A stretch of DNA of 64,000 bases from Minisyncoccota bacterium (lineage in GTDB: Bacteria > Patescibacteriota > Minisyncoccia > UBA9983). The stretch covers positions 12,801 through 76,800 of the forward strand of contig JBAZPC010000003.1 in the NCBI GenBank assembly GCA_041648395.1, in the 5' to 3' direction. Below are positions 1 to 64,000 of the stretch, piece by piece. Within the stretch, counting starts at the first letter, position 1. Every line of letters begins with the position of its first letter. The position numbers and the translations under genes were made by a program. The notes under the pieces were generated by a model. The model saw only the letters and a program-made list of their open reading frames with translations, was not told the DNA's origin and did not search any database.

Positions 1-2
1 TG

Positions 3-653
3 TTGAAAGAATTTGAGGAGGTTAGAAAAAGAGACGAATTTTTTGAGAAAGAGCTGGCTGACCTCAAGCAGGCCGTCGGCTCGCTTAAAAATCTTTTGCT
101 TGAACTTGAAGAAAAAATTGACCGGGATTTTAAAGTCGGCATAGAAAAAATAAACAAAGAATTCCAGAAATTTTTTGACGAGATGTTCGGCGGGGGAAAG
201 GCAGAATTGAGAAGAGTTGCGCCAGTAAAGAGGGTAAAAAAAGAAGACCCCGAAGACCCGACGTCCGACGTCGGGGAAGTTGAGAATGAGGAAAAAGAAG
301 AGGGCATAGAAGTTTATGTGAATCTGCCGAAAAAGAGAATTCATTCTTTGGATGCGCTTTCCGGCGGGGAGAGGGCGCTCACTTCCATCGCGTTGCTTTT
401 TGCCATGTCCCAGGTCAATCCGCCGCCGTTTTTGGTTTTAGACGAAACAGACGCGGCTCTTGACGAAGCGAATTCGCAGAAGTACGGCAAGATGCTGAAT
501 AATTTGAGCAAACAAACCCAGCTTATTGTCATCACTCACAATCGCGAAACAATGAAGCAGGCGGGGATTTTGTACGGTGTGACAATGGGCTCGGACAGCG
601 TTTCTAAAATCCTCTCCATAAAATTCACCGAAGCGGAAAAAATTGTAAACTAG
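3..653 (+). CDS. smc: chromosome segregation protein SMC, C-terminal fragment (5' end outside window)
   Basis: ABC signature LSGGERALTSIALLFA, Walker B LVLDETDAALD, D-loop/H-loop ITHNRETM. Ends with TAG stop. Confidence 0.8.
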   Translation: MKEFEEVRKRDEFFEKELADLKQAVGSLKNLLLELEEKIDRDFKVGIEKINKEFQKFFDEMFGGGKAELRRVAPVKRVKKEDPEDPTSDVGEVENEEKEEGIEVYVNLPKKRIHSLDALSGGERALTSIALLFAMSQVNPPPFLVLDETDAALDEANSQKYGKMLNNLSKQTQLIVITHNRETMKQAGILYGVTMGSDSVSKILSIKFTEAEKIVN

Positions 654-694
654 GGGTTGCTGATTATTATTTTTTAAGCTATATTTGTGTCTAT

Positions 695-985
695 ATGAAG
701 CAAGAGAAAATACGCGAACAAATTTATAAACAACTTCCTTTAATAAAGAGCAAATATAATGTAAAAAAGATTGGGGTTTTTGGCTCGTTTGTCCGAGGTG
801 AGCAAAAGAAAGGGAGCGATGTTGATATTTTGGTGGAATTTAAAAGTCCTATCGGATTTTTTGAATTTATTCGGTTGGAAAATTTCTTAAGCCACACCTT
901 ACACAAGAAAGTGGACTTGGTTTCTAAAAAATCTATCAAGCCGGCGGTTAAAAAAGAAATTATGAGAGAAGTGCAATATGTCTAA
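695..985 (+). CDS. nucleotidyltransferase-domain antitoxin (MNT of MNT/HepT pair)
   Basis: GVFGSFVRGE...GSDVDILVEF minimal nucleotidyltransferase motif. Overlaps the next ORF by 8 nt. Confidence 0.7.
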   Translation: MKQEKIREQIYKQLPLIKSKYNVKKIGVFGSFVRGEQKKGSDVDILVEFKSPIGFFEFIRLENFLSHTLHKKVDLVSKKSIKPAVKKEIMREVQYV

Positions 986-1322
986 AAGAGGAATTAAACT
1001 TTATCTCGGAGATATAAAAGATTCTATTAGAAAAATAGAAAAGTATACGCGCGGTGTTAATTTTGCTGATTTTTCAGGCGATGAAGAATTGATTGACGCG
1101 GTGGCTAGGAACATTTCTATAATAGGCGAAGCCGTCATAAATATACCCGGTGAAATAAAAACAAAAAATCCTGATGTGGCGTGGAAAGAAATAAAGGGCA
1201 TGAGGAACAAAGTCATTCATGAATATTTTGGTGTTGATGAGGAAATTTTGTGGAAAACTATTCAGGAAGATATCCCAGTGTTCAAAAAGCAAATCAACAA
1301 GCTTTTGAAGGGGATAAAATAA
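978..1322 (+). CDS. HepT-like (DUF86) RNase toxin
   Basis: Rx4HxY motif (RNKVIHEY), ~114 aa, translationally coupled to the MNT ORF. Confidence 0.7.
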   Translation: MSKRGIKLYLGDIKDSIRKIEKYTRGVNFADFSGDEELIDAVARNISIIGEAVINIPGEIKTKNPDVAWKEIKGMRNKVIHEYFGVDEEILWKTIQEDIPVFKKQINKLLKGIK

Positions 1323-1446
1323 TCATAAAATTCACCGAAGCGGGAAAGATTGTGAGTTAAGACGCTTTTGTTGATTAAAAATAAAATATAGGTTATCTTT
1401 AGATTAGAAGCTTTTAGAAACTTTTTTAAAAAAGGAGGGGATAAAA

Positions 1447-1632
1447 ATGGGTAAACAAAAAGAGATTATCGTAAAATTTGATAATCTTGTGCAGGATCAT
1501 CCTGTTATTACGGGCAAAAAAATTCCCGTATATGCTTCAGTACTTCCCAATCAGTTAGACTCGCTTAGGATGGCGGGGAAACGTGGCAGAGAAGCTGCCG
1601 GAATATTCAAAAAAAGGCTTAGTTCTTTTTAA
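1447..1632 (+). CDS. hypothetical small protein
   Basis: Strong RBS AAAGGAGGGG 7 nt upstream, followed by a terminator hairpin. Confidence 0.4.
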   Translation: MGKQKEIIVKFDNLVQDHPVITGKKIPVYASVLPNQLDSLRMAGKRGREAAGIFKKRLSSF

Positions 1633-1650
1633 AATTTAATAGGAGGTAAT

Positions 1651-1686
1651 AAAGAGGCGTAATAACCAAAAGCCTCTTTTTTATTT
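1651..1686 (+). terminator. rho-independent terminator
   Basis: AAGAGGC...GCCTCTT stem followed by a T-run. Confidence 0.5.
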
Positions 1687-1723
1687 GACTTAAAAATGCG
1701 GTTTTGCTAATATTGATTTTGTT

Positions 1724-2059
1724 ATGTTAATGATACGGCTACAGCGGACTGGAAAAAAGCATGACCCGAGTTTTCGGGTTGTTTTGATTGATTCAAGGCG
1801 CGCGGCGAGCAGCGGTTCGGTCTTGGAGATTTTGGGCGACTACAGCGCCACGAGAAAAAAATATAATCTTAACACGGAAAGAATAAAAAGTTTGATGTCC
1901 AAAGGCGCGAAAGTTTCCGACACGGTTCATAATTATTTAGTGAAAGAAAAAATAATAGGAGGCGAAAAACGCGACGTTCTTCATCACACGAAAATAAAAG
2001 CGAAGTTGGCAAAAAAAGCGCCGAAAGAAGCGGCGACACCAGCTCCAGCAACAGCTTGA
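1724..2059 (+). CDS. rpsP: 30S ribosomal protein S16
   Basis: MIRLQRTGKKHDPSFRVVLIDSR... S16 signature, with a Lys/Ala-rich C-terminal extension. Confidence 0.85.
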   Translation: MLMIRLQRTGKKHDPSFRVVLIDSRRAASSGSVLEILGDYSATRKKYNLNTERIKSLMSKGAKVSDTVHNYLVKEKIIGGEKRDVLHHTKIKAKLAKKAPKEAATPAPATA

Positions 2060-2181
2060 CAAACACATTTTTTCGTCTATAATGGAGATTAATAATTCCA
2101 GCAATTCAGGACGGTCGAACGTCCGCCCAAGGTGGACAAGCTGGAGAAGATTTATAAGATAAATTTACAGAGTTCAATACA

Positions 2182-2493
2182 ATGGCTGACATAGACAAGG
2201 ACTTTCTTGAGTTCGTCGTGAAGTCGCTCGTTGATACCCCTTCAGCAGTCAAAGTTGACCGAAAGGTTGACGAGATGGGAGTTCTCATGACTTTGAGAGT
2301 TGACCCAGCCGACATGGGCAAGATCATTGGACGCGACGGCAACACTGCCAAGGCGATCAGAACCCTTTTGAGGGTTGTGGGTCTTAAGAACAATGCCAGA
2401 GTCAATCTCAAGATTGAGGAGCCGGAAGGAAGCACGAGGCCTCCGAGGGCATCCAGGAGCGTTGACGAAGCGATAGAGGACCTAAAGATATAA
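2182..2493 (+). CDS. khpA: KH-domain RNA-binding protein (KhpA-like)
   Basis: KH motif IIGRDGNTAKAIRTLL, and the conserved rpsP-khpA-trmD neighbourhood. Confidence 0.7.
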   Translation: MADIDKDFLEFVVKSLVDTPSAVKVDRKVDEMGVLMTLRVDPADMGKIIGRDGNTAKAIRTLLRVVGLKNNARVNLKIEEPEGSTRPPRASRSVDEAIEDLKI

Positions 2494-2525
2494 TCAAAGA
2501 CGAAAAACCATGCTAATATACAAGC

Positions 2526-3194
2526 ATGGTTTTTCATTTGGTTACGATTTTTCCCGAGGCGATTAAGAGTTATTTTGACAGCTCTATTTTGAAGCGCGCG
2601 CAGGAAAAAAAAATGGTGAAAATAAAATTTTACAATCCGCGGGATTTCGCGAAAGATAAACATAAGCGGGTTGATGACAAGCCGTTTGGCGGAGGACCGG
2701 GGATGGTAATGAAGATTGAACCGCTTGTTAAAGTAATTCAATTTGTAATCTCAAAAATAAAACCTGCCCGACAGCAAGGCGGGTCTCAAAAATCAAAAAT
2801 TATTATTTTAGCGCCGACAGGAAAACAATTTACACAAAAAATGGCTCAAGATTTTGCCAAGAAATACAAAAATATTATTTTAATTTCTGGCCACTACGAA
2901 GGAATTGACGAACGAGTGGCGAAAATTTTCAAAGCGGAAAAAATTTCCGTCGGCCCATATGTTTTGACGGGCGGGGAATTGGCGGCGGGGGTTGTTATTG
3001 ACGCCGTCTCGCGCCACATCCCTGGCGTGCTCGGCAAAGCGGAATCGCTTGAAGAAAAAAGGGGAGCCCTCGGTTTACAGGTCTACACCCGGCCGGAAGT
3101 TTTCAAATGGCGCGGTAAAAAATACCGCGTGCCGAAGGTTTTATTGTCTGGCAATCACAAAAAAATAGAAGAATGGAAACGATTGACACATTAA
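2526..3194 (+). CDS. trmD: tRNA (guanine37-N1)-methyltransferase
   Basis: MVFHLVTIFPEAI..., GGGPGMVM, ISGHYEGIDERV. Confidence 0.85.
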   Translation: MVFHLVTIFPEAIKSYFDSSILKRAQEKKMVKIKFYNPRDFAKDKHKRVDDKPFGGGPGMVMKIEPLVKVIQFVISKIKPARQQGGSQKSKIIILAPTGKQFTQKMAQDFAKKYKNIILISGHYEGIDERVAKIFKAEKISVGPYVLTGGELAAGVVIDAVSRHIPGVLGKAESLEEKRGALGLQVYTRPEVFKWRGKKYRVPKVLLSGNHKKIEEWKRLTH

Positions 3195-3221
3195 TCAGTT
3201 ATAGTAAAATGGAGAAATAAT

Positions 3222-4373
3222 ATGGAAAATCTCACAAGAACACAAACTATATTCTTGGTTTTATTGGTCAGCTTCGTGGTTTCAGTTGCCACGGGTATTG
3301 TTACTGTCACCTTGGTAAATCAGGCGCCGCCGCCTCTGACCCAAAGCATCAGCAGAATAATTGAAAAAGTTATCCCGGGCGGGACACAGCAAGTACAGCA
3401 GATAATTTCCGACACGCGAGAAGAAATGATAACAAACGCCGTTAAGAATATTTCTCCCGCGGTGGTGAGCGTTATAGCCACTAAAGATGTCCCTGTTTTT
3501 GAAGAATATTATGTAAATCCTTTCGGCAACGACAGTTTTTTTAATTTTCAAATTCCTCAATATAGGCAGAAGGGAACGGAGAAGAAGCAGGTTTCCAGCG
3601 GTACGGGATTTTTCGTTTCGGCGGACGGATTTATTGTCACAAACAAACATGTGGTGCAGGACACAGAAGCGGAGTACACGGTTATCAAAAATGACGGTAA
3701 AAAAATTAATGCGAAAATTTTAGCGAGAGATTCTTTTCAAGACGTCGCTATTTTGAAAGTGGAAGGAAAAGATTTTAGTTTTATACCTTTGGGTGATTCC
3801 GGCAAAATAGAAATAGGCCAGACGGCAATTGCTATCGGCAATGCTTTGGGTGAATTTCAAAATACCGTTTCCGTCGGCATAGTGTCGGGGTTGAACAGAA
3901 ATATTGTTGCGAGCGGGGAGGACTTGCAGGGCTTGATTCAGACGGATGCCGCCATCAATGCCGGCAATTCTGGCGGGCCCCTCTTGAATTTGTCTGGTCA
4001 GGCGATCGGCATTAATACGGCCATGGCAAGCGGAGCGGAAAATATGGGTTTTGCCCTGCCGATAAATATTGCCAAAAAAGACATCCAGGACACAAAGGAC
4101 TTCGGCAAAATAAAATATCCATATCTGGGCGTAAGATATAAAATAACGGACCAAGGAGTTATTTTAACAAAAGGACAGAACGGCGAACCGGCTATTTATC
4201 CAAATAGTCCAGCGGCCAAAGCTGGCCTCAAAGAAGGAGATATTATTAAAAACGACTTATCGGCTCTTTTGAATCAGTATCGCGTGGGCGATAAAGTTGA
4301 TTTAAAAATTATTCGCGACGGGAAAGAAATAGCAATATTTATTACTCTCGAAGAGCGTCCAGAGAATCTTTAA
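3222..4373 (+). CDS. HtrA/DegP-family serine protease with PDZ domain
   Basis: N-terminal TM segment. Catalytic triad context HVV..., D..., GNSGGPLLN. C-terminal PDZ-like region. Confidence 0.8.
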   Translation: MENLTRTQTIFLVLLVSFVVSVATGIVTVTLVNQAPPPLTQSISRIIEKVIPGGTQQVQQIISDTREEMITNAVKNISPAVVSVIATKDVPVFEEYYVNPFGNDSFFNFQIPQYRQKGTEKKQVSSGTGFFVSADGFIVTNKHVVQDTEAEYTVIKNDGKKINAKILARDSFQDVAILKVEGKDFSFIPLGDSGKIEIGQTAIAIGNALGEFQNTVSVGIVSGLNRNIVASGEDLQGLIQTDAAINAGNSGGPLLNLSGQAIGINTAMASGAENMGFALPINIAKKDIQDTKDFGKIKYPYLGVRYKITDQGVILTKGQNGEPAIYPNSPAAKAGLKEGDIIKNDLSALLNQYRVGDKVDLKIIRDGKEIAIFITLEERPENL

Positions 4374-4382
4374 AAAAATAAA

Positions 4383-7109
4383 ATGCCTCCATTTGGAAAT
4401 TTTACAACTAAAGCGCAGGAAGCGGTGCGCAAAGCCCATGAAGTGGCGATTGAGCGCGGGCAGAATCATGTTGATGTGATTCATCTTTTGGCCGCTTTGA
4501 CCATGCAAGACGAAAGCATGGTTCTTTCCGTTTTGGACAAATTGCAGGTGGACGTCGTTTTTTTATCCGATTCTATTCTTGACCACATAAGCGAAACGGA
4601 AAAGTCGTCTCTACTTACGCCTTCTTACCAAATTTTTCTCACCACGGAATTGGCGAAAGTTCTTGAGGCCTCGCACAAAATAGCGAGATTCATGAAAGAC
4701 GATTACGTTTCCACCGAACACCTTTTTTTGGCCATTCTGGAAATTCCTTCAAGTGCCAGAGATATGCTCGCAAAATTCAGAATAACAAAAGAAAATACGA
4801 TGAGCGTTTTAAGCGAACTCCGCCAGGCGAATGTCACGGACGTTGATATGCCGAACAAGTCCAAAATTTTGGAAAAATATTCCAGAAATCTCACCAAGCT
4901 CGCGCGCGAAGACAAACTTGACCCGGTGATAGGAAGAGAGGGCGAAATAAAAAGAGTGATGCAAATTTTAAACAGAAGAACGAAAAATAATCCCATACTC
5001 ATCGGCGAAGCCGGAGTGGGGAAGACGGCCATTGTGGAGGGCTTGGCGCAAATGATAGCCAAGGCGGATGTGCCGGAATCGTTGCGCGACAAAGAACTTA
5101 TTTCTCTTGACCTGGGCGCTTTGGTTGCCGGAACGAAATACAGAGGAGAATTTGAAGAACGCTTAAAAACCGTGATGCGCGAGATAGAGCGCGCCAGCGG
5201 GAAAATTATTCTTTTTATAGACGAGATACACACCATTGTCGGCGCGGGCGCCGCGGAGGGAGCCATAGACGCTTCCAATATGCTGAAACCGGCGCTTTCC
5301 CGAGGGGAACTTCACGCCATCGGCGCCACCACCATAAAGGAATACCAAAAGCACATAGAAAAAGATATGGCCTTAACCAGAAGATTTCAACAGGTTTACG
5401 TTGAGGAGCCGTCGATTGATTCCGCCGTTTCAATTATGCGCGGGCTGAAGGAAAAATATGAGCTTCATCACGGCGTGAGAATTACGGATGACGCCATAAA
5501 ATCGGCCGTGAATTTTTCCAGCCGCTACATAACGGACAGATTTTTGCCGGACAAGGCCGTTGATCTCATTGACGAAGCGGCGAGCGCCATGCGCCTTGAG
5601 TTGGACAGCATGCCGGAGGAACTTGAAATAGCGCACAGGGAAATAATGAAATTGGAAATAGAAAAAGAGGCGCTAAAAAAAGAAGCGGAAGGAAAAGATG
5701 AAGCGGCGAACAAGGCGAAAAAAAGAATAAAGGAAATTGAGAAGAGTGTGAGCGATCTCAAGGAAAGAATTTTTTCGCTTGAATTAAAATGGAAAAACGA
5801 AAAGGAATCAATCGCGAACATCAGACAGCTGAAAAAAGATTTTGAAATATTTAAACTGGAAGCGGACACGGCCGAGAGAAAAGTTGATTTGGCTCGCGTG
5901 GCGGAGTTGCGCTACGGAACCTTGCCGTCTTTGGAGAAAAAAATAACGGAAGAGGAAAAGCGATTAAAAAAACTACAGATATCAAGACGCCTATTGAAAG
6001 AAGAGATAACGGAAGAAGATATCGCTGCCGTTGTTTCGCGCTGGACGGGCATTCCGGTTTCCAAAATGCTGGAGAGCGAGGCGGGCAAACTAATGAAACT
6101 TGAAGATGAATTGAGGAAAAGAGTGGTGGGTCAAGATGAAGCTATAATAAAAATCGCCAACGCCATCAGGCGTTCGCGGGCGGGAATTTCTTTTGAAGAC
6201 AGGCCAATCGGTTCGTTTATGTTTTTAGGTCCCACAGGAGTGGGGAAGACGGAGCTCGCCAAGGCCTTGGCGGAATTTATGTTTAACGACGAAAAAGCGC
6301 TCATCAGGGTTGATATGTCAGAATATATGGAACGGCACACCGTTTCCAAATTTATCGGTTCGCCGCCGGGATATGTGGGGCACGAAGAGGGAGGCCAACT
6401 CACGGAGCTTGTCCGCCATCGCCCCTACTCCATAGTTCTTTTTGACGAAATAGAAAAAGCGCATCCGGAGGTGTTCAACATCATGCTTCAAATTTTAGAC
6501 AACGGCCGGCTTACAGACGCCAAAGGCAGGCACGTTAATTTTAAAAATTCCGTTTTGATAATGACATCAAATATCGGCTCTGAATTCGTGCGCAAAATGG
6601 AAAATCTCGGTTTTGCTGTCGCTAAAAACGGCGAAGAAGAAACAGAAAAACAGCTGAAGGAAAAAATAACGCAGGCGCTTGAAGATAAGTTCAGGCCGGA
6701 GTTTTTAAACCGCTTGGACGAGATAATTATTTTCAACAGCCTCACCCACGAAAATCTCAAAAATATCGTAAAAATCCAAATCGGCATCGTTGTTAGCCAA
6801 TTGGCAAAAAAAGATATTGGTCTTGATATTTCCGACCAGGCCCTTTCTTTTTTGGTAAAAGAAGGTTATAATCCGCATTACGGCGCGCGCCCTTTAAAAC
6901 GCTTAATTCAGAATAAAATTTTGAACCAAGCGGCCAATCTCATCATTGCCGGCAAAGTTAGAGAAGGAGGAATTATTTCCGTTGATGTCAAAAACGGCGA
7001 CTTGGCGATAGAGGCCTGCCCGACGGCAAGGCGGGCGGCGGCAAAAGGCAGAGTTAGGGGTAGGTGGCGGAGTGGTCAATCGCACCAGACTGTAAATCTG
7101 GCGGCCTAA
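4383..7109 (+). CDS. clpB: ATP-dependent chaperone ClpB. The ORF reads ~50 nt into tRNA-Tyr.
   Basis: Two AAA+ modules (GEAGVGKT, GPTGVGKT), coiled-coil M domain, sensor-2 GARPLKR. Unusual GC-rich C-terminal tail. Confidence 0.85.
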   Translation: MPPFGNFTTKAQEAVRKAHEVAIERGQNHVDVIHLLAALTMQDESMVLSVLDKLQVDVVFLSDSILDHISETEKSSLLTPSYQIFLTTELAKVLEASHKIARFMKDDYVSTEHLFLAILEIPSSARDMLAKFRITKENTMSVLSELRQANVTDVDMPNKSKILEKYSRNLTKLAREDKLDPVIGREGEIKRVMQILNRRTKNNPILIGEAGVGKTAIVEGLAQMIAKADVPESLRDKELISLDLGALVAGTKYRGEFEERLKTVMREIERASGKIILFIDEIHTIVGAGAAEGAIDASNMLKPALSRGELHAIGATTIKEYQKHIEKDMALTRRFQQVYVEEPSIDSAVSIMRGLKEKYELHHGVRITDDAIKSAVNFSSRYITDRFLPDKAVDLIDEAASAMRLELDSMPEELEIAHREIMKLEIEKEALKKEAEGKDEAANKAKKRIKEIEKSVSDLKERIFSLELKWKNEKESIANIRQLKKDFEIFKLEADTAERKVDLARVAELRYGTLPSLEKKITEEEKRLKKLQISRRLLKEEITEEDIAAVVSRWTGIPVSKMLESEAGKLMKLEDELRKRVVGQDEAIIKIANAIRRSRAGISFEDRPIGSFMFLGPTGVGKTELAKALAEFMFNDEKALIRVDMSEYMERHTVSKFIGSPPGYVGHEEGGQLTELVRHRPYSIVLFDEIEKAHPEVFNIMLQILDNGRLTDAKGRHVNFKNSVLIMTSNIGSEFVRKMENLGFAVAKNGEEETEKQLKEKITQALEDKFRPEFLNRLDEIIIFNSLTHENLKNIVKIQIGIVVSQLAKKDIGLDISDQALSFLVKEGYNPHYGARPLKRLIQNKILNQAANLIIAGKVREGGIISVDVKNGDLAIEACPTARRAAAKGRVRGRWRSGQSHQTVNLAA

Positions 7110-7142
7110 CGGCCTTCGGGGGTTCAAATCCCTCCCTGCCCA
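7058..7142 (+). tRNA. tRNA-Tyr (anticodon GUA), class II long variable arm
   Basis: Acceptor GGGTAGG/CCTGCCC. Anticodon arm CCAGA-CTGTAAA-TCTGG. T arm GGGGG-TTCAAAT-CCCTC. Long variable arm. Confidence 0.8.
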
Positions 7143-7155
7143 CCCGCTTAAAAAT

Positions 7156-7329
7156 ATGAGTCAAGATAAATTAATAAAACTTCAATGCACAAAGTGCAAG
7201 CGCATCAATTACTGGTCGCGCAAAAACAAGAAAAAATCCGCCTCTGGCGGAGAGCCTCGCAAAATCGAGCTCAAGAAGTTTTGCAATTGGTGCAAAAAAC
7301 AAACACCGCACAAAGAGGCGAAGAAATAA
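7156..7329 (+). CDS. rpmG: 50S ribosomal protein L33 (zinc-ribbon type). 57 aa, absent from the ORF track because it is under 60 aa.
   Basis: MSQDKLIKLQCTKCKRINYWSRKNKK...KFCNWCKKQTPHKEAKK. Two CxxC pairs. Position after tRNA-Tyr and before tRNA-Trp. Confidence 0.65.
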   Translation: MSQDKLIKLQCTKCKRINYWSRKNKKKSASGGEPRKIELKKFCNWCKKQTPHKEAKK

Positions 7330-7341
7330 TTATTCTGAAAG

Positions 7342-8148
7342 ATGAAATTCGGTAGAAAATTTTTCGAGGAGCAAGGGCGCGAGATGGCCGATCCAGAATC
7401 TTCGGCCGAGAAGCTGTTACCTTTTCTCAAAAAAATCTCGGAAAACCTGAGAAACGAAGGAGTGCCGGTTGATGAAAATTGCAGGATTGAAATGCATGAT
7501 TTTTTCGATTTACACGGAAAAGAAACCATAGAAACTGACATTAAGAAAGTAAGGAACTTTGAAAAGAGCAAATATTCTAATATCCCAGAAAAAAGAATTG
7601 AAGAAGAAAAACAAAAAACAAACGGAGAAAAGCTAGAAATGCTAATAGTCGTTTTGTTTTCTAAATTTTTGAAGGATAAATTTATTGTGGCAAGATCTTC
7701 TCGTTATGACGATATTGAGAATGGAGTTGATACCATAATTTTAGAAAGAGAAACAGGGAAATTGGTTTGCGCTCTTGATGAGGTAGCAGACACAGAAGGT
7801 AAACAGTACCATGATAAAGTAGAAAAAATCACAAAGAAAAACAAAAAAGGAAGCAAATTGAAATATGGTTTAAAAATGGAAAACGGCAAACTGTCTAAAG
7901 GGGCAGTGGAAGGCGCGCCGATTTTCTACATAGCCCTATCGGAAAGACATCTTAATGAAGGTATAAAAAACCTATCTTTGTCATTGGAAGAAAAATCTGA
8001 TTATGAAAAAAATTTGTTCAGATATTTTACCAGTTCGCTTCAAAGCCAGTATGATTCTTTGGTTCTAGAAAAGCATGTGGACCAGTTAATAAAAAGCAGA
8101 GTGGAAACATTCAAAGAGGTTCTTGATAAATTCAAAGAAAGCAGATAA
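7342..8148 (+). CDS. hypothetical protein (268 aa)
   Basis: Intact ORF, charged and low-complexity, no motif recognised. Confidence 0.45.
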   Translation: MKFGRKFFEEQGREMADPESSAEKLLPFLKKISENLRNEGVPVDENCRIEMHDFFDLHGKETIETDIKKVRNFEKSKYSNIPEKRIEEEKQKTNGEKLEMLIVVLFSKFLKDKFIVARSSRYDDIENGVDTIILERETGKLVCALDEVADTEGKQYHDKVEKITKKNKKGSKLKYGLKMENGKLSKGAVEGAPIFYIALSERHLNEGIKNLSLSLEEKSDYEKNLFRYFTSSLQSQYDSLVLEKHVDQLIKSRVETFKEVLDKFKESR

Positions 8149-8172
8149 TCTTTATTGTATAGTGAAAATTAA

Positions 8173-8243
8173 GGGAGATTAGTTAAATGGTATAATGTTG
8201 GTCTCCAAAACCAACGTCAGGGGTTCGATTCCCTTATCTCCCG
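8173..8243 (+). tRNA. tRNA-Trp (anticodon CCA)
   Basis: Acceptor GGGAGAT/ATCTCCC. Anticodon arm TTGGT-CTCCAAA-ACCAA. T loop TTCGATT. Upstream TATAGT -10-like box. Confidence 0.8.
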
Positions 8244-9133
8244 CTAGTCCACTTTATATCTTTGTTTCTTTTAAACCAAGTCATTTGACGTTTGGCGTAT
8301 TGGCGGTTTTCTAAAATCATTTTTTCTAACATTTCTGTTTTATTAATCTTTCCTTGCAGAAACATTGCCGGATATTTGTATTCAAAACCGAGTTCATAAA
8401 GCCGTTTCCAACTTAATTTGGAGTCATGCAACCTTTTTGTTTCTTTAATTAAACCTTGCCGAAGCATTTTTTTAACCCGTTTTTCTATGCGTTTTTGCAA
8501 TTCTTTTTCCGGTAATTTAATGCCAATAAAAAGATACTGACTACTGACTACTGGATACTGACTACTAACTTTTGGCACCTTGCCAAGAGTTTTTGCTATC
8601 TCTATCGCCCTAATCAGCCGTCGCGGATTTTTTGCATCTATGTTTTTTGCCCTAATTGAATTTAACTTTTTCAGCATTTTGAATAATTTTTCCACAGGCA
8701 TTTTTTCCAGTTTCTTGCGCAATTTCCAATTTGGCGCCACTTCGGCGATTTGCATTCTACCCAGAAGAATATCAATGTAAAAACCAGTTCCGCCACAGAT
8801 GATCGGTGTTTTCCCGCGCGCTAAAATATCCGCAATCGCTTTCTCTCCACATCTTTTAAAGTCCAAGGCAGTAAAAATCTTTTTCGGCGAAGCAATATCA
8901 AGGCAATAATGTGACACGCCTTTCATTTCTTTTTTACTAATTTTCCCCGAGCCGATATTTAGCCCCTTATAAACCTGCCTAGAGTCAGCGGAAATAATTT
9001 CAGCTCGCCCTGACTTATCCCGAACATTGTTGAGGGAGCCGAGTCGAAGGGCAAACTTAACTGCCAGCTCGCTTTTACCAGAAGCAGTGGGTCCAATAAT
9101 GACGATAATTTTATCATTTGTCATTTTACGCAT
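8234..9133 (-). CDS. miaA: tRNA dimethylallyltransferase
   Basis: IIVIIGPTASGKSELAV P-loop, SADSRQVYKGLNIGSGKI. Contains an in-frame heptamer repeat tract. Confidence 0.85.
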   Translation of the reverse strand: MRKMTNDKIIVIIGPTASGKSELAVKFALRLGSLNNVRDKSGRAEIISADSRQVYKGLNIGSGKISKKEMKGVSHYCLDIASPKKIFTALDFKRCGEKAIADILARGKTPIICGGTGFYIDILLGRMQIAEVAPNWKLRKKLEKMPVEKLFKMLKKLNSIRAKNIDAKNPRRLIRAIEIAKTLGKVPKVSSQYPVVSSQYLFIGIKLPEKELQKRIEKRVKKMLRQGLIKETKRLHDSKLSWKRLYELGFEYKYPAMFLQGKINKTEMLEKMILENRQYAKRQMTWFKRNKDIKWTSGR

Positions 9134-9150
9134 ATGCTGAATTTGACTAA

Positions 9151-9987
9151 CTATTTTTGTTCAATATTTTCCAATGGACTTTTAATATTTCTAATTGCCG
9201 GATTGGTGACTTTGGTATAAAGTTGAGTCGTTCTAATATTTTGATGCCCTAATAATTCCTGCACATAACGCACATCCACACCGTTTTCTAATAAATGTGT
9301 GGCAAAACTATGGCGAAGAGAATGAAAAGTGGCGTCTTTTTGAATACCTGCCTTTTTTAATCCGTTTTCAAAAACTTTCTGTGCCGTGCGTTCCGTTAAT
9401 TTTCCTCCCCTGCCGTTCTCAAAAAAGTAATCGTCAACCGGTCTGCTTGTTGCTAAATTTATAATGTCATTTTTGAGCTTCTCGGGGAAAATAGTTATGC
9501 GGTCTTTATCTCCCTTTGCCCCCTTAATATGGATTGTTAATTCTTCAATATTTATATCTTTAATTCTCAAATTTGTTGCTTCACTAACTCGAAAACCGGT
9601 GCCATAAGATAAAGCGATAATTAATTTATGCTTCTGATTTGAAATTGCGTTTATAATATTTTCTATTTCTATCCGAGAAAGAACGACCGGAAGTTTTTTT
9701 GAAGTTTTGGCAAATTTCAAATCAACCGCAATAGCAGATTTCATTACATCGCGGTAAAAATATTTAATCGCGTTAAGATAAAGATTGATGGTTTGCGATG
9801 ATTGCCTCCTTTCCTGTTTTTCTAACAGATATTTTTTGATTACATCAATATTCGGATCTTTTCCAATGGTTCCGATAAAACGAAAAAAATCAGAAAGGCA
9901 TAAAAGGTAGCTCTTAATTGTCTTCCGGCTATAATTGCGCAATTTTAGCTCAATTTCAGTTTTTTGTAATAATTCTTGTAATTGCAT
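9151..9987 (-). CDS. tyrosine site-specific recombinase (XerC/XerD / phage-integrase family)
   Basis: C-terminal catalytic region HSLRHSFATHLLENGVDVRYVQELLGHQNIRTTQLYTKV (R..HxxR..Y). Ends with TAG. Confidence 0.8.
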   Translation of the reverse strand: MQLQELLQKTEIELKLRNYSRKTIKSYLLCLSDFFRFIGTIGKDPNIDVIKKYLLEKQERRQSSQTINLYLNAIKYFYRDVMKSAIAVDLKFAKTSKKLPVVLSRIEIENIINAISNQKHKLIIALSYGTGFRVSEATNLRIKDINIEELTIHIKGAKGDKDRITIFPEKLKNDIINLATSRPVDDYFFENGRGGKLTERTAQKVFENGLKKAGIQKDATFHSLRHSFATHLLENGVDVRYVQELLGHQNIRTTQLYTKVTNPAIRNIKSPLENIEQK

Positions 9988-10151
9988 AAAATTTATATTA
10001 TATTAAAACCAGTCGAAATTTAAGAAAATGCTATCATGTATTCGCACAATATACAAATTATAGCATATTAACAAACAATTATTCGCATAATAACGAGTTA
10101 GCTGAAATAGCAAAAAACAAAATTGGAAAAGTTATTTTTGGAAATTTTTTA

Positions 10152-10188
10152 ACAAAAAAATCCCGAGATAAAAATCATCTCGGGATTG
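10152..10188 (-). terminator. rho-independent terminator for the 10212..10574 gene
   Basis: AATCCCGAGAT...ATCTCGGGATT inverted repeat, U-run on the minus strand. Confidence 0.5.
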
Positions 10189-10211
10189 ATAATGGCTAAC
10201 CTGAACCGCGC

Positions 10212-10574
10212 CTAGATAGCGAGATAAACCTCTTTGATTGGCATTCCCTCGTAGGTGCATGGGAGGTCTTCGCGGTGAAGACGGAAAAATATTTGCCCAT
10301 CCTGCTTGGTTTCGACAAAGCCACCACCTGAAGCATACTTGTGACCATGGGTAACATCGATCACTTTCATTTCAGCGTTCAGCATACCAATCGCGACCTT
10401 GGCGTCGTACAGCTCAGAAAAGTTAGCTCCTTCTGTGGGCAAACATTTTTCCGGCGATCCGAACACTACACAGTATCCGATATCCTCGCTGATTTTTGCG
10501 AAAAATAGAAGCGTGTGCTCATCAGATACACCCTGTACTATTACAACACCCATCTTTCCAATCGTAACTTTCAT
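10212..10574 (-). CDS. hypothetical protein (120 aa)
   Basis: AGGAGG RBS, TAG stop. No recognisable motif. Followed by a 360-bp AT-rich spacer. Confidence 0.45.
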   Translation of the reverse strand: MKVTIGKMGVVIVQGVSDEHTLLFFAKISEDIGYCVVFGSPEKCLPTEGANFSELYDAKVAIGMLNAEMKVIDVTHGHKYASGGGFVETKQDGQIFFRLHREDLPCTYEGMPIKEVYLAI

Positions 10575-10938
10575 GTGTTCCTCCTATTCGTAGTTTTTTG
10601 TTAAAAAATTTCCAAAAATAACTTAGAAATCGACCTCACTAATGGCTTGTTTAATTTAAAGAGCTTTGTAGTAGTATACAAATTTTGATAGAAATGTCAA
10701 CAGTCAGTCGATTTATTTTGTTTTTTGCTACATCAGCTAACACGGCACATGCGGTTAAAAAATTTTGCGTTATTAGACACTTAAATCAAGGTTTGCAAAA
10801 TTTTTGAACCCAAATTGCGCTGACGAAATGGTAAGTTTAGTGATATAATCAAGATAGGCGATAATTAACAAATTTAATCAATAATCCACGGCGCAACTTC
10901 GCATGTGCCGATACGTTAAGTGAAATAATTAAAGCATT

Positions 10939-11937
10939 TTAATTTAATTTTTTGTTTGCGATTTCATTTAATATTTGCCATCTCCTTTTTTTCTCCTCAA
11001 TTGGCACATTGTCTTTCATTTTTGCCGCCGGGGTGCCGGGGCGGGGAGAGTATTTGCCTATATACGCCTTACTGAATTTCAGTTCCTTGAATAATTTTAC
11101 CGTATTTTGGAATTGTTCTTTTGTTTCGCCCGGAAAACCGACAATTATATCCGTTGAAATTTTTACATCTGGAATGGCCTTGCGTATTTTTTTAATTAGG
11201 TTTTTGTAATGGCTGATAGTGTATTTTCTATTCATTTTTTTAAGAATTGCGTTGTCTCCTGACTGCGCTGGCAAGTGAATTTCTCTGGAGACCTTCTTAC
11301 TTTCACTTATTGTTTTTATTAACTTATCTGAAAAATCTTTTGGATGGCTGGACATAAAATAAATTTTAAAATTGTCCGGAATATCATTAATTATTTTCAA
11401 TAATTCGGGAAAACCATATTTATAACTGTTCACATTTTGGCCCAACAGCCAAATCTCTGTTGCTTTTCCGCCAGCTGGCGGATTTACCGCGTTTTTTATG
11501 TCTTGAATTATATTTTTTGCCGGCCGCGAACGCTCGCGGCCGCGGGTGTAAGGGACCGCGCAATATGTGCAAAAATTGTCGCAACCGGTCATTATGGGAA
11601 TATAAGTGGCATTAGAATTTGAGGCGATAGGTGTTAAATCAAAATATTCATCTGGATGCCAGAATTCTATGTTTTTATTTTTAGCTAATAGTTTTTTCTT
11701 ATCTTCTTTAAGAACACATCCGGCGATAATAATTTTTTTGTTTTTTAAATTTCTAATTTTCCCATAAACTCTGTTTGTCGCTGACTGCCTTACTGAACAA
11801 GCGTTAATAACCACGATGTCCGCCGATTCCGGCTTTGCCGTCATTTTATATCCGCTCATTTCCAATTTTCTCGCTATGCGCTCGCTGTCGGCCAAATTCG
11901 CCTGACAGCCAAAAGTAATGATGTGATAGGTTTTCAT
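10939..11937 (-). CDS. MiaB/RimO-family radical-SAM methylthiotransferase (no TRAM domain)
   Basis: MTTase N-domain cysteines (FGCQAN, NACSV, AGCV). Radical SAM CDNFCTYCAVPYTRG. Start taken as MKTYHI. Contains the PPAGG palindrome. Confidence 0.8.
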   Translation of the reverse strand: MKTYHIITFGCQANLADSERIARKLEMSGYKMTAKPESADIVVINACSVRQSATNRVYGKIRNLKNKKIIIAGCVLKEDKKKLLAKNKNIEFWHPDEYFDLTPIASNSNATYIPIMTGCDNFCTYCAVPYTRGRERSRPAKNIIQDIKNAVNPPAGGKATEIWLLGQNVNSYKYGFPELLKIINDIPDNFKIYFMSSHPKDFSDKLIKTISESKKVSREIHLPAQSGDNAILKKMNRKYTISHYKNLIKKIRKAIPDVKISTDIIVGFPGETKEQFQNTVKLFKELKFSKAYIGKYSPRPGTPAAKMKDNVPIEEKKRRWQILNEIANKKLN

Positions 11938-11941
11938 TTTA

Positions 11942-12002
11942 TGCCCGGGAGAGGGGTCGAACCTCCATGGGATTACTCCCACACGATTTTGAGTCGTGCG
12001 CG
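11942..12002 (-). pseudogene. partial tRNA-Leu copy (anticodon arm through 3' acceptor strand), diverged with compensatory stem changes
   Basis: Aligns to nt ~27-85 of the adjacent tRNA-Leu(CAA). T-stem GGAGG/CCTCT and variable-arm changes are compensatory. No 5' acceptor or D arm. Confidence 0.55.
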
Positions 12003-12023
12003 CCCCGCACTAAATTTTCCCGA

Positions 12024-12107
12024 TGCCGAAGGAGGGGGTCGAACCCTCATGGAATTACTTCCACACGATTTTGAGTCGTGCGCGTCTGCCAATTCCGCCA
12101 CTTCGGC
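12024..12107 (-). tRNA. tRNA-Leu (anticodon CAA), class II
   Basis: Acceptor GCCGAAG/CTTCGGC, disc A. Anticodon arm CACGA-CTCAAAA-TCGTG. Long variable arm. T arm GAGGG-TTCGACC-CCCTC. Confidence 0.8.
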
Positions 12108-12238
12108 AAAATTAGTGCGGGGTAAATCTGCCAACCTGCCCCGTAGTTAATGCAAAGCATTATACTTCGGGGTTCCGCCACTTTCTGAATCTTAATAAAT
12201 TTGCGTTCAAAAATCAATTTTAGTATAATTCCACTATT

Positions 12239-13207
12239 ATGGCGCTTAATATAAATCCAAACGAAGGACTTAGAAAACCAATGAGCGTATTTTGGATAGA
12301 GGTTGAGAAAATTAATCCCAACCCTATGCAACCGCGTTCGGATTTTAACGAAGAACGGCTTGCTGATTTAGCGGAATCAATCAGGCAATACGGCGTGCTT
12401 CAGCCCCTCGTTGTCACAAGAAAAGAAATAGAAATTCCCAACGGCGCGAGGGTTGAATACGAACTCATCGCCGGTGAGAGGCGCCTTCGCGCCTCCAGGA
12501 TGGCAGGTCTTTTTCAAGTTCCCGTCATAATTCGCGATGACTCCGACGACAAGGTCAAGCTTGAACTTGCCATCATAGAAAATCTCCAGCGCGAGGATTT
12601 AAATCCCCTTGAACGCGCCTGGGCCTTCAAAAAATTAATTGACAGCTTTAATCTAAAGCATCACGAAGTCGGCCAGCGCGTGGGGAAAAGCAGGGTATTT
12701 GTCACCAACACTTTGAGAATTTTAAATCTGCCAGAAGAAATTCGGAAGGGATTGAGCGACGGAAATATTTCTGAAGGCCACACCCGTCCGCTTTTAATGT
12801 TAAGCGACAGAAAGGAAGACCAGATGAGATTGTTTCAAGAAATAATAAACAGAAAATTGAACGTGCGCGAGGCGGAAAACATATCAAGGAGAATTGCCGT
12901 GGAGCGAGCGAGAAGGAAAGATAATCTGCCCGACCATGAAACTAGAATTTTGGAGGAAAAATTGTCGGAAAATTTAGGAACGAGAGTGCAGATTGAACGC
13001 GACGGAGAAAAAAGAAAAATTCAAATAGAATTTTTCTCCGACGAGGAACTCCACGCCTTTTTAAAAAAAGTGATGAACACAAAAAGCGAAACTGATAATT
13101 TTTACGATGAATTTGAAAATCAAAATGAATTAGGCGAAGAAGATGTCCCAGTCGAATCAAAGCAACCGGAAGGGGAAGACGATTTAATAAATAATTTTTC
13201 TATTTGA
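12239..13207 (+). CDS. ParB/Spo0J-like partition / nuclease-domain protein (no adjacent parA)
   Basis: ParB N-domain QPLVV...IAGERRLRASRMAG, central HTH, acidic tail. Start may be the downstream MSVFWIEV. Confidence 0.7.
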   Translation: MALNINPNEGLRKPMSVFWIEVEKINPNPMQPRSDFNEERLADLAESIRQYGVLQPLVVTRKEIEIPNGARVEYELIAGERRLRASRMAGLFQVPVIIRDDSDDKVKLELAIIENLQREDLNPLERAWAFKKLIDSFNLKHHEVGQRVGKSRVFVTNTLRILNLPEEIRKGLSDGNISEGHTRPLLMLSDRKEDQMRLFQEIINRKLNVREAENISRRIAVERARRKDNLPDHETRILEEKLSENLGTRVQIERDGEKRKIQIEFFSDEELHAFLKKVMNTKSETDNFYDEFENQNELGEEDVPVESKQPEGEDDLINNFSI

Positions 13208-14635
13208 CCTCACTTTTGATTTAATTTGTTTTCTGGCGAAAGTGGTTTTGGCGTGTTTAAGCCACTCGGCGCTCGGCTTTTTGTTTTTTTGCGTTTTGAT
13301 TTCAATGATATCTCCGTTTTTTAAGGTAGTATCCAATGACACAAATTTGTGATTAATGACGGCGCCGTTGGCGCTGTTGCCGATGTCGGAATGCACGGCG
13401 TAGGCGAAATCAATCGCCGTTGAACCTTCCGGCAGGTCAATAACATCACCTATGGGTGTAAAACAAAATACCCTGTCTTTAAAAAAATCTATTCTTAATG
13501 TTTCTAAAAAATCTTTTGAACCGGAAACGCCTGCCTGCCATCCGATAAGCTGATTTACCCAGGCGAGATGGGGATGAAATTTTCCGCCTTCGTCCGGCTT
13601 GCCCGATTCCGCGTAGGCCCAGTGGGCGGCAATGCCGTGCTCGGCCTCCTCGTGCATTTTTTCCGTCCGTATTTGAATTTCTATTATTATCCCGTCCGTG
13701 GCGAAGACGGTAGTGTGCAAGCTTTGGTAGCCGTTCGGTTTCGGCGTGGCGATGTAGTCCTTTATTCTTCCTGGCAAGGGTCTCCATAATTTATGGATTA
13801 TGCCGAGGATTTTATAACAGTCCTCAATGGTTTTGACGATGATTCTTATGGCAATGAAGTCGTAAATTTTATCTATATTCATTTCCACTTCCGGCGTCTG
13901 AAGTTTCTTGAATAAGCTGTAGAGATGCTTGACCCTTGAGTCCATTTTAAAATCTTTTACGCCGTTTTTTGAAAACTCCTTTTGCAGTTCTTTTTTCACT
14001 TTTTCCAAGTCCTTTTCTTTTTCTTCATATTTTTCTTTCAGTATTTTTATGATTTCTTTGTATTCTTCCGGATGGGCGAAGGGGAATGCCAAATCTTCAA
14101 GCTCTCCTTTCAACTCTCCCATACCCAGCCGGTTTGAGAGCGGGGCGAAAATTTCCAATGTTTCCACAGCGATTCTTTTTTGTTTTTCCTTCGGCACATG
14201 CTCAAGGGTCTCCATGTTGTGAAGGCGGTCGGCTAGTTTAATAAGAACAACGCGGATGTCTTTTGCCATAGCCAAAAACATTTTGCGCAGATTTTCAACT
14301 TGCCGTTCTTCACCGCGGTATTTTAACGTGCCGAGTTTTGTGACGCCGGCGACCAAAAAAGAAATTTCCTCCCCAAATTCTTTTTTCAATTGTTTCTCGG
14401 TTATTCCCGTGTCCTCATAGATGTCGTGAAGAAGTCCTGCGGAGATTGCCTTAGCGTCAAGTTGAAGGTGGGCAAGCGTTTTGGCGGTTTCAAAGGGATG
14501 GGCGAAATACGGCTCGTCGGAAAATCTTTTTTGTCCTTCATGTGCCTGCCTTGCGAACTCAAAAGCGCGGGTAATCAGATCAATATCCGCCCTTGATGGC
14601 CTTTTCAGAATGTTGATAATTTCGTTGACATCCAT
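13184..14635 (-). CDS. short bifunctional (p)ppGpp synthetase/hydrolase, Rel/SpoT family (HD + synthetase + TGS, no ACT)
   Basis: HD motif AGLLHDIYEDT. Synthetase motif DYIATPKPNGYQSLHTTV. TGS GDVIDLPEGSTAIDFAY. Confidence 0.85.
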   Translation of the reverse strand: MDVNEIINILKRPSRADIDLITRAFEFARQAHEGQKRFSDEPYFAHPFETAKTLAHLQLDAKAISAGLLHDIYEDTGITEKQLKKEFGEEISFLVAGVTKLGTLKYRGEERQVENLRKMFLAMAKDIRVVLIKLADRLHNMETLEHVPKEKQKRIAVETLEIFAPLSNRLGMGELKGELEDLAFPFAHPEEYKEIIKILKEKYEEKEKDLEKVKKELQKEFSKNGVKDFKMDSRVKHLYSLFKKLQTPEVEMNIDKIYDFIAIRIIVKTIEDCYKILGIIHKLWRPLPGRIKDYIATPKPNGYQSLHTTVFATDGIIIEIQIRTEKMHEEAEHGIAAHWAYAESGKPDEGGKFHPHLAWVNQLIGWQAGVSGSKDFLETLRIDFFKDRVFCFTPIGDVIDLPEGSTAIDFAYAVHSDIGNSANGAVINHKFVSLDTTLKNGDIIEIKTQKNKKPSAEWLKHAKTTFARKQIKSKVRSNRKIIY

Positions 14636-14680
14636 TGTGTTGTATAGTATACTCTCTTTTAGAATAAAAATTAAGGATAT

Positions 14681-14758
14681 TGGGATGTAGCTCAGCCTGG
14701 TCTAGAGCGCCTGAACTTAAAATTCAGGAGGTCGCAGGTTCGAATCCTGCCATTCCCA
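14681..14758 (+). tRNA. atypical tRNA-like gene: anticodon UAA in a 7-nt loop on a 6-bp anticodon stem, short variable loop, T1-C72 acceptor mismatch
   Basis: D arm GCTC-AGCCTGGTCTA-GAGC. Anticodon arm CCTGAA-CTTAAAA-TTCAGG. T arm GCAGG-TTCGAAT-CCTGC. Acceptor TGGGATG/CATTCCC (6 of 7 pairs). Confidence 0.45.
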
Positions 14759-14804
14759 ACCAAACCTTTTTTAGCACATTTTAAATTTAAGTAAGGAGGG
14801 AGAA

Positions 14805-15074
14805 ATGAAGCAAAAACAAAGATTGGAGCAAAAAACCACAATGAAGCAGGAATTTGATATGACTGACATGCAAAGCGTTTGCATTGGTGCTGATGTAAAG
14901 GCACAGGAACTGATTGAAAAACATAAAGGCAACAAAGGGGAGATTGAGAAAGAAATTCTTGAAATGGAAGTTCCTAAGGGAGTTGCAGATATAAAAGATT
15001 TCAATTACCGTGAAGAAATCTGGGGGGCTGCAAAATGGCTCATATCTTACTATAAACCCGGACTGGCGACTTAG
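14805..15074 (+). CDS. hypothetical small protein (89 aa)
   Basis: RBS AGGAGGG 6 nt upstream, TAG stop, strong terminator immediately downstream. Confidence 0.4.
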   Translation: MKQKQRLEQKTTMKQEFDMTDMQSVCIGADVKAQELIEKHKGNKGEIEKEILEMEVPKGVADIKDFNYREEIWGAAKWLISYYKPGLAT

Positions 15075-15095
15075 TCGCCAGTTTTTTTTATTTTT
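15060..15095. terminator. bidirectional rho-independent terminator
   Basis: CTGGCGACT-TAG-TCGCCAG stem flanked by A-run and T-run. Serves the convergent 14805 ORF and topA. Confidence 0.55.
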
Positions 15096-17262
15096 TATGC
15101 GGGTTATAGTTTGCGCACGATTTATTTGAACACCTTTCCGGAATTGTTTTTGTCCCCTCCATCATTAGCGAGCCGCAGGTTTTGCAAACATTTCCCGTAG
15201 GCCGTGATTTCATTATGAATCTGCATTTCGGATAATTATTGCAGGAAAAAAACGGGCCGAATTTGCCGCGGCGCTCCGTGATTTCCCCTCCGCCAGCTGG
15301 CGGATTGCATTTTGGGCATTTCACCCCCGTTTTTTCTTTTGCCTCCTGCTCCGCGCTTTTTTTAATAAATTTGCATTTCGGATAATTGTTGCAGGAAATG
15401 AATTTGCCGAAACGGCCTTCGCGTTCTATTAATTTTCCTGTCGCGCACTCCGGACACGCCTCGCCTGTTTCCTTTGGCCCTTCCATTATTGAACCGTCTA
15501 TTTTACGCGCGCCGGAGCATTTTGGAAATTTCGCGCAGCTCAAAAATCTTCCGTTGCGGGAAAGTTTTATAACCATTGGCCCTCCGCAGACGGGGCATTT
15601 GTGCTCATCGCCGGCCTCACCAAGGTTCGTTATTTTCTCCGCCGTTTTTTCTTTTAATTTCACGTCTTTGGAAAACGGTCCGTAGAAGTCCTTCAGCATT
15701 TTCTCGTATTTTCTTTTCCCTTCGGCTATTTCGTCCAGCTCTTTTTCCATCTCGGCGGTGAACGAGTCGCTGATGTATTGAGCAAAATTTTGTTCCAAGA
15801 AATCGCTTACCACTTCGCCGGTGTCGGTGGGCTTCAGCGCTCTGCCTTCTTTAATGACATAACCGCGGTCGTTGATTGTTTTTATTATTGAAGCGTAAGT
15901 GCTCGGCCGGCCGATGTCTCTTTTCTCCAACTCCTTGATTAGGCCCGCCTCGGTGTATCTCGGCGGCGGCTCGGTTTGCTTCCCTTCGCTTCCAATATTC
16001 AATAACTCCAAAGATTCTCCTTTTGTCAGCTTCGGCAACTCCACATCCTCTCCGCGCGCCGCTGGATCGGCGACAAGCCAGCCAGGGAAAATCATAATAC
16101 TGCCGTTTGCGGAAAAATTTGGAATTTCTCCTTCATCTATATTGGCGCTCACTTTTGTCCGCAGAATTTTCGCGTCCGCCATCTGCGAGGCGACAGTTCT
16201 CTCCCAAATGAGTTTGTAAAGTTTTTTCTGCTCGTCGTTCGCGCCGGCGGATTTCATTCCGAAATTTGTCGGCCGTACCGCTTCGTGCGCTTCCTGCGCC
16301 GTTTTGCTTTTTGACGCGTAGGTACGTGGCAACAAAAATTCTTTTCCGAATTGTTTTTCAATCGTCGCGTAAATTTGCGGTAGCGCTTCTTTGCTGACAT
16401 TTACGCTGTCGGTTCTCATGTAAGTGATAAGACCTTGTTCGTAAAGTTTTTGGGCGACGGACATCGTGCGCGACGGCGCGTATCCCAAGCGCGAGCTGGC
16501 GGTTTGCTGGAGAGTTGAGGTAATGAACGGCGGCCGCGGCGAACGCTTTGCTTCGGTTTGGGTTACATCAACTATTTGCCATTTATTTTTTTTGGCGGCT
16601 TCAATAATTCTTTCCGTTTCTTTTTCGTTTTTTGGCTGTTCATCGCAAGTGAGAATTATTTTATCTTTATTTTCAGTGGAAAATTCTCCGCTTATTACCC
16701 AAAAATTTTCCGGAACAAAAGCGCGAATTTCGCGTTCGCGTTCCATAATTATGCGCAGGGCGGGGGATTGCACACGCCCCGCGGATAGCCCGTAACGGAC
16801 TTTTTTCCATATCAAGCCACTCAAATCGTAGCCGACCAGGCGGTCCAAAACACGGCGCGCCTCTTGCGCCTTCACTAAATCCGCGTCAATATCGCGCGGA
16901 TGTTTTATTGCTTCTTTTATCGCGCTTTCGGTAATTTCGTTAAAAACGATGCGTTTCGGTTTTTTCAGCTCACATGCTTCTTTGATGTGCCAGGCAATCG
17001 ATTCTCCCTCGCGGTCGGGGTCGGTGGCGAGAATGACTTCGCTGGCTTTCTTTGAGAGATCTTTTATTTCTCTGATGACTTTTTCTTTTCCGTGAGAGAT
17101 TTCATAGCGGGGAACAAAGCCGGCAGGGATGTCGATGGCCGTCTTGTTGCTTTTCGGCAGATCGCGAACATGCCCCACGCTGGCGCGGATAATATATTCG
17201 TCTCCCAAATATTTTGAGATTGTTTTTGTTTTTGTCGGCGATTCAACAATAACTAGTTTCAT
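15088..17262 (-). CDS. topA: DNA topoisomerase I with multiple C-terminal zinc ribbons
   Basis: TOPRIM start MKLVIVESPTKTKTISKYLG, catalytic Tyr region, C4 zinc-ribbon repeats. Contains the PPAGG palindrome. Confidence 0.9.
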   Translation of the reverse strand: MKLVIVESPTKTKTISKYLGDEYIIRASVGHVRDLPKSNKTAIDIPAGFVPRYEISHGKEKVIREIKDLSKKASEVILATDPDREGESIAWHIKEACELKKPKRIVFNEITESAIKEAIKHPRDIDADLVKAQEARRVLDRLVGYDLSGLIWKKVRYGLSAGRVQSPALRIIMEREREIRAFVPENFWVISGEFSTENKDKIILTCDEQPKNEKETERIIEAAKKNKWQIVDVTQTEAKRSPRPPFITSTLQQTASSRLGYAPSRTMSVAQKLYEQGLITYMRTDSVNVSKEALPQIYATIEKQFGKEFLLPRTYASKSKTAQEAHEAVRPTNFGMKSAGANDEQKKLYKLIWERTVASQMADAKILRTKVSANIDEGEIPNFSANGSIMIFPGWLVADPAARGEDVELPKLTKGESLELLNIGSEGKQTEPPPRYTEAGLIKELEKRDIGRPSTYASIIKTINDRGYVIKEGRALKPTDTGEVVSDFLEQNFAQYISDSFTAEMEKELDEIAEGKRKYEKMLKDFYGPFSKDVKLKEKTAEKITNLGEAGDEHKCPVCGGPMVIKLSRNGRFLSCAKFPKCSGARKIDGSIMEGPKETGEACPECATGKLIEREGRFGKFISCNNYPKCKFIKKSAEQEAKEKTGVKCPKCNPPAGGGEITERRGKFGPFFSCNNYPKCRFIMKSRPTGNVCKTCGSLMMEGTKTIPERCSNKSCANYNPHKK

Positions 17263-17296
17263 TAATTATGAAGAGTATTTCATTATTTTAATCTTG

Positions 17297-18151
17297 TCAA
17301 ATTTTGCGGATTTCGCCGCCGGATTCTTTAATGTAGCCGTTGAGTTGCATCATGGAAAGGGCAGGGCTTATTTCGTGCGCTGGCAGGTCCAGTTTTCTGA
17401 TGAGTTCGTCTTTTGACATCGGGTCAGTGAGCGCTTCCATAATTTTTTGTTCAAGAGGCGAGAGCGATTGAAGGTCTAGTTTCAAATTTTCTCCTTCGCG
17501 TACGATATCAAAGGCGTCCAAAATATCATCGGCGGAAGTGACAGGAATTGCGCCCATTTTAATTAATTTATTCGTACCTTTGGAATTTTCCTGAAAAATT
17601 GAGCCGGGCACGGCAAAAACATCTCTATTGAAATCCAGAGAAAAATTGGCGGTAATGAGCGCGCCACTTTTTTCCGGCGCCTCTATTACCAATGTGCCTC
17701 TGCACAGGCCGGCGATAATTCTGTTCCTTTGGGGAAAAGTGTGGAGTCCGGCCGGATAATCCCATGGGAATTCGGAAACAAGCGCTCCGCCGGCGCTCAC
17801 AATATCTTCTGCCAATTTTTTATGAGAATGGGGATGGAGAACTTTTTCGTCCAAGCCGGAACCGGGCACGGCAATGGTCGGCAGATTATTTTCAATTGCC
17901 GCGCGGTGGGCGATGGAGTCAATGCCAAGCGCCAATCCGCTCACGATAACGAAGCCGTAACCTCTCAACCCTTCAATAATTTTCTCGCACACCTCTTTTC
18001 CGTAATTGGAAAATTTACGCGTGCCGACAACCGCTAGCCAAATTAAATCTTCGCTTGGCAACTCGCCGATGACATACAAATCCTTCGGCGGGGAAGGAAT
18101 TTCTTTAAGTAAGGCAGGAAATTGGTTTTGTTTCAAAGTTTTTCTTTGCAT
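17297..18151 (-). CDS. dprA: DNA processing protein DprA (Smf)
   Basis: Rossmann region GLALGIDSIAHRAAIENNLPTIAVPGSGLD...AGGALVSEFP. Confidence 0.8.
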   Translation of the reverse strand: MQRKTLKQNQFPALLKEIPSPPKDLYVIGELPSEDLIWLAVVGTRKFSNYGKEVCEKIIEGLRGYGFVIVSGLALGIDSIAHRAAIENNLPTIAVPGSGLDEKVLHPHSHKKLAEDIVSAGGALVSEFPWDYPAGLHTFPQRNRIIAGLCRGTLVIEAPEKSGALITANFSLDFNRDVFAVPGSIFQENSKGTNKLIKMGAIPVTSADDILDAFDIVREGENLKLDLQSLSPLEQKIMEALTDPMSKDELIRKLDLPAHEISPALSMMQLNGYIKESGGEIRKI

Positions 18152-18271
18152 AATTACTATTCTAGCATATCAACTTAGTTTTTATTAAAATCTTTTTTAT
18201 ATCTTCCGCCAGTTAGCCAAATCACGCATATGCGGAAAATGACTAACTGAATTAGGTAAACTTGCAAAATT

Positions 18272-18733
18272 TTGGCGGAGGTGGTAGAAATTAGGGTAGA
18301 AAAAGGTATTTTAAAAAACAAAAAGGAGGATAAGATAATGTTCGGTTTAAGTGACGAAATCAGAGAACTTGAGGCAAATGCATGTCGCAAGGAACGTGTT
18401 TCTTGCGCTGATTGCGGTTATAGTTTTTGGTCTTGTTATGCTATAGGAAATTTTTGTCCTAATTGTAAATCTACCAATTTTAAATCTGTTCCATGGTGGT
18501 ATGGGAGAGATATACCGTCTTCAATCCATGGTAAAAAATTAGCAGATGGCAGAAAAGTCGTGCCAAAGTTTTTTGTGGAAGTTAGGGCAAATATCCACCC
18601 CGTAAATGGAGGCGACCCATTCCTTTCATGGTTGGAAGCAGAAAAATGGTTTAAGGACCATGGATGGGAAATAATGGGCGATGCTGAGTGGTACGCCCAT
18701 AAATATTACAGGAATAGTTTTTTTGAGAAATAA
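18272..18733 (+). CDS. hypothetical zinc-ribbon protein (153 aa)
   Basis: CADCGYSF...CPNCKS. Strong RBS AAAGGAGG. Lies in a duplicated promoter/terminator cassette. Confidence 0.45.
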   Translation: MAEVVEIRVEKGILKNKKEDKIMFGLSDEIRELEANACRKERVSCADCGYSFWSCYAIGNFCPNCKSTNFKSVPWWYGRDIPSSIHGKKLADGRKVVPKFFVEVRANIHPVNGGDPFLSWLEAEKWFKDHGWEIMGDAEWYAHKYYRNSFFEK

Positions 18734-18743
18734 AATAATAATT

Positions 18744-18782
18744 GTCCGCAGTGAAAAAATATACACTGCGGACTTTTTATTT
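18744..18782 (+). terminator. rho-independent terminator
   Basis: GTCCGCAGTG...CACTGCGGAC 10-bp stem plus TTTTT. Confidence 0.55.
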
Positions 18783-18906
18783 GCTCAAAATGTTGCAAAA
18801 ATCTGCTATCGCCTAAAATAGTAACACTTTATAAAATTTAAAATTGGGCAAACTTGCAAAAATTTTGCGGAGGTGGTAGGAATTAAGACAGAAAAATTTA
18901 CATGTA

Positions 18907-18980
18907 GCTAGGGAAGCTCAAGTGGCAAGAGCGCCAGACTCTAAATCTGGAGGTTGGCGGTTCAAATCCGCCCCCTGGCA
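18907..18980 (+). tRNA. type-I tRNA with anticodon CUA (reads UAG; putative amber suppressor, amino-acid identity unknown)
   Basis: Acceptor GCTAGGG/CCCTGGC (U3-G70), disc A73. D arm GCTC-AAGTGGCAA-GAGC. Anticodon arm CCAGA-CTCTAAA-TCTGG. Variable loop AGGTT. T arm GGCGG-TTCAAAT-CCGCC. Confidence 0.7.
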
Positions 18981-18993
18981 GCCATGCAAATAA

Positions 18994-19024
18994 AGGGCGG
19001 TTGAAATACACCGCCTTTTTGTTT
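18994..19024 (+). terminator. rho-independent terminator after tRNA(CUA)
   Basis: GGCGGT...ACCGCC stem plus TTTTTGTTT. Overlaps the track's upstream serS start, which supports the serS start at 19058. Confidence 0.5.
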
Positions 19025-19057
19025 GCTCAAAACAGGTGGATTTGGTATTATAAAATT

Positions 19058-20332
19058 ATGTTAGACATCAAATTTATCAGGGAACATTTGGATTTAGTAA
19101 AAGAGGCCGCGAGGAAAAAGCGCATTGATTTTGATGTGGATAAACTTATTGAAGTTGACGACAGGCGTTTGAAGCTTTTAAAAGAAGTTGAAGAAATGAG
19201 AGCTAGGCAAAACACGGCGAGCGATAAAATAGCGCAGATGTCGGGCGATGAAAGGCAGGATGCTATTAATGAAGTAAAAAAATTAAAAGAGGAATTAACA
19301 ACCAGCGAGGGCGCGCTGAAGATAATAGAAAAAGAATGGGAGGAAATGATGTTATTGGCGCCGAATGTGCCGGACCCCTCCGTGCCGGAAGGCGAGAGCG
19401 ACGCGGATAATGTTGAAGTGCGCAAGTGGGGCGAGCCGACAAAATTTGGCTCCCCGCCCAGGGATTTTGAACCGAAAGGCCATATTGAACTAATGGAAAA
19501 ATTAGGGCTTGTTGATTTGGAACGAGGCGCGAAGGTTGCCGGCTTCCGCGGATATTTTTTGAAAGGTGATGGCGCCATGCTCGCGTTTGCCGTTATGCAA
19601 TTCACTTTGGAAAAATTGGCGGAGCAGGGTTTTGAGCCGTTCATCGCGCCGTCGCTTGTGCGCGAAGATAGTTTTTTGGGAACGGGCTGGCTGCCGCAGG
19701 GAAAAGATGAAATTTATAAAACGCAAGACGATTTGTATTTGGCGGGAACAGCCGAAGTGCCGATGATGGGATTTCATAAAGATGAAATTTTACGCGAGGA
19801 GGATTTGCCAAAAACTTACGTCGCGTTTTCGCCGTGCTTCAGGCGGGAGGCGGGAAGCTACGGCAAGGACACGAAAGGAATTTATCGCTTGCACGAGTTT
19901 ATGAAAATTGAGCAGATTGTTTTGTGCGAGGCGGACCATCAGGAATCCGTGAAATGGCACGAGGAGATTACGCGCAATTCCGAGAATATCATGCAAGCGC
20001 TGAAAATTCCGTATCGCGTGGTGGTGAACTGCGGCGCCGACCTCGGTTTGGGGCAAGTGAAAAAATATGACATTGAGGCGTGGGTGCCGTCATGGAAGAG
20101 ATACGGCGAGACGCATTCGTCTTCTTATTTTCATGACTTTCAAACGAGGCGCCTGAATATCCGCTATAAAGACAAGGAGGGAAAAATTCGTTTCGCGCAT
20201 TCGCTAAACAACACTGCCATCGCCGTCCCGCGCATTTTAATTTCGCTTTTGGAAAACTATCAACAAAAAGACGGCACCGTCATCGTCCCTGAAGTTTTGA
20301 GAAAATATCTCGGCAAAGACATAATTTCGTAA
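19058..20332 (+). CDS. serS: seryl-tRNA synthetase
   Basis: MLDIKFIREHLDLV N-terminal coiled coil. Class II motifs FRREAGS..., GETHSSS. Confidence 0.85.
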   Translation: MLDIKFIREHLDLVKEAARKKRIDFDVDKLIEVDDRRLKLLKEVEEMRARQNTASDKIAQMSGDERQDAINEVKKLKEELTTSEGALKIIEKEWEEMMLLAPNVPDPSVPEGESDADNVEVRKWGEPTKFGSPPRDFEPKGHIELMEKLGLVDLERGAKVAGFRGYFLKGDGAMLAFAVMQFTLEKLAEQGFEPFIAPSLVREDSFLGTGWLPQGKDEIYKTQDDLYLAGTAEVPMMGFHKDEILREEDLPKTYVAFSPCFRREAGSYGKDTKGIYRLHEFMKIEQIVLCEADHQESVKWHEEITRNSENIMQALKIPYRVVVNCGADLGLGQVKKYDIEAWVPSWKRYGETHSSSYFHDFQTRRLNIRYKDKEGKIRFAHSLNNTAIAVPRILISLLENYQQKDGTVIVPEVLRKYLGKDIIS

Positions 20333-20478
20333 AAAATCGCCAAAATTCTCTTTTTAAAATCTTACCACTAGCAAGCGATCGCTTGGGAACGGTAAGATTT
20401 TTATTTGACAAAATTTGCGGGTATGATACACTCATACCAGATTTAAAATTTGAACAAAAAAAGAAAGGAGGCAAAATA

Positions 20479-20673
20479 ATGAGAAAAAGAATTATTCTTT
20501 TTGAAGAAGAGGGGTGCAAATTTAAGGCATACTTAGAAAATATTGATACTCAGAAAGTTATAAGCAGAGAGGATGGGAAAACCAAACTTGAAGCGATAGG
20601 CATGCTTGTCGTAAAACATTATAAGGACTTCGGCTTGCATGAAGTTATCAAAATTGACCCTATTCTTGAATAG
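20479..20673 (+). CDS. hypothetical small protein (64 aa)
   Basis: RBS AAAGGAGG 6 nt upstream of MRKRIILF. Terminator hairpin downstream. Confidence 0.35.
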   Translation: MRKRIILFEEEGCKFKAYLENIDTQKVISREDGKTKLEAIGMLVVKHYKDFGLHEVIKIDPILE

Positions 20674-20738
20674 TGTGTACAAGAGGCGGGGAGGATTAAT
20701 CAATACCCGCCTTTTTTATTTTTTGCTAGAATAAGTTT

Positions 20739-21530
20739 ATGCGGAAGGATATTTTGGAGTCATCCAGAAAAATGAGGCGGCAGAGGACGCTTAGAGGTTT
20801 TTCTGTTTTTGGCGCCGTTGTTTTGGTTTTAATTTTCGCTTTTGCCGGCTTGGCGCGAATTCCTTATTTTAAAATTAAAAAAGTGGCGATTGAAGGCAAC
20901 GCCACTTTAGGCAGCGAAGAATTGATGTCGGGTGTGCTCGGCGCCATGGCGGGAAATTATTTTTTCATTTTTCCAAAAAACAACATCTTACTTGCTTTAA
21001 GCGGAGAGATTGAGAAAAAAATAATAAATGAGTTTCCTCGTGTGAAATCAATTTCAATATCAAAAAACCTCCCCGACTCCCTTTCGACAAAAATAGAAGA
21101 GAGAAAATCAACAGCGCTTTTATGCAAAGACGCCGAATGCTATTTTTTGGACGAGAACGGCTTCGCTTTTGAAAAGTCGCCGTATTTTTCCGGCAATATT
21201 TTCATAAAATTTTCAGACGAAAGAGAATCCTCTACTTGGAAGTCCGGCTTCCAAGTGATTTCTGAAGAGCAATTCAAGGGGCTAATGGCGCTTATTGGTT
21301 CTGCTGCTAGAGAGGGCGTAATAGTGACAGATGTTATTTTAAAAAAAGAGGGGATTTATAATTTAAACACGCAAGAGGGGTGGCAGATTATTTTAAGCGA
21401 GAGAAACGACTTTAAAATCGCGACTGACAATTTTAAAATAACTTTGGATAACCAAATAAAAGACAAACGTTCAAAGCTCGAATACATTGATTTGCGCCTG
21501 GCGAACAAAGTTTTCTACAAATTTAAGTAA
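20739..21530 (+). CDS. FtsQ/DivIB-like cell division protein (POTRA)
   Basis: N-terminal TM, then POTRA-like IKKVAIEGNATLGSEEL... and FtsQ-type C-domain. Weak similarity only. Confidence 0.5.
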   Translation: MRKDILESSRKMRRQRTLRGFSVFGAVVLVLIFAFAGLARIPYFKIKKVAIEGNATLGSEELMSGVLGAMAGNYFFIFPKNNILLALSGEIEKKIINEFPRVKSISISKNLPDSLSTKIEERKSTALLCKDAECYFLDENGFAFEKSPYFSGNIFIKFSDERESSTWKSGFQVISEEQFKGLMALIGSAAREGVIVTDVILKKEGIYNLNTQEGWQIILSERNDFKIATDNFKITLDNQIKDKRSKLEYIDLRLANKVFYKFK

Positions 21531-21531
21531 T

Positions 21532-23268
21532 CTAGAATTTATAAATAAATATTGACGAGCCTGCTCGAGCAACCGGTTCTTTTCCTTTCAGCCAGGAATA
21601 AGTGTCATCCGGTTTTATCGTGAATCCGCGCACAGGTTTTGCTATTGAGCCCTCGCGGGCGTTGGCGGATATGGCAAACCACGAGCCGGCGGACGGCTGA
21701 CCTTTTGATGACCACCAATCCTCATATTTGTCGCCGAAATAATATTTGCCGTCGCCGCCGCCGAAATAATGCAAATCAATTTTGTTGACGCTGTTCTCGT
21801 CCATCCAATCGCGCAGCCGCTTCATATCCTGTCCCCAGTCGTAATTTGAGTCGGTGGCGATTTTATAACCGTTGGCCGTACCGCCGGCAAGAATATTGTA
21901 ATAAGAAAGATAGTAAGGATAAGTGACGATTGTTGAAATAAACATAACGGCAAGCAAAATCCCCGTGAGTATGGTTTTGTTAAATTTGGCTATCACTAGC
22001 GCCACTAAAAAATAAGCGAAGGGCAGAATCGGCATAATGTGACGATGGCCGATATTTAAATTTCCGGTGATTGATTGGAAAACGTAGAAGGCGATAAAAA
22101 ATAAACTGGCGATGATGGTAAAATTATTCTTCATCCATTCGCGCGAAAAAGTTGAGCGCCCTCCTGCGCGGGCAAGAGAAATACTTTTTATGGCAAAGAA
22201 AATGGCGATAATAGTGAGAATATGAAAAATCAAACTTTCTTTGAATAGATAAAGGGTCGGGAAATACCATGGCGTCGCTTCGGAATAAACCGTTCCCATA
22301 AAATGCGAAGCGTTTCCTCCGCCCGCGCGTTGAACCACGGAAACGACGCCGAACAAATATTCAGCCAATGGTTTCAAAACATTCGTTCTTATCATCCACG
22401 CAAACGCAGGCATTGTTTTTCTGCCTAAATTGGAAGAGAGGGTGTCGCTTATGTCTTTTATTTGCAGGTCGCTCGGATAATTCCAGACGTGAAAAATATA
22501 AACAATATAAACAAGCGCCAAAGCAATCAATCCAATCATAATTATTTTCCAGAGTAAAGATAAAATTTTTCCCCTGTTAAGAATCCACCACAGCGCGACA
22601 AGGACAAAAAATATGGGCGCCAGGATGACGGTGGAAAATTTAAAAAGCAAGGCGACGCCCAAAAGCGCGCCGGCGATAAAAACATTTCTCCACGACTGAT
22701 TTTTTAAAAAAGCCAAAAAAGAGGCGATGGCGATAAAAAATCCGAAGGCCGCCGCCATGTCCGTGGTGACGTAGCGCGAGTGGGCGATGATGGTTGGTGA
22801 CATAGTGAAAAGGAAAAGTGTGAGAAAGCCAACTTTATCTCCGTAATTTTTTCGCGTCCAATAAAACAAAATCGCGCCGAACAAAACGGCAAGCAGTATC
22901 ATAGGCAGGCGGGCGAGACGGATTATTTTATCCGCGTCATTACCCGCTCGGTATAGAAAAATCTTTCCCATATCCCATTGGCGGCTAGAAATTTTTTCGC
23001 TCCAAGTCGGAATGTTTGTCGGAAAATTAAGATTTAAAAACATAAGCGGAAGAGCGGAAATGTCTTTCATTAACGGCGGGTGTTCAGGATTGAGGCGCAT
23101 ATCTTTCTGTGTCAGATAGGAATAGCCGGCGGGGATGTGCGCCACTTCGTCAAAAGTGGCAGTTTCGTCCCAAGCGGAAAGGAACGACAGCGCGAACATC
23201 AGCGCCAGCAGGCCGCCCGCGGCGATCCGCCAGCCGGCGGATACAAAATTGTTTTTTATTTTATCCAT
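21532..23268 (-). CDS. GT-C family membrane glycosyltransferase (PMT/ArnT-like)
   Basis: ~12 predicted TM helices and a C-terminal soluble domain. Tandem with a second GT-C gene. Confidence 0.6.
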   Translation of the reverse strand: MDKIKNNFVSAGWRIAAGGLLALMFALSFLSAWDETATFDEVAHIPAGYSYLTQKDMRLNPEHPPLMKDISALPLMFLNLNFPTNIPTWSEKISSRQWDMGKIFLYRAGNDADKIIRLARLPMILLAVLFGAILFYWTRKNYGDKVGFLTLFLFTMSPTIIAHSRYVTTDMAAAFGFFIAIASFLAFLKNQSWRNVFIAGALLGVALLFKFSTVILAPIFFVLVALWWILNRGKILSLLWKIIMIGLIALALVYIVYIFHVWNYPSDLQIKDISDTLSSNLGRKTMPAFAWMIRTNVLKPLAEYLFGVVSVVQRAGGGNASHFMGTVYSEATPWYFPTLYLFKESLIFHILTIIAIFFAIKSISLARAGGRSTFSREWMKNNFTIIASLFFIAFYVFQSITGNLNIGHRHIMPILPFAYFLVALVIAKFNKTILTGILLAVMFISTIVTYPYYLSYYNILAGGTANGYKIATDSNYDWGQDMKRLRDWMDENSVNKIDLHYFGGGDGKYYFGDKYEDWWSSKGQPSAGSWFAISANAREGSIAKPVRGFTIKPDDTYSWLKGKEPVARAGSSIFIYKF

Positions 23269-24734
23269 ACTTTTATTACACCAGAAGGAACAAGCCCTTC
23301 ATCTTTTTTAAAAATATATTTGATATTTTTTTCTTTCTGATATTTTTCCAAATAAGTGTCGGTTAAAAACATAACCGTGTTGACCGACATTGGCATATTT
23401 TGATTTTCCGATTCCATGATAACGTATTTGGGCGTTTCTTTCGGCAGGGAATTAAGATAATTGGCCGTGTCGGCGGCATCTTTGGAAAAAGCGCTCGGGA
23501 CATTAGGGTTGTTTGCCCATTTTATAAAATATTGGTTGAATGTCTGAAGAGAAACAAGAGTGAATAAAATAATAACCAGAACTGCGGCCTTCTGGGGAAT
23601 TTTTTGAAGAACAGCATCAAGGCCGAGGGCGGCGAAAATCATAACGGCAGGAATAACAATAATGGCGCGCAGGGCATGCGGAATACCTTCGTTTGAAATC
23701 ATGACAGGAGCGAGGGCGAGAATAATCCATAAAACGAGTAACGCGTAACGGGGGACGAGGAATTTTTTAAAACTTATTACCAACCCTATTAAAAACAATG
23801 CCGCCACTGGCCACCAGAGTTCGGGCGCGCCGGCGAAGTTGTGCCGCCAGTTGAAATCGCCCGCCACAAAAAACATGCCAATAGTGAGGACGACATTTTT
23901 CCCAAGATCAAAGAGGGGAGTGGGGGAAGTGAAAACGGAAACCTGCGAAGTCCGGCCGAGGAACTCGCTGGGATGGACATAAAAGTAAACAGCCAGAGGC
24001 ATTACGGCGATAAAAATTCCCAGCAGAAAAATAAGTATCTCTTTAAAATATTTATCTTTTAATAAAATTATAAAAGCCGGAATCAAAAGAATTGGCATGA
24101 CGCGGTAGGCGATATAGGAATGGAAACCAAAGCCGAAAATGAGACCGGCGAAAAAAAGAGCGGCAGAGGAAATTATTTTTTTTCTGTGCAATTCCACGTG
24201 CTGTTGGGAGTGAAGCCGTTGGGCGAGAGAATCAGGAAATTCATCTTTATGGTCTTCTTTGGGAATGAGTCGCCAAAGCAGCCACAATCCCCAAACCAAA
24301 AAAAACGGCGCCATGATAGCGCGAAAACCGATGCGGGAAAAATTTATGTGCCAATAACTTGTCGCCAAAAAAAACGAAGCGAAGAGGGCGACGGACTCTT
24401 TTTTAAATAACCCTTTCGTTAAAAGATAAAGTCCGAGTATGGTAAAAATTCCAAACATCGCGCTCACGCCTCGCAACGCCCACGGCTTGTTGCCGAAAAT
24501 CTGCACGGACAGCGCCTGGATGTTTATGAACAATCCCTCGCGGCCGTTGTTTTCGGGATAAAAAACTTTGTAGTTTCCTGTGTCATTCGCTTCCAGGGTG
24601 TTTATGCCATTCACCGCCTCGTCCGAAAAAAGCCCCGGCGGGATGGTTGTTATCTGATAGAAGCGAAAAAACGCGGCAAGAGCCAAAATGGCGAACAAAA
24701 CAATCGTCCTATTTTTTCTCAACCATTCTTCCAT
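23256..24734 (-). CDS. GT39/GT83 (ArnT/PMT-like) membrane glycosyltransferase
   Basis: Start taken at MEEWLRKNRTIV. DE motif in the first loop (LFSDEAVNG). Multi-TM. Confidence 0.65.
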   Translation of the reverse strand: MEEWLRKNRTIVLFAILALAAFFRFYQITTIPPGLFSDEAVNGINTLEANDTGNYKVFYPENNGREGLFINIQALSVQIFGNKPWALRGVSAMFGIFTILGLYLLTKGLFKKESVALFASFFLATSYWHINFSRIGFRAIMAPFFLVWGLWLLWRLIPKEDHKDEFPDSLAQRLHSQQHVELHRKKIISSAALFFAGLIFGFGFHSYIAYRVMPILLIPAFIILLKDKYFKEILIFLLGIFIAVMPLAVYFYVHPSEFLGRTSQVSVFTSPTPLFDLGKNVVLTIGMFFVAGDFNWRHNFAGAPELWWPVAALFLIGLVISFKKFLVPRYALLVLWIILALAPVMISNEGIPHALRAIIVIPAVMIFAALGLDAVLQKIPQKAAVLVIILFTLVSLQTFNQYFIKWANNPNVPSAFSKDAADTANYLNSLPKETPKYVIMESENQNMPMSVNTVMFLTDTYLEKYQKEKNIKYIFKKDEGLVPSGVIKVWIK

Positions 24735-24764
24735 TGATTTATATTTTATCGTATAATTAAAACA

Positions 24765-25130
24765 ATGGAAAGCGAAATTGAATATCTTAAACAAAGGATT
24801 GCGGAGCTGGAGAAGCAGGACGTTAATAAAGAAAAGCCGGAGATAATAAAAGAGGCGATTAATGAGCATGTTGAAAAACAGCCGAAGGAGTTTTCCGGCG
24901 CGGAGCAAAAATTTTCCCAGCAGGAAATACAAGCACGCTCTCAAAAAATAAGTGAGATGAAATCGGGGGAGGCGGGACACAATGACCAGGTGGCCGAACT
25001 TCTTCAAATCGCGCATGATAAGGGAATCCTGAACGCCGTTTCTGTAGTTAGGGCGACAGACGACCCGCACCTTGAAGACGAATTTCACGACGCGCTGGTA
25101 AAATATTTCCAAAACGTTAAAAATGTTTAG
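24765..25130 (+). CDS. hypothetical coiled-coil protein (121 aa)
   Basis: Heptad-rich N-terminus. Overlaps the next gene start by 8 nt (operon). Confidence 0.4.
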   Translation: MESEIEYLKQRIAELEKQDVNKEKPEIIKEAINEHVEKQPKEFSGAEQKFSQQEIQARSQKISEMKSGEAGHNDQVAELLQIAHDKGILNAVSVVRATDDPHLEDEFHDALVKYFQNVKNV

Positions 25131-27540
25131 CTCCCAAATTTCTTTTTATATTTTTCTCTTGCTGGTATTTTTTTTAGTTGTTGTTATTCCCGCGTGGCTT
25201 TTGGCGGGCTATTTTAAAAAGAAAAAAGATATCAGCAAGGCGCTCAATCTTGTTCTCTTTGAAATAACTTTTCCCCAAACCGGCGGATTGCAGGAAGGCG
25301 AAAAGAAAAATTTCAAAGAACTGGTGGCGGCGATGGAGCAATTCTACGCCGGCATGTCTGCCTTCGGCCATTATTTCGCGCTTGAAATCGGCTTGCCTTA
25401 TTTTGGCGACGAAATAGTTTTTTACGCCGCTGTGCCCAAAGACAAAAGCCAACTTTTTGAAAAACAGGTACAAGGGCTTTATCCATTAGCAAGAACGGAA
25501 ATTAAAAAAGACGATTACAATATTTTTAGACCCCAAGGATATTCGTTCGGTACAATTATCAAATTAAAACAGAACGCAATTTTGCCGATTAAGACCTACG
25601 ACAAATTTGAACTGGACCCTCTCCAAATTATCGTCAATGTTTTTTCCAAACTGCAGAAGGAGGGCGAGGGGGCGGCGTTGCAAATTATCGTTTCTCCGTC
25701 CGACGATTCCATTATTAAAAAAGCGAAAACGGCGGCGTCCAAAATGAAAAGCGGAAAAAGTTTCAGAGAGGCAAGCCACGACAAAGGCCTGATTGGCGAG
25801 ATGATAGGTGATTTAGAAGCGGCGTTTTTTGGCAGTCCGCACAACGAGAAAAAAAATAAAGAAGAACCGAAACCAGTGGACGACGAAATAGTGAAGCTCT
25901 TGGAAAGCAAGGCGTCAAAACAGGCGATGCCGGCGAACGTCCGCCTCGTCATTTCCGCCGAAGACAAATCCAAGGCGGAACTTATTTTATCGGAATTGGA
26001 AAGCGCGTTTTTGCAGTTCAATGAAACGCAAGGGAACAGCTTTTATTTCATCCGTCCGTCCGGCCGCCGGCTCAAAAATTTCTTTCATGATTTTTCTTTC
26101 AGGATTCCCCGAAAAGACGACGCCATTCTTTTAAACACAGCCGAGCTTACTTCGCTTTTTCATTTTCCATCCGACTTCACCTCCGCCGTCGCGCCCCAGC
26201 TGAAATATTCGCGGCTGAAAGAAGCGGCGCCGCCGTTGAATCTGCCGCAGTCAGGGCTTCTTCTCGGCAAAAGCGTTTTCAGGGGCGAAGAGAAAAATGT
26301 TTTTATAAATGAAGACGACAGGCGAAGGCATTTTTACATCATCGGCCAGACGGGCACAGGCAAGTCCGTTCTGCTTAAGAATATGATTGCCCAAGACATT
26401 GAAGCGGGACGCGGTGTTTGCTTCATTGACCCGCATGGCTCCGACCTTCAGGATATTCTCTCGCGCATACCAAAAGAACGCGTTGACGATTTGATTTATT
26501 TCAATCCCGGCGATGTCCAGCGCCCGATGGGACTCAATATGCTTGAATACGACCAGAATTATCCGGAACAAAAAACTTTTATTGTCAACGAACTGCTCGG
26601 CATCTTTAATAAACTTTTTGATATGAAGACCGCCGGCGGACCGATGTTTGAACAATATTTTAGAAATGCCGTAATGCTGGTGATGGACGACCCCGCCTCT
26701 GGCAACACGCTTTTTGAAGTGAGCAGAGTTTTGAGCGACAAGGCATTCCGCGAGCTTAAATTATCAAAATGTTCCAATCCGATTACCAAATCATTTTGGA
26801 AAGAAGTGGCGGAGAAGGCGGGCGGAGAGGCGTCGCTTGCCAACATGGTGCCTTACATCACCAGCAAGTTTGATAATTTTCTTTCCAACGACATCATGCG
26901 TCCGATAATCTCGCAGGAAAAATCGGCATTCAATTTCAGAAAAGCGATGGACGAAGGAAAAATTCTGCTGGTCAATCTTTCTAAAGGGCGGCTCGGCGAC
27001 CTCAACTCAAATCTTCTCGGGCTTATCATTGTCGGCAAACTTTTGATGGCGTCATTGTCGCGCGCGGATATGGCGGAGAGCGAACGCAAAGATTTTTATC
27101 TTTACATTGACGAATTCCAAAACGTGACGACCGATTCCATCGCCACCATTCTTTCCGAGGCGAGAAAATATAAATTGGATTTAACTATCGCGCATCAATA
27201 TATCGGCCAGCTGGAAGAGAGCATCAAGAAGGCGGTGTTCGGCAACGTTGGTTCTATGGCGGCGTTTAGAATTGGTGCGGAGGACGCGGAATTTTTGAAG
27301 AATCAATACGAACCGGTTTTCAATTCTCACGACCTCCTCAACATTGATAATTACAACGCCTACCTTAAGCTTTTGGTGGAGGGTCAGACGTCGCGGCCGT
27401 TCAACATCCAAACCGTTGCGTTTAAAAAAGGCAACCCCGAGCTTGGCAAAATGATGGCGCAATTGTCGTCATCGCGCTACGGCAGGACAAAAATGGAAGT
27501 GGAAGAGGAGATAAATAAAAGATATAATATTCAGACATGA
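25123..27540 (+). CDS. membrane-anchored P-loop ATPase, VirD4/TraG/HerA(DUF87)-like, with an uncharacterised N-terminal domain
   Basis: TM helix. Walker A IIGQTGTGKS, IDPHGSD, Walker B LYIDEFQN, TIAHQYIGQL. N-terminal 300 aa paralogous to the 57406..58578 protein. Confidence 0.6.
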   Translation: MFSSQISFYIFLLLVFFLVVVIPAWLLAGYFKKKKDISKALNLVLFEITFPQTGGLQEGEKKNFKELVAAMEQFYAGMSAFGHYFALEIGLPYFGDEIVFYAAVPKDKSQLFEKQVQGLYPLARTEIKKDDYNIFRPQGYSFGTIIKLKQNAILPIKTYDKFELDPLQIIVNVFSKLQKEGEGAALQIIVSPSDDSIIKKAKTAASKMKSGKSFREASHDKGLIGEMIGDLEAAFFGSPHNEKKNKEEPKPVDDEIVKLLESKASKQAMPANVRLVISAEDKSKAELILSELESAFLQFNETQGNSFYFIRPSGRRLKNFFHDFSFRIPRKDDAILLNTAELTSLFHFPSDFTSAVAPQLKYSRLKEAAPPLNLPQSGLLLGKSVFRGEEKNVFINEDDRRRHFYIIGQTGTGKSVLLKNMIAQDIEAGRGVCFIDPHGSDLQDILSRIPKERVDDLIYFNPGDVQRPMGLNMLEYDQNYPEQKTFIVNELLGIFNKLFDMKTAGGPMFEQYFRNAVMLVMDDPASGNTLFEVSRVLSDKAFRELKLSKCSNPITKSFWKEVAEKAGGEASLANMVPYITSKFDNFLSNDIMRPIISQEKSAFNFRKAMDEGKILLVNLSKGRLGDLNSNLLGLIIVGKLLMASLSRADMAESERKDFYLYIDEFQNVTTDSIATILSEARKYKLDLTIAHQYIGQLEESIKKAVFGNVGSMAAFRIGAEDAEFLKNQYEPVFNSHDLLNIDNYNAYLKLLVEGQTSRPFNIQTVAFKKGNPELGKMMAQLSSSRYGRTKMEVEEEINKRYNIQT

Positions 27541-28172
27541 AGAAAAACGACTTAGTAATGGCTTTAGTTCTCGGCGAAGTTTGCGCTTGGTTGATGTTTT
27601 TAATAGGAAAGAATTTAGCATTGGAAAATCCGGCGATGGCGGTGGCTTTGCCGTATTTTAAGTATTTGCCGATTGTTTTTCCTGTTCTTTGCGCGCTTGG
27701 ATTGGCGGCAGCTTATTTCATCAGCAAAATAATCCCGATTGTTTATCAGCTCGGAAAATTTATTCTGGTAGGCGGAACGAATTTCCTCATTGATATGGGC
27801 GTGCTCAATTTTCTTATTTTTTACACCGGCATTTCCGCGGGCCTGCCGCAGTCGGGCTTCAAGGGAGTTTCTTTTTTGGTGGCCGTTTGGAATAGTTATT
27901 TTTTGAATAAATATTGGACATTCAAAAGGGAAACAACTGAAAGCGCGATGAAAGAATTTTCCCAATTTCTTATTGTCACACTCATCGGCTTTGCCATAAA
28001 TCTTGGCGTGGATTACGTTGCTGTTAATATGATAAACCCGCTGGGGGGAATGTTGCCGAAGACATGGGCGCAAGTGGGAGCGATAATTGCCGCCGTCACA
28101 GCGCTGGGATGGAACTTCCTTGGCTACAAATTTTTAGTTTTTGAAACGAAACCAAAAGAGGCGATAAAATAA
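27537..28172 (+). CDS. GtrA-family polysaccharide-synthesis membrane protein
   Basis: ILVGGTNFLIDMGVLNFL...NKYWTFK GtrA motifs. ATGA start/stop overlap with the upstream gene. Confidence 0.55.
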   Translation: MKKNDLVMALVLGEVCAWLMFLIGKNLALENPAMAVALPYFKYLPIVFPVLCALGLAAAYFISKIIPIVYQLGKFILVGGTNFLIDMGVLNFLIFYTGISAGLPQSGFKGVSFLVAVWNSYFLNKYWTFKRETTESAMKEFSQFLIVTLIGFAINLGVDYVAVNMINPLGGMLPKTWAQVGAIIAAVTALGWNFLGYKFLVFETKPKEAIK

Positions 28173-28178
28173 TTTTAA

Positions 28179-29225
28179 ATGAACAAATTAGCTTTATACC
28201 GAAAATACAGACCGAAGGGGTTTGACGAGGTGCTTGGACAGGACCACATCGTGAGCATCTTGAAGAACGCCGTCAAGGCGGGGCGCGTGAGCCACGCCTA
28301 CCTTTTTTCCGGTCCGCGTGGCACGGGCAAAACCAGCGTGGCGAGAATTCTGGCGAAAGAGATCGGCTGTTCCGACATTGACCTTCTAGAAATAGACGCC
28401 GCCTCCTCCCGCGGCATTGACGAAATCCGCGCTCTGCGCGACGCCACCCACTTCGTTCCCCTCCAAGGCAAGGTGAAGGTCTACATAATTGACGAAGTGC
28501 ACATGCTCACCAAGGAGGCGTTCAACGCGCTTTTGAAAACATTAGAAGAACCGCCAGAGCATGTCATTTTTATTCTTGCCACCACGGAACTGGAAAAAGT
28601 GCCGGAAACCATTATTTCCCGTTGCCAAAATTTTTCCTTCCGAAAAATTCCGGAAAATATTTTGCGGGATTCCGTTGTTTCCATTGCCAGAAAAGAGGGT
28701 TTTGATATGGATGAGGAGGCGGCGGGGCTGGTGGCGCTTTTCGCGGACGGTTCGTTCCGCGACAGCCAAGGCATGCTTGACCAAGTTTTTTCTTTGGGTG
28801 ACAAGAACCGCGACCATAAAATCACCGGCAAAGAGATAAGGGAATTTTTGGCGGTGCCGGCAGTGGAAATGGTGGAAAATTTTATCCTCTCAATAATTGA
28901 AAAGAATACAGAGAAGGGTTTGGAGATAATTCAAAAAACGGCAGAGCAAAATAATGACGCAAAAGTTTTTTTGAAGCTGATTTTGCGCGGCGTGCGCTCC
29001 TTGCTCATTTTGCGCCTCGCGCCGGGCATGCAGGAGAAGCTAAAAAAAGCGTTGGGCGAAAGGGAATTCAAATTTTTGGAAGAGCACAAAGACAAACCCC
29101 AGTCGGGCGAGATGGAAAGGGCGCTGAAAATCCTTTTGGACGCCCATGACGCGCGGTCGCGCTCCTATCTGCCTCAGCTTCCATTGGAGTTGGCGCTTAT
29201 GAGAATAACCAGCCAAGAAAATTGA
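28179..29225 (+). CDS. dnaX: DNA polymerase III subunit gamma/tau (short form)
   Basis: YRPKGFDEVLGQDH, GPRGTGKTS, IIDEVHML, SRCQ. Confidence 0.8.
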   Translation: MNKLALYRKYRPKGFDEVLGQDHIVSILKNAVKAGRVSHAYLFSGPRGTGKTSVARILAKEIGCSDIDLLEIDAASSRGIDEIRALRDATHFVPLQGKVKVYIIDEVHMLTKEAFNALLKTLEEPPEHVIFILATTELEKVPETIISRCQNFSFRKIPENILRDSVVSIARKEGFDMDEEAAGLVALFADGSFRDSQGMLDQVFSLGDKNRDHKITGKEIREFLAVPAVEMVENFILSIIEKNTEKGLEIIQKTAEQNNDAKVFLKLILRGVRSLLILRLAPGMQEKLKKALGEREFKFLEEHKDKPQSGEMERALKILLDAHDARSRSYLPQLPLELALMRITSQEN

Positions 29226-29233
29226 AATAAATT

Positions 29234-30130
29234 ATGAATATTGATTTTTTAATATCTGATTCCACTCTCAAATTTTTCGGAGCTATCCTTTTTGTTTTGC
29301 TTTTGGTGATGATTATTCTTATTGTCGCTTTGCAAAATTCAAGGAAACAAAACAGGGAACTCAAAATAAATAATTCGCGGTTGACCGAGGAAGAGAAAAA
29401 ATTCAAAGAGTTGGAAAAAACAAAGGCGGATTTCATTACCACCGTGGCGCATCAATTGAGAACGCCGTTGACCAAAATAAAATGGGCGTTTCAGGCGGTG
29501 GTAAGCGGGGAAGGGGGGAAAATAAGCGCGGAGCAGAAAAAAATCCTTCAGGTCGGAATGGAGGCGAATAATATGATGATAAAGCTGGTGAACGATTTGA
29601 TGGACATAGACAGGACAGACGACACCTACATGGGATACAATTTTGAAATCATTCCCTTGGGAATAATTATTGCCAAAGTCGTCCATGATTTTTCTTTTGA
29701 GGCGAAAGAGAAAAAAATTAATCTGGAATTTCTCATTTCCGACGAAGACACGCCGGACGTGAAAATTGACCAGGTAAAAATGGAGCTGGCGTTGAGCAAT
29801 CTTGTGGACAACGCGCTGGATTACACGCCGGAAGGCGGGGCGGTTAAAATCATTTTGGAAAAAATGGGGAATTATGCTAAGGTTTCCGTGAAAGACAGCG
29901 GGATAGGAATACCAAAAGAAGAGGCGGCGAATTTATTCACGCGCTTTTATCGGGCGAAAAACGCGGTGCGGATAAAAACGGAAGGCACGGGTTTGGGGCT
30001 TTACATTTCTAAAAACATAATAGAAGCGCACGGGGGAAAAATTTGGGTGGAGAGCCCTGCCTCGCCGAGTCAAGGCGGGGAAGAAAACAAAGGCGCGACA
30101 TTTTTCTTCACCGTGCCGTTCGCGATGTAG
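29234..30130 (+). CDS. sensor histidine kinase (HisKA + HATPase_c)
   Basis: TM helix. H-box FITTVAHQLRTPLT. N box LVDNALDYT. G boxes DSGIGIP, GTGLGLYISK. Confidence 0.8.
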   Translation: MNIDFLISDSTLKFFGAILFVLLLVMIILIVALQNSRKQNRELKINNSRLTEEEKKFKELEKTKADFITTVAHQLRTPLTKIKWAFQAVVSGEGGKISAEQKKILQVGMEANNMMIKLVNDLMDIDRTDDTYMGYNFEIIPLGIIIAKVVHDFSFEAKEKKINLEFLISDEDTPDVKIDQVKMELALSNLVDNALDYTPEGGAVKIILEKMGNYAKVSVKDSGIGIPKEEAANLFTRFYRAKNAVRIKTEGTGLGLYISKNIIEAHGGKIWVESPASPSQGGEENKGATFFFTVPFAM

Positions 30131-30181
30131 ATTTATATAAACTGGGGGACAACAAAGGACTTTGTAAAAAGTTTGTAGGTA

Positions 30182-31057
30182 TTAACTAATCGTTGAATTT
30201 TTAACTGGCCACAATTTTAAGTCTAATGAGGATACTTCTTTTTCTATTAGATTTAAATATTTTTTGAGGCCTCTTTTAGTAATAAAATCTATTATATAAA
30301 ACTCACCTAATCTCTCGGCACTTTCTTTGGCTATTTTACTATCAGGGTCAATTTTTTTTATCTCACTTACTTTATAACCACCAGTAAGACGAGAAAGCGA
30401 TGAAAAATCAAGTTTTTCATAATATGCTGGTGTTTCCAGTGCTGTTTGAAATTGTACAAGCTTTTTTTCTTTGACGATTATTTTCTTATCATAATTAGCA
30501 ACAAAAATTTTACCATTAAACAATGTGACGGGTAAGTAAATAGTAGGAACATCTTTTTTGTTGCGGGCAAACCATACTACTGCTTTTGGCAACTTGAACA
30601 CAGCCTCTGTTATTTGCAACGGTTCTATTTTTGATTTTTTACCCTTTTCTCTTCTATAAACAAGATAATTTTGTGCTAGAGAAAATTTAAAATTATATAC
30701 ATGCAAATCACTATACTCTTTGTTTTTTAAAATTTCTGTAGGAATTTCTGGCGAGTGTTTAAACTCATTATACTTACGTCGAGGGCTCTTTTGAGTGCAA
30801 ATAAAAACCCAGTCATCACCTAAATTTTGTTTACATTCAATGATAAGGTAAAGAGTGATACCATTTACCACTTTCGTGGCAATTAAATCAATTTCTCTCT
30901 TTTTTTCTTCGTCTGCGTCAAAAAAATATTGACTCGGAAAAACTTTGTATCCTTGTTTTTCTAAAAAATCTGCAGTCTCTAATTCCAAAACAAATCCGCT
31001 CTCATAGAGAAAATCAACTATTGCACTACTTTCACTTTTTTTCTTTTGTTTGAGCAT
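30182..31057 (-). CDS. hypothetical protein, possible PD-(D/E)xK nuclease fold
   Basis: EIDLIATK...LIIECKQ arrangement (D...ExK). Low-GC region next to tRNA-Gln and a GIY-YIG gene. Weak. Confidence 0.35.
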   Translation of the reverse strand: MLKQKKKSESSAIVDFLYESGFVLELETADFLEKQGYKVFPSQYFFDADEEKKREIDLIATKVVNGITLYLIIECKQNLGDDWVFICTQKSPRRKYNEFKHSPEIPTEILKNKEYSDLHVYNFKFSLAQNYLVYRREKGKKSKIEPLQITEAVFKLPKAVVWFARNKKDVPTIYLPVTLFNGKIFVANYDKKIIVKEKKLVQFQTALETPAYYEKLDFSSLSRLTGGYKVSEIKKIDPDSKIAKESAERLGEFYIIDFITKRGLKKYLNLIEKEVSSLDLKLWPVKNSTIS

Positions 31058-31086
31058 TTATTTGAATTCGTTAAAAACCTTACCAA

Positions 31087-31157
31087 CTGGGGGACATGGA
31101 TTCGAACCATGATTAACGGCTTCAAAGGCCGCTGTCCTACCATTAGACGATCCCCCA
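31087..31157 (-). tRNA. tRNA-Gln (anticodon UUG)
   Basis: U1-A72, G73. Acceptor TGGGGGA/TCCCCCA. Anticodon arm GCGGC-CTTTGAA-GCCGT. T arm CATGG-TTCGAAT-CCATG. Confidence 0.8.
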
Positions 31158-31162
31158 AAATT

Positions 31163-31411
31163 CTATATTTTTTCTAAAATACTTAATTTTTCTTTTGACC
31201 CTTTATAACTTTTTAAATATTTTTCTCTTTCCCTCGCATCCAGCCTATTCTGAAATATTTCTTTGTAAACTATTATAAATGGTGTTCTGCTTTTCGTCGA
31301 CCTTACAAAACCCTTATTATGATAATTTAATCTTATTATTAAGTCCTTGGTAATACCTACATAATAACCATTATCCTTTAAACTTTTTAAAATATAAACG
31401 TAGTAATTCAT
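31163..31411 (-). CDS. standalone GIY-YIG nuclease domain protein (YhbQ/COG2827-like)
   Basis: YYVYIL...GYYVGIT...R..H...E motif spacing. Starts 0 nt after the tRNA-Gln fragment. Confidence 0.7.
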   Translation of the reverse strand: MNYYVYILKSLKDNGYYVGITKDLIIRLNYHNKGFVRSTKSRTPFIIVYKEIFQNRLDAREREKYLKSYKGSKEKLSILEKI

Positions 31412-31454
31412 AGCTGTCCTACCATTAGCCTGCCCGGCCAGGGACGATCCCCCA
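31412..31454 (-). pseudogene. tRNA-Gln 5' fragment (nt 1 to ~29) interrupted by a 15-nt GC-rich insert CCTGCCCGGCCAGGG
   Basis: TGGGGGATCGT[insert]CTAATGGTAGGACAGC is identical to tRNA-Gln positions 1-11 and 12-27. Insert at 31429-31443. Confidence 0.55.
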
Positions 31455-31525
31455 ATATTTTCGCCTTTTTTATTTTTAACATAAATTCGCCAATTTTGCT
31501 ATAATCTGTGCTATAATAAATTTAT

Positions 31526-31921
31526 ATGACAAGTTATGTAATAAACATAGAAAAAGAGACAATAGATAATGCGAATTTTCGCAAAGTTCTTTTTACGGCA
31601 AAAAACAGCCAGCTGGTTGTTATGAGCTTGAAGCCGAAAGAAGAAATCGGCGAGGAGACGCACGGCTTGGACCAATTTTTGAGAATTGAAGAAGGGGAGG
31701 GGAAGGCGGTTTTGGACGGCGTGGAGCATGCCATCAGCGCCGGTTTCGCCGTCGTTGTTCCCGCAGGCGTGAAGCACAATATTATAAATACTTCCAGTGA
31801 AAAAGAAATGAAAATTTACACAGTTTATTCTCCGCCGAATCATCGCGACGGCGTCATGCACGCGACAAAAGAAGAGGCCGAAAAAGACGACGAACATTTT
31901 GACGGAAAAACAACAGAGTAA
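31526..31921 (+). CDS. cupin-domain protein
   Basis: Cupin motifs G(X)5HxH-like (EETHGLDQFLRIEEGEG) and PAGVKHNI. Confidence 0.6.
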   Translation: MTSYVINIEKETIDNANFRKVLFTAKNSQLVVMSLKPKEEIGEETHGLDQFLRIEEGEGKAVLDGVEHAISAGFAVVVPAGVKHNIINTSSEKEMKIYTVYSPPNHRDGVMHATKEEAEKDDEHFDGKTTE

Positions 31922-33162
31922 TGACAAAAGATAAAGAAATAAAAACAGAAGCAAATTTTTACGGACTGGGAATCGCCCCCAGTCTTTTGGATATTTTAGG
32001 AAAATCGGGATTTAAGTCGCCGACGCCGATTCAGACGCAGGCGATTCCCGTGGCGATTCAAGGCAAAGATATTGTCGGCATTGCCCAAACCGGCACAGGC
32101 AAGACATTGGCTTTCGGCATTCCCATGCTCCAGCGTTTGAATCAAATCAAGGGGCAGGGTTTGGTGGTTTTGCCGACGCGCGAGTTGGCTTTGCAGGTGG
32201 AAGAGGCGCTTATTGGAATCGGCCGCGACATAAAATTAAGGACGGCGGTGCTAATCGGCGGCGCTCCATCGGGACCGCAGAAGCGGGCCATTGCAAACAA
32301 ACCGCAAATTATTATTGCCACCCCCGGGCGGCTGATAGACCATCTCCAGCAAAAAAATATTCATCTGAATGACGTCCGAATAATTGTGCTGGATGAAGCC
32401 GACAGAATGCTGGACATGGGGTTCGCTCCGCAAATAAATCAAATTCTTCGCGTACTGCCCAAAGAGCGCCAGACCATGCTTTTTTCCGCCACTATGCCGC
32501 CGGAGATTATGAAGATGGCGGCTGGGCACATGAAGCTGCCTATTCGGGTGGAAATCGCGCCGACGGGCACAACCGTTGAAAAAGTGACCCAAGAACTTTT
32601 TATCGTATCCGGCGCGCAAAAATTCTCTCTTTTAAAAAAATTACTGGAAAGTTATTTGGGCTCGGTTCTTATTTTTTCCAGAACCAAGCATGGCGCCAAA
32701 AAAATCATGCAGCAGTTAAAGGCCGCCGGTGTCAGCGCGGCGGAAATTCATTCCAATCGCTCTTTAAACCAAAGGCGGGAAGCGTTGGCGGGATTCAAGT
32801 CGGGCAGATATCGGACGCTGGTTGCCACTGATATCGCTTCGCGAGGAATAGACGTAAGCGGTATTGAGTTGGTGGTGAATTACGATTTGCCTTCAACCTC
32901 CGATGATTACGTGCATCGCATCGGCCGCACCGCTCGCGCCGGCGCCAGCGGACACGCCATCACTTTTGCCAAACCGGATGAGTTCAGAGAAATTCGCGCC
33001 ATTGAGCGCCTTATCAGGAAAAGTTTGCCTGTATCAAAATTACCGGAACTGCCCGTCGTGCGGACAATTCCAACACCACCTTCAAATCCTCACAGGGCTA
33101 GGCCATCGTATAGCCGCCCTAAAAGAAATTTCCGCCATAGCAGATTTCGCTCAAGAAAATAA
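31921..33162 (+). CDS. DEAD-box ATP-dependent RNA helicase
   Basis: Q motif, AQTGTGKT, PTRELA, DEAD (VLDEADRM), SAT, HRIGRTARAG. Arg-rich tail. Confidence 0.85.
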   Translation: MTKDKEIKTEANFYGLGIAPSLLDILGKSGFKSPTPIQTQAIPVAIQGKDIVGIAQTGTGKTLAFGIPMLQRLNQIKGQGLVVLPTRELALQVEEALIGIGRDIKLRTAVLIGGAPSGPQKRAIANKPQIIIATPGRLIDHLQQKNIHLNDVRIIVLDEADRMLDMGFAPQINQILRVLPKERQTMLFSATMPPEIMKMAAGHMKLPIRVEIAPTGTTVEKVTQELFIVSGAQKFSLLKKLLESYLGSVLIFSRTKHGAKKIMQQLKAAGVSAAEIHSNRSLNQRREALAGFKSGRYRTLVATDIASRGIDVSGIELVVNYDLPSTSDDYVHRIGRTARAGASGHAITFAKPDEFREIRAIERLIRKSLPVSKLPELPVVRTIPTPPSNPHRARPSYSRPKRNFRHSRFRSRK

Positions 33163-33167
33163 ATTTT

Positions 33168-34991
33168 ATGGAAATTAGAAACATTGCAATTATTGCCCAT
33201 GTTGACCACGGGAAGACCACTTTGACCGACGCTTTGTTGCGCCAGACGGGCGTCGGTGAGGAAGGCGTTTCTATGGATTCAAACGCGCTTGAACTTGAGC
33301 GCGGCATTACTATTTATTCAAAAAACGCCGCGATATTTTATCCCTCGACAAGCTCGGGACGAGTCGCAACGAAAATAAATATCGTTGACACGCCCGGCCA
33401 TGCCGATTTCGGTTCCGAAGTGGAGCGTGTTTTGCGTTCTATTGATTCTGTTTTACTGGTTGTGGACGCGCAGGAAGGACCGATGCCGCAAACCCGTTTC
33501 GTTTTGAAAAAATCATTGGAACTCGGTTTGAAGCCGATTGTGGTAATAAATAAAATTGACAAGCCAGCCGCCGATCCGGCGCGATGCGAGGAGCAAGTGC
33601 TGGAATTATTTCTTGAGCTCGGCGCGACGGACGAGCAGGCGAATTTTCCTGTCGTCTATACAAACGGCCGCGCCGGAATCGCCAAGAAAAAACTGGCGGA
33701 TAAGTCGGACAATCTTGAGCCGCTTTTGGAAACAATTCTTGAACATATTCCTTCTTCTGCTAAGGCAACGGACGGCAAAGTCCTCATGCTGCAGCCGTTT
33801 AATCTCGGTTATGATAATTTTTTGGGGCGGCTCGCCGTGGGCCGTGTCCATGAAGGCGTTGTCATGCCGAATCAAAATATTTTTATTAAAAAGCCGAATG
33901 CCGCGCCCGCAACGCCTGAGCGTAGCGATGGCGGGCGGGGCGAAACGCGCGCAGGAAAACTTTCAAAAATTTTTACTTTCAAAGGGCTTCAGAGAATTGA
34001 GGCAACAAGCGCCAACGCCGGCGACATTGTTTTGGTCGCGGGACTTTCAAATATCGATATCGGCGAGACAATCACGACTGACGAAAACGCGCAGCCGCTT
34101 CCTGCCATCGCCATTGATGAGCCGACCATCGCGCTAACTTTTTTGGCGAACAATTCTCCTTTCGGCGGGCGAGAGGGAAAATTTGTGACATCACGGCAAC
34201 TGCGCGAACGTCTTGAACGCGAGCTTGAGGTTAATGTCGGACTAAAAATTGATTTCAGTGTTGCCGATAATTTTCGGGTTTTGGGCCGAGGCGAATTGCA
34301 TGTCGCGATATTGCTTGAAAATATGCGCCGCGAAGGATTTGAACTTCAGGTTTCCCAGCCGCAGGTAATCATTCGGGAAGAAAACGGCGTTAAGATGGAA
34401 CCGTTTGAAGAAGTAATAGTTGATACGCCAAGCGAATATCAAGGAGTAATAATTGAACGGCTCGGAACGCGCGGTTTTGTTTTGCAAAATATGCGCGCTC
34501 ACGACGCCAACACGCGCCTTATTTTTAGCGGGCCAACCCGGGGGCTTCTTGGTTATCGCAATCAGTTTGTCATTGATACGAGAGGCGAGGGCATTCTTGC
34601 TTCGCGTTTTACGAATTTTTCTCCATACGCGGGAGAAATAAAAAAGCGTCCGACTGGTTCCATGGTTTCCATGATTAAGGGCAAAGCGCTTGGCTACGCT
34701 TTGTGGAATTTGCAGGAGCGGGGCATGCTTTACATCGGCCCGGGCGCGGAAGTGTACGAGGGCCAGGTGATTGGCAACACGGCGAAAGGAGAGGAAATGT
34801 TTGTAAATCCAACAAAAGGAAAACAACTCACCAACATGCGGGCATCCGGTTCGGATGACGCCATAAATCTCGTGCCACCCTTTCTTCTCACTGTTGAGCG
34901 GGGGCTGGAAGTTATGGCGGAAGACGATTATTTGGAAATCACGCCAAAGAGTGTGAGATTGCGGAAACAGCATTTTACGGCAAAGAAATGA
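33168..34991 (+). CDS. typA: translational GTPase TypA/BipA
   Basis: [29 protein letters not shown]. Carries an in-frame GC-rich element ([10 protein letters not shown]). Confidence 0.9.
33903..33940. repeat. GC-rich imperfect-palindromic in-frame element (typA copy, encodes [10 protein letters not shown])
   Basis: The core CCCGCCATCGCTACGCTCAGGCGTTGCGGGCG recurs at 41671-41705 (fmt) and, with 3 substitutions and a 1-nt deletion, at 59365-59408 (mnmA). Confidence 0.8.
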
Positions 34992-36250
34992 ACTCGGAAG
35001 AAAAAATTTTTGATGTCGTTGTCGTGGGCGGCGGGCCGGCCGGAATGATGGCGGCCGGCCGGGCGGGTGAATCGGGAGCCAGCGTCGCGCTCTTGGAAAA
35101 AAATAACGCCTTGGGCAGAAAACTTTTACTGACGGGAAAAGGCAGATGCAATATCACGCGGGCGGAATTTGACCCCAAAGATATTATTAAAGAACTGGGC
35201 AAGGAAGGAGATTTTCTCCGCCACGCTTTGTCTGTTTTTGGGACAAGAGAGACGGTTGATTTTTTTGAGAAAAACGGACTGAAAACAAAAGTTGAAAGAG
35301 GTAAAAGAATTTTTCCCCAAAGCGGCGAGGCCGGCGACGTTTTAAAAATTCTAGCCGCATATTTAAAACAAAATAAAGTGAAAATGATGCTTGGCGCGGA
35401 GGTTAAGGAAATCGCGGTTGATAAAAACAAAAAAAAGATTTCAAAAATAATTTTACAAAATGGCGAAGAAATTTACGCGAAAAATTTTATCATTACGACC
35501 GGCGGGAAGTCCTATCCCGGCACCGGTTCCACTGGCGACGGCTATAGATGGATGGGAAAAATTGGCCACACTATTGTTGAAACGAGGCCGGCTTTGGTTC
35601 CCGTGGCAATCAAGGAAAGTTGGCCGAAAGTGGCGCAAGGGTTGTCTCTAAAAAATGTCGGATTATCCGTTTTTCAAAACGGCAAAAAGAAAGCCAGCCG
35701 TTTTGGGGAACTTCTTTTTACTCATTTCGGGTTAAGCGGCCCCATTGTTTTGGATTTGAGCGGGGAGATCGGCGCGCTTTTGAAAAAGGGCGCCGTTAAA
35801 TTATTTCTTGATTTGAAACCCGCGTTGGATTTTCAAACAATGGATAAAAGATTGCAGAATGATTTTTCCAAATACAGCAATAAATTTTTTAAAAATTGCC
35901 TGGATGATTTGCTCCCCAAAAAAATGATTCCGGTTATTGTTGAATTATCAGGAATTCCTGCGTTGAAGAAAGTTAACGAAATAACAAAACAGGAAAGGCA
36001 GAAATTGGTTAAGTTGTTGAAGGGACTGGAAATGACCGCTGGTTCTCTTTTGGGCATGGAGACGGCGATAATCACATTGGGCGGAGTTTCTTTGAAAGAA
36101 ATAGACGCCAAGACGATGAAATCAAAACTGATTGAAAATTTATTTTTTGCCGGAGAAATAATAAATTTACACGGCCCGACCGGCGGTTATAATTTGCAAA
36201 TTTGCTGGAGCACCGGCCGTCTCGCCGGCCAAACCGCGGGAAAAGTTTAA
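34988..36250 (+). CDS. HI0933/BaiN-family FAD-dependent flavoprotein
   Basis: FDVVVVGGGPAGMMAA dinucleotide fold, then LLLTGKGRCNIT. Confidence 0.75.
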   Translation: MNSEEKIFDVVVVGGGPAGMMAAGRAGESGASVALLEKNNALGRKLLLTGKGRCNITRAEFDPKDIIKELGKEGDFLRHALSVFGTRETVDFFEKNGLKTKVERGKRIFPQSGEAGDVLKILAAYLKQNKVKMMLGAEVKEIAVDKNKKKISKIILQNGEEIYAKNFIITTGGKSYPGTGSTGDGYRWMGKIGHTIVETRPALVPVAIKESWPKVAQGLSLKNVGLSVFQNGKKKASRFGELLFTHFGLSGPIVLDLSGEIGALLKKGAVKLFLDLKPALDFQTMDKRLQNDFSKYSNKFFKNCLDDLLPKKMIPVIVELSGIPALKKVNEITKQERQKLVKLLKGLEMTAGSLLGMETAIITLGGVSLKEIDAKTMKSKLIENLFFAGEIINLHGPTGGYNLQICWSTGRLAGQTAGKV

Positions 36251-36364
36251 ACAAACAACAACTGTTGTCGTTTGGCCTTGGAAATTACACCAAAAAGCAT
36301 CCGCTTGCGCAAACAGGAGAAGAGGTAATTTAATTATTCTTGGATTTGTGATAAAATAGAAAAT

Positions 36365-37063
36365 ATGATAATGAACTTTTTTAGAAAGGATTTAAACCTT
36401 AAAAATAGATGGTGGCACCGACTTTTGTTTGTTGCTTTTATTCTAGCTTTTGTCGTAGTTGTTGGTTTTAGTATTTCAAATATGTCGAACGATGCGCAAT
36501 TGCCGAAATATACAAAAGTCGGCATGTTGTCTGACCGCATGGATACAGAAATTCGCCTCATAGGTAATTTAGTTAAACCTGACGAAAAAATTGCCGTTCA
36601 TGAACATAATTTATACGGTTCATATCTTGGTGAAAGCTTTTATGACGGGAATGGCGGCTGGTTATTGGAACAAGAATATTATTGCTCAAAAAATATTTCT
36701 GACAAAGTTGAAGAGATTTCACGCCAAACTGGTATATATGACTATAGTGGTCCAAAAGATTACACCATCGGCGGCTCATTAGAAGATTTTAAAAAATATT
36801 TACTAAAAGTTAATGCGAATTGTGTGGACGTTAGAAAACTAGACCCTAGCGATCAAATTGGAAATGTAAAAACAGTACTTGGATGGGGACTAGAAGCAGA
36901 TGGAATGGCAGTATGGCAAGAATCGTTAATCAAATCTATTTTTGCAGTTTTGCAAACGCTATTCTTTATAGCTATCGGCTCCCTTGTTCTCTTGGTGCTT
37001 TATTATAAAGTTTTTCTTTACATCGTTTTTGGTCGCTGGAGAAACGATAAAGATAAAAATTGA
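36365..37063 (+). CDS. hypothetical membrane protein (N- and C-terminal TM)
   Basis: Extended -10 TGTGATAAAAT upstream. No motif. Confidence 0.4.
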   Translation: MIMNFFRKDLNLKNRWWHRLLFVAFILAFVVVVGFSISNMSNDAQLPKYTKVGMLSDRMDTEIRLIGNLVKPDEKIAVHEHNLYGSYLGESFYDGNGGWLLEQEYYCSKNISDKVEEISRQTGIYDYSGPKDYTIGGSLEDFKKYLLKVNANCVDVRKLDPSDQIGNVKTVLGWGLEADGMAVWQESLIKSIFAVLQTLFFIAIGSLVLLVLYYKVFLYIVFGRWRNDKDKN

Positions 37064-37145
37064 TTATAAATAACATGCCAAAAAATACAAAAAATTAACA
37101 ATTCTTTTGATAATTTTGTTGGTTTTTTGGTAGTATCTACGCTGG

Positions 37146-37604
37146 TTGAGGTTTGTTGTAAAAATCAAGAAAATTTTGGCAAGGAATATGAACGAAGAAA
37201 AACTACGACAAATTAATTTGGAGAGGATAAAGGTTTATTACGAACTTCTTATCACGGCGGTATGGGAACGATATAAGCTGTTGCCACAAATTAGCGCCCT
37301 CGCCGCAACTTTATTAATCATTGCCACTTTTAACGAGAAAGTTATTTTATTAACAAATCGTGTCCGTTTCTTGATAATCATTTTTATTTTATTAATACCA
37401 ATTAGTATTATTGGCTATCTTGTTGCTTTACATCAAGCAGAAAATCACGCAAAAAAGAAAATAAAAGAAATTACTGGTAAAGAATTACCAACAAAAAAAC
37501 AAAGCAATTTTTTTATAGCTTATCTTCCTTGGTGTATAGCAGGGATTATTTCTATACTCGTTATTTTCGTAGCTTTTTTGGTATGGCAAGGTTTTACTCG
37601 TTAA
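37146..37604 (+). CDS. hypothetical membrane protein (start may be at 37188, MNEEKL)
   Basis: Three predicted TM segments. AAGGA RBS before the 37188 start. Confidence 0.4.
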   Translation: MRFVVKIKKILARNMNEEKLRQINLERIKVYYELLITAVWERYKLLPQISALAATLLIIATFNEKVILLTNRVRFLIIIFILLIPISIIGYLVALHQAENHAKKKIKEITGKELPTKKQSNFFIAYLPWCIAGIISILVIFVAFLVWQGFTR

Positions 37605-37869
37605 ACAATTAAATTTATCCTTTTCGCAACCCATTTCGGCGAGCGAGTAGGTAATTAGGCAAAAGTAATGTTGCATTTTTCAGCGATAGCATAATTTTGC
37701 AACAATATTTATTAATCGACTTGCGATATCAGTTTTTAAAAACTCAAATCAAATTAGTCATTTTCTGCATATGCTGGATTTGACTAATCTTAATATGACC
37801 CACAAACTGACTTACGATGTCGGTTTTTTGTATTTATGGCGGGATTTTGTTATCATTTTATTTAATCTT

Positions 37870-38637
37870 ATGACCCAGGATAAAGTTTATATTTATGGAA
37901 GGCATGCCGTTGCCGAGGCGCTTAAGCGCGCGCCGAAGGCGTTGAGAAAGATATTTCTCTCATCGCCCTCCAAAGGCGGGCAAGCAGGTGCTGACGCAAA
38001 CCTAAAAGAGCTTATCCGCCAATCCGGGGTTCCGACGGTGCCGCTTGCGTCGGGAAGGGAATTGCGGGACATCAGCGGTTCAGAGGCGCATCAAGGCGTT
38101 ATTGGGCTTATATCTTTGAAGGGCTTAATGCGTCAATATGATGAATTTGCCGGCGGGCTTTCGATCAGTCCTAACACGGCGCTTGTTCTTCTTGATGAAA
38201 TTCAGGACCCGCACAATGTGGGAGCGATAATCCGCTCGGCTGCCGCTTTCGGAATTTCCGGTGTCTTAATCCCCGAACACAATCAGGCGCCAATCACTAG
38301 CGCGGTGGTGAAGGTCTCCGCTGGCATGGCATTCAGTATCCCGTTGGTTTCAATCGGCAACATTAATGGCACGGTTCGCGATTTGAAGAAGCGCGGTTTT
38401 TGGGTTCTTGGTCTTGATGGAAACGCCAAGAAATCAATCGCCGATGAATCTTTTGACACCCCGACTTTATTTATTCTCGGCAACGAAGCGAAGGGCATCC
38501 GTCAGAAAACGCGCGAACTCTGCGACGCGCTTGTTTCCATTCCGATAGACCCGAAATGCGAATCGCTGAATGTGGCGGCCTCCGCCGCCGTAGCGCTTTA
38601 CGCATGGAGCGCGAAACATGATATAATTAAGCCATGA
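37870..38637 (+). CDS. rlmB: TrmH/SpoU-family rRNA 2'-O-methyltransferase (RlmB-like)
   Basis: KVYIYGRHAVAEAL, LLDEIQDPHNVGAIIRSAAAFG, LGNEAKGIR, SLNVAASAAVALY. Confidence 0.8.
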   Translation: MTQDKVYIYGRHAVAEALKRAPKALRKIFLSSPSKGGQAGADANLKELIRQSGVPTVPLASGRELRDISGSEAHQGVIGLISLKGLMRQYDEFAGGLSISPNTALVLLDEIQDPHNVGAIIRSAAAFGISGVLIPEHNQAPITSAVVKVSAGMAFSIPLVSIGNINGTVRDLKKRGFWVLGLDGNAKKSIADESFDTPTLFILGNEAKGIRQKTRELCDALVSIPIDPKCESLNVAASAAVALYAWSAKHDIIKP

Positions 38638-39005
38638 ACATAAATATAAAAGCGACAAACATGGAGCTCACGTCGGCCATCAGAGATTTTACGGAGAAAA
38701 AAATCAGCGGACTGGGAAAATTTATCGGTCGCGATGACGACGCAATCAAAGTATTTGTGGAAGTGGGGATAACCACACGCCATCATCATTCTGGAAACAT
38801 TTTCCGCGCCGAGATTCAAATTACCGCTCCGCATATAGAGAAAGGAGTAAGAACAGAGGCGGTTGATGACGATTTGTACACGGCCATTGAAAAGGCGAAA
38901 GACGAGATGAAATTAGAGCTCACGAAAATTAAAGACAGGAAAATTTCTTTGATAAGAAGGGGAGTGAGGGCGTTTAGAAAATTCATTCCGTTTTTAGGAG
39001 AGTGA
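38634..39005 (+). CDS. hpf: ribosome hibernation promoting factor / RaiA family
   Basis: MNINIKATNMELT...IEKAKDEM typical YfiA/HPF fold sequence. Confidence 0.75.
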   Translation: MNINIKATNMELTSAIRDFTEKKISGLGKFIGRDDDAIKVFVEVGITTRHHHSGNIFRAEIQITAPHIEKGVRTEAVDDDLYTAIEKAKDEMKLELTKIKDRKISLIRRGVRAFRKFIPFLGE

Positions 39006-39011
39006 ACTAAA

Positions 39012-39626
39012 ATGAAAAACTTGATAAAAGAATTAATTTCTTCCGGGTATCTCAAGACGTCGCGGCTTATTGAGGCGTTTCAAAAAATAGACAGAAAGGA
39101 CTTTGTGCCGGAAAAAATAAAAGATGAGGCCTACATGAATTCCGCTTTGCTTATCGGCCACGGCCAAACGATTTCCCAGCCGTTGACTGTCGCTTTCATG
39201 CTGGAGTTATTGCAGCCGGAAGAGGGGAATAAAATTATGGAAATCGGCTCCGGTTCGGGATGGCAGACGGCGTTGCTGGCTTCGGCGGTGGGGGATAAAG
39301 GCAAAGTGCTTGCCATAGAACTTATTCCCGAATTGTGCGCTTTTGGAAAGAAAAATGTTTTAAAATACGATTTTATTAAAAAGGGTGTCGTTAAATTTTT
39401 CTGTTTCAATGCCGCAAAAGGCCTGCCGGAAGAAGCGCCTTTTGACAGAATAATTTCCGCCGCCTCGGCGGAAGAAATTCCCAAGGCGTGGAAAGAGCAG
39501 TTAAAAATAGGCGGAAGAATGGTTTTGCCGATAAAAGACGCTGTGTATTTGCTTATCAAAAAAAGCGAAGATAAATTTGAAGAACAAGTTTTCCCTGGTT
39601 TCGCTTTCGTGCCGTTTGTAGTATAA
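39012..39626 (+). CDS. pcm: protein-L-isoaspartate O-methyltransferase
   Basis: IGHGQTISQPLTVAFMLELL, EIGSGSGWQTALLA SAM-binding motif. Confidence 0.85.
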   Translation: MKNLIKELISSGYLKTSRLIEAFQKIDRKDFVPEKIKDEAYMNSALLIGHGQTISQPLTVAFMLELLQPEEGNKIMEIGSGSGWQTALLASAVGDKGKVLAIELIPELCAFGKKNVLKYDFIKKGVVKFFCFNAAKGLPEEAPFDRIISAASAEEIPKAWKEQLKIGGRMVLPIKDAVYLLIKKSEDKFEEQVFPGFAFVPFVV

Positions 39627-39674
39627 TAAAATTATATTATCAGAATAATATTATTAATAATTTAGTATAAATAT

Positions 39675-39929
39675 ATGCAAGACAACAAAAAAGTGATTTT
39701 GATAGCCGTGGTCGCAATAATTTTAGGGCTGGCGGGCGGATATTACGCCGGCAATTTGCAAGGCAATAAAGCGGGAATTGCTTCCGGCCGCCAGCAGGTT
39801 CTAGACGAGCAAAAGAAGGTGCAGGAGGAGGCGCTGAAAGCGGCGCAGAAAGCCGCCAATCCGTTTTCCGACGTGACGGAAAAAGCGAATCCGTTCAAAG
39901 ACGTTTATACGAATCCTTTCGCGCAATAA
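39675..39929 (+). CDS. hypothetical small membrane-anchored protein
   Basis: Single N-terminal TM, coiled-coil remainder. Confidence 0.4.
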   Translation: MQDNKKVILIAVVAIILGLAGGYYAGNLQGNKAGIASGRQQVLDEQKKVQEEALKAAQKAANPFSDVTEKANPFKDVYTNPFAQ

Positions 39930-39933
39930 AAAT

Positions 39934-41550
39934 ATGGCAAGCAAAAAATTTGCAAGCAAAAAAATATTTTTGAATGTTGCCGCTATAATTTTTTCTTTGG
40001 GAATCATCAGTGTCGCCAATGCGGTGAACCCTTTTGATATTTCCTATCCCGTGGCGGAACTGGGAAATTGTGGTTCACAGGAAGAGTGTAAGTCGTTTTG
40101 TGACAATCCCGACAATCAGGTCGCGTGCGTTGAATGGGCGCAAGGCAAGGGCTTTGTGACGGAGGGAGAAGTTAAGCGGGTCAAGGACATGAGGAGATTT
40201 GATGATGGAGCAGCGCCGATAGAGGACTTCGGCCCTAATGGGTGCAAAACCCCGCAGGAATGTGACGCGTTCTGTAAGGTTTTAGAAAACTTAAACGAGT
40301 GTTTGAGTTATAGTGTTTCTCATGGGTATATGCCTCAAGAAGAGGCGGACAAGATATTGGCAAAAGTAAACAAAGGAGGCCCCGGCGGATGCAAGGGTCC
40401 GCAGGAATGCGATACATTTTGCCGCAATCCGGAAAATATTGAGACATGTATGAACTTTGCCGTTGAGGATGGGAAAATCAGCAAAGAAGAAGCGGACTTT
40501 ATAATAACCCAGACGAAAGAATTCGGCGCCGGACATGGAAGAAAAGGGGGGGCAGGAAAATCAGGCCAACAACGCGGACCGGCGGAACCGAAAATTGACG
40601 AGCAAAAAGCGCTAAAGGTCTTAGAAGAAAAAGGCGGAGGACCGGGCGGGTGCAAATCAATGGAGGAATGCGGAAATTATTGCGGCACTCCGGAACACGG
40701 AGAAGAGTGCATGAACTTTGCCGTTGAGAACGGATTCATGCCTCCGGAGGAAATGGAAAAAGCAAAAAAAATGATGACGATGGCAGGTCCCGGCGGATGC
40801 AAAGGTCCGCAGGAATGCGACGCATATTGCAGCCAGGAAGGCCATGGCGAAGAGTGTATGAATTTTTCTCTGCAAAACGGATTAGTATCGCCTGAAGAAG
40901 GGGAGAAAATGAAGAGAGAAATGGAAATTGTCAAAAAGCTTCAAGGGGGAGGAATGTCCGGCCCGGGCGGGTGCAAGGGTCCGCAGGAATGCCAGGCTTA
41001 TTGTTCGGACCAATCTCACATGGAGGAGTGCATGAGTTTTGCCACTCAAAACGGAATGATGAACAGAGGCGATGCTAATATGAGAATGCAACAAGTGCAA
41101 GACGCGCAATCAATGATACAAATGGGAGAACAAAGCAGACAAAGATTCATGATGCCTCCTCAAGGGGGCCTGCCCGATGGCAAGGCGGGCGAAATGGGTC
41201 CGCCTCCCGAAGGATTTCGGGGATTTATGTCGCCACCGCCTGGCAGTATGCAACCACCGCCACAAGGAGGAATGCTGCCTCCGGAAGGATACCAAATGCC
41301 GCCTCAGGGAATAATGCCACCAACGACAGGAGGAGGTTTTGTTCCGCCTGGGGGATTTATACCGCCGCCATATGGCAGTATGCAGCCGCCACCGGGAATG
41401 ATGCAGCCAGCGAATATGATGCCACCGGAAGGAATGATACAGCCACCGCCGACAAATATGATACCTCCTCCGCCATCAGAACTGATGCCGTCTACTAATT
41501 TACCTGGGCTTATTCTTAAGCCGTTTCTGGATATTTTTAGGGCTTGGTAG
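39934..41550 (+). CDS. secreted/anchored cysteine-rich repeat protein with Pro/Gln/Met-rich low-complexity tail
   Basis: Signal/TM at the N-terminus. About 7 repeats of ~45 aa: GPGGCKGPQECD(A/T)(F/Y)C...E(E/T)CMNFA..NG. C-terminal PPxG/MxPP tract. Confidence 0.55.
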   Translation: MASKKFASKKIFLNVAAIIFSLGIISVANAVNPFDISYPVAELGNCGSQEECKSFCDNPDNQVACVEWAQGKGFVTEGEVKRVKDMRRFDDGAAPIEDFGPNGCKTPQECDAFCKVLENLNECLSYSVSHGYMPQEEADKILAKVNKGGPGGCKGPQECDTFCRNPENIETCMNFAVEDGKISKEEADFIITQTKEFGAGHGRKGGAGKSGQQRGPAEPKIDEQKALKVLEEKGGGPGGCKSMEECGNYCGTPEHGEECMNFAVENGFMPPEEMEKAKKMMTMAGPGGCKGPQECDAYCSQEGHGEECMNFSLQNGLVSPEEGEKMKREMEIVKKLQGGGMSGPGGCKGPQECQAYCSDQSHMEECMSFATQNGMMNRGDANMRMQQVQDAQSMIQMGEQSRQRFMMPPQGGLPDGKAGEMGPPPEGFRGFMSPPPGSMQPPPQGGMLPPEGYQMPPQGIMPPTTGGGFVPPGGFIPPPYGSMQPPPGMMQPANMMPPEGMIQPPPTNMIPPPPSELMPSTNLPGLILKPFLDIFRAW

Positions 41551-42442
41551 ATCTATTACCCCTCAAAAAATCTTCATAAAGCATTTCGTTTTTGCCTTCC
41601 GGTTTGACGCGTTTGATGGCGAGTTTACCGTCTTCTATTTCTACTTCGGTTATTATGATTCTTTTGCCGTGCCCGCCATCGCTACGCTCAGGCGTTGCGG
41701 GCGGGTTGTTTAGAAAAAAATAAGTCCCAGGCCATGGAGTTAGAGCGCGGACTTTGCGCGCGATGTTTTCCGCCGGCTCGTTCAAATTTATTAAGCTGTC
41801 TTCTTTTGTTATTTTTTTGGTGAAAGTCGCTTGGCTATGATCTTGCTCTTGCGTCTTTATTTTTCCTTCAATCCAATCGGGAATAACTTTCACAAGCAGC
41901 TCACCACCTAACTCCGCCAGTTTTTCTTCCAACTCTTTGTGATATAACTTGGAACTTAGAGCTTGGAGCTTGGAGCTTGCGACAATGTCGCCGTGGTCAA
42001 CTTCCTCGTCTATTTTTATTATCGTCACCCCCGTTTCTTCTTCATCGCTCAAAATAAATGACTGGATAGGCGAGGGACCGCGGAATTTCGGCAGAAGAGA
42101 AGGATGGACATTAAGCGCGCCGTATTTCGGAATGTTTAAAATTTCAAGAGGAATAATTTTGCCGTAATCGGCGACAATGAATAGGTCTGGCTTGAATCTT
42201 GAAACTTGAATCATGAAACTCGAATCTAGTTTATCTGGCTGGTCTAATTTTATGTTCCATGTTTTATGTTCCATGTTCCATAACTTTACCGGTGACGGCT
42301 GGAGTTCCATTTTTCTGCCTTTTGGCTTGTCGGGCGTGGTGACAACCAATTCCGGTACAAAGCCGTTCTGGCATAAAACTTCCAAAACCTTCGCGGCAAA
42401 ATCCCCGGTGCCAAAAAAAACGAATTTAACGCCGTTTTTCAT
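41537..42442 (-). CDS. fmt: methionyl-tRNA formyltransferase
   Basis: VKFVFFGTGDFAAKVLEVL. Formyltransferase core HPSLLPKFRG. Carries a GC-rich in-frame element and heptamer repeat tracts. Confidence 0.8.
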   Translation of the reverse strand: MKNGVKFVFFGTGDFAAKVLEVLCQNGFVPELVVTTPDKPKGRKMELQPSPVKLWNMEHKTWNIKLDQPDKLDSSFMIQVSRFKPDLFIVADYGKIIPLEILNIPKYGALNVHPSLLPKFRGPSPIQSFILSDEEETGVTIIKIDEEVDHGDIVASSKLQALSSKLYHKELEEKLAELGGELLVKVIPDWIEGKIKTQEQDHSQATFTKKITKEDSLINLNEPAENIARKVRALTPWPGTYFFLNNPPATPERSDGGHGKRIIITEVEIEDGKLAIKRVKPEGKNEMLYEDFLRGNRSTKP

Positions 42443-42546
42443 ATTTTTAGTATTATAAAATTTTATCAGCTTTCTTTCCTAGTGGCAAATTTTAGCAAAA
42501 AAATAAAAGAGGCTAGGTAGTCCAAGCCTCTTTTACAGACCTCCTT

Positions 42547-42909
42547 TTAATTTAATGATAAGAAAGTTTTTATGGGCCCGTAATCTCCTATATGCCCACT
42601 ATAGCCCTTATTGTCTCTAATTGTATCTAAACCGTTTCTGCTATCAACCTTTTGCCAATCGTTGTTTTCATAAAATTCTCTTGGAAGTTTCATTTTTGGT
42701 GCTTCTAACCAGGCAGTATATACATTTAGAGACTCGTGATAAGACACCTCAATAATCTCAAGTTCTTCTACCATGCACTCCAAATTCATCTTCATTCCCG
42801 CATAGACAATTGGCAGTTCTATTAATTTTCTACACAATGAATAATCGTTTTTTCTATCATCTTTTTCATTATCTGGACGAAAAATTACAATAACCCTCAT
42901 TTTATTCAC
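42547..42909 (-). CDS. hypothetical protein (120 aa)
   Basis: Strong RBS GGAGGTG. No motif. Confidence 0.4.
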   Translation of the reverse strand: MNKMRVIVIFRPDNEKDDRKNDYSLCRKLIELPIVYAGMKMNLECMVEELEIIEVSYHESLNVYTAWLEAPKMKLPREFYENNDWQKVDSRNGLDTIRDNKGYSGHIGDYGPIKTFLSLN

Positions 42910-43075
42910 CTCCCCCTCATCATTTATTTTTAAGATGCGAAAATCGCACTTTACTTTCTATAAAATAGTGTAGCAAATTACGCAACAAAAGTCAATATCA
43001 AGCAATATTATAATTGGACAAAATTCTGCTATCGCCGAAAAGTGTCCAAGTGCCAAAAAATAAATACTTTCTACT

Positions 43076-43624
43076 TTATACTTTATACTTCTCTAGAATT
43101 TCCGCTTTGTCTGTAAATATAATTCCATTTAGGTGGTCTGTTTCGTGCTGGATTATTTGCGCCAAGAGACCGGAGGCGCCACGGGTGAATTTTTTGCCGT
43201 TTTCATCATATGCTTCCACGGACAATTTATCCGCGCGTTTTACCGTGCCAAACATTCCCTCCACACTCAAACATCCTTCGCCGACAACCTGTTTCTTTTT
43301 TGATATTTTTTTAATAACGGGATTTATAAAAACCCACGGGTCGGTTTTCTCTTTCTTTTTTTGTCTCTGACGTCCGACATCGGGGCTATCAGGACTCGAT
43401 GTCGGACGTCGAGGGATGAGGGCGTTCTTATCTATAATAAAAAGGCGGACAGATTCGCCGATTTGCGGCGCCGCCAAGGCCACGCCGTTTTCCGCGAGAG
43501 ACAAAACGTCGGACATCTTCTTAATCAAGTCCTTTATTTTTTTCTCTTTAATATCCTTCACCGGCACTTCCTTCGCAATTTGCCGAAGAACCTTATTTCC
43601 TTTTTGTACGATTTTTGCAATCAT
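43076..43624 (-). CDS. def: peptide deformylase with a 14-codon palindromic insertion
   Basis: GVALAAPQIG, EGCLSVEG, HETDHLNG motifs. Insert RRPTSSPDSPDVGRQ is encoded by a 42-nt foldback. Confidence 0.85.
   Translation of the reverse strand: MIAKIVQKGNKVLRQIAKEVPVKDIKEKKIKDLIKKMSDVLSLAENGVALAAPQIGESVRLFIIDKNALIPRRPTSSPDSPDVGRQRQKKKEKTDPWVFINPVIKKISKKKQVVGEGCLSVEGMFGTVKRADKLSVEAYDENGKKFTRGASGLLAQIIQHETDHLNGIIFTDKAEILEKYKV
43369..43410. repeat. 42-nt foldback inside def: 14-bp perfect inverted repeat GACGTCCGACATCG / CGATGTCGGACGTC with a 14-nt loop
   Basis: A related 19-bp palindrome CCCGACGTC-C-GACGTCGGG lies at 257-276 inside smc. Confidence 0.8.
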
Positions 43625-43634
43625 GTTTTGTAAA

Positions 43635-45494
43635 TTATAGCAAACTTTCGGGGTCTATGTTTATTTTCCACGCCGGAGACAAGGAAGAAAGAATTTCCCG
43701 CAGTTCTTTTTGCCCGGCGGGCCAGGTGCCCTGCTCCACTTTCAATAAAATATTCCAGATGTATTTATTTTTTATTTTTGGCGTAAAAGAGGAATAACTT
43801 ATCGGCTTCCATTTGGCAAGCCGTTTTTCCAATTCATCTATGTCTTTTTTAAGCTTGGGCTTATTTTTATTTTCTCCCGTAATTTTAATGAGCAAGGAGA
43901 ACGGCGGGTAATCGGATTCCTTTCTAGACTCTATTTCCGCTCTGTAAAACCCCGAAACATTTCCCTTTATTGCCTCTTCAAACACTTTTTGCTCCGGCAT
44001 TTTTGTTTGTATGTAAAATTTTTTCTTTGCCAGCAATTTCAGTTTTATGAGAAGCTGAAAAATTTTTTCATTTATTTTGAAATCAGGCAAGGTGAAAAGG
44101 GGATCAATGGAGGCGACGGCAACAACATCAACCAGCTTGTCCGCCAGCTGGCGGAGATAAGAAAACATTATTTCCGTTCCTATTAAAATTGCCCCGGGTG
44201 TTGCCAAAAAACTATCCGCTATTTCTCTACCTTGTTTTTCCGTTTTTATGGCGTCGCTGTCCATTATAAATATCTTTGCTTGCGGGAATGATTTCTTTAT
44301 TTCCTCGGCTGTTTTTCTTATACCTGCGCCATATTCTTCAAGTTTCCAGCTTTGGCAGGAAGGACATTTTTCAGGTGTAATAGTTTCTTTCAGGCATTTA
44401 TGGCAAAGCCACACTCCGCCAGCTGGCGGATTTCCTTCTTTTTTATGAAGGACAAGCGGCGATTCGCATTTTTCGCATAAAACAGGACGGGAACAGTCTT
44501 TGCACACCGTGATGGGCGAATACCCCCGCCGGTTGGAGAATAAAATTATTTTTTCTTTTTTTTCTACGGCCTCGCCGATTTTCTTTTTCAATTCGTCTTC
44601 GCCGATTACCGCCTGCTCAATTTCCGAAAAAATTCTCCGACCGGCCGTGAAGTTATTTCTATGGCAAGTTTCCGCTCTCAAAACGACATCTCCGAAAATA
44701 AGGCGAACCCCTCTTTTTTGAGCGATGAATTCCGCCACTTTTCTCACGTCAATGTACGGTCTAGTTTGAAGCTTGTAAAAAGGCGAGCTTTCTTTGTCTA
44801 TTATCAAAGTACCGATGTCTTCTCTAGGTAAAGAAAGAAACGACCTAGTGGTGGCTATAAGAAGCGGATGTTCTTCTTTTAAGGCGAAAGACCATAACTC
44901 TTTTATTTTTTTCTTTTTTAATCCGAAGTGCATTACTATGGCGTACCTTTCTATACCCTTTTGCAGTTCAGGAAAAATATTTTCCATATCGGCCGCCGTC
45001 GGCAGGCAGAGAAAAATGGAACGATTCCTAGCAAATTCTTCACGGGTGATTCTTTTGTAATATTGGATTCTTTCTTCTCTGTCTCCCTGAAAAAGAACGG
45101 TCTCGTGATATTTATTCGCGCCGGCGTCTGATTCCGTTTGGCTAGAATTTGACGCCGCCGGGTCTTCCAAAATTATTTGAGGCACAAGATCTTTAATGAC
45201 TGACCCGACCGGCGCTAGAAAATAATTTGATATCCCCTTGCACGCTTCCATAAATTTCGGCAAAAGAAATTTTTCTGCCTTTACCGTTTTTATTGATTTG
45301 AGAGAAAAATCCGCCCGGCGCAAATCCGTTTTCGCCGTTCTCAATTCCTGCGAGGAGACGACTATGGCCGGAATTATTTTTTTGCGCACCGGCACTGTGA
45401 CCAAAGCGCCCGCTTCAATGTTTTTTGAAGTGAAATAAGAGAGGTTTTCCCTAAAAACTCCTTTAGTAATCGGCACGACACTTAGAATCCTCAT
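43635..45494 (-). CDS. priA: primosomal protein N' (PriA helicase)
   Basis: Helicase motifs (GVTGSGKT-like, DEEH), Cys4-Cys4 zinc-binding region CKDCSRP...CEKC...CHKC...CPSC. PPAGG palindrome between the Cys pairs. Confidence 0.85.
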   Translation of the reverse strand: MRILSVVPITKGVFRENLSYFTSKNIEAGALVTVPVRKKIIPAIVVSSQELRTAKTDLRRADFSLKSIKTVKAEKFLLPKFMEACKGISNYFLAPVGSVIKDLVPQIILEDPAASNSSQTESDAGANKYHETVLFQGDREERIQYYKRITREEFARNRSIFLCLPTAADMENIFPELQKGIERYAIVMHFGLKKKKIKELWSFALKEEHPLLIATTRSFLSLPREDIGTLIIDKESSPFYKLQTRPYIDVRKVAEFIAQKRGVRLIFGDVVLRAETCHRNNFTAGRRIFSEIEQAVIGEDELKKKIGEAVEKKEKIILFSNRRGYSPITVCKDCSRPVLCEKCESPLVLHKKEGNPPAGGVWLCHKCLKETITPEKCPSCQSWKLEEYGAGIRKTAEEIKKSFPQAKIFIMDSDAIKTEKQGREIADSFLATPGAILIGTEIMFSYLRQLADKLVDVVAVASIDPLFTLPDFKINEKIFQLLIKLKLLAKKKFYIQTKMPEQKVFEEAIKGNVSGFYRAEIESRKESDYPPFSLLIKITGENKNKPKLKKDIDELEKRLAKWKPISYSSFTPKIKNKYIWNILLKVEQGTWPAGQKELREILSSLSPAWKINIDPESLL

Positions 45495-45495
45495 T

Positions 45496-46329
45496 TTACG
45501 GAAGTTGTATCTTTATTAATGCGTCCTCGTCCAGAATGTAAATAGAAGAGCTGTTTTTGTAAGTAATGAATATCGGGTCTTTTCCTTTATAAATCGGCTG
45601 TTTGGATTGCCCGCCCCTCTTGTCTATTTCCATGGCGAAGATGCCGTTTTGATAGGCGACGATGATGGCGTCTTTTCTTCCCGGATAGAAGTCCGCGTTT
45701 TTTATCTGACTTGGTGATTTAAATACAAGATTTTTACTTGTCTCCAGATAATAAGGCCGGGAATTTTCATCTCCGTTCCACTCAACCCAGATTCCGTTTT
45801 CTTTCCGGTTCCACCACAACTTTTGGCGGTCTCGGCTCACCAACCTTTCAATGGTCGTCGTTGATGTTGAAGAAATTTTCTTCGTTCCTTTTATTATGTT
45901 GTAGATATCGTCGTATTCGGTTTTTTGGAGAGGAGAAAAATTTTCGCGTTTTACAATTTCTCCGTCAATTTCTTTCGGCAGAAGCAATGCGCGAGCCTCG
46001 GCCACCATCTGGCTTTTGACTTCCATTTTTTTTGACCACGGCCAATATCCGTCTTTGGCTATCAAAATTGAATAAGTGTTCGGGCGCAGGCCGGAAAGAT
46101 AGAGGCCGCTCTGAATGATATTCGTTTCTTTTTCCAGCTTGTCGTTGACGAAAATTTGCGCGCCGGAAACAGGCGAGGCGACATAAAGCCCGCCGGTTTT
46201 TTTAAGCGTCCAGTTTGAGCCAAGCCGGTAGCCGTTGGAATAAAGAAGAACAACCGGTGCCGCGGCTAAAAAGACCAAAACGCAGATTATCAAAGCCATT
46301 CTCCTTTTCCCGATAGTAAGTCCTCCCAT
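45496..46329 (-). CDS. PEGA-domain membrane-anchored protein
   Basis: N-terminal TM. PEGA-like segment SGAQIFVNDK...YSILIAKDGYWPW. Confidence 0.5.
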   Translation of the reverse strand: MGGLTIGKRRMALIICVLVFLAAAPVVLLYSNGYRLGSNWTLKKTGGLYVASPVSGAQIFVNDKLEKETNIIQSGLYLSGLRPNTYSILIAKDGYWPWSKKMEVKSQMVAEARALLLPKEIDGEIVKRENFSPLQKTEYDDIYNIIKGTKKISSTSTTTIERLVSRDRQKLWWNRKENGIWVEWNGDENSRPYYLETSKNLVFKSPSQIKNADFYPGRKDAIIVAYQNGIFAMEIDKRGGQSKQPIYKGKDPIFITYKNSSSIYILDEDALIKIQLP

Positions 46330-46377
46330 AATCCCTTAATTTTTGCAAAAAAACGGAAAAAAGTAAATAATAGCATT

Positions 46378-47700
46378 ATGCATAGTTATATTGTTGACGG
46401 CGGAAGGAGGTTGAAGGGGAGCGTGACGATTAACGCTTCCAAGAATTCGGCAACGGCGATTTTAATCGCCTCGCTTTTGAATGAAGGAAAAACGACCATC
46501 AAAAATCTTCCAAAGATAGAAGAGGTCTTTAGAATCATAGAAGTGCTGGAAAGCATCGGCGTAAAAACGGAATGGAAGGGCAGGGCGCTTGAAATCATTC
46601 CACCTAAAAATTTTTCTATAAATAAAATAAACGTGGAGGCGGCGCAGAAGACGCGGAGCGTCGTGCTTCTGATCGGCGCCTTGGCGCGCAAGCTGAAAAA
46701 ATTTTCCTTGCCCGACTCCGGCGGCTGCAAACTTGGCCGGCGCACCATAATGCCGCACATTTACGCTTTGGAGGACTTCGGTATAAAAATAAGCTCATCC
46801 TGCGACAAGCTGGACATAGACGCTTCAAAAATAAAACCGGCGAAAGAAATAATAATGTACGAATCAGGCGACACGGCCACGGAAAACGCCATCATGATTG
46901 CCTCCATAATTCCACAAAAGACGATTATTAAATTCGCTTCCGCGAATTACCAAGTGCAGGATTTGTGCTACTTTTTGAAAAAATTAGGAGTGAAGATAAA
47001 GGGGATTGGCGCGACTACATTGGAAATTATTGGCAGAAAAAAATTAAATCAAGACATTGAATATTATCTTACGGAAGATCCGGTGGAATCAATGCTTTTT
47101 ATTTCCGCGGCAATAGTGACAAAATCATCCATTATTCTTAAAAGATGTCCCATGGAGTTTTTGGAGCTGGAGCTTTTCAAGTTGAAAAAGATGGGATTTA
47201 AGTTTAAAATAACAAAGGAATACAAAGCGAGAAACGGCTTCAACCGGCTGGCGGACATAAAAACTTTTCCTTCCAAACTTGTCGCGCCGGTGGAAAAAAT
47301 TTACGGCCGTCCTTTTCCCGGAGTGAACATAGACAATCTGCCGTTCTTTGTACCCATTGCCACCCAGGCGAAAGGCGAGACGCTCATTCACGATTGGGTT
47401 TACGAAAATCGCGCGATTTATTACGCAGAACTGAATCGCTTGGGCGCGAACATAAGATTGGCTGACCCGCACCGCGTTTTCATAGAGGGGCCGACAAAAC
47501 TAAGAGCAGCGGAAATTACGTGTCCATTCGCTCTTCGTCCATCGGCGATAATTCTAGTGGCGATGCTCGCAGCCAAAGGAAGGTCAATACTAAAAAATAC
47601 TTATACTATTGAGAGAGGATATGAAGATTTGTGCGGAAGATTTAGAAAATTAGGAGCGATGGTTGAAAAAAAGAAAGCGAATATTGAATTTTTGGAGTAA
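46378..47700 (+). CDS. murA: UDP-N-acetylglucosamine 1-carboxyvinyltransferase
   Basis: EPSP-synthase fold. MHSYIVDGGRRLKGSVTINASKNSATAILIASLL. Catalytic Cys region KLGRRTI (Cys to Asp-type variant context). Confidence 0.85.
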   Translation: MHSYIVDGGRRLKGSVTINASKNSATAILIASLLNEGKTTIKNLPKIEEVFRIIEVLESIGVKTEWKGRALEIIPPKNFSINKINVEAAQKTRSVVLLIGALARKLKKFSLPDSGGCKLGRRTIMPHIYALEDFGIKISSSCDKLDIDASKIKPAKEIIMYESGDTATENAIMIASIIPQKTIIKFASANYQVQDLCYFLKKLGVKIKGIGATTLEIIGRKKLNQDIEYYLTEDPVESMLFISAAIVTKSSIILKRCPMEFLELELFKLKKMGFKFKITKEYKARNGFNRLADIKTFPSKLVAPVEKIYGRPFPGVNIDNLPFFVPIATQAKGETLIHDWVYENRAIYYAELNRLGANIRLADPHRVFIEGPTKLRAAEITCPFALRPSAIILVAMLAAKGRSILKNTYTIERGYEDLCGRFRKLGAMVEKKKANIEFLE

Positions 47701-47764
47701 AAATGTTAAGGTGAAGATGGAAAGTAAGATTGAAAATTGAAAATTAAATAAGGAGGATTTAGAG

Positions 47765-48313
47765 ATGAAATTCATTACCCCGATTTTACACAAGGAACAA
47801 ACTGGTTTAGCTAAATTCTGCGACGATGTTACACAACTCTTCTTAAGATGGATGAACAACCCGGCAGTTTACAGGTTTTTAGGAGACAGAGAGATTACTT
47901 TTTATTCTATAAGAGATGCCCAAAACCATGTTATGGCCATAGAAAAGGAGTCGCTTTTAATAGTGGCTAAAGAAGAAGATGTATGGATACCTATTGGCTA
48001 CATCTGTCTAAATCTCAGACCAAGACACAAAATTGCGAACTTTACCATCGTAATTGGTGAAGAAAAATTTAGGGACAAAGGGCATGGCAAAACGGCAACG
48101 AGTTTAACACTGACTTATGCGTTTAAACAACTCGGATTGTTTGCTGTTCACCTTGTTGTTTCTAAAAACAATCAAAATGCGATAGCCGTGTATGAGAAAA
48201 CCGGTTTCAAGGTTTGCGGAATTAGACATGGAGCTAGAATGGAAGACGGCGAGAGAACTGACGAGATTTTGATGGAGTGTACCCAAGATATGTATTATAA
48301 TAGGAGGCGATGA
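47765..48313 (+). CDS. GNAT family N-acetyltransferase (RimJ/RimL-like)
   Basis: Acetyl-CoA binding region RDKGHGKTATSLTLTYAF... Confidence 0.7.
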   Translation: MKFITPILHKEQTGLAKFCDDVTQLFLRWMNNPAVYRFLGDREITFYSIRDAQNHVMAIEKESLLIVAKEEDVWIPIGYICLNLRPRHKIANFTIVIGEEKFRDKGHGKTATSLTLTYAFKQLGLFAVHLVVSKNNQNAIAVYEKTGFKVCGIRHGARMEDGERTDEILMECTQDMYYNRRR

Positions 48314-48984
48314 GTATGATAAAGCCGATTGTAAACTATATTCTTTGGCTCATGGGAATAAGAAAAATCTTACCCCAAAAGTTTGTGAACAGAGTTGTTG
48401 TGGAAGAAAACAGGGAGGGTTTGGTGCAGGTATGCGAAACCGCGCGTCTCAAAATAAGCAAATACTACCCGGGAATTCCAAAACTTAGGAAGGAGGTTGT
48501 TAGGCGTCTCGCAACGGTTGCTGATAGTCTTCCGAACGAATATCTTATTATTTTGGCAGAGGGCTTCCGTTCATTGGAACGTCAAAAAGAACTGTGGAAT
48601 GAGCAGTATGCCAAGATAGAAGGGGAAAATCCTGAACTATCATCCTCGGAAATAGACAGAAGGACTCGACTTTTTGTCGCTAAACCAGTAAACGGATATG
48701 GTGGCCATCAGACTGGCGGCGCTGTTGACGTAACGCTTGGCGACAAAAACAGCAAAGAGTTATTTCTTGGCACGAAAATGCACGAGTGCTCGTCGAAGAC
48801 CGTAATCGACTCAAAAGGCATCAGTTCTGAAGCCAAAAATCTGAGAGCAATTCTTCTTGAAGCCATGCGCTCAGCCGGGTTCGTAAACTATCCTGGTGAG
48901 TGGTGGCATTTTTCCTACGGGGACAGATTATGGGCGGCATATAGTTGTTTCAAAAAATGCCAATACGGTCCAGTCAGGGAGTAA
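48310..48984 (+). CDS. peptidase M15 (VanY-like D-Ala-D-Ala carboxypeptidase)
   Basis: HQTGGAVDV, EWWHFSYGD zinc-binding motifs. Confidence 0.7.
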   Translation: MSMIKPIVNYILWLMGIRKILPQKFVNRVVVEENREGLVQVCETARLKISKYYPGIPKLRKEVVRRLATVADSLPNEYLIILAEGFRSLERQKELWNEQYAKIEGENPELSSSEIDRRTRLFVAKPVNGYGGHQTGGAVDVTLGDKNSKELFLGTKMHECSSKTVIDSKGISSEAKNLRAILLEAMRSAGFVNYPGEWWHFSYGDRLWAAYSCFKKCQYGPVRE

Positions 48985-49062
48985 GTGGGGGGTTCATTGC
49001 GAACCCCTCTTTTTAATTTGCAAAAAACGAAGGAAAAGTTTAGAGTGGGAATAAAGAATACT

Positions 49063-50076
49063 ATGGCGTTTTTTATAAAAAAAATTGGAATTGATTTGGG
49101 AACGGCGAACACGCTGGTTTTTTTGCCGGGCCAAGGCGTGATTCTGAACGAGCCGTCCGTGGTTGCCATTTCCGTGCCTGACAATAAAGTTTTGGCAGTG
49201 GGCGACGAGGCGAAAGTTATGATAGGAAAAACACCCGACAACATTATCGCTTATCGGCCGATGAAAGACGGAGTGATAGCCGACTATCGCGTGACAGAGG
49301 TGATGCTCAAATATTATATTTCCAAAGCGCTGGGCAAATGGAATATCCTGAAGCCGGAGGTTATGATTTCCGTGCCGGCGGGCGTGACGTCCACCGAAAG
49401 GCGCGCGGTCGTTGAGGCGGCAATGAAAGCGGGAGCGAAGGCGGCCTACGTGGTAAAAGAGCCGATTTTGGCGGCCATCGGCGCCGACATTCCTATCTAC
49501 GAGCCGTCGGGACATATGATTGTGGACATCGGCGGAGGCACGACGGACGCGGCTGTTATTTCGCTTGGCGGAATCGTGGCGTCCACATCCGTGAAAGTGG
49601 CGGGAAATAAAATTGACCAGGCGATTGCCGATTACATCAAAAAAACTTTTAATCTCGCCATTGGCGAAAAGACAGCAGAAGAAATAAAAATAAAAATCGG
49701 CTCGGCGGTGCCAGTGGAAGACGAACTCACTTATAAAATAAAAGGAAGAGATTTTTTGACGGGACTCCCGCGAAGCACGGACATCACGACGAACGAAATT
49801 GTCAAAGCGATTGAGAGCGAACTTAGGGAGATGATGAAGGCGATAAAAGTCGTTCTTCAAAACACTCCGCCGGAACTTTCCTCCGACATTATAGATAACG
49901 GCATTACCATGACAGGCGGCACTTCTCTTTTGCGCAACATGGACGAGTTGGTCTACCGCGCGACAGGCGTGAAGGCAAGAATCGCCGAAGACGCTTTGCT
50001 CTGCGTGGCAAAGGGCACCGGCGTGGCGTTGGAACACCTGGACACTTACAAAAAGAGCATCATCGCGAAGAGATAA
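49063..50076 (+). CDS. mreB: rod shape-determining protein MreB
   Basis: IGIDLGTANTLVF, DIGGGTTDAAVIS actin-fold phosphate motifs. Confidence 0.85.
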   Translation: MAFFIKKIGIDLGTANTLVFLPGQGVILNEPSVVAISVPDNKVLAVGDEAKVMIGKTPDNIIAYRPMKDGVIADYRVTEVMLKYYISKALGKWNILKPEVMISVPAGVTSTERRAVVEAAMKAGAKAAYVVKEPILAAIGADIPIYEPSGHMIVDIGGGTTDAAVISLGGIVASTSVKVAGNKIDQAIADYIKKTFNLAIGEKTAEEIKIKIGSAVPVEDELTYKIKGRDFLTGLPRSTDITTNEIVKAIESELREMMKAIKVVLQNTPPELSSDIIDNGITMTGGTSLLRNMDELVYRATGVKARIAEDALLCVAKGTGVALEHLDTYKKSIIAKR

Positions 50077-50863
50077 GTTTTTTCAAGATTTTTATATCTT
50101 CCGTTACTTCCGGATAATCGGTCTCGCAGATGAGGTCGTTTTTTTGTTTTTTGGCGAAGGCGGCGATTTGCGCGAAACCCTCCATGCCGATTTTTCCTTT
50201 GCCGATGTGCTCATGCCTGTCTTTGCGCGAGCCGAGGTCGGTGGCGCTGTCGTTGGCGTGGATGAGTTTTATGTTTTTGAAGTTAATGCTGCCGGATTTC
50301 CAATCATAACCGGAAGCGAAGCCGTGTTGAGTGTCCAAGCAGATGCCGGCAAGAGCGGGCGATTTTATTTTACTTAAAATTTCTTCAATTTCTTTTATAT
50401 CCGCGCCAATTATTTTTCCCGCGCCGGCGGAATTTTCAATGAGTAACTTCGCGCTCCCATTGTATCCGTCCAAAACTTTTTCCAAACCCTCTATTACTTT
50501 TTTTATTGCTTCTGCGTTTTCCATTTCCTTTGCCGAGCCGAGATGGGTCATGACGTATTTCGCGCCAAGCAGGGAAGCGCGCTCCAGTTCTGTTCTAATC
50601 GCGCTTATTGAACCATATCTTATCCTGTTATCGGTGGAGGCGAGATTTATATAATAGGGCGCGTGGATGTAGACATCGTGTAACCCGTAACGTGTAACGC
50701 GTAACTTGAAATTTTTTACAACTTCTGGAGTGAGCTCCTGACCGCTTCCGCCCTGTGGCGGGCGGGAAAAAATCTGCATCACCTCGCAACCCAACTCTCG
50801 CGCCATCTTTGGCGCGTTCTCAATCCCTCCCCGTATGGACACATGACAACCAACTCGTGTCAT
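50060..50863 (-). CDS. nfo: endonuclease IV (AP endonuclease family 2)
   Basis: HAPYYINLAS, LIENSAG, ICLDTQHGFASG, HANDS metal-binding motifs. Contains a heptamer repeat tract. Confidence 0.85.
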   Translation of the reverse strand: MTRVGCHVSIRGGIENAPKMARELGCEVMQIFSRPPQGGSGQELTPEVVKNFKLRVTRYGLHDVYIHAPYYINLASTDNRIRYGSISAIRTELERASLLGAKYVMTHLGSAKEMENAEAIKKVIEGLEKVLDGYNGSAKLLIENSAGAGKIIGADIKEIEEILSKIKSPALAGICLDTQHGFASGYDWKSGSINFKNIKLIHANDSATDLGSRKDRHEHIGKGKIGMEGFAQIAAFAKKQKNDLICETDYPEVTEDIKILKKLISSR

Positions 50864-50903
50864 AATGTTTGTAATTATAACTCAATTTTGTTATTTTGTT
50901 TTT

Positions 50904-51926
50904 ATGTCATTAAGTATTGGTATTGTTGGGCTTCCTAATGTCGGTAAAAGTACGCTTTTTAAGGCGTTGACGAAGAAACAAGTTGATATTGCTAATTATC
51001 CTTTTTGCACTATTGACCCGAATGTCGGCGTGGTGCAGGTGCCGGACCCTAGACTTGCCAAACTCTCGGAGTTTAGCAAGTCGGGCAAGACGGTGCCGGC
51101 AGCCATTGAATTTGTGGACATCGCCGGTTTGGTGAAAGGCGCGGCGGAAGGGGAGGGGCTGGGAAATAAATTTTTGTCGCACATTCGCGAAGTGGACGCC
51201 ATCTGCGAAGTGGTGCGCGCGTTCAAGAATGACAACATCATTCACGTTCACAATAAAATTGACCCGGAAAATGACATCGGAGTTATTGAAACGGAACTTA
51301 TTCTTGCTGATTTGGAAACAGCGACAAAACGACTGGGAACCTTGGAAAAAGAGGTGCGTTCGCTGGACAAGGAGGCGATCAAGAAACAGGAAATCGTAAA
51401 AAAAATTAAAGCGGGGCTGGAGGCGGGGAAGCCGGCAAGGGGAATTGTTTCTCCTGACGAATTTATTTTAGTAAAAGATTTGCAACTACTTACTTTTAAG
51501 CCGATTCTTTATGTTTACAATGTTTCTGGTGATGAACCGACGCCCGGCGTCGGTTTAAAGCTAGATATTAAAACAGAAGAGGATTTAATGGACATGAGCG
51601 AAGAAGAAAAAAAAGAGCTGGGCGTGGAAAGCAATATTGATAAATTAATTATAGAAGCGTATAAATTACTCGGCCTGATGACTTTTTTCACGACGGGCGA
51701 GGATGAGAGTCGCGCGTGGACGGTCAAAATCGGTTCAACGGCGCCGGAGGCGGGCGTCGCCATTCACACCGACTTCAAGGAAAAATTTATCCGCGCCGAG
51801 GTGATAAATTGGCAGGATTTGCTCAACGCCGGATCCTACGCCGCCGCGCGCGAAAAAGGCCTCATCCGCACCGAGGGCAAAACTTATGTCGTCAAAGACG
51901 GGGATGTGATAGAGTTTAAAATATGA
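50904..51926 (+). CDS. ychF: ribosome-binding ATPase YchF
   Basis: GIVGLPNVGKSTLF, DIAGLVKGA, C-terminal TGS GDVIEFK. Confidence 0.85.
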   Translation: MSLSIGIVGLPNVGKSTLFKALTKKQVDIANYPFCTIDPNVGVVQVPDPRLAKLSEFSKSGKTVPAAIEFVDIAGLVKGAAEGEGLGNKFLSHIREVDAICEVVRAFKNDNIIHVHNKIDPENDIGVIETELILADLETATKRLGTLEKEVRSLDKEAIKKQEIVKKIKAGLEAGKPARGIVSPDEFILVKDLQLLTFKPILYVYNVSGDEPTPGVGLKLDIKTEEDLMDMSEEEKKELGVESNIDKLIIEAYKLLGLMTFFTTGEDESRAWTVKIGSTAPEAGVAIHTDFKEKFIRAEVINWQDLLNAGSYAAAREKGLIRTEGKTYVVKDGDVIEFKI

Positions 51927-52183
51927 AAATAATTGAAATTTTAGCATTAATAGCCGGTGTTGCCATGAGTTTCGCCAGTTATCCGCAGATATTTAAAATT
52001 TATAAGGCAAAAAGCGCACAAAATATTTCTTTAATCACATTTAGCATTTTTTTATTTGGATGCATTATTTGGATAATTTATGGCGTGAGTATTAAAAATC
52101 AACCGATAATTTTGAGTTATTCTATTGGACTACTTGGAAATTCAGGAGTTTTATTAGGGATACTAAAATTTAAGCGTTCATGA
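51923..52183 (+). CDS. SemiSWEET / PQ-loop family small membrane transporter
   Basis: 86 aa, three TM helices, SYPQIFKIY PQ motif. Confidence 0.6.
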   Translation: MKIIEILALIAGVAMSFASYPQIFKIYKAKSAQNISLITFSIFLFGCIIWIIYGVSIKNQPIILSYSIGLLGNSGVLLGILKFKRS

Positions 52184-52755
52184 AACAAAAAAATATTATT
52201 CAATTACTAGAATTGTTGTCTGAACTGGACGGATTAAAAAATATACAAAGGCTTAGTCCTGTAAAAGGAAGAAAATTAGCGGAAAACGATGCAGAACATA
52301 CATGGCATACACTAATGTGGTTTTTGCTTTTAGAGCCGTTTTTAGAAAAGAAAATAAATTCTGAAAAAATTTTAAAAATGATTTTAATTCATGATTTGCC
52401 GGAAATTTATACAGGAGATATAGTGGCTTTTTCTAAAAACCATACCCATACTAAAAAAGAACATGAAGGGGCCAAAAAAATATTCAAAAAATTTCCCAAA
52501 CAAATAAATAAAAAATACTTAAATTTATGGAAAGAATTTGAAAGCAACAAAACAAAAGAAGCAAAAATTGCGAAAGCATTAGATAAACTTCAGCCGCTTT
52601 TACAGCACACAGAACTGGAATGGAAAGGGTGGAAATGGACGAAAGAAAGTATAAAAGTTGTAGAAAAAAACAAAAGAAACCATATTGAATTTAATAATAC
52701 TCTTTTGGATATCTATGAGTATTTGATAAAAAGAGCCCACAAAATATCAAAATAA
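52180..52755 (+). CDS. HD-domain phosphohydrolase (YfbR-like)
   Basis: AEHTWHT...ILIHDLPEIYTGD HD motif. Confidence 0.65.
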   Translation: MKQKNIIQLLELLSELDGLKNIQRLSPVKGRKLAENDAEHTWHTLMWFLLLEPFLEKKINSEKILKMILIHDLPEIYTGDIVAFSKNHTHTKKEHEGAKKIFKKFPKQINKKYLNLWKEFESNKTKEAKIAKALDKLQPLLQHTELEWKGWKWTKESIKVVEKNKRNHIEFNNTLLDIYEYLIKRAHKISK

Positions 52756-52864
52756 TCACCCAATCCCTATTCTACCTAAAAAGGCCGATCGGCCCACAGA
52801 GGGAGAATGGGAAAAATAAAAAAGCTAACGGAAAAACCATTAGCTTTTTAGCGCACCCAGAAAA

Positions 52865-53104
52865 TTATTTTAAAAGAAGTCCACCGAGTTTTTCTCCACT
52901 TAATTCGTACTCGATTTGCGACTTGTAAATTTCTTCATCTTTGTTGGTGGGGATAGATGCGAGAGCAACCATGTATCCCAAAAGATATGATCTTCTCGCT
53001 CTGAGAACTTTTATTTCCTCGGCAATGCGCTCTTTTTTTGTTCTTTTTTGATCAAGAATAAAACCAAGAGCAAGTAAAACGATGCCTATAAAAATAATCT
53101 CCAT
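52865..53104 (-). CDS. hypothetical small membrane protein
   Basis: N-terminal TM. RBS GGAGG. Confidence 0.35.
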   Translation of the reverse strand: MEIIFIGIVLLALGFILDQKRTKKERIAEEIKVLRARRSYLLGYMVALASIPTNKDEEIYKSQIEYELSGEKLGGLLLK

Positions 53105-53131
53105 AACGACCTCCTATTTTACTGTTAATCT

Positions 53132-53211
53132 GCAAGATTTTATCCCACCAAGGCAAGATTTTATCCCACCAAGGCAAGATTTTATCCCACCAAGGCAAGA
53201 TTTTATTCTGC
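53132..53211. repeat. intergenic 21-nt tandem repeat GCAAGATTTTATCCCACCAAG, 3 perfect units plus 1 partial
   Basis: Units at 53132-53152, 53153-53173, 53174-53194, partial 53195-53211. Lies in the divergent promoter region between 52865(-) and 53286(+). Confidence 0.75.
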
Positions 53212-53285
53212 GATGAGTATAGCAAATTGTCAAAAAAAGTCAAGGGTTTTGTAAAAAAGTTATAACAAGAGTATAATATCGTCAT

Positions 53286-53834
53286 ATGAAAAACATAAAA
53301 AAATGGGTATTGGCAATTTCTATTGTAGTCGTTTTGAACTTATTTTTTAATTACGGAATCTATACATTTTATAAAAATCCAAAATTTGAAAATTTTTGCA
53401 AACCGGAATTAAACAGCAATTTTTACACAACGAGGCAAGCATGTGAAGCGGTTGGCGGTTTATGGAATGAAAATTTTCCAAAAGCTGTTCCGATGCCGGC
53501 GGCTCCCGCTGAAAATGTCCGAACGGGAAATATCCAAACCGGCTATTGCGACGTTTATCACACCTGCCAGAAAGATTTCAATAAAACTGAAGCTATTTAC
53601 AACAGAAATGTTTTTATTATTTTAGTGCCACTCGGATTAATTTCTCTAGTAGTGGGATTACTGATGGGAATTTCTGGAGCCGTTTCAACAGGGCTCTCCT
53701 TCGGCGGTATTTTGTCCATGATAATCGGCTCCATAAGATATTGGTCTGACATGAATGATTACTTGAGGTTCGGTTTGCTCGGAGTGGCGCTTATTATTCT
53801 CATCTGGCTGGGTATCAGAAAATTCAAGGATTAG
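53286..53834 (+). CDS. hypothetical membrane protein
   Basis: N-terminal TM, Cys-containing ectodomain, two C-terminal TMs. Confidence 0.4.
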   Translation: MKNIKKWVLAISIVVVLNLFFNYGIYTFYKNPKFENFCKPELNSNFYTTRQACEAVGGLWNENFPKAVPMPAAPAENVRTGNIQTGYCDVYHTCQKDFNKTEAIYNRNVFIILVPLGLISLVVGLLMGISGAVSTGLSFGGILSMIIGSIRYWSDMNDYLRFGLLGVALIILIWLGIRKFKD

Positions 53835-53838
53835 AAAA

Positions 53839-56352
53839 ATGAATCCGTACAGCCATAAAAAAATTGAAAAGAAGTGGCAAAAGTATTGGGAGAAAAATAA
53901 ACTTGACCAGGCGAAAGATTTTTCCAAAAGGCCTAAATATTATTGTCTCGTAGAATTTCCTTATCCGTCGGGAGACGGCTTGCATGTAGGCCACACTCGA
54001 AGCTATACTGCCATGGATATAATTGCCCGCAAAAGAAGAATGCAGGGCTACAACGTGCTTTATCCCATGGGCTGGGACGCTTTCGGTTTGCCGACGGAAA
54101 ATTACGCTATTAAAAAAGGAGTTCACCCAAGCGTTATTACAAAAAAGAATACAGATAATTTTAGAAGGCAATTAAAATCATTAGCTTTTTCTTTTGATTG
54201 GAGCAGGGAAATAAATACTACCGACCCGAAATATTATAAATGGACGCAGTGGATATTTTTGCAGCTTTTTAAGAAGGGCTTGGCGTACAAGCATAAAATG
54301 CCGATAAACTGGTGCTTGTCTTGCAAAGTCGGTTTGGCGAACGAGGAGGTGGTGGACGGCAAGTGCGAGCGTTGCGGGGGGCAGACGGAAAAAAGGGAAA
54401 AAGAGCAATGGATGTTGGCCATAACGAAATACGCCGACCGGCTAGATAAGGATTTGGATCCGCCAGCTGGCGGATTAGATTATCTGGAAAAAATAAAAAT
54501 CCAGCAGAGAAATTGGATAGGGAAATCAGAAGGAGCGGAGATTGAATTCAAGATTCAAGATTCAAGTTTCAAGTTTCAAGTTTTTACCACACGCGTTGAT
54601 ACTATTTTTGGTTGCACTTATGTAGTTGTTGCGCCCGAGCATGAGATAATCTCAAAACTAAAATCGCAAATATTAAATCTGAGCGAAGTTGAAAAATATA
54701 TTAATGAAGCGAAAAGAAAATCAGACCTGCAAAGGACGGAATTGCAAAAAGAAAAAACTGGCGTTGAATTGAAGGGCATGAAAGCCATTAATCCTTTCAA
54801 TAATGAAGAAGTGTCGGTGTTTGTGGCGGACTATGTTTTGGGGCATTATGGCACAGGCGCGGTAATGGCCGTCCCCGCGCACGACGAACGCGATTTTGAA
54901 TTCGCGAAGAAATATGGATTACCGGTGCGGCAATCGGTCGCCAGAAATTCTAATTTCTTAAGGACGGACGACGAGGGAAATCCTACGAAATCAGAAATTT
55001 CTGGCTCCCTTAGTGAGTGTTTTGTTGAAGATGGCGTCCTTGCTGATTCCGGCCAGTTTTCCGGCCTGACTTCTGCCGAGGCGTGCGGGGAGATGGTGAA
55101 ATGGCTGGAGGAAAAGAAGTTGGGGAAAAAAGTGGTTAAATTTCACTTGCGCGACTGGGTTTTCTCCCGCCAGCATTATTGGGGCGAGCCGATACCGATA
55201 GTGAATTGTCCAAAATGCGGCCTAGTACCGGTGCCGGAAAAAGATTTGCCGGTAAAATTGCCTGATGTAAAAAAATACGAACCGACTGACACGGGCGAAT
55301 CGCCGTTGGCGGCTATTTTAAAATGGGTGAATGTAAAATGCCCGAAGTGCAAAGGTCCGGCAAAAAGGGAAACCGACACCATGCCAAACTGGGCGGGATC
55401 GTCTTGGTATTATCTCGCATATTTAATGCTCGAAAATAAAAAATCAAATCTCAAAAATCAAAAATATGTTTGGGATAAGAAAAAATTAAAATATTGGATG
55501 CCCGTTGATTGGTACAACGGCGGAATGGAGCACACAACTTTGCATTTATTATATTCACGATTTTGGAATAAATTTTTATTTGACATCAAGGCGGCGCCGA
55601 CAAGCGAGCCGTATAAAAAAAGAACTTCGCATGGAATGATACTTGGACCGGACGGAGAGAAGATGTCCAAGTCGCGCGGCAATGTGATAAATCCGGACGA
55701 TATGGTTTCCGCTTATGGCGCAGACGCTTACCGTTTGTACCAAATGTTTATGGGGCCGTTTGATCAAGCGATACCATGGGACCCGAAAGGCATTGAAGGC
55801 ACGAGTAGGTTTTTGGGAAGAGTGTGGAAGTTGTTATCAGCCGTCAGCTATCAGTCGTCAACCAAAGAGCAAAAGCTGAAAGCTGAAAGCGGAAAGCTGA
55901 AGACTTTATTGCACAAAACCATCAAAAAAGTTTCTGAAGATATTGAAAGCATGCGGTTCAACACAGCTGTCAGTTCACTCATGATTTTATCAAACGAGAT
56001 GGAGAAACAGGAAGAAATACTGACTACTGATTACCTAATACTGGTTACTCTTTTAAGTCCTTTTGCTCCTCATATCTGCGAAGAAATTTGGAGCAAGCTT
56101 GGTAACAAAAAATCAATCTTTTTGGAAAAATGGCCGAAGTTTGATTCCCAAAAAATAAGAGAAGATAGTTTTGAATTGGTGATGCAAGTGAACGGCAAAG
56201 TGAGAGACAGGTTTGAGGCGCCGACGGATATTTCCGAAAATGACGCCATGTTATTGACATTGAAACGCGAAAATGTTAAAAAGTGGATAGGCGATAAACA
56301 AGTCAAAAAAGTCATATTTATCCAAAATAAGCTGATAAATTTAATAGCATAA
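53839..56352 (+). CDS. leuS: leucyl-tRNA synthetase
   Basis: HVGHTRSYT (HIGH), KMSKS. Editing domain. Carries the 18-bp palindrome and two heptamer tracts. Confidence 0.9.
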   Translation: MNPYSHKKIEKKWQKYWEKNKLDQAKDFSKRPKYYCLVEFPYPSGDGLHVGHTRSYTAMDIIARKRRMQGYNVLYPMGWDAFGLPTENYAIKKGVHPSVITKKNTDNFRRQLKSLAFSFDWSREINTTDPKYYKWTQWIFLQLFKKGLAYKHKMPINWCLSCKVGLANEEVVDGKCERCGGQTEKREKEQWMLAITKYADRLDKDLDPPAGGLDYLEKIKIQQRNWIGKSEGAEIEFKIQDSSFKFQVFTTRVDTIFGCTYVVVAPEHEIISKLKSQILNLSEVEKYINEAKRKSDLQRTELQKEKTGVELKGMKAINPFNNEEVSVFVADYVLGHYGTGAVMAVPAHDERDFEFAKKYGLPVRQSVARNSNFLRTDDEGNPTKSEISGSLSECFVEDGVLADSGQFSGLTSAEACGEMVKWLEEKKLGKKVVKFHLRDWVFSRQHYWGEPIPIVNCPKCGLVPVPEKDLPVKLPDVKKYEPTDTGESPLAAILKWVNVKCPKCKGPAKRETDTMPNWAGSSWYYLAYLMLENKKSNLKNQKYVWDKKKLKYWMPVDWYNGGMEHTTLHLLYSRFWNKFLFDIKAAPTSEPYKKRTSHGMILGPDGEKMSKSRGNVINPDDMVSAYGADAYRLYQMFMGPFDQAIPWDPKGIEGTSRFLGRVWKLLSAVSYQSSTKEQKLKAESGKLKTLLHKTIKKVSEDIESMRFNTAVSSLMILSNEMEKQEEILTTDYLILVTLLSPFAPHICEEIWSKLGNKKSIFLEKWPKFDSQKIREDSFELVMQVNGKVRDRFEAPTDISENDAMLLTLKRENVKKWIGDKQVKKVIFIQNKLINLIA
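54458..54475. repeat. 18-bp perfect palindrome ATCCGCCAGCTGGCGGAT inside leuS (encodes DPPAGG)
   Basis: Self-complementary. Related copies at 11468-11483, 15289-15304, 44415-44430, 62793-62809. Confidence 0.85.
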
Positions 56353-56368
56353 GAAAATAAACAATATA

Positions 56369-57403
56369 ATGGTTATTCTTTCGTTCAACCCAAAAGACGT
56401 TAATAAGAATTTAACCTCTGTTTTAAACGACAGAGCGAGAGACATAATTCTCCAGCGTTACGGCATGGCCAAGTCGCCGGAAAGAAAAACCCTTGAGGCT
56501 ATCGGCCAGGTTTACGGCATCACCCGCGAGAGGGTGAGGCAGCTTGAGAATTTCGCCCTTAATTCCATCAGACAGAGCAAAAATTTTTCAACCCAAGAAG
56601 ACGCGTTGGCGGAGCTGAACGATTATATCTCAAAAAAAGGAGGCCTTTTGTCAGAACAAGATATTCTTAATGAGTTATCAGATAATGGAGACCAGTATAC
56701 TAAAAATAATATTTACTTTTTGCTTGTTCTCGGAGACGATTTCAAAAAAATAAAAGAAGACGATTATTTCAACCATCGCTGGACGACTAACGAAGGCAGA
56801 GCGCAAAAAATCCACGAAGTTTTAGACAAGCTCCATAAAAAAGTCAAAGAAGATATTTTATTGGCAGAGAAGGAAATAATTTCCATCACGCAAGATTATG
56901 CGAAAGATGTTATGGGAGAAAAGACAAAAGACGACATTGTCCGTTCCTGGCTCAATATGTCAAAAGTGGTTGATAAAAATGTTTTAGGAGAATGGGGAAA
57001 TGTAAAATCGTCAAACATTCATCCGCGAGGTGTGCGCGATCTCGCCTTTACGGTTTTGAGAAAAAACGGATCGCCCATGCACTTCAGTGAAATAACAAAA
57101 GCGATATCCGAAATTTTTCCTAAAAAAGCGCACCCTGCCACCGTTCACAATGAACTCATCAAAGATTCGCGTTTCGTTCTTGTCGGACGCGGCATGTATG
57201 CCCTGAAAGAATGGGGATACGCTTCAGGCACGGTTCGCCAGATAATCAAAAGTATTCTTAAGTCATCCGGACCCCTCACAAAAGAGGAAATTATAAAGAA
57301 AGTCCTGAAAGAACGATACGTGAAAGAAAACACCATTTTGGTAAATTTGCAAAACAGCAAATATTTTAAGAGAAATAAAAACGGCGCTTATTCAGCTGTT
57401 TAA
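56369..57403 (+). CDS. sigma-70 region-4-like HTH domain protein (344 aa)
   Basis: LNDRARDIILQRYGM...TLEAIGQVYGITRERVRQLEN resembles sigma70 r4. Remainder unknown. Confidence 0.5.
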   Translation: MVILSFNPKDVNKNLTSVLNDRARDIILQRYGMAKSPERKTLEAIGQVYGITRERVRQLENFALNSIRQSKNFSTQEDALAELNDYISKKGGLLSEQDILNELSDNGDQYTKNNIYFLLVLGDDFKKIKEDDYFNHRWTTNEGRAQKIHEVLDKLHKKVKEDILLAEKEIISITQDYAKDVMGEKTKDDIVRSWLNMSKVVDKNVLGEWGNVKSSNIHPRGVRDLAFTVLRKNGSPMHFSEITKAISEIFPKKAHPATVHNELIKDSRFVLVGRGMYALKEWGYASGTVRQIIKSILKSSGPLTKEEIIKKVLKERYVKENTILVNLQNSKYFKRNKNGAYSAV

Positions 57404-57405
57404 TT

Positions 57406-58578
57406 ATGCCAGCTTTTATTCAGGATATTTTTATTTTAACCAAGGGTTTTTTATTTGAGAATTGGTATTTCTTTTTACCGCTTTTTCTAACCCTTGTTTT
57501 TTGGGATTTTTGGGTAAATTATATTAGGACCAAATTTATTTATAATCTCAAATGGACCACTTTGGAAGTGAAATTGCCGAGGGAAATAACAAAGAGTCCG
57601 CGGGCGATGGAGATTGTCTTAAATATGTTCCATCAAACAAAGGATGGAAATTTTTGGGAAAAATATTGGTTAGGATTTTTGAGGCCGTGGTTCAGCTTGG
57701 AAATAGTCGGCATCAACGGAGAAATTCATTTTTTTATTTGCACTCAATCGTTTTTTAGAAATCTTATTGAGGCGCAGATTTACGCCCAATATCCGGAAGT
57801 GGAAATCGTGGAAGTTGAAGATTATTCCAAAATGGCTTTTACGGAAGGCCTTGGCACAGAATGGGGATGTTTTGGGACGGAGTTTGAACTTATAGCGGAA
57901 GATGCTTATCCCATAAGAACTTATGTTGATTACGGCCTTCATGAGACATTGACTAAGGAAGAGCAAAAGAGCGATCCTATGACCTCCTTTATTGAGCTTC
58001 TCGGCTCTTTGAAAGAAGGGGAGAATATTTGGTTTCAAATTTTAATACGAGCGACAAAAAAGGAATGGAGAGATGAAGGCAAGGCGCTGATTGACGAAAT
58101 AATGGAGAGAGGTAAAAAACTTGCTGAAGGGGAACAGGCGAAAAAATTATCTTCTGGCGAGATAGAAATAATAAAAGCAATTGAGCGCGACGTCTCTAAG
58201 CTTGGCTTTGACGTGGGGATAAGGGCGCTTTATCTTGCCAGAACAGATAAATTTAATGCCATAAATATTTCATCAATAATAGGTTCAATGAAGCAATATA
58301 ATGCCGTGAATTTAAACGGCTTTAAGCCGGCGCGCGCAACTTCTTTGGACTATTGGTGGAGATTGAAAAAGTGGCGGGAGCCAAGAATGAAAATAAAAAT
58401 GATGGATGCCTATAGAAAGCGCTCGTATTTTTATGTGCCTTATTCGCGCAAGCCGTTTGTTTTAAACACCGAAGAGTTGGCGACGATTTTTCACTTCCCG
58501 GGCAGGGTGGCAGAAACCCCGACCTTCGGCAGGATTGAAGCGAAGAAGGGCGAACCGCCGGCGGGCTTGCCCGTATAG
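57406..58578 (+). CDS. membrane protein paralogous to the N-terminal domain of the 25123..27540 ATPase
   Basis: Shared blocks FSLEIVGINGEIHFF / FALEIGLPYFGDEIVFY, and FVLNTEELATIFHFPG / ILLNTAELTSLFHFPS. Confidence 0.5.
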   Translation: MPAFIQDIFILTKGFLFENWYFFLPLFLTLVFWDFWVNYIRTKFIYNLKWTTLEVKLPREITKSPRAMEIVLNMFHQTKDGNFWEKYWLGFLRPWFSLEIVGINGEIHFFICTQSFFRNLIEAQIYAQYPEVEIVEVEDYSKMAFTEGLGTEWGCFGTEFELIAEDAYPIRTYVDYGLHETLTKEEQKSDPMTSFIELLGSLKEGENIWFQILIRATKKEWRDEGKALIDEIMERGKKLAEGEQAKKLSSGEIEIIKAIERDVSKLGFDVGIRALYLARTDKFNAINISSIIGSMKQYNAVNLNGFKPARATSLDYWWRLKKWREPRMKIKMMDAYRKRSYFYVPYSRKPFVLNTEELATIFHFPGRVAETPTFGRIEAKKGEPPAGLPV

Positions 58579-58602
58579 GATAGGGATTGCCTGTTTAAAA
58601 TA

Positions 58603-59253
58603 ATGTTTTCAATTTCAAGGATACAAACAATTATTGCTGTTCTTTTCCTCTGCGCTCTGATTTTGCCGGGTCTGTTTTATCGTTTGTTTTTTAGGGAAGA
58701 TATCCAAATATTGGCTCCTCAAATAAGAATTACTATTCCTGAGGGTTATACCACAAAAGACATCGCGGAACGCTTGAAAAATTTCAGAAATTTTAACAAA
58801 GAAGAATTTTTAAAAATTGCCGAAGATAAAGAAGGATATTTATTCCCAGACACTTATTTTTTTACCAGCAAGGAAATGCCGGAAGAAATTATAGAAAAGA
58901 TGGAAAATAATTTTAAAGTGAAAGCCGGCGATGTTCAAAAAGATATTCTCATAATGGCGTCCATCATAGAAAAAGAAGCGCGCAACAAAGAAGATAGGAG
59001 AATTATCTCCGGTATTTTATGGAAACGATTGAAAATAAATATGCCCTTGCAGGTGGATGTCAGTTTGTACACTTATGACAATAAAGGTCTTCCTCCAATG
59101 CCGATTTGCAATCCCGGGCTGGATGCCATAGACGCGGCAAAAAACCCTGTTGATTCAAAATATTGGTATTATCTTTCCGACAAAAAGGGTGTGACCCACT
59201 TTGCCAGAACTTTTGAAGAGCATAAGCGGAATAGGGCAAAATATGGCATCTAA
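58603..59253 (+). CDS. mltG: endolytic murein transglycosylase MltG (YceG-like)
   Basis: N-terminal TM. YceG motifs GYLFPDTYFF, E...MASIIEKEA. Confidence 0.75.
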   Translation: MFSISRIQTIIAVLFLCALILPGLFYRLFFREDIQILAPQIRITIPEGYTTKDIAERLKNFRNFNKEEFLKIAEDKEGYLFPDTYFFTSKEMPEEIIEKMENNFKVKAGDVQKDILIMASIIEKEARNKEDRRIISGILWKRLKINMPLQVDVSLYTYDNKGLPPMPICNPGLDAIDAAKNPVDSKYWYYLSDKKGVTHFARTFEEHKRNRAKYGI

Positions 59254-60376
59254 AAAACTGAAAGTTTTTGTGGGGATGAGCGGGGGCGTGGACTCTTCTG
59301 TGGCGGCTTTGCTTTTACAAAAACAAAATTATGACTTGGTTGGCTGTTTTATAAAGGGCTGGTACCCGCCCGCCTTCGCAAGCTCAGGCGTTGCGGGCGG
59401 GCCCGCTGGTTTTTATTGTTCCTGGAAAGAAGACAGGCGTGACGTCATGCGCGTGTGCGCCAAGCTCGGCATTCCATTCATCACCATTGATGCGGAAAAA
59501 GAGTATAAGCGCGACGTGGTTGATTACATGCTGCGCGAATACAAGGCGGGACGGACGCCGAATCCCGACGTAATGTGCAATAAAAACATCAAGTTTGGAA
59601 TTTTTTTAAAAAAAGCGCTGGCGATGGGGGCGGATTACATAGCCACAGGGCATTATGTGAAAATTGAAAATTGTAAATTGAAAATTGCTCATGATTTAAA
59701 CAAAGACCAATCTTATTTTCTTTGGACGCTTACGCAAAAGCAATTAAAATACTGCCTTTTTCCGATTGGCGATTTATCAAAACCGCAGGTAAGGGAATTG
59801 GCGAGAAAAAATAATTTGCCCACGGCGGAAAAAGACGAAAGCATGGGTGTTTGTTTTATCGGCGAATTCCCGATGGCGGATTTTCTTAAGAAATATATAA
59901 AAACAAAAAAGGGGAAAGTGGTTACAACAGAGGGGAAGATTATCGGCGAACATGAAGGCGTGATGTTTTATACTATCGGTCAACGTCATGGTTGGGGCGG
60001 GCTTGCCCGCCGAAGCTTTAGCGAAGGCGGGGTGCCGTATTATATCGTGGCAAAAGACATTAAGAAAAATTTAATTATAGTAGCGGATAAAGCGAGCGAG
60101 GAAAATTTTTACAAAAAAGAAGTGGAAATAGAAAATGTAAATTGGATTTCCGGGAAAACGCCACTTGGAAACTTAGTTTCCAAGTTATACAAAGCGCGTA
60201 TTAGATACCGCCAGCCGTTGCAAAATTGCCGCATTAAAATTACAAAAGATGAGAAAAATCAGCGATCGCATAATTATCGAATCTTTTTTACTAGGCCACA
60301 AAGGGCGGTAACCTCGGGTCAGTCGTTGGTTTTGTATGACGGGCAAACAATGCTCGGCGGAGGGATTATAAAATAA
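59243..60376 (+). CDS. mnmA: tRNA-specific 2-thiouridylase MnmA
   Basis: VFVGMSGGVDSSVAA PP-loop. Catalytic Cys context. Carries a GC-rich element and a heptamer tract. Confidence 0.85.
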   Translation: MASKKLKVFVGMSGGVDSSVAALLLQKQNYDLVGCFIKGWYPPAFASSGVAGGPAGFYCSWKEDRRDVMRVCAKLGIPFITIDAEKEYKRDVVDYMLREYKAGRTPNPDVMCNKNIKFGIFLKKALAMGADYIATGHYVKIENCKLKIAHDLNKDQSYFLWTLTQKQLKYCLFPIGDLSKPQVRELARKNNLPTAEKDESMGVCFIGEFPMADFLKKYIKTKKGKVVTTEGKIIGEHEGVMFYTIGQRHGWGGLARRSFSEGGVPYYIVAKDIKKNLIIVADKASEENFYKKEVEIENVNWISGKTPLGNLVSKLYKARIRYRQPLQNCRIKITKDEKNQRSHNYRIFFTRPQRAVTSGQSLVLYDGQTMLGGGIIK

Positions 60377-60452
60377 GTTGCAAAAAACTGGATAATTTGG
60401 TAGGAATAAAAACAGAAAGAAGCTTAAAAATTTCAAATAAGAAGGAGGATGT

Positions 60453-60887
60453 ATGGTAAAATTGATTGTTTTGGAAACGGATACAACAGAGGAAAACCTT
60501 TTCTTTAACTTAGTCAGCCGCGGGAGATGGGATAGGCCTTATTATTTTTCGGTGGACAATTACGACTGGAGCAAAGGAGTAGTCACTTTTTCAATGCTTT
60601 GCTGTTCGCCGTCGCCTGTAATGAAAGTGGGTATTGCTGGAAATCTGATTGTAACGAGTGAAAAATGTATTGAAGAATTAAAGGATTGGTTGAAAGAATG
60701 GGGCGTACAATCAAGAAAGAAAATGACAAGGTCTTTCTTAGAACCAGCAAAAGCTCAGACCTTTCACAAAAAGTTAAGAGAAGAAGTTTCCGAAAAAGAA
60801 AGGCAAAAGGCAGGAGAAAGGGTTGCAAAAAGGATCAAAAGTTTTCTAAGTGCGGTAGATGAGGACCTTTTGGCAATGTGCAGATAA
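60453..60887 (+). CDS. hypothetical protein (144 aa)
   Basis: RBS AAGGAGG. Upstream promoter-like motif related to the 18258/18849 copies. Terminator downstream. Confidence 0.4.
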   Translation: MVKLIVLETDTTEENLFFNLVSRGRWDRPYYFSVDNYDWSKGVVTFSMLCCSPSPVMKVGIAGNLIVTSEKCIEELKDWLKEWGVQSRKKMTRSFLEPAKAQTFHKKLREEVSEKERQKAGERVAKRIKSFLSAVDEDLLAMCR

Positions 60888-60960
60888 AGGCGATTTTGTA
60901 AAAGCGGGGAGATGATATCAAGCCGCTTTTTATTTTTTGTATTTTATTTATAATACTCTT

Positions 60961-62676
60961 ATGACTTCCCATGAAATTCGTGAAAAATTCTTAAAGTTTT
61001 TTGAGGAAAAAGGGCATGCGGTTATTCCGTCTGCCTCTTTGATTCCTTCGGAAACAGACCCAACTGTGCTTTTTACCACTGCCGGCATGCACCCGTTGGT
61101 GCCTTATCTTTTAGGTGAGGAACATCCAGGCGGGAAGCGCGTGGCGAATTCGCAAAAATGCATCCGCACGGGCGACATAGACGAAGTGGGCGATGAAAGC
61201 CATCTCACTTTTTTTGAAATGTTGGGAAATTGGTCATTTGGGGACTATTTTAAAAAAGAAGCGATTGAATGGAGCTGGGAGTTTTTAACGGATAAAAAAT
61301 GGCTGGGGATTGATAAAAATAAATTAAGCGTGACGGTTTTTGAAGGCGACTCAAACGCCCCGCGCGATGAAGAATCGGCGCAAATTTGGCAGTCACTCGG
61401 CGTGCCAAAAGAAAAAATTTTTTATAAAGGAAAAGAAGATAACTGGTGGGGGCCGGCGGGCGCGACAGGGCCGTGCGGACCATGCACGGAAATGTTTATA
61501 GATAATATGGAGGTGTGGAATGACGTTTTTATGCAATACAACAAAACGGCGGATGGCAGTTTTGAACCACTCAAGCAAAAACCTGCCCGCAATGCTACGC
61601 ATAGCGTTGCAGGCGGGAATGTTGATACGGGGATGGGGCTGGAAAGAATCGCCATGGTGATACAGGGCGTCAATTCAGTTTACGAAACGGATTTGTTTGC
61701 GCCGATAATAAATAAAATAGAAAAGCTATCAGCAAACAGCTATCAGCTATCAGCTAAATCTTATCGCATTATCGCCGACCATATTAAGGCGAGCGTATTT
61801 ATAATTGCCGACGGGGTGATGACGTCCAATACAGGTAAAGGATATGTTTTACGTCGCTTAATAAGGCGCGCGGTAAGACACGGAAAATTATTGGGTATAG
61901 AAAAAGATTTTACAAAAGAAATTGCCGAGGTTGTTGTTGAAATTTATAAAGAACATTATCCAGAGGTAAAGAATAACGAATCAAGAATTATGAATGAATT
62001 GGAAAAAGAGGAAAAGAAATTTAAAGAGACATTAGAAAAAGGTCTGAAAGAATTTGAAAAAGGAACGGAACCATTTATTCTTTTTACGACCTTCGGTTTT
62101 CCGTTTGAATTAACCCAAGAGTTGGCAAAGGAAAAGGGGATTAAAATTGATATTGAAAATTTTAATGAGCAATTAAAAGCTCATCAACAGCTTTCCCGCA
62201 CGGCTTCCGTGGGTATGTTTAAGGGCGGGTTGGCGGACGCGGGTGAGATGACCACAAAATATCATACTGCCACGCATTTGCTTTTGGCGGCGTTAAGAGA
62301 GATTTTAGACGGGGATATAATTCAAAAAGGGAGTAATATCACAGCCGAGCGTTTGCGTTTTGATTTCAATTATCCGCAAAAAATAACAGACGAGCAGATT
62401 AAAAAAATTGAGGACTTAGTTAATGAAAAAATTCAGGAAAAAATTCCGGTGGAAATGATTGAATTGCCGAAAGAAGAAGCGTTGAAGGCGACCAAGTCGT
62501 CTTTTGATGAAGGTAAATACGGAGATATTGTGAAAGTTTATAAAATAGGAAATTTTAGCGTGGAATTGTGTGGCGGACCCCATGTCGCCAATACCGGCGA
62601 ACTCGGCCGTTTTAAAATCACCAAAGAAGAAGCGTCTTCTGCGGGCGTGCGGAGAATCAAGGCGGTATTGGAGTAA
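60961..62676 (+). CDS. alaS: alanyl-tRNA synthetase, short form (catalytic + editing core, no C-terminal domain)
   Basis: MTSHEIREKFLKFFEEKGH, class II motifs, editing HxxxH...CGGPH. Contains a heptamer tract. Confidence 0.85.
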   Translation: MTSHEIREKFLKFFEEKGHAVIPSASLIPSETDPTVLFTTAGMHPLVPYLLGEEHPGGKRVANSQKCIRTGDIDEVGDESHLTFFEMLGNWSFGDYFKKEAIEWSWEFLTDKKWLGIDKNKLSVTVFEGDSNAPRDEESAQIWQSLGVPKEKIFYKGKEDNWWGPAGATGPCGPCTEMFIDNMEVWNDVFMQYNKTADGSFEPLKQKPARNATHSVAGGNVDTGMGLERIAMVIQGVNSVYETDLFAPIINKIEKLSANSYQLSAKSYRIIADHIKASVFIIADGVMTSNTGKGYVLRRLIRRAVRHGKLLGIEKDFTKEIAEVVVEIYKEHYPEVKNNESRIMNELEKEEKKFKETLEKGLKEFEKGTEPFILFTTFGFPFELTQELAKEKGIKIDIENFNEQLKAHQQLSRTASVGMFKGGLADAGEMTTKYHTATHLLLAALREILDGDIIQKGSNITAERLRFDFNYPQKITDEQIKKIEDLVNEKIQEKIPVEMIELPKEEALKATKSSFDEGKYGDIVKVYKIGNFSVELCGGPHVANTGELGRFKITKEEASSAGVRRIKAVLE

Positions 62677-62695
62677 AAATGTTATAATTCAACCA

Positions 62696-63880
62696 ATGAG
62701 TTTTTTAGGAAAAAAGAAGGATGAAATTATTGCCGTCATAAATATCGGCAGCGCTTCGGTTAGCGGAATGATGGTAAAAAAATCGGCCGGCAATCCGCCG
62801 GCTGGCGGAGCCGAAATAATAACCAGCGCCAAAATTCCAGTAAACTTTCTAGCAGATGTGGATTATGCCGCCTTTTGGCGATGCACTTGCGACTCGCTTA
62901 AAAAAGTCATTGATAAATTGCTGGTTGGTTATCCAAAAGGCCCCGATAAAGTTCTTTGTGTTTTTTCGCCTCTTTGGGGAATTTCCCAGACAAGGGTGAT
63001 AAGAGTGAGGAGGGAGGAACCGTTCACGGCGACTCAAGAATTTCTGGATGAACTTATTGATAACGAAATAAAAATTTTTCAAGCCCAATGGCACAATAGA
63101 ATCCCGTATCTGAAAGACGATTCAGAGCTGGTTGAGAAAGAAATAATCAAAACAACTTTAAACGGCTACAGCGTAAAAAATCCGTTTGGCAAAAAAGCAA
63201 AAAAGATGGATGTTTTTGTACATTTGAGTTTGGTAGTAAGGGGGGCGAAGGACTCTATCCAAAAATATTTTTTTGATAATTTTGGAGATGTGCTGGTTGT
63301 TTTCCATACCTTGCCTTTTGTTGTTTTTTCCTCGCTGAAAGGCATAATAAACGCGGAGGAGGGATTCCTTTTTTCCGACATCGGCGGAGAGACAAGCGAC
63401 ATCTCTCTCGTGCGTAAAAATATTATTGAAGAAACTTTGACCTTTCCGCGCGGGAGGAATTTTTTAATAAGAAACATAGCCAAAGAATTTAAAACTTTCA
63501 TTGATGAGGCAAAATCGCTTCTGGCGAGCTTTAGGAAGGGAGATTTAAACAAAGCGTCTTCTGATAAAATTTCAGCAGTCATAAACGCCGCTCAAGCAGA
63601 ATGGTGCGGATTTGCGGAAAAGGCGCTGGGGGAAATTTATCAAAATTCGCCGTTACCGATGGCTTTTATAATGGTAAGTGACGAAAATGTCGGACAGGAA
63701 TTTTCCGAATGCGCCAAGAACGAATCTTTCGCGAAATTCACCGTCCTCGGCAAGCCGTTTGATGTAAAACAAATTTCCGCCGACGCCTTAAAACACAACT
63801 TCAAATTCAAGCGCAGCTTTGCGCAAGACAACGACGTCTTCCTGATGCTCATCTCCCTCTTCGCCGACAAAAATTTGTAA
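62696..63880 (+). CDS. actin-like ATPase, FtsA/PilM-like
   Basis: VINIGSASVSG and DIGGETSDISLV phosphate motifs. Contains a PPAGG element variant. Confidence 0.5.
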   Translation: MSFLGKKKDEIIAVINIGSASVSGMMVKKSAGNPPAGGAEIITSAKIPVNFLADVDYAAFWRCTCDSLKKVIDKLLVGYPKGPDKVLCVFSPLWGISQTRVIRVRREEPFTATQEFLDELIDNEIKIFQAQWHNRIPYLKDDSELVEKEIIKTTLNGYSVKNPFGKKAKKMDVFVHLSLVVRGAKDSIQKYFFDNFGDVLVVFHTLPFVVFSSLKGIINAEEGFLFSDIGGETSDISLVRKNIIEETLTFPRGRNFLIRNIAKEFKTFIDEAKSLLASFRKGDLNKASSDKISAVINAAQAEWCGFAEKALGEIYQNSPLPMAFIMVSDENVGQEFSECAKNESFAKFTVLGKPFDVKQISADALKHNFKFKRSFAQDNDVFLMLISLFADKNL

Positions 63881-64000
63881 AGGTGTAGAAAAACACGAAA
63901 AATAGCACAAAAAATAACACAGAAATAAATTTTCAATGCAAAGTATCCCCTAACCATTGCTATCGCATCGTATAGGTGATAGTATGAGTTAGTATGAAGT

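Follow-up and report, generated by a model that had tools for sequence, protein, structure and literature searches.

We analyzed a 64-kb stretch of DNA (referred to here as the window) from a Candidatus Paceibacterota MAG. The only long open reading frame (ORF) at the locus of interest (43076 to 43624, minus strand) encodes a peptide deformylase (Def; 182 aa) that is 100% identical to MFA4890302.1 (annotated as "peptide deformylase [Candidatus Paceibacterota bacterium]"). Each of its three catalytic motifs is intact, and the best PDB relative is 1zxz (E value, 1.9e-26). Inside def, on the same strand, positions 43369 to 43410 form a 42-nt foldback (GACGTCCGACATCG-GGGCTATCAGGACT-CGATGTCGGACGTC), which is the longest perfect hairpin of the window. 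The original prediction described it as a perfect 14-bp stem with a 14-nt loop, in frame, GC rich, and located between conserved Def motifs. This description was borne out: the arms are complementary at 14/14 positions, and the segment sits between GVALAAPQIG (motif 1) and EGCLS (motif 2). The accompanying statement that it is exactly 14 codons long holds for the length (42 nt) but not for codon alignment, since the foldback runs from position 2 of the R72 codon to position 1 of the Q86 codon; the 15 residues that it touches (RRPTSSPDSPDVGRQ) are those given in the prediction. The computed folding energies were -29.3 kcal/mol for the RNA hairpin (z, -6.6) and -18.6 kcal/mol for the DNA hairpin (z, -8.4).

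In an AlphaFold model of Def, residues 74 to 88, which coincide with the foldback-encoded segment, had pLDDT values below 50, and solved Def structures contain gaps in the region matching this low-confidence loop. The encoded peptide, a Pro/Ser/Thr/Asp/Gly linker, lies in the variable loop that connects strands 61 to 65 and 96 to 107, i.e., between motifs 1 and 2, where a loop had been anticipated. As modeled, these residues form a disordered linker in a variable surface loop of Def. With the frame kept, no stop codon, and the motifs intact, the foldback is probably translated as part of the protein. The 42-mer is best explained as a DNA-level palindromic repeat that would be dispensable for deformylase chemistry.

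The foldback is an inverted doublet of a 15- to 17-nt quasi-palindromic unit. Unit 1 (43397 to 43412, minus strand; sense, TCGACGTC-C-GACATCG) comprises the sense 5' arm plus 2 nt and encodes R-R-P-T-S, and unit 2 (43367 to 43383, minus strand; sense, CCGATGTC-G-GACGTCAG) encodes P-D-V-G-R. Joined to the 4 nt that follow, the 14-nt spacer (43383 to 43396, minus strand; sense, AGTCCTGATAGCCC) makes up an imperfect tandem repeat of 9 nt (AGTCCTGAT/AGCCCCGAT; SPD-SPD), and a search of the whole window found no second copy of the spacer beyond chance. An exact second copy of the 14-mer arm was likewise absent from the 64 kb. The arm had been expected to have relatives elsewhere, and in the window it does: the 15-nt unit CGACGTCCGACGTCG (at most 3 mismatches) gave 8 strand-specific matches versus 0.67 expected. 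These fall in three genes, at one site in smc, one in ychF, and one in each arm of def (four sites in all).

The site in smc is a palindrome (CCCGACGTC-C-GACGTCGGG; plus strand) that represents a single unit of the def-arm family and is read as P-T-S-D-V-G. It had been reported at 257 to 276; the palindrome is real, and its 19 nt occupy 257 to 275. The direct 9-mer repeat noted beside it is also real (a tandem GAAGACCCC/GAAGACCCG, EDP-EDP, at 243 to 260 on the plus strand) and continues into the left arm of the palindrome, and the peptide predicted for this patch (DPEDPTSDVGEV) is indeed encoded. The string GACGTCCGAC(R)TCGGGG was correctly identified as common to the def arm and smc, with 16/17 nt matching on the plus strand, where unit 2 reads GACGTCCGACATCGGGG; in the window, GACGTCCGAC did not occur outside palindromes. 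Unit 1 matches the smc unit of orthologue L107 (TCGACGTCCGACGTCGGG) at 16/18 nt. Because the 16/17-nt match is best when the coding strand of one gene is set against the noncoding strand of the other (the plus strand is sense in smc and antisense in def), the def arm and smc appear to be related at the DNA level rather than at the peptide level.

The ychF palindrome (AACCGACGCC-C-GGCGTCGGTT; 51535 to 51555, plus strand) is read as (E)PTPGVG(L), and the Def loop of relative L004 holds two copies of the 21-mer that differ at the center base only (20/21). A common unit architecture, CCGAC-xyz-N-z'y'x'-GTCGG, unites def, smc, and ychF. Thus, the def and smc palindromes are in frame and GC rich, as proposed, but they share the architecture of ychF and L004 and do not separate cleanly as a "third family." Both the smc and the ychF palindromes are conserved islands within loops otherwise full of indels (19/20 nt between the window and L107 for smc; 20/21 nt between the window and L110 for ychF). 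Since the right half of the smc palindrome (GRCGTCGGGGA) is also present in L108 and the whole palindrome is present in L107, the palindrome is probably old and not a recent insertion; its right arm is found in L006 as well, and its left arm is new. This ancestral-looking right half would fit local inverted copying and insertion equally well. All family copies are read in the phase that pairs third codon positions with each other, which is the least constraining one for the protein. Among the family variants, symmetry was kept by changes on both sides (at pair 8-12, four sequences have C-G and four have T-A; pair 7-13 was A-T in L006), a covariation count that is biased because the sequences were picked for being palindromic.

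A separate family is formed by the 16-mer TCCGCCAGCTGGCGGA (NPPAGG), which lies in the PriA zinc-binding loop (44415 to 44430, minus strand) and at 11467 to 11482, 15289 to 15304, 44140 to 44155, and 54458 to 54475, with a variant copy at 23225 to 23242. All six (i.e., five copies and the variant) are inside ORFs. In PriA, this family is present in some relatives and absent in others.

GC-rich perfect hairpins (stem of at least 9 bp and loop of at most 16 nt) numbered 8 in the window versus 0.4 to 0.5 expected, an approximately 16-fold enrichment. Pairs of CCGAC..GTCGG no more than 40 nt apart were also in excess (8 observed versus 0.8 expected), and CCGAC-type units occurred at a density of about 1 per 16 kb. 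Global or local composition was rejected as the cause of the hairpin enrichment, given that block shuffles gave equally low expectations. The Def variable loop is a palindrome hot spot across many lineages: among 77 distinct def genes, 6 GC-rich palindromes (stem of at least 9 bp) lay in the variable loop (8.0 kb) and none in the other 36.4 kb, and three more loop palindromes of lower GC content were found in L006, L026, and L028. At this loop, other Parcubacteria carry related units or doublets (L004, L006, and L047), and unrelated perfect palindromes are present in L007, L026/L028, L085, and L096, those of L007 and L026 being doublets that resemble the def foldback. The 14-residue segment itself recurred in none of 119 other Def homologues (0/119), in agreement with the original prediction.

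That prediction also treated the foldback as an insertion. This stood in comparison with short-loop relatives (L105), to which alone exact removal of the 42 nt gives an equal loop length, but not in comparison with the closest orthologue (L001; 85% aa identity). There, the net difference is +12 nt within a patch of about 48 nt that is about 40% identical, and the alignment contained no clean empty site. Across the same loop, L001 and L002 are about 74% identical versus about 40% for the window and L001, and the loop of the window lineage appears to have undergone a burst of change. Two further comparisons were made: L026 and L028, compared for compensatory changes, are 96% identical and too close to inform, and a neighbor-joining tree of def and the 3' end of PriA, built to tell ancestral presence from repeated gain, was star-like, with 17 to 25% divergence.

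A Pfam scan of the 59 window ORFs detected no transposase, RAYT, IS200/IS605 TnpA, or DNA methyltransferase, and the def foldback is not bordered by a target-site duplication (flanks, ...TTGTCTCT / GAGGGATG..., without a direct repeat). The exact ychF 21-mer (AACCGACGCCNGGCGTCGGTT) was absent from CPR genomes among 185,579 species representatives scanned; the 16 matches were all from Pantoea, Salinivibrio, and other non-CPR genomes. This absence would point to a low copy number or fast divergence of the unit, and, as the source MAG itself was not matched, the scan says little on copy number. Viral-contig matches to the def hairpin core and to the 18-mer ATCCGCCAGCTGGCGGAT (three phage contigs; 57 to 70% GC) were treated as chance. 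A literature search found no report on palindromes in coding genes of CPR bacteria.

In the reading that we prefer, and which we hold at roughly even chances, the def 42-mer is a translated REPIN/RPE-like palindromic repeat doublet that is tolerated in a disordered loop, with hairpin-templated copying keeping its two arms identical. Palindromes would arise or land at many places, and survivors would be restricted to loops tolerating extra residues, which would make the Def loop a hot spot. One def arm would have been copied from the other by hairpin-templated synthesis (intrastrand template switching or conversion), because a private G>A variant is common to both arms in complementary form (unit 1, CGACGTCCGAC-A-TCG; unit 2, CGA-T-GTCGGACGTCG). 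The same copying would keep the arms perfect, and lineages that lose the pairing would decay to an ordinary Glu/Lys-rich linker. The units may be mobile DNA elements, in which case candidate routes for their spread between loci would be HUH/RAYT-type hairpin-specific transposition and ectopic templated copying. Perfect palindromes that bridge 15 to 30% nucleotide divergence could equally mean selection for function.

A purely local origin was considered as well, in which template switching perfected an ancestral quasi-palindrome de novo and the likeness to smc and ychF reflects Pro...Gly codon constraint or chance. Such events are documented elsewhere (PMC5453318 and PMC8794818), and several observations are consistent with them. 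On either side of the foldback, the P-x-R-P and G-(K/R) codons seem to be homologous between the window def and L001, whose Def loop holds a weak quasi-palindrome (5/8 pairs) with the geometry seen in the window. In smc, the right arm looks ancestral (L108 and L006) and the left arm is new. A single C>T change, which entails Pro>Leu, has made the native near-palindrome of PriA site 3 (L001, TCCGCCAGCCGGCGGA) perfect in the window, and perfect palindromes are found within conserved motifs of unchanged length (GRGLQMQASP in Fmt of L059, RGRERSRP in MiaB, and PCMT). We nevertheless consider a purely local origin unlikely. The matches between the def arm and smc (16/17) and between ychF and L004 (20/21) far exceed chance (about 1e-3 or less after multiple comparisons), and codon constraints do not account for either identity. 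The five identical 16-mer copies in the window indicate true repeat families in this genome, and neither def arm aligns convincingly with the DNA of L001 to L003 (5 of 13 to 14 positions). A template-switch product would pair an ancestral arm with one overwritten by its reverse complement, and this alignment gave no support to such a one-step origin in def.

The palindromes might instead be functional DNA sites, i.e., sites for dimeric protein binding (for chromosome organization of the parS, NBS, or matS type, or as an operator) or uptake signals, which would lie in coding loops since about 92% of the genome is coding. The islands conserved within hypervariable loops (smc, 19/20; ychF, 20/21) and the symmetry kept by changes on both sides would suit such a role, as would the 1-nt centers of the units, which make poor RNA hairpins and point to a function at the DNA level. 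The window also encodes ParB, SMC, and DprA, and the 16-mer, at 5 to 6 copies per 64 kb, is about as dense as known families of chromosomal sites. The Def-loop sequences, however, differ wholly by lineage (CGAAGGTC..., CAAAGGACCC..., and CCTCCCCCGA...), which would be hard for one protein to recognize; the close relatives L001 to L003, L105, and L106 have no palindrome at this loop; and the density is far under that of known uptake sequences. We therefore regard functional sites as improbable.

A regulatory mRNA hairpin that slows ribosomes, stabilizes the transcript, or serves as an RNase site, and so tunes Def or the downstream Fmt, is very improbable in spite of the stable RNA fold (-29.3 kcal/mol; z, -6.6) and the location of def and fmt on the same strand. 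The closest orthologues lack the foldback, other lineages hold unrelated sequences at the same place, and the sister units in smc and ychF, with 1-nt centers, would make only weak hairpins. Neither strand has a predicted terminator-like site at the palindrome (the sense sequence goes on with AGAGACAAAAAAAG, without a U-tract), and no Rfam match was obtained there; positions 42000 to 45000 gave a single subthreshold L20-leader hit (42495 to 42615; E value, 0.27). Chance or an assembly artifact is scarcely credible: a stem of at least 14 bp was reached in 1/100 dinucleotide shuffles and 1/180 local-block shuffles of the window, but the enrichment of the class and the family relations speak against chance, and the ORF is intact and the same Def protein is recorded from NCBI, JGI, ENA, and an independent Logan assembly.

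CPR bacteria (Patescibacteria) have tiny, approximately 92% coding genomes that are regarded as poor in mobile or repetitive DNA. In the window, by contrast, there is a strong enrichment of short GC-rich palindromes, which form sequence families and lie inside essential genes as loop segments predicted to be translated. Should these elements be spreading or under active maintenance, bacterial coding palindromes could be studied in a tractable natural system, many of the loop insertions that lack an explanation in CPR proteins would have a mechanism, and population genetics would gain a strain-level marker. A broader proposal, which we offer as doubtful, is that Parcubacteria, including Paceibacteria, harbor families of ultrasmall palindromes (15- to 21-nt units and 42- to 45-nt doublets) that spread between loci, are actively kept perfect through hairpin-templated copying, and repeatedly remodel disordered loops of essential proteins (Def, Fmt, SMC, YchF, PriA, TopA, and LeuRS), or else that these are chromosomal protein-binding sites placed in coding loops for want of intergenic DNA. 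Ultrasmall self-propagating palindromes would, if true, rank with the smallest DNA elements known to propagate themselves and be a specific source of CPR protein-loop variation; binding sites would point to an unknown chromosome-organizing system. For annotation, inserts of the foldback type are not frameshifts and not assembly errors.

Among known systems, MITEs combine terminal inverted repeats with a target-site duplication, a combination that the def foldback does not show. DNA uptake sequences are a single short motif with about 1 copy per kb, mostly as single nonpalindromic copies, whereas GACGTCCGAC is bound to palindromes and occurs about once per 16 kb. The GC clusters of yeast mitochondria are GC-rich palindromic sequences of 30 to 50 bp in an AT-rich genome that are optional among strains and can lie in a coding region (var1). 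They belong to an organelle, and their mobility by gene conversion has been shown experimentally, unlike that of the units described here. Small dispersed repeats of cyanobacteria were reportedly treated by Elhai and colleagues in 2008. HIP1 (GCGATCGC), also cyanobacterial, is an overrepresented short palindrome that lies inside genes, is conserved beyond background, and is of unknown origin (PMC5861425 and PMC4390886). It is an 8-mer found about once in each gene, without any added codons; by comparison, the present units are longer, far rarer, and associated with changes in loop length.

Mitochondrial genes of Nematomorpha contain perfect translated inverted repeats that are either perfect or absent, with dynamic gain and loss and a bias in codon phase, and template switching or conversion has been put forward as the means of their upkeep (Mikhailov et al. 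2019, PMC6649704); template-switch conversion has also been proposed for perfect coding palindromes elsewhere (PMC8794818). Those repeats reach 284 bp, extend over conserved protein regions, and form no sequence families, whereas the units here are short, lie mainly in disordered loops, and have sequence in common at several loci.

Rickettsia palindromic elements (RPEs) are said to have been described by Ogata and colleagues in 2000 as selfish elements in frame in housekeeping genes. Classic RPEs are about 100 to 150 bp long and decay after insertion. The likeness lies in palindromic DNA that is in frame in housekeeping genes of a reduced genome, predicted to be translated, placed at surface loops, and variably present among relatives; the def foldback has these properties (intact ORF; residues 74 to 88). 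The 15- to 21-nt units, the 42-nt doublet, the perfect arms, the unrelated sequence, and the Paceibacterota host set the present case apart.

REPs are recognized by a conserved unpaired tetranucleotide head, GTAG or CGTC (PMC3733652). No such head is conserved among the nine aligned units, CGTC being confined to the paired stem. REPs have 8- to 9-bp stems with 4- to 5-nt loops and are extragenic, whereas the palindromes here are perfect with 1- to 3-nt centers, and the four units of the window all lie in ORFs. REPs number tens to hundreds per genome; the 64 kb covered here contain four units, a low number so far. None of the 59 window ORFs encodes a RAYT, and the host is a CPR bacterium, for which no REP report was found. 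Some REPs do lie inside ORFs and are translated, adding 20 to 30 residues (PMC3733652), and in the account of such intragenic REPs, RPE-4/6 were equated with CGTC REPs (Di Nocera et al. 2013, PMC3733652). As in REPs, the units are short (15 to 40 nt), GC rich, palindromic, and present in several copies, and doublets with a short spacer give a longer hairpin. REPINs are REP doublets that form hairpins (Bertels and Rainey 2011, PMC3116915), and the def foldback is likewise an inverted doublet, consisting of two 15- to 17-nt units and a 12- to 14-nt spacer.

The def foldback at window positions 43369 to 43410 (GACGTCCGACATCG-GGGCTATCAGGACT-CGATGTCGGACGTC; arms complementary at 14 of 14 positions; 14-nt loop) was the longest perfect hairpin within the 64 kb. 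It lies in an ORF (43076 to 43624, minus strand) whose product matches, at 100% identity, the peptide deformylase (Def) of a Candidatus Paceibacterota MAG (NCBI MFA4890302.1). The frame is preserved with zero stops, and the residues touched (R72 to Q86; RRPTSSPDSPDVGRQ) are flanked by Def motif 1 (GVALAAPQIG) and motif 2 (EGCLS), so that the original prediction of a perfect in-frame 14-bp stem with a 14-nt loop was borne out. Given that the def product is on record at NCBI, JGI, and ENA and in the independent Logan assembly, on a contig of 87,691 nt, an assembly artefact is unlikely. Folding energies were -29.3 kcal/mol for the sense-strand RNA (z, -6.6) and -18.6 kcal/mol for the DNA (z, -8.4), and the site had neither a U-tract terminator (terminator scan) nor an Rfam family match. 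In relatives, fmt and def lie side by side, but here an ORF of 120 aa (42547 to 42909) that lacks any Pfam match separates them.

Of 100 dinucleotide shuffles, one produced a stem of at least 14 bp, as did one of the 180 shuffles that kept local composition. The window contained eight GC-rich perfect hairpins (stem, ≥9 bp; loop, ≤16 nt; 0.4 to 0.5 expected) and 13 short hairpins (stem, ≥7 bp; loop, ≤4 nt; GC, ≥0.7; 1.4 to 2.4 expected). Two of the eight (15062 and 18744) look like ordinary terminators, and the other six are intragenic. The def palindrome is a real and statistically solid observation. GC-rich perfect palindromes were also seen within conserved motifs, i.e., RGRERSRP of a MiaB-like enzyme (11521 to 11542), GxGxxG of an HI0933-like flavoprotein (35034 to 35060), and ISAASAE of PCMT (39455 to 39473; the L003 and L106 orthologues have it as a perfect 9-bp stem).

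In an alignment of 33 Parcubacteria Defs, both the length and the sequence of the stretch between IIDKNAL and DPWVFINP were hypervariable, in contrast to a well-conserved remainder. Solved Defs (best match, 1zxz, plant PDF1A) have gaps within this stretch, and the best of five AlphaFold models (mean pLDDT, 78.5; pTM, 0.76; the four others were poor) shows it as coil between strands 61 to 65 and 96 to 107; pLDDT drops under 50 at residues 74 to 88. The expected placement in a loop between conserved motifs was therefore supported, and segment R72 to Q86 was found in none of the 119 other Def homologues retrieved. Perfect palindromes unrelated in sequence occupy the same place in other lineages: L007 (CGAAGGTCGGACCTTCGCC-aactc-GGCGAAGGTCCGACCTTCG; stem of 19 bp, which is in turn a doublet of CGAAGGTC-N-GACCTTCG), L026 and L028 (CGCAAAGGACCCTCCTTTG-cattcta-...; 19- to 21-bp stem), L085 (CCTCCCCCGA-acc-TCGGGGGAGG), and L096 (CCCTCTCCTT-gta-AAGGAGAGGG). 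Among 77 distinct def genes, six had a GC-rich palindrome (stem, ≥9 bp) in the loop (8.0 kb), compared with none in the other 36.4 kb; the Def loop acts as a hot spot that holds many kinds of palindrome. Separately, fmt of other Parcubacteria carries CCTCCCCCT(A/T)..AGGGGGAGG palindromes at one position (L040, 1905 to 1926; L047, 2331 to 2354; L049, 2730 to 2752; L074, 3997 to 4019), and L059 fmt (10695 to 10724) has a 14-bp-stem palindrome across the conserved GRG...SP motif (GRGLQMQASP) with length unchanged.

The def arms resemble a short palindromic unit (CCGAC-xyz-N-z'y'x'-GTCGG) that occurs singly in smc (257 to 275) and ychF (51535 to 51555; AACCGACGCC-C-GGCGTCGGTT; read PTPGVG). The plus-strand arm with three loop bases (GACGTCCGACATCGGGG) has one mismatch to smc (GACGTCCGACGTCGGGG), and sense-strand def TCGACGTCCGACATCGAG matches the smc orthologue of L107 (TCGACGTCCGACGTCGGG) at 16 of 18 positions. 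Each def arm therefore nearly copies the whole smc palindrome (CGACGTC-C-GACGTCG), and the 42-mer constitutes an inverted doublet of the smc unit. The similarity is highest across opposite coding strands (smc read on plus, def on minus), which makes this a relationship at the DNA level and not at the peptide level. Searching the window for the 15-nt unit (≤3 mismatches) gave eight strand-specific matches (0.67 expected) at four sites in three loci (smc, both def arms, and ychF at 51538 to 51552), and CCGAC...GTCGG pairs no more than 40 nt apart numbered eight (0.8 expected).

Units of the same kind were present in Def loops of relatives. L004 has two in tandem (AACCGACGCC-A-GGCGTCGGTT; 42 nt in total), identical to the ychF palindrome except for the centre base, a single unit occurs in L006 (AACCGACAC-CTA-GTGTCGGTT), and L047 carries GCTCCGACC-CT-GGTCGGAGC. 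When nine units were placed in one register, symmetry was kept by two-sided changes (pair 8-12, C-G and T-A in four units each; pair 7-13, A-T in L006), a count biased by the selection of these sequences for palindromy. All family copies place codon position 3 opposite position 3 (read from codons). The proposed family of in-frame GC-rich palindromes is largely upheld; the related palindromes are real, but def, smc, and ychF join the Def-loop palindromes of relatives in one family.

An insertion would fit some of the comparisons. Removing exactly 42 nt from def leaves ALIPQRQKKKEKTDPW, equal in length to the short loop of L105 (ALLSRDKEGKKKTDPW), but the net gap to the closest orthologues (L001 to L003; 79 to 86% aa identity; ~83 to 85% nt identity outside the loop; no palindrome in the loop) was just 12 nt by MAFFT, with ~48 nt at roughly 40% identity. 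As L001 and L002 are ~74% identical across the loop (counted from the alignment), a burst of change in the window lineage, instead of gradual drift, is indicated. The outer codons, P-x-R-P at one end and G-K/R at the other, appear homologous in L001 and the window. The 14 window residues align position by position with those of the L004 doublet (7 of 14 residues and 22 of 42 nt identical), and the neighbor-joining tree was star-like. Either an old Def-loop doublet may have been lost several times, or related doublets may have been gained repeatedly at one site.

L107, at 83% nt identity overall, shares 19 of 20 positions of the smc palindrome despite indels in both flanks; L108 keeps the right half alone (GGCGTCGGGGA), and L006 has GACGAAGGAGAA. 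For ychF, 20 of 21 nt are kept in L110 (86% nt identity) and (P/L)TPGVG is kept in homologues P0242 and P0258, while the L109 version is nonpalindromic. In some lineages, the units thus persist as conserved islands within loops rich in indels; elsewhere they have decayed or are missing. A nucleotidyltransferase/HepT toxin-antitoxin pair adjoins smc (695 to 1322). In the hypervariable ychF loop that follows LYVYN (alignment columns 225 to 300; homologues P0247, P0248, P0255, P0267, P0285, P0291, and P0325), several lineages have inserts of 20 to 60 residues with a common ..FS.(T/P)...G(N/K)DS+.Q module, which may be a further recurrent insert.

A separate perfect 16-mer palindrome (TCCGCCAGCTGGCGGA) has five copies in the window, all intragenic (MiaB-like, 11467 to 11482; TopA zinc ribbon, 15289 to 15304; PriA, 44140 to 44155 and 44415 to 44430; LeuRS, 54458 to 54475), four of which read N/D-P-P-A-G-G. 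A one-base variant lies at 23225 to 23242, and L007 has a copy at 2564 to 2579. In PriA alignments, one site has the 16-mer in the window, a decayed form in L003, and none in L001 or L007; a second has it in L007, decayed in L003, with none in the window or L001. At a third, the near-palindrome of L001 (TCCGCCAGCCGGCGGA) is perfect in the window through one C>T change, costing Pro>Leu. Repeat families and palindrome perfection therefore occur together in this genome, as the presence/absence pattern and the single perfecting change show. Outside genes, three imperfect palindromes of ~36 nt (9117 to 9150, 18210 to 18249, and 37753 to 37788; consensus, TTAGTCA-N7-GCATATGC-N7-TGACTAA) adjoin the genes miaA/xerC-like, dprA, and SpoU methylase and resemble operator sites of a single regulator. 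Two related Parcubacteria contigs (L058, 6256 to 6290; L061, 12014 to 12048) carry a 35-nt perfect palindrome outside long ORFs (CGGGTGTTGGACACCTG-t-CAGGTGTCCAACACCCG; 17-bp arms; 1-nt centre).

The def element is a perfect inverted doublet of the family unit, in the translated frame of a disordered loop. In its two arms, the private G>A variant of the unit appears as a complementary pair (A/T), from which we infer that one arm was probably copied from the other and that they were not inserted independently. The arms may have been created and kept perfect by hairpin-templated copying (intrastrand template switching or conversion), with selection then sparing such palindromic DNA only where the loop tolerates it and the codon phase is 3-3. 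Such copying is documented in other systems (PMC5453318, PMC8794818), and there is a proposal that it acts on coding palindromes (PMC6649704). Imperfect 9-nt tandem repeats touch both the def palindrome (43379 to 43396; AGTCCTGAT/AGCCCCGAT; SPD-SPD) and the smc palindrome (243 to 260; GAAGACCCC/GAAGACCCG; EDP-EDP), which fits slippage at hairpins. Less one 9-nt copy, the def element would become a 33-nt hairpin with a 5-nt loop, much as in L007 and L026. The 64-kb window encodes no transposase, RAYT, or DNA methyltransferase.

Literature searches turned up no description of such elements from CPR bacteria. The def element works like the Rickettsia palindromic elements but is far shorter and unrelated in sequence. 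It also works like intragenic REPs and REPIN doublets (PMC3733652, PMC3116915), although it lacks their GTAG/CGTC head and extragenic site, and no RAYT was seen in the window. Both kinds of element are among the nearest descriptions, together with nematomorph mitochondrial coding palindromes (PMC6649704), yeast mitochondrial GC clusters, and cyanobacterial HIP1 and small dispersed repeats.
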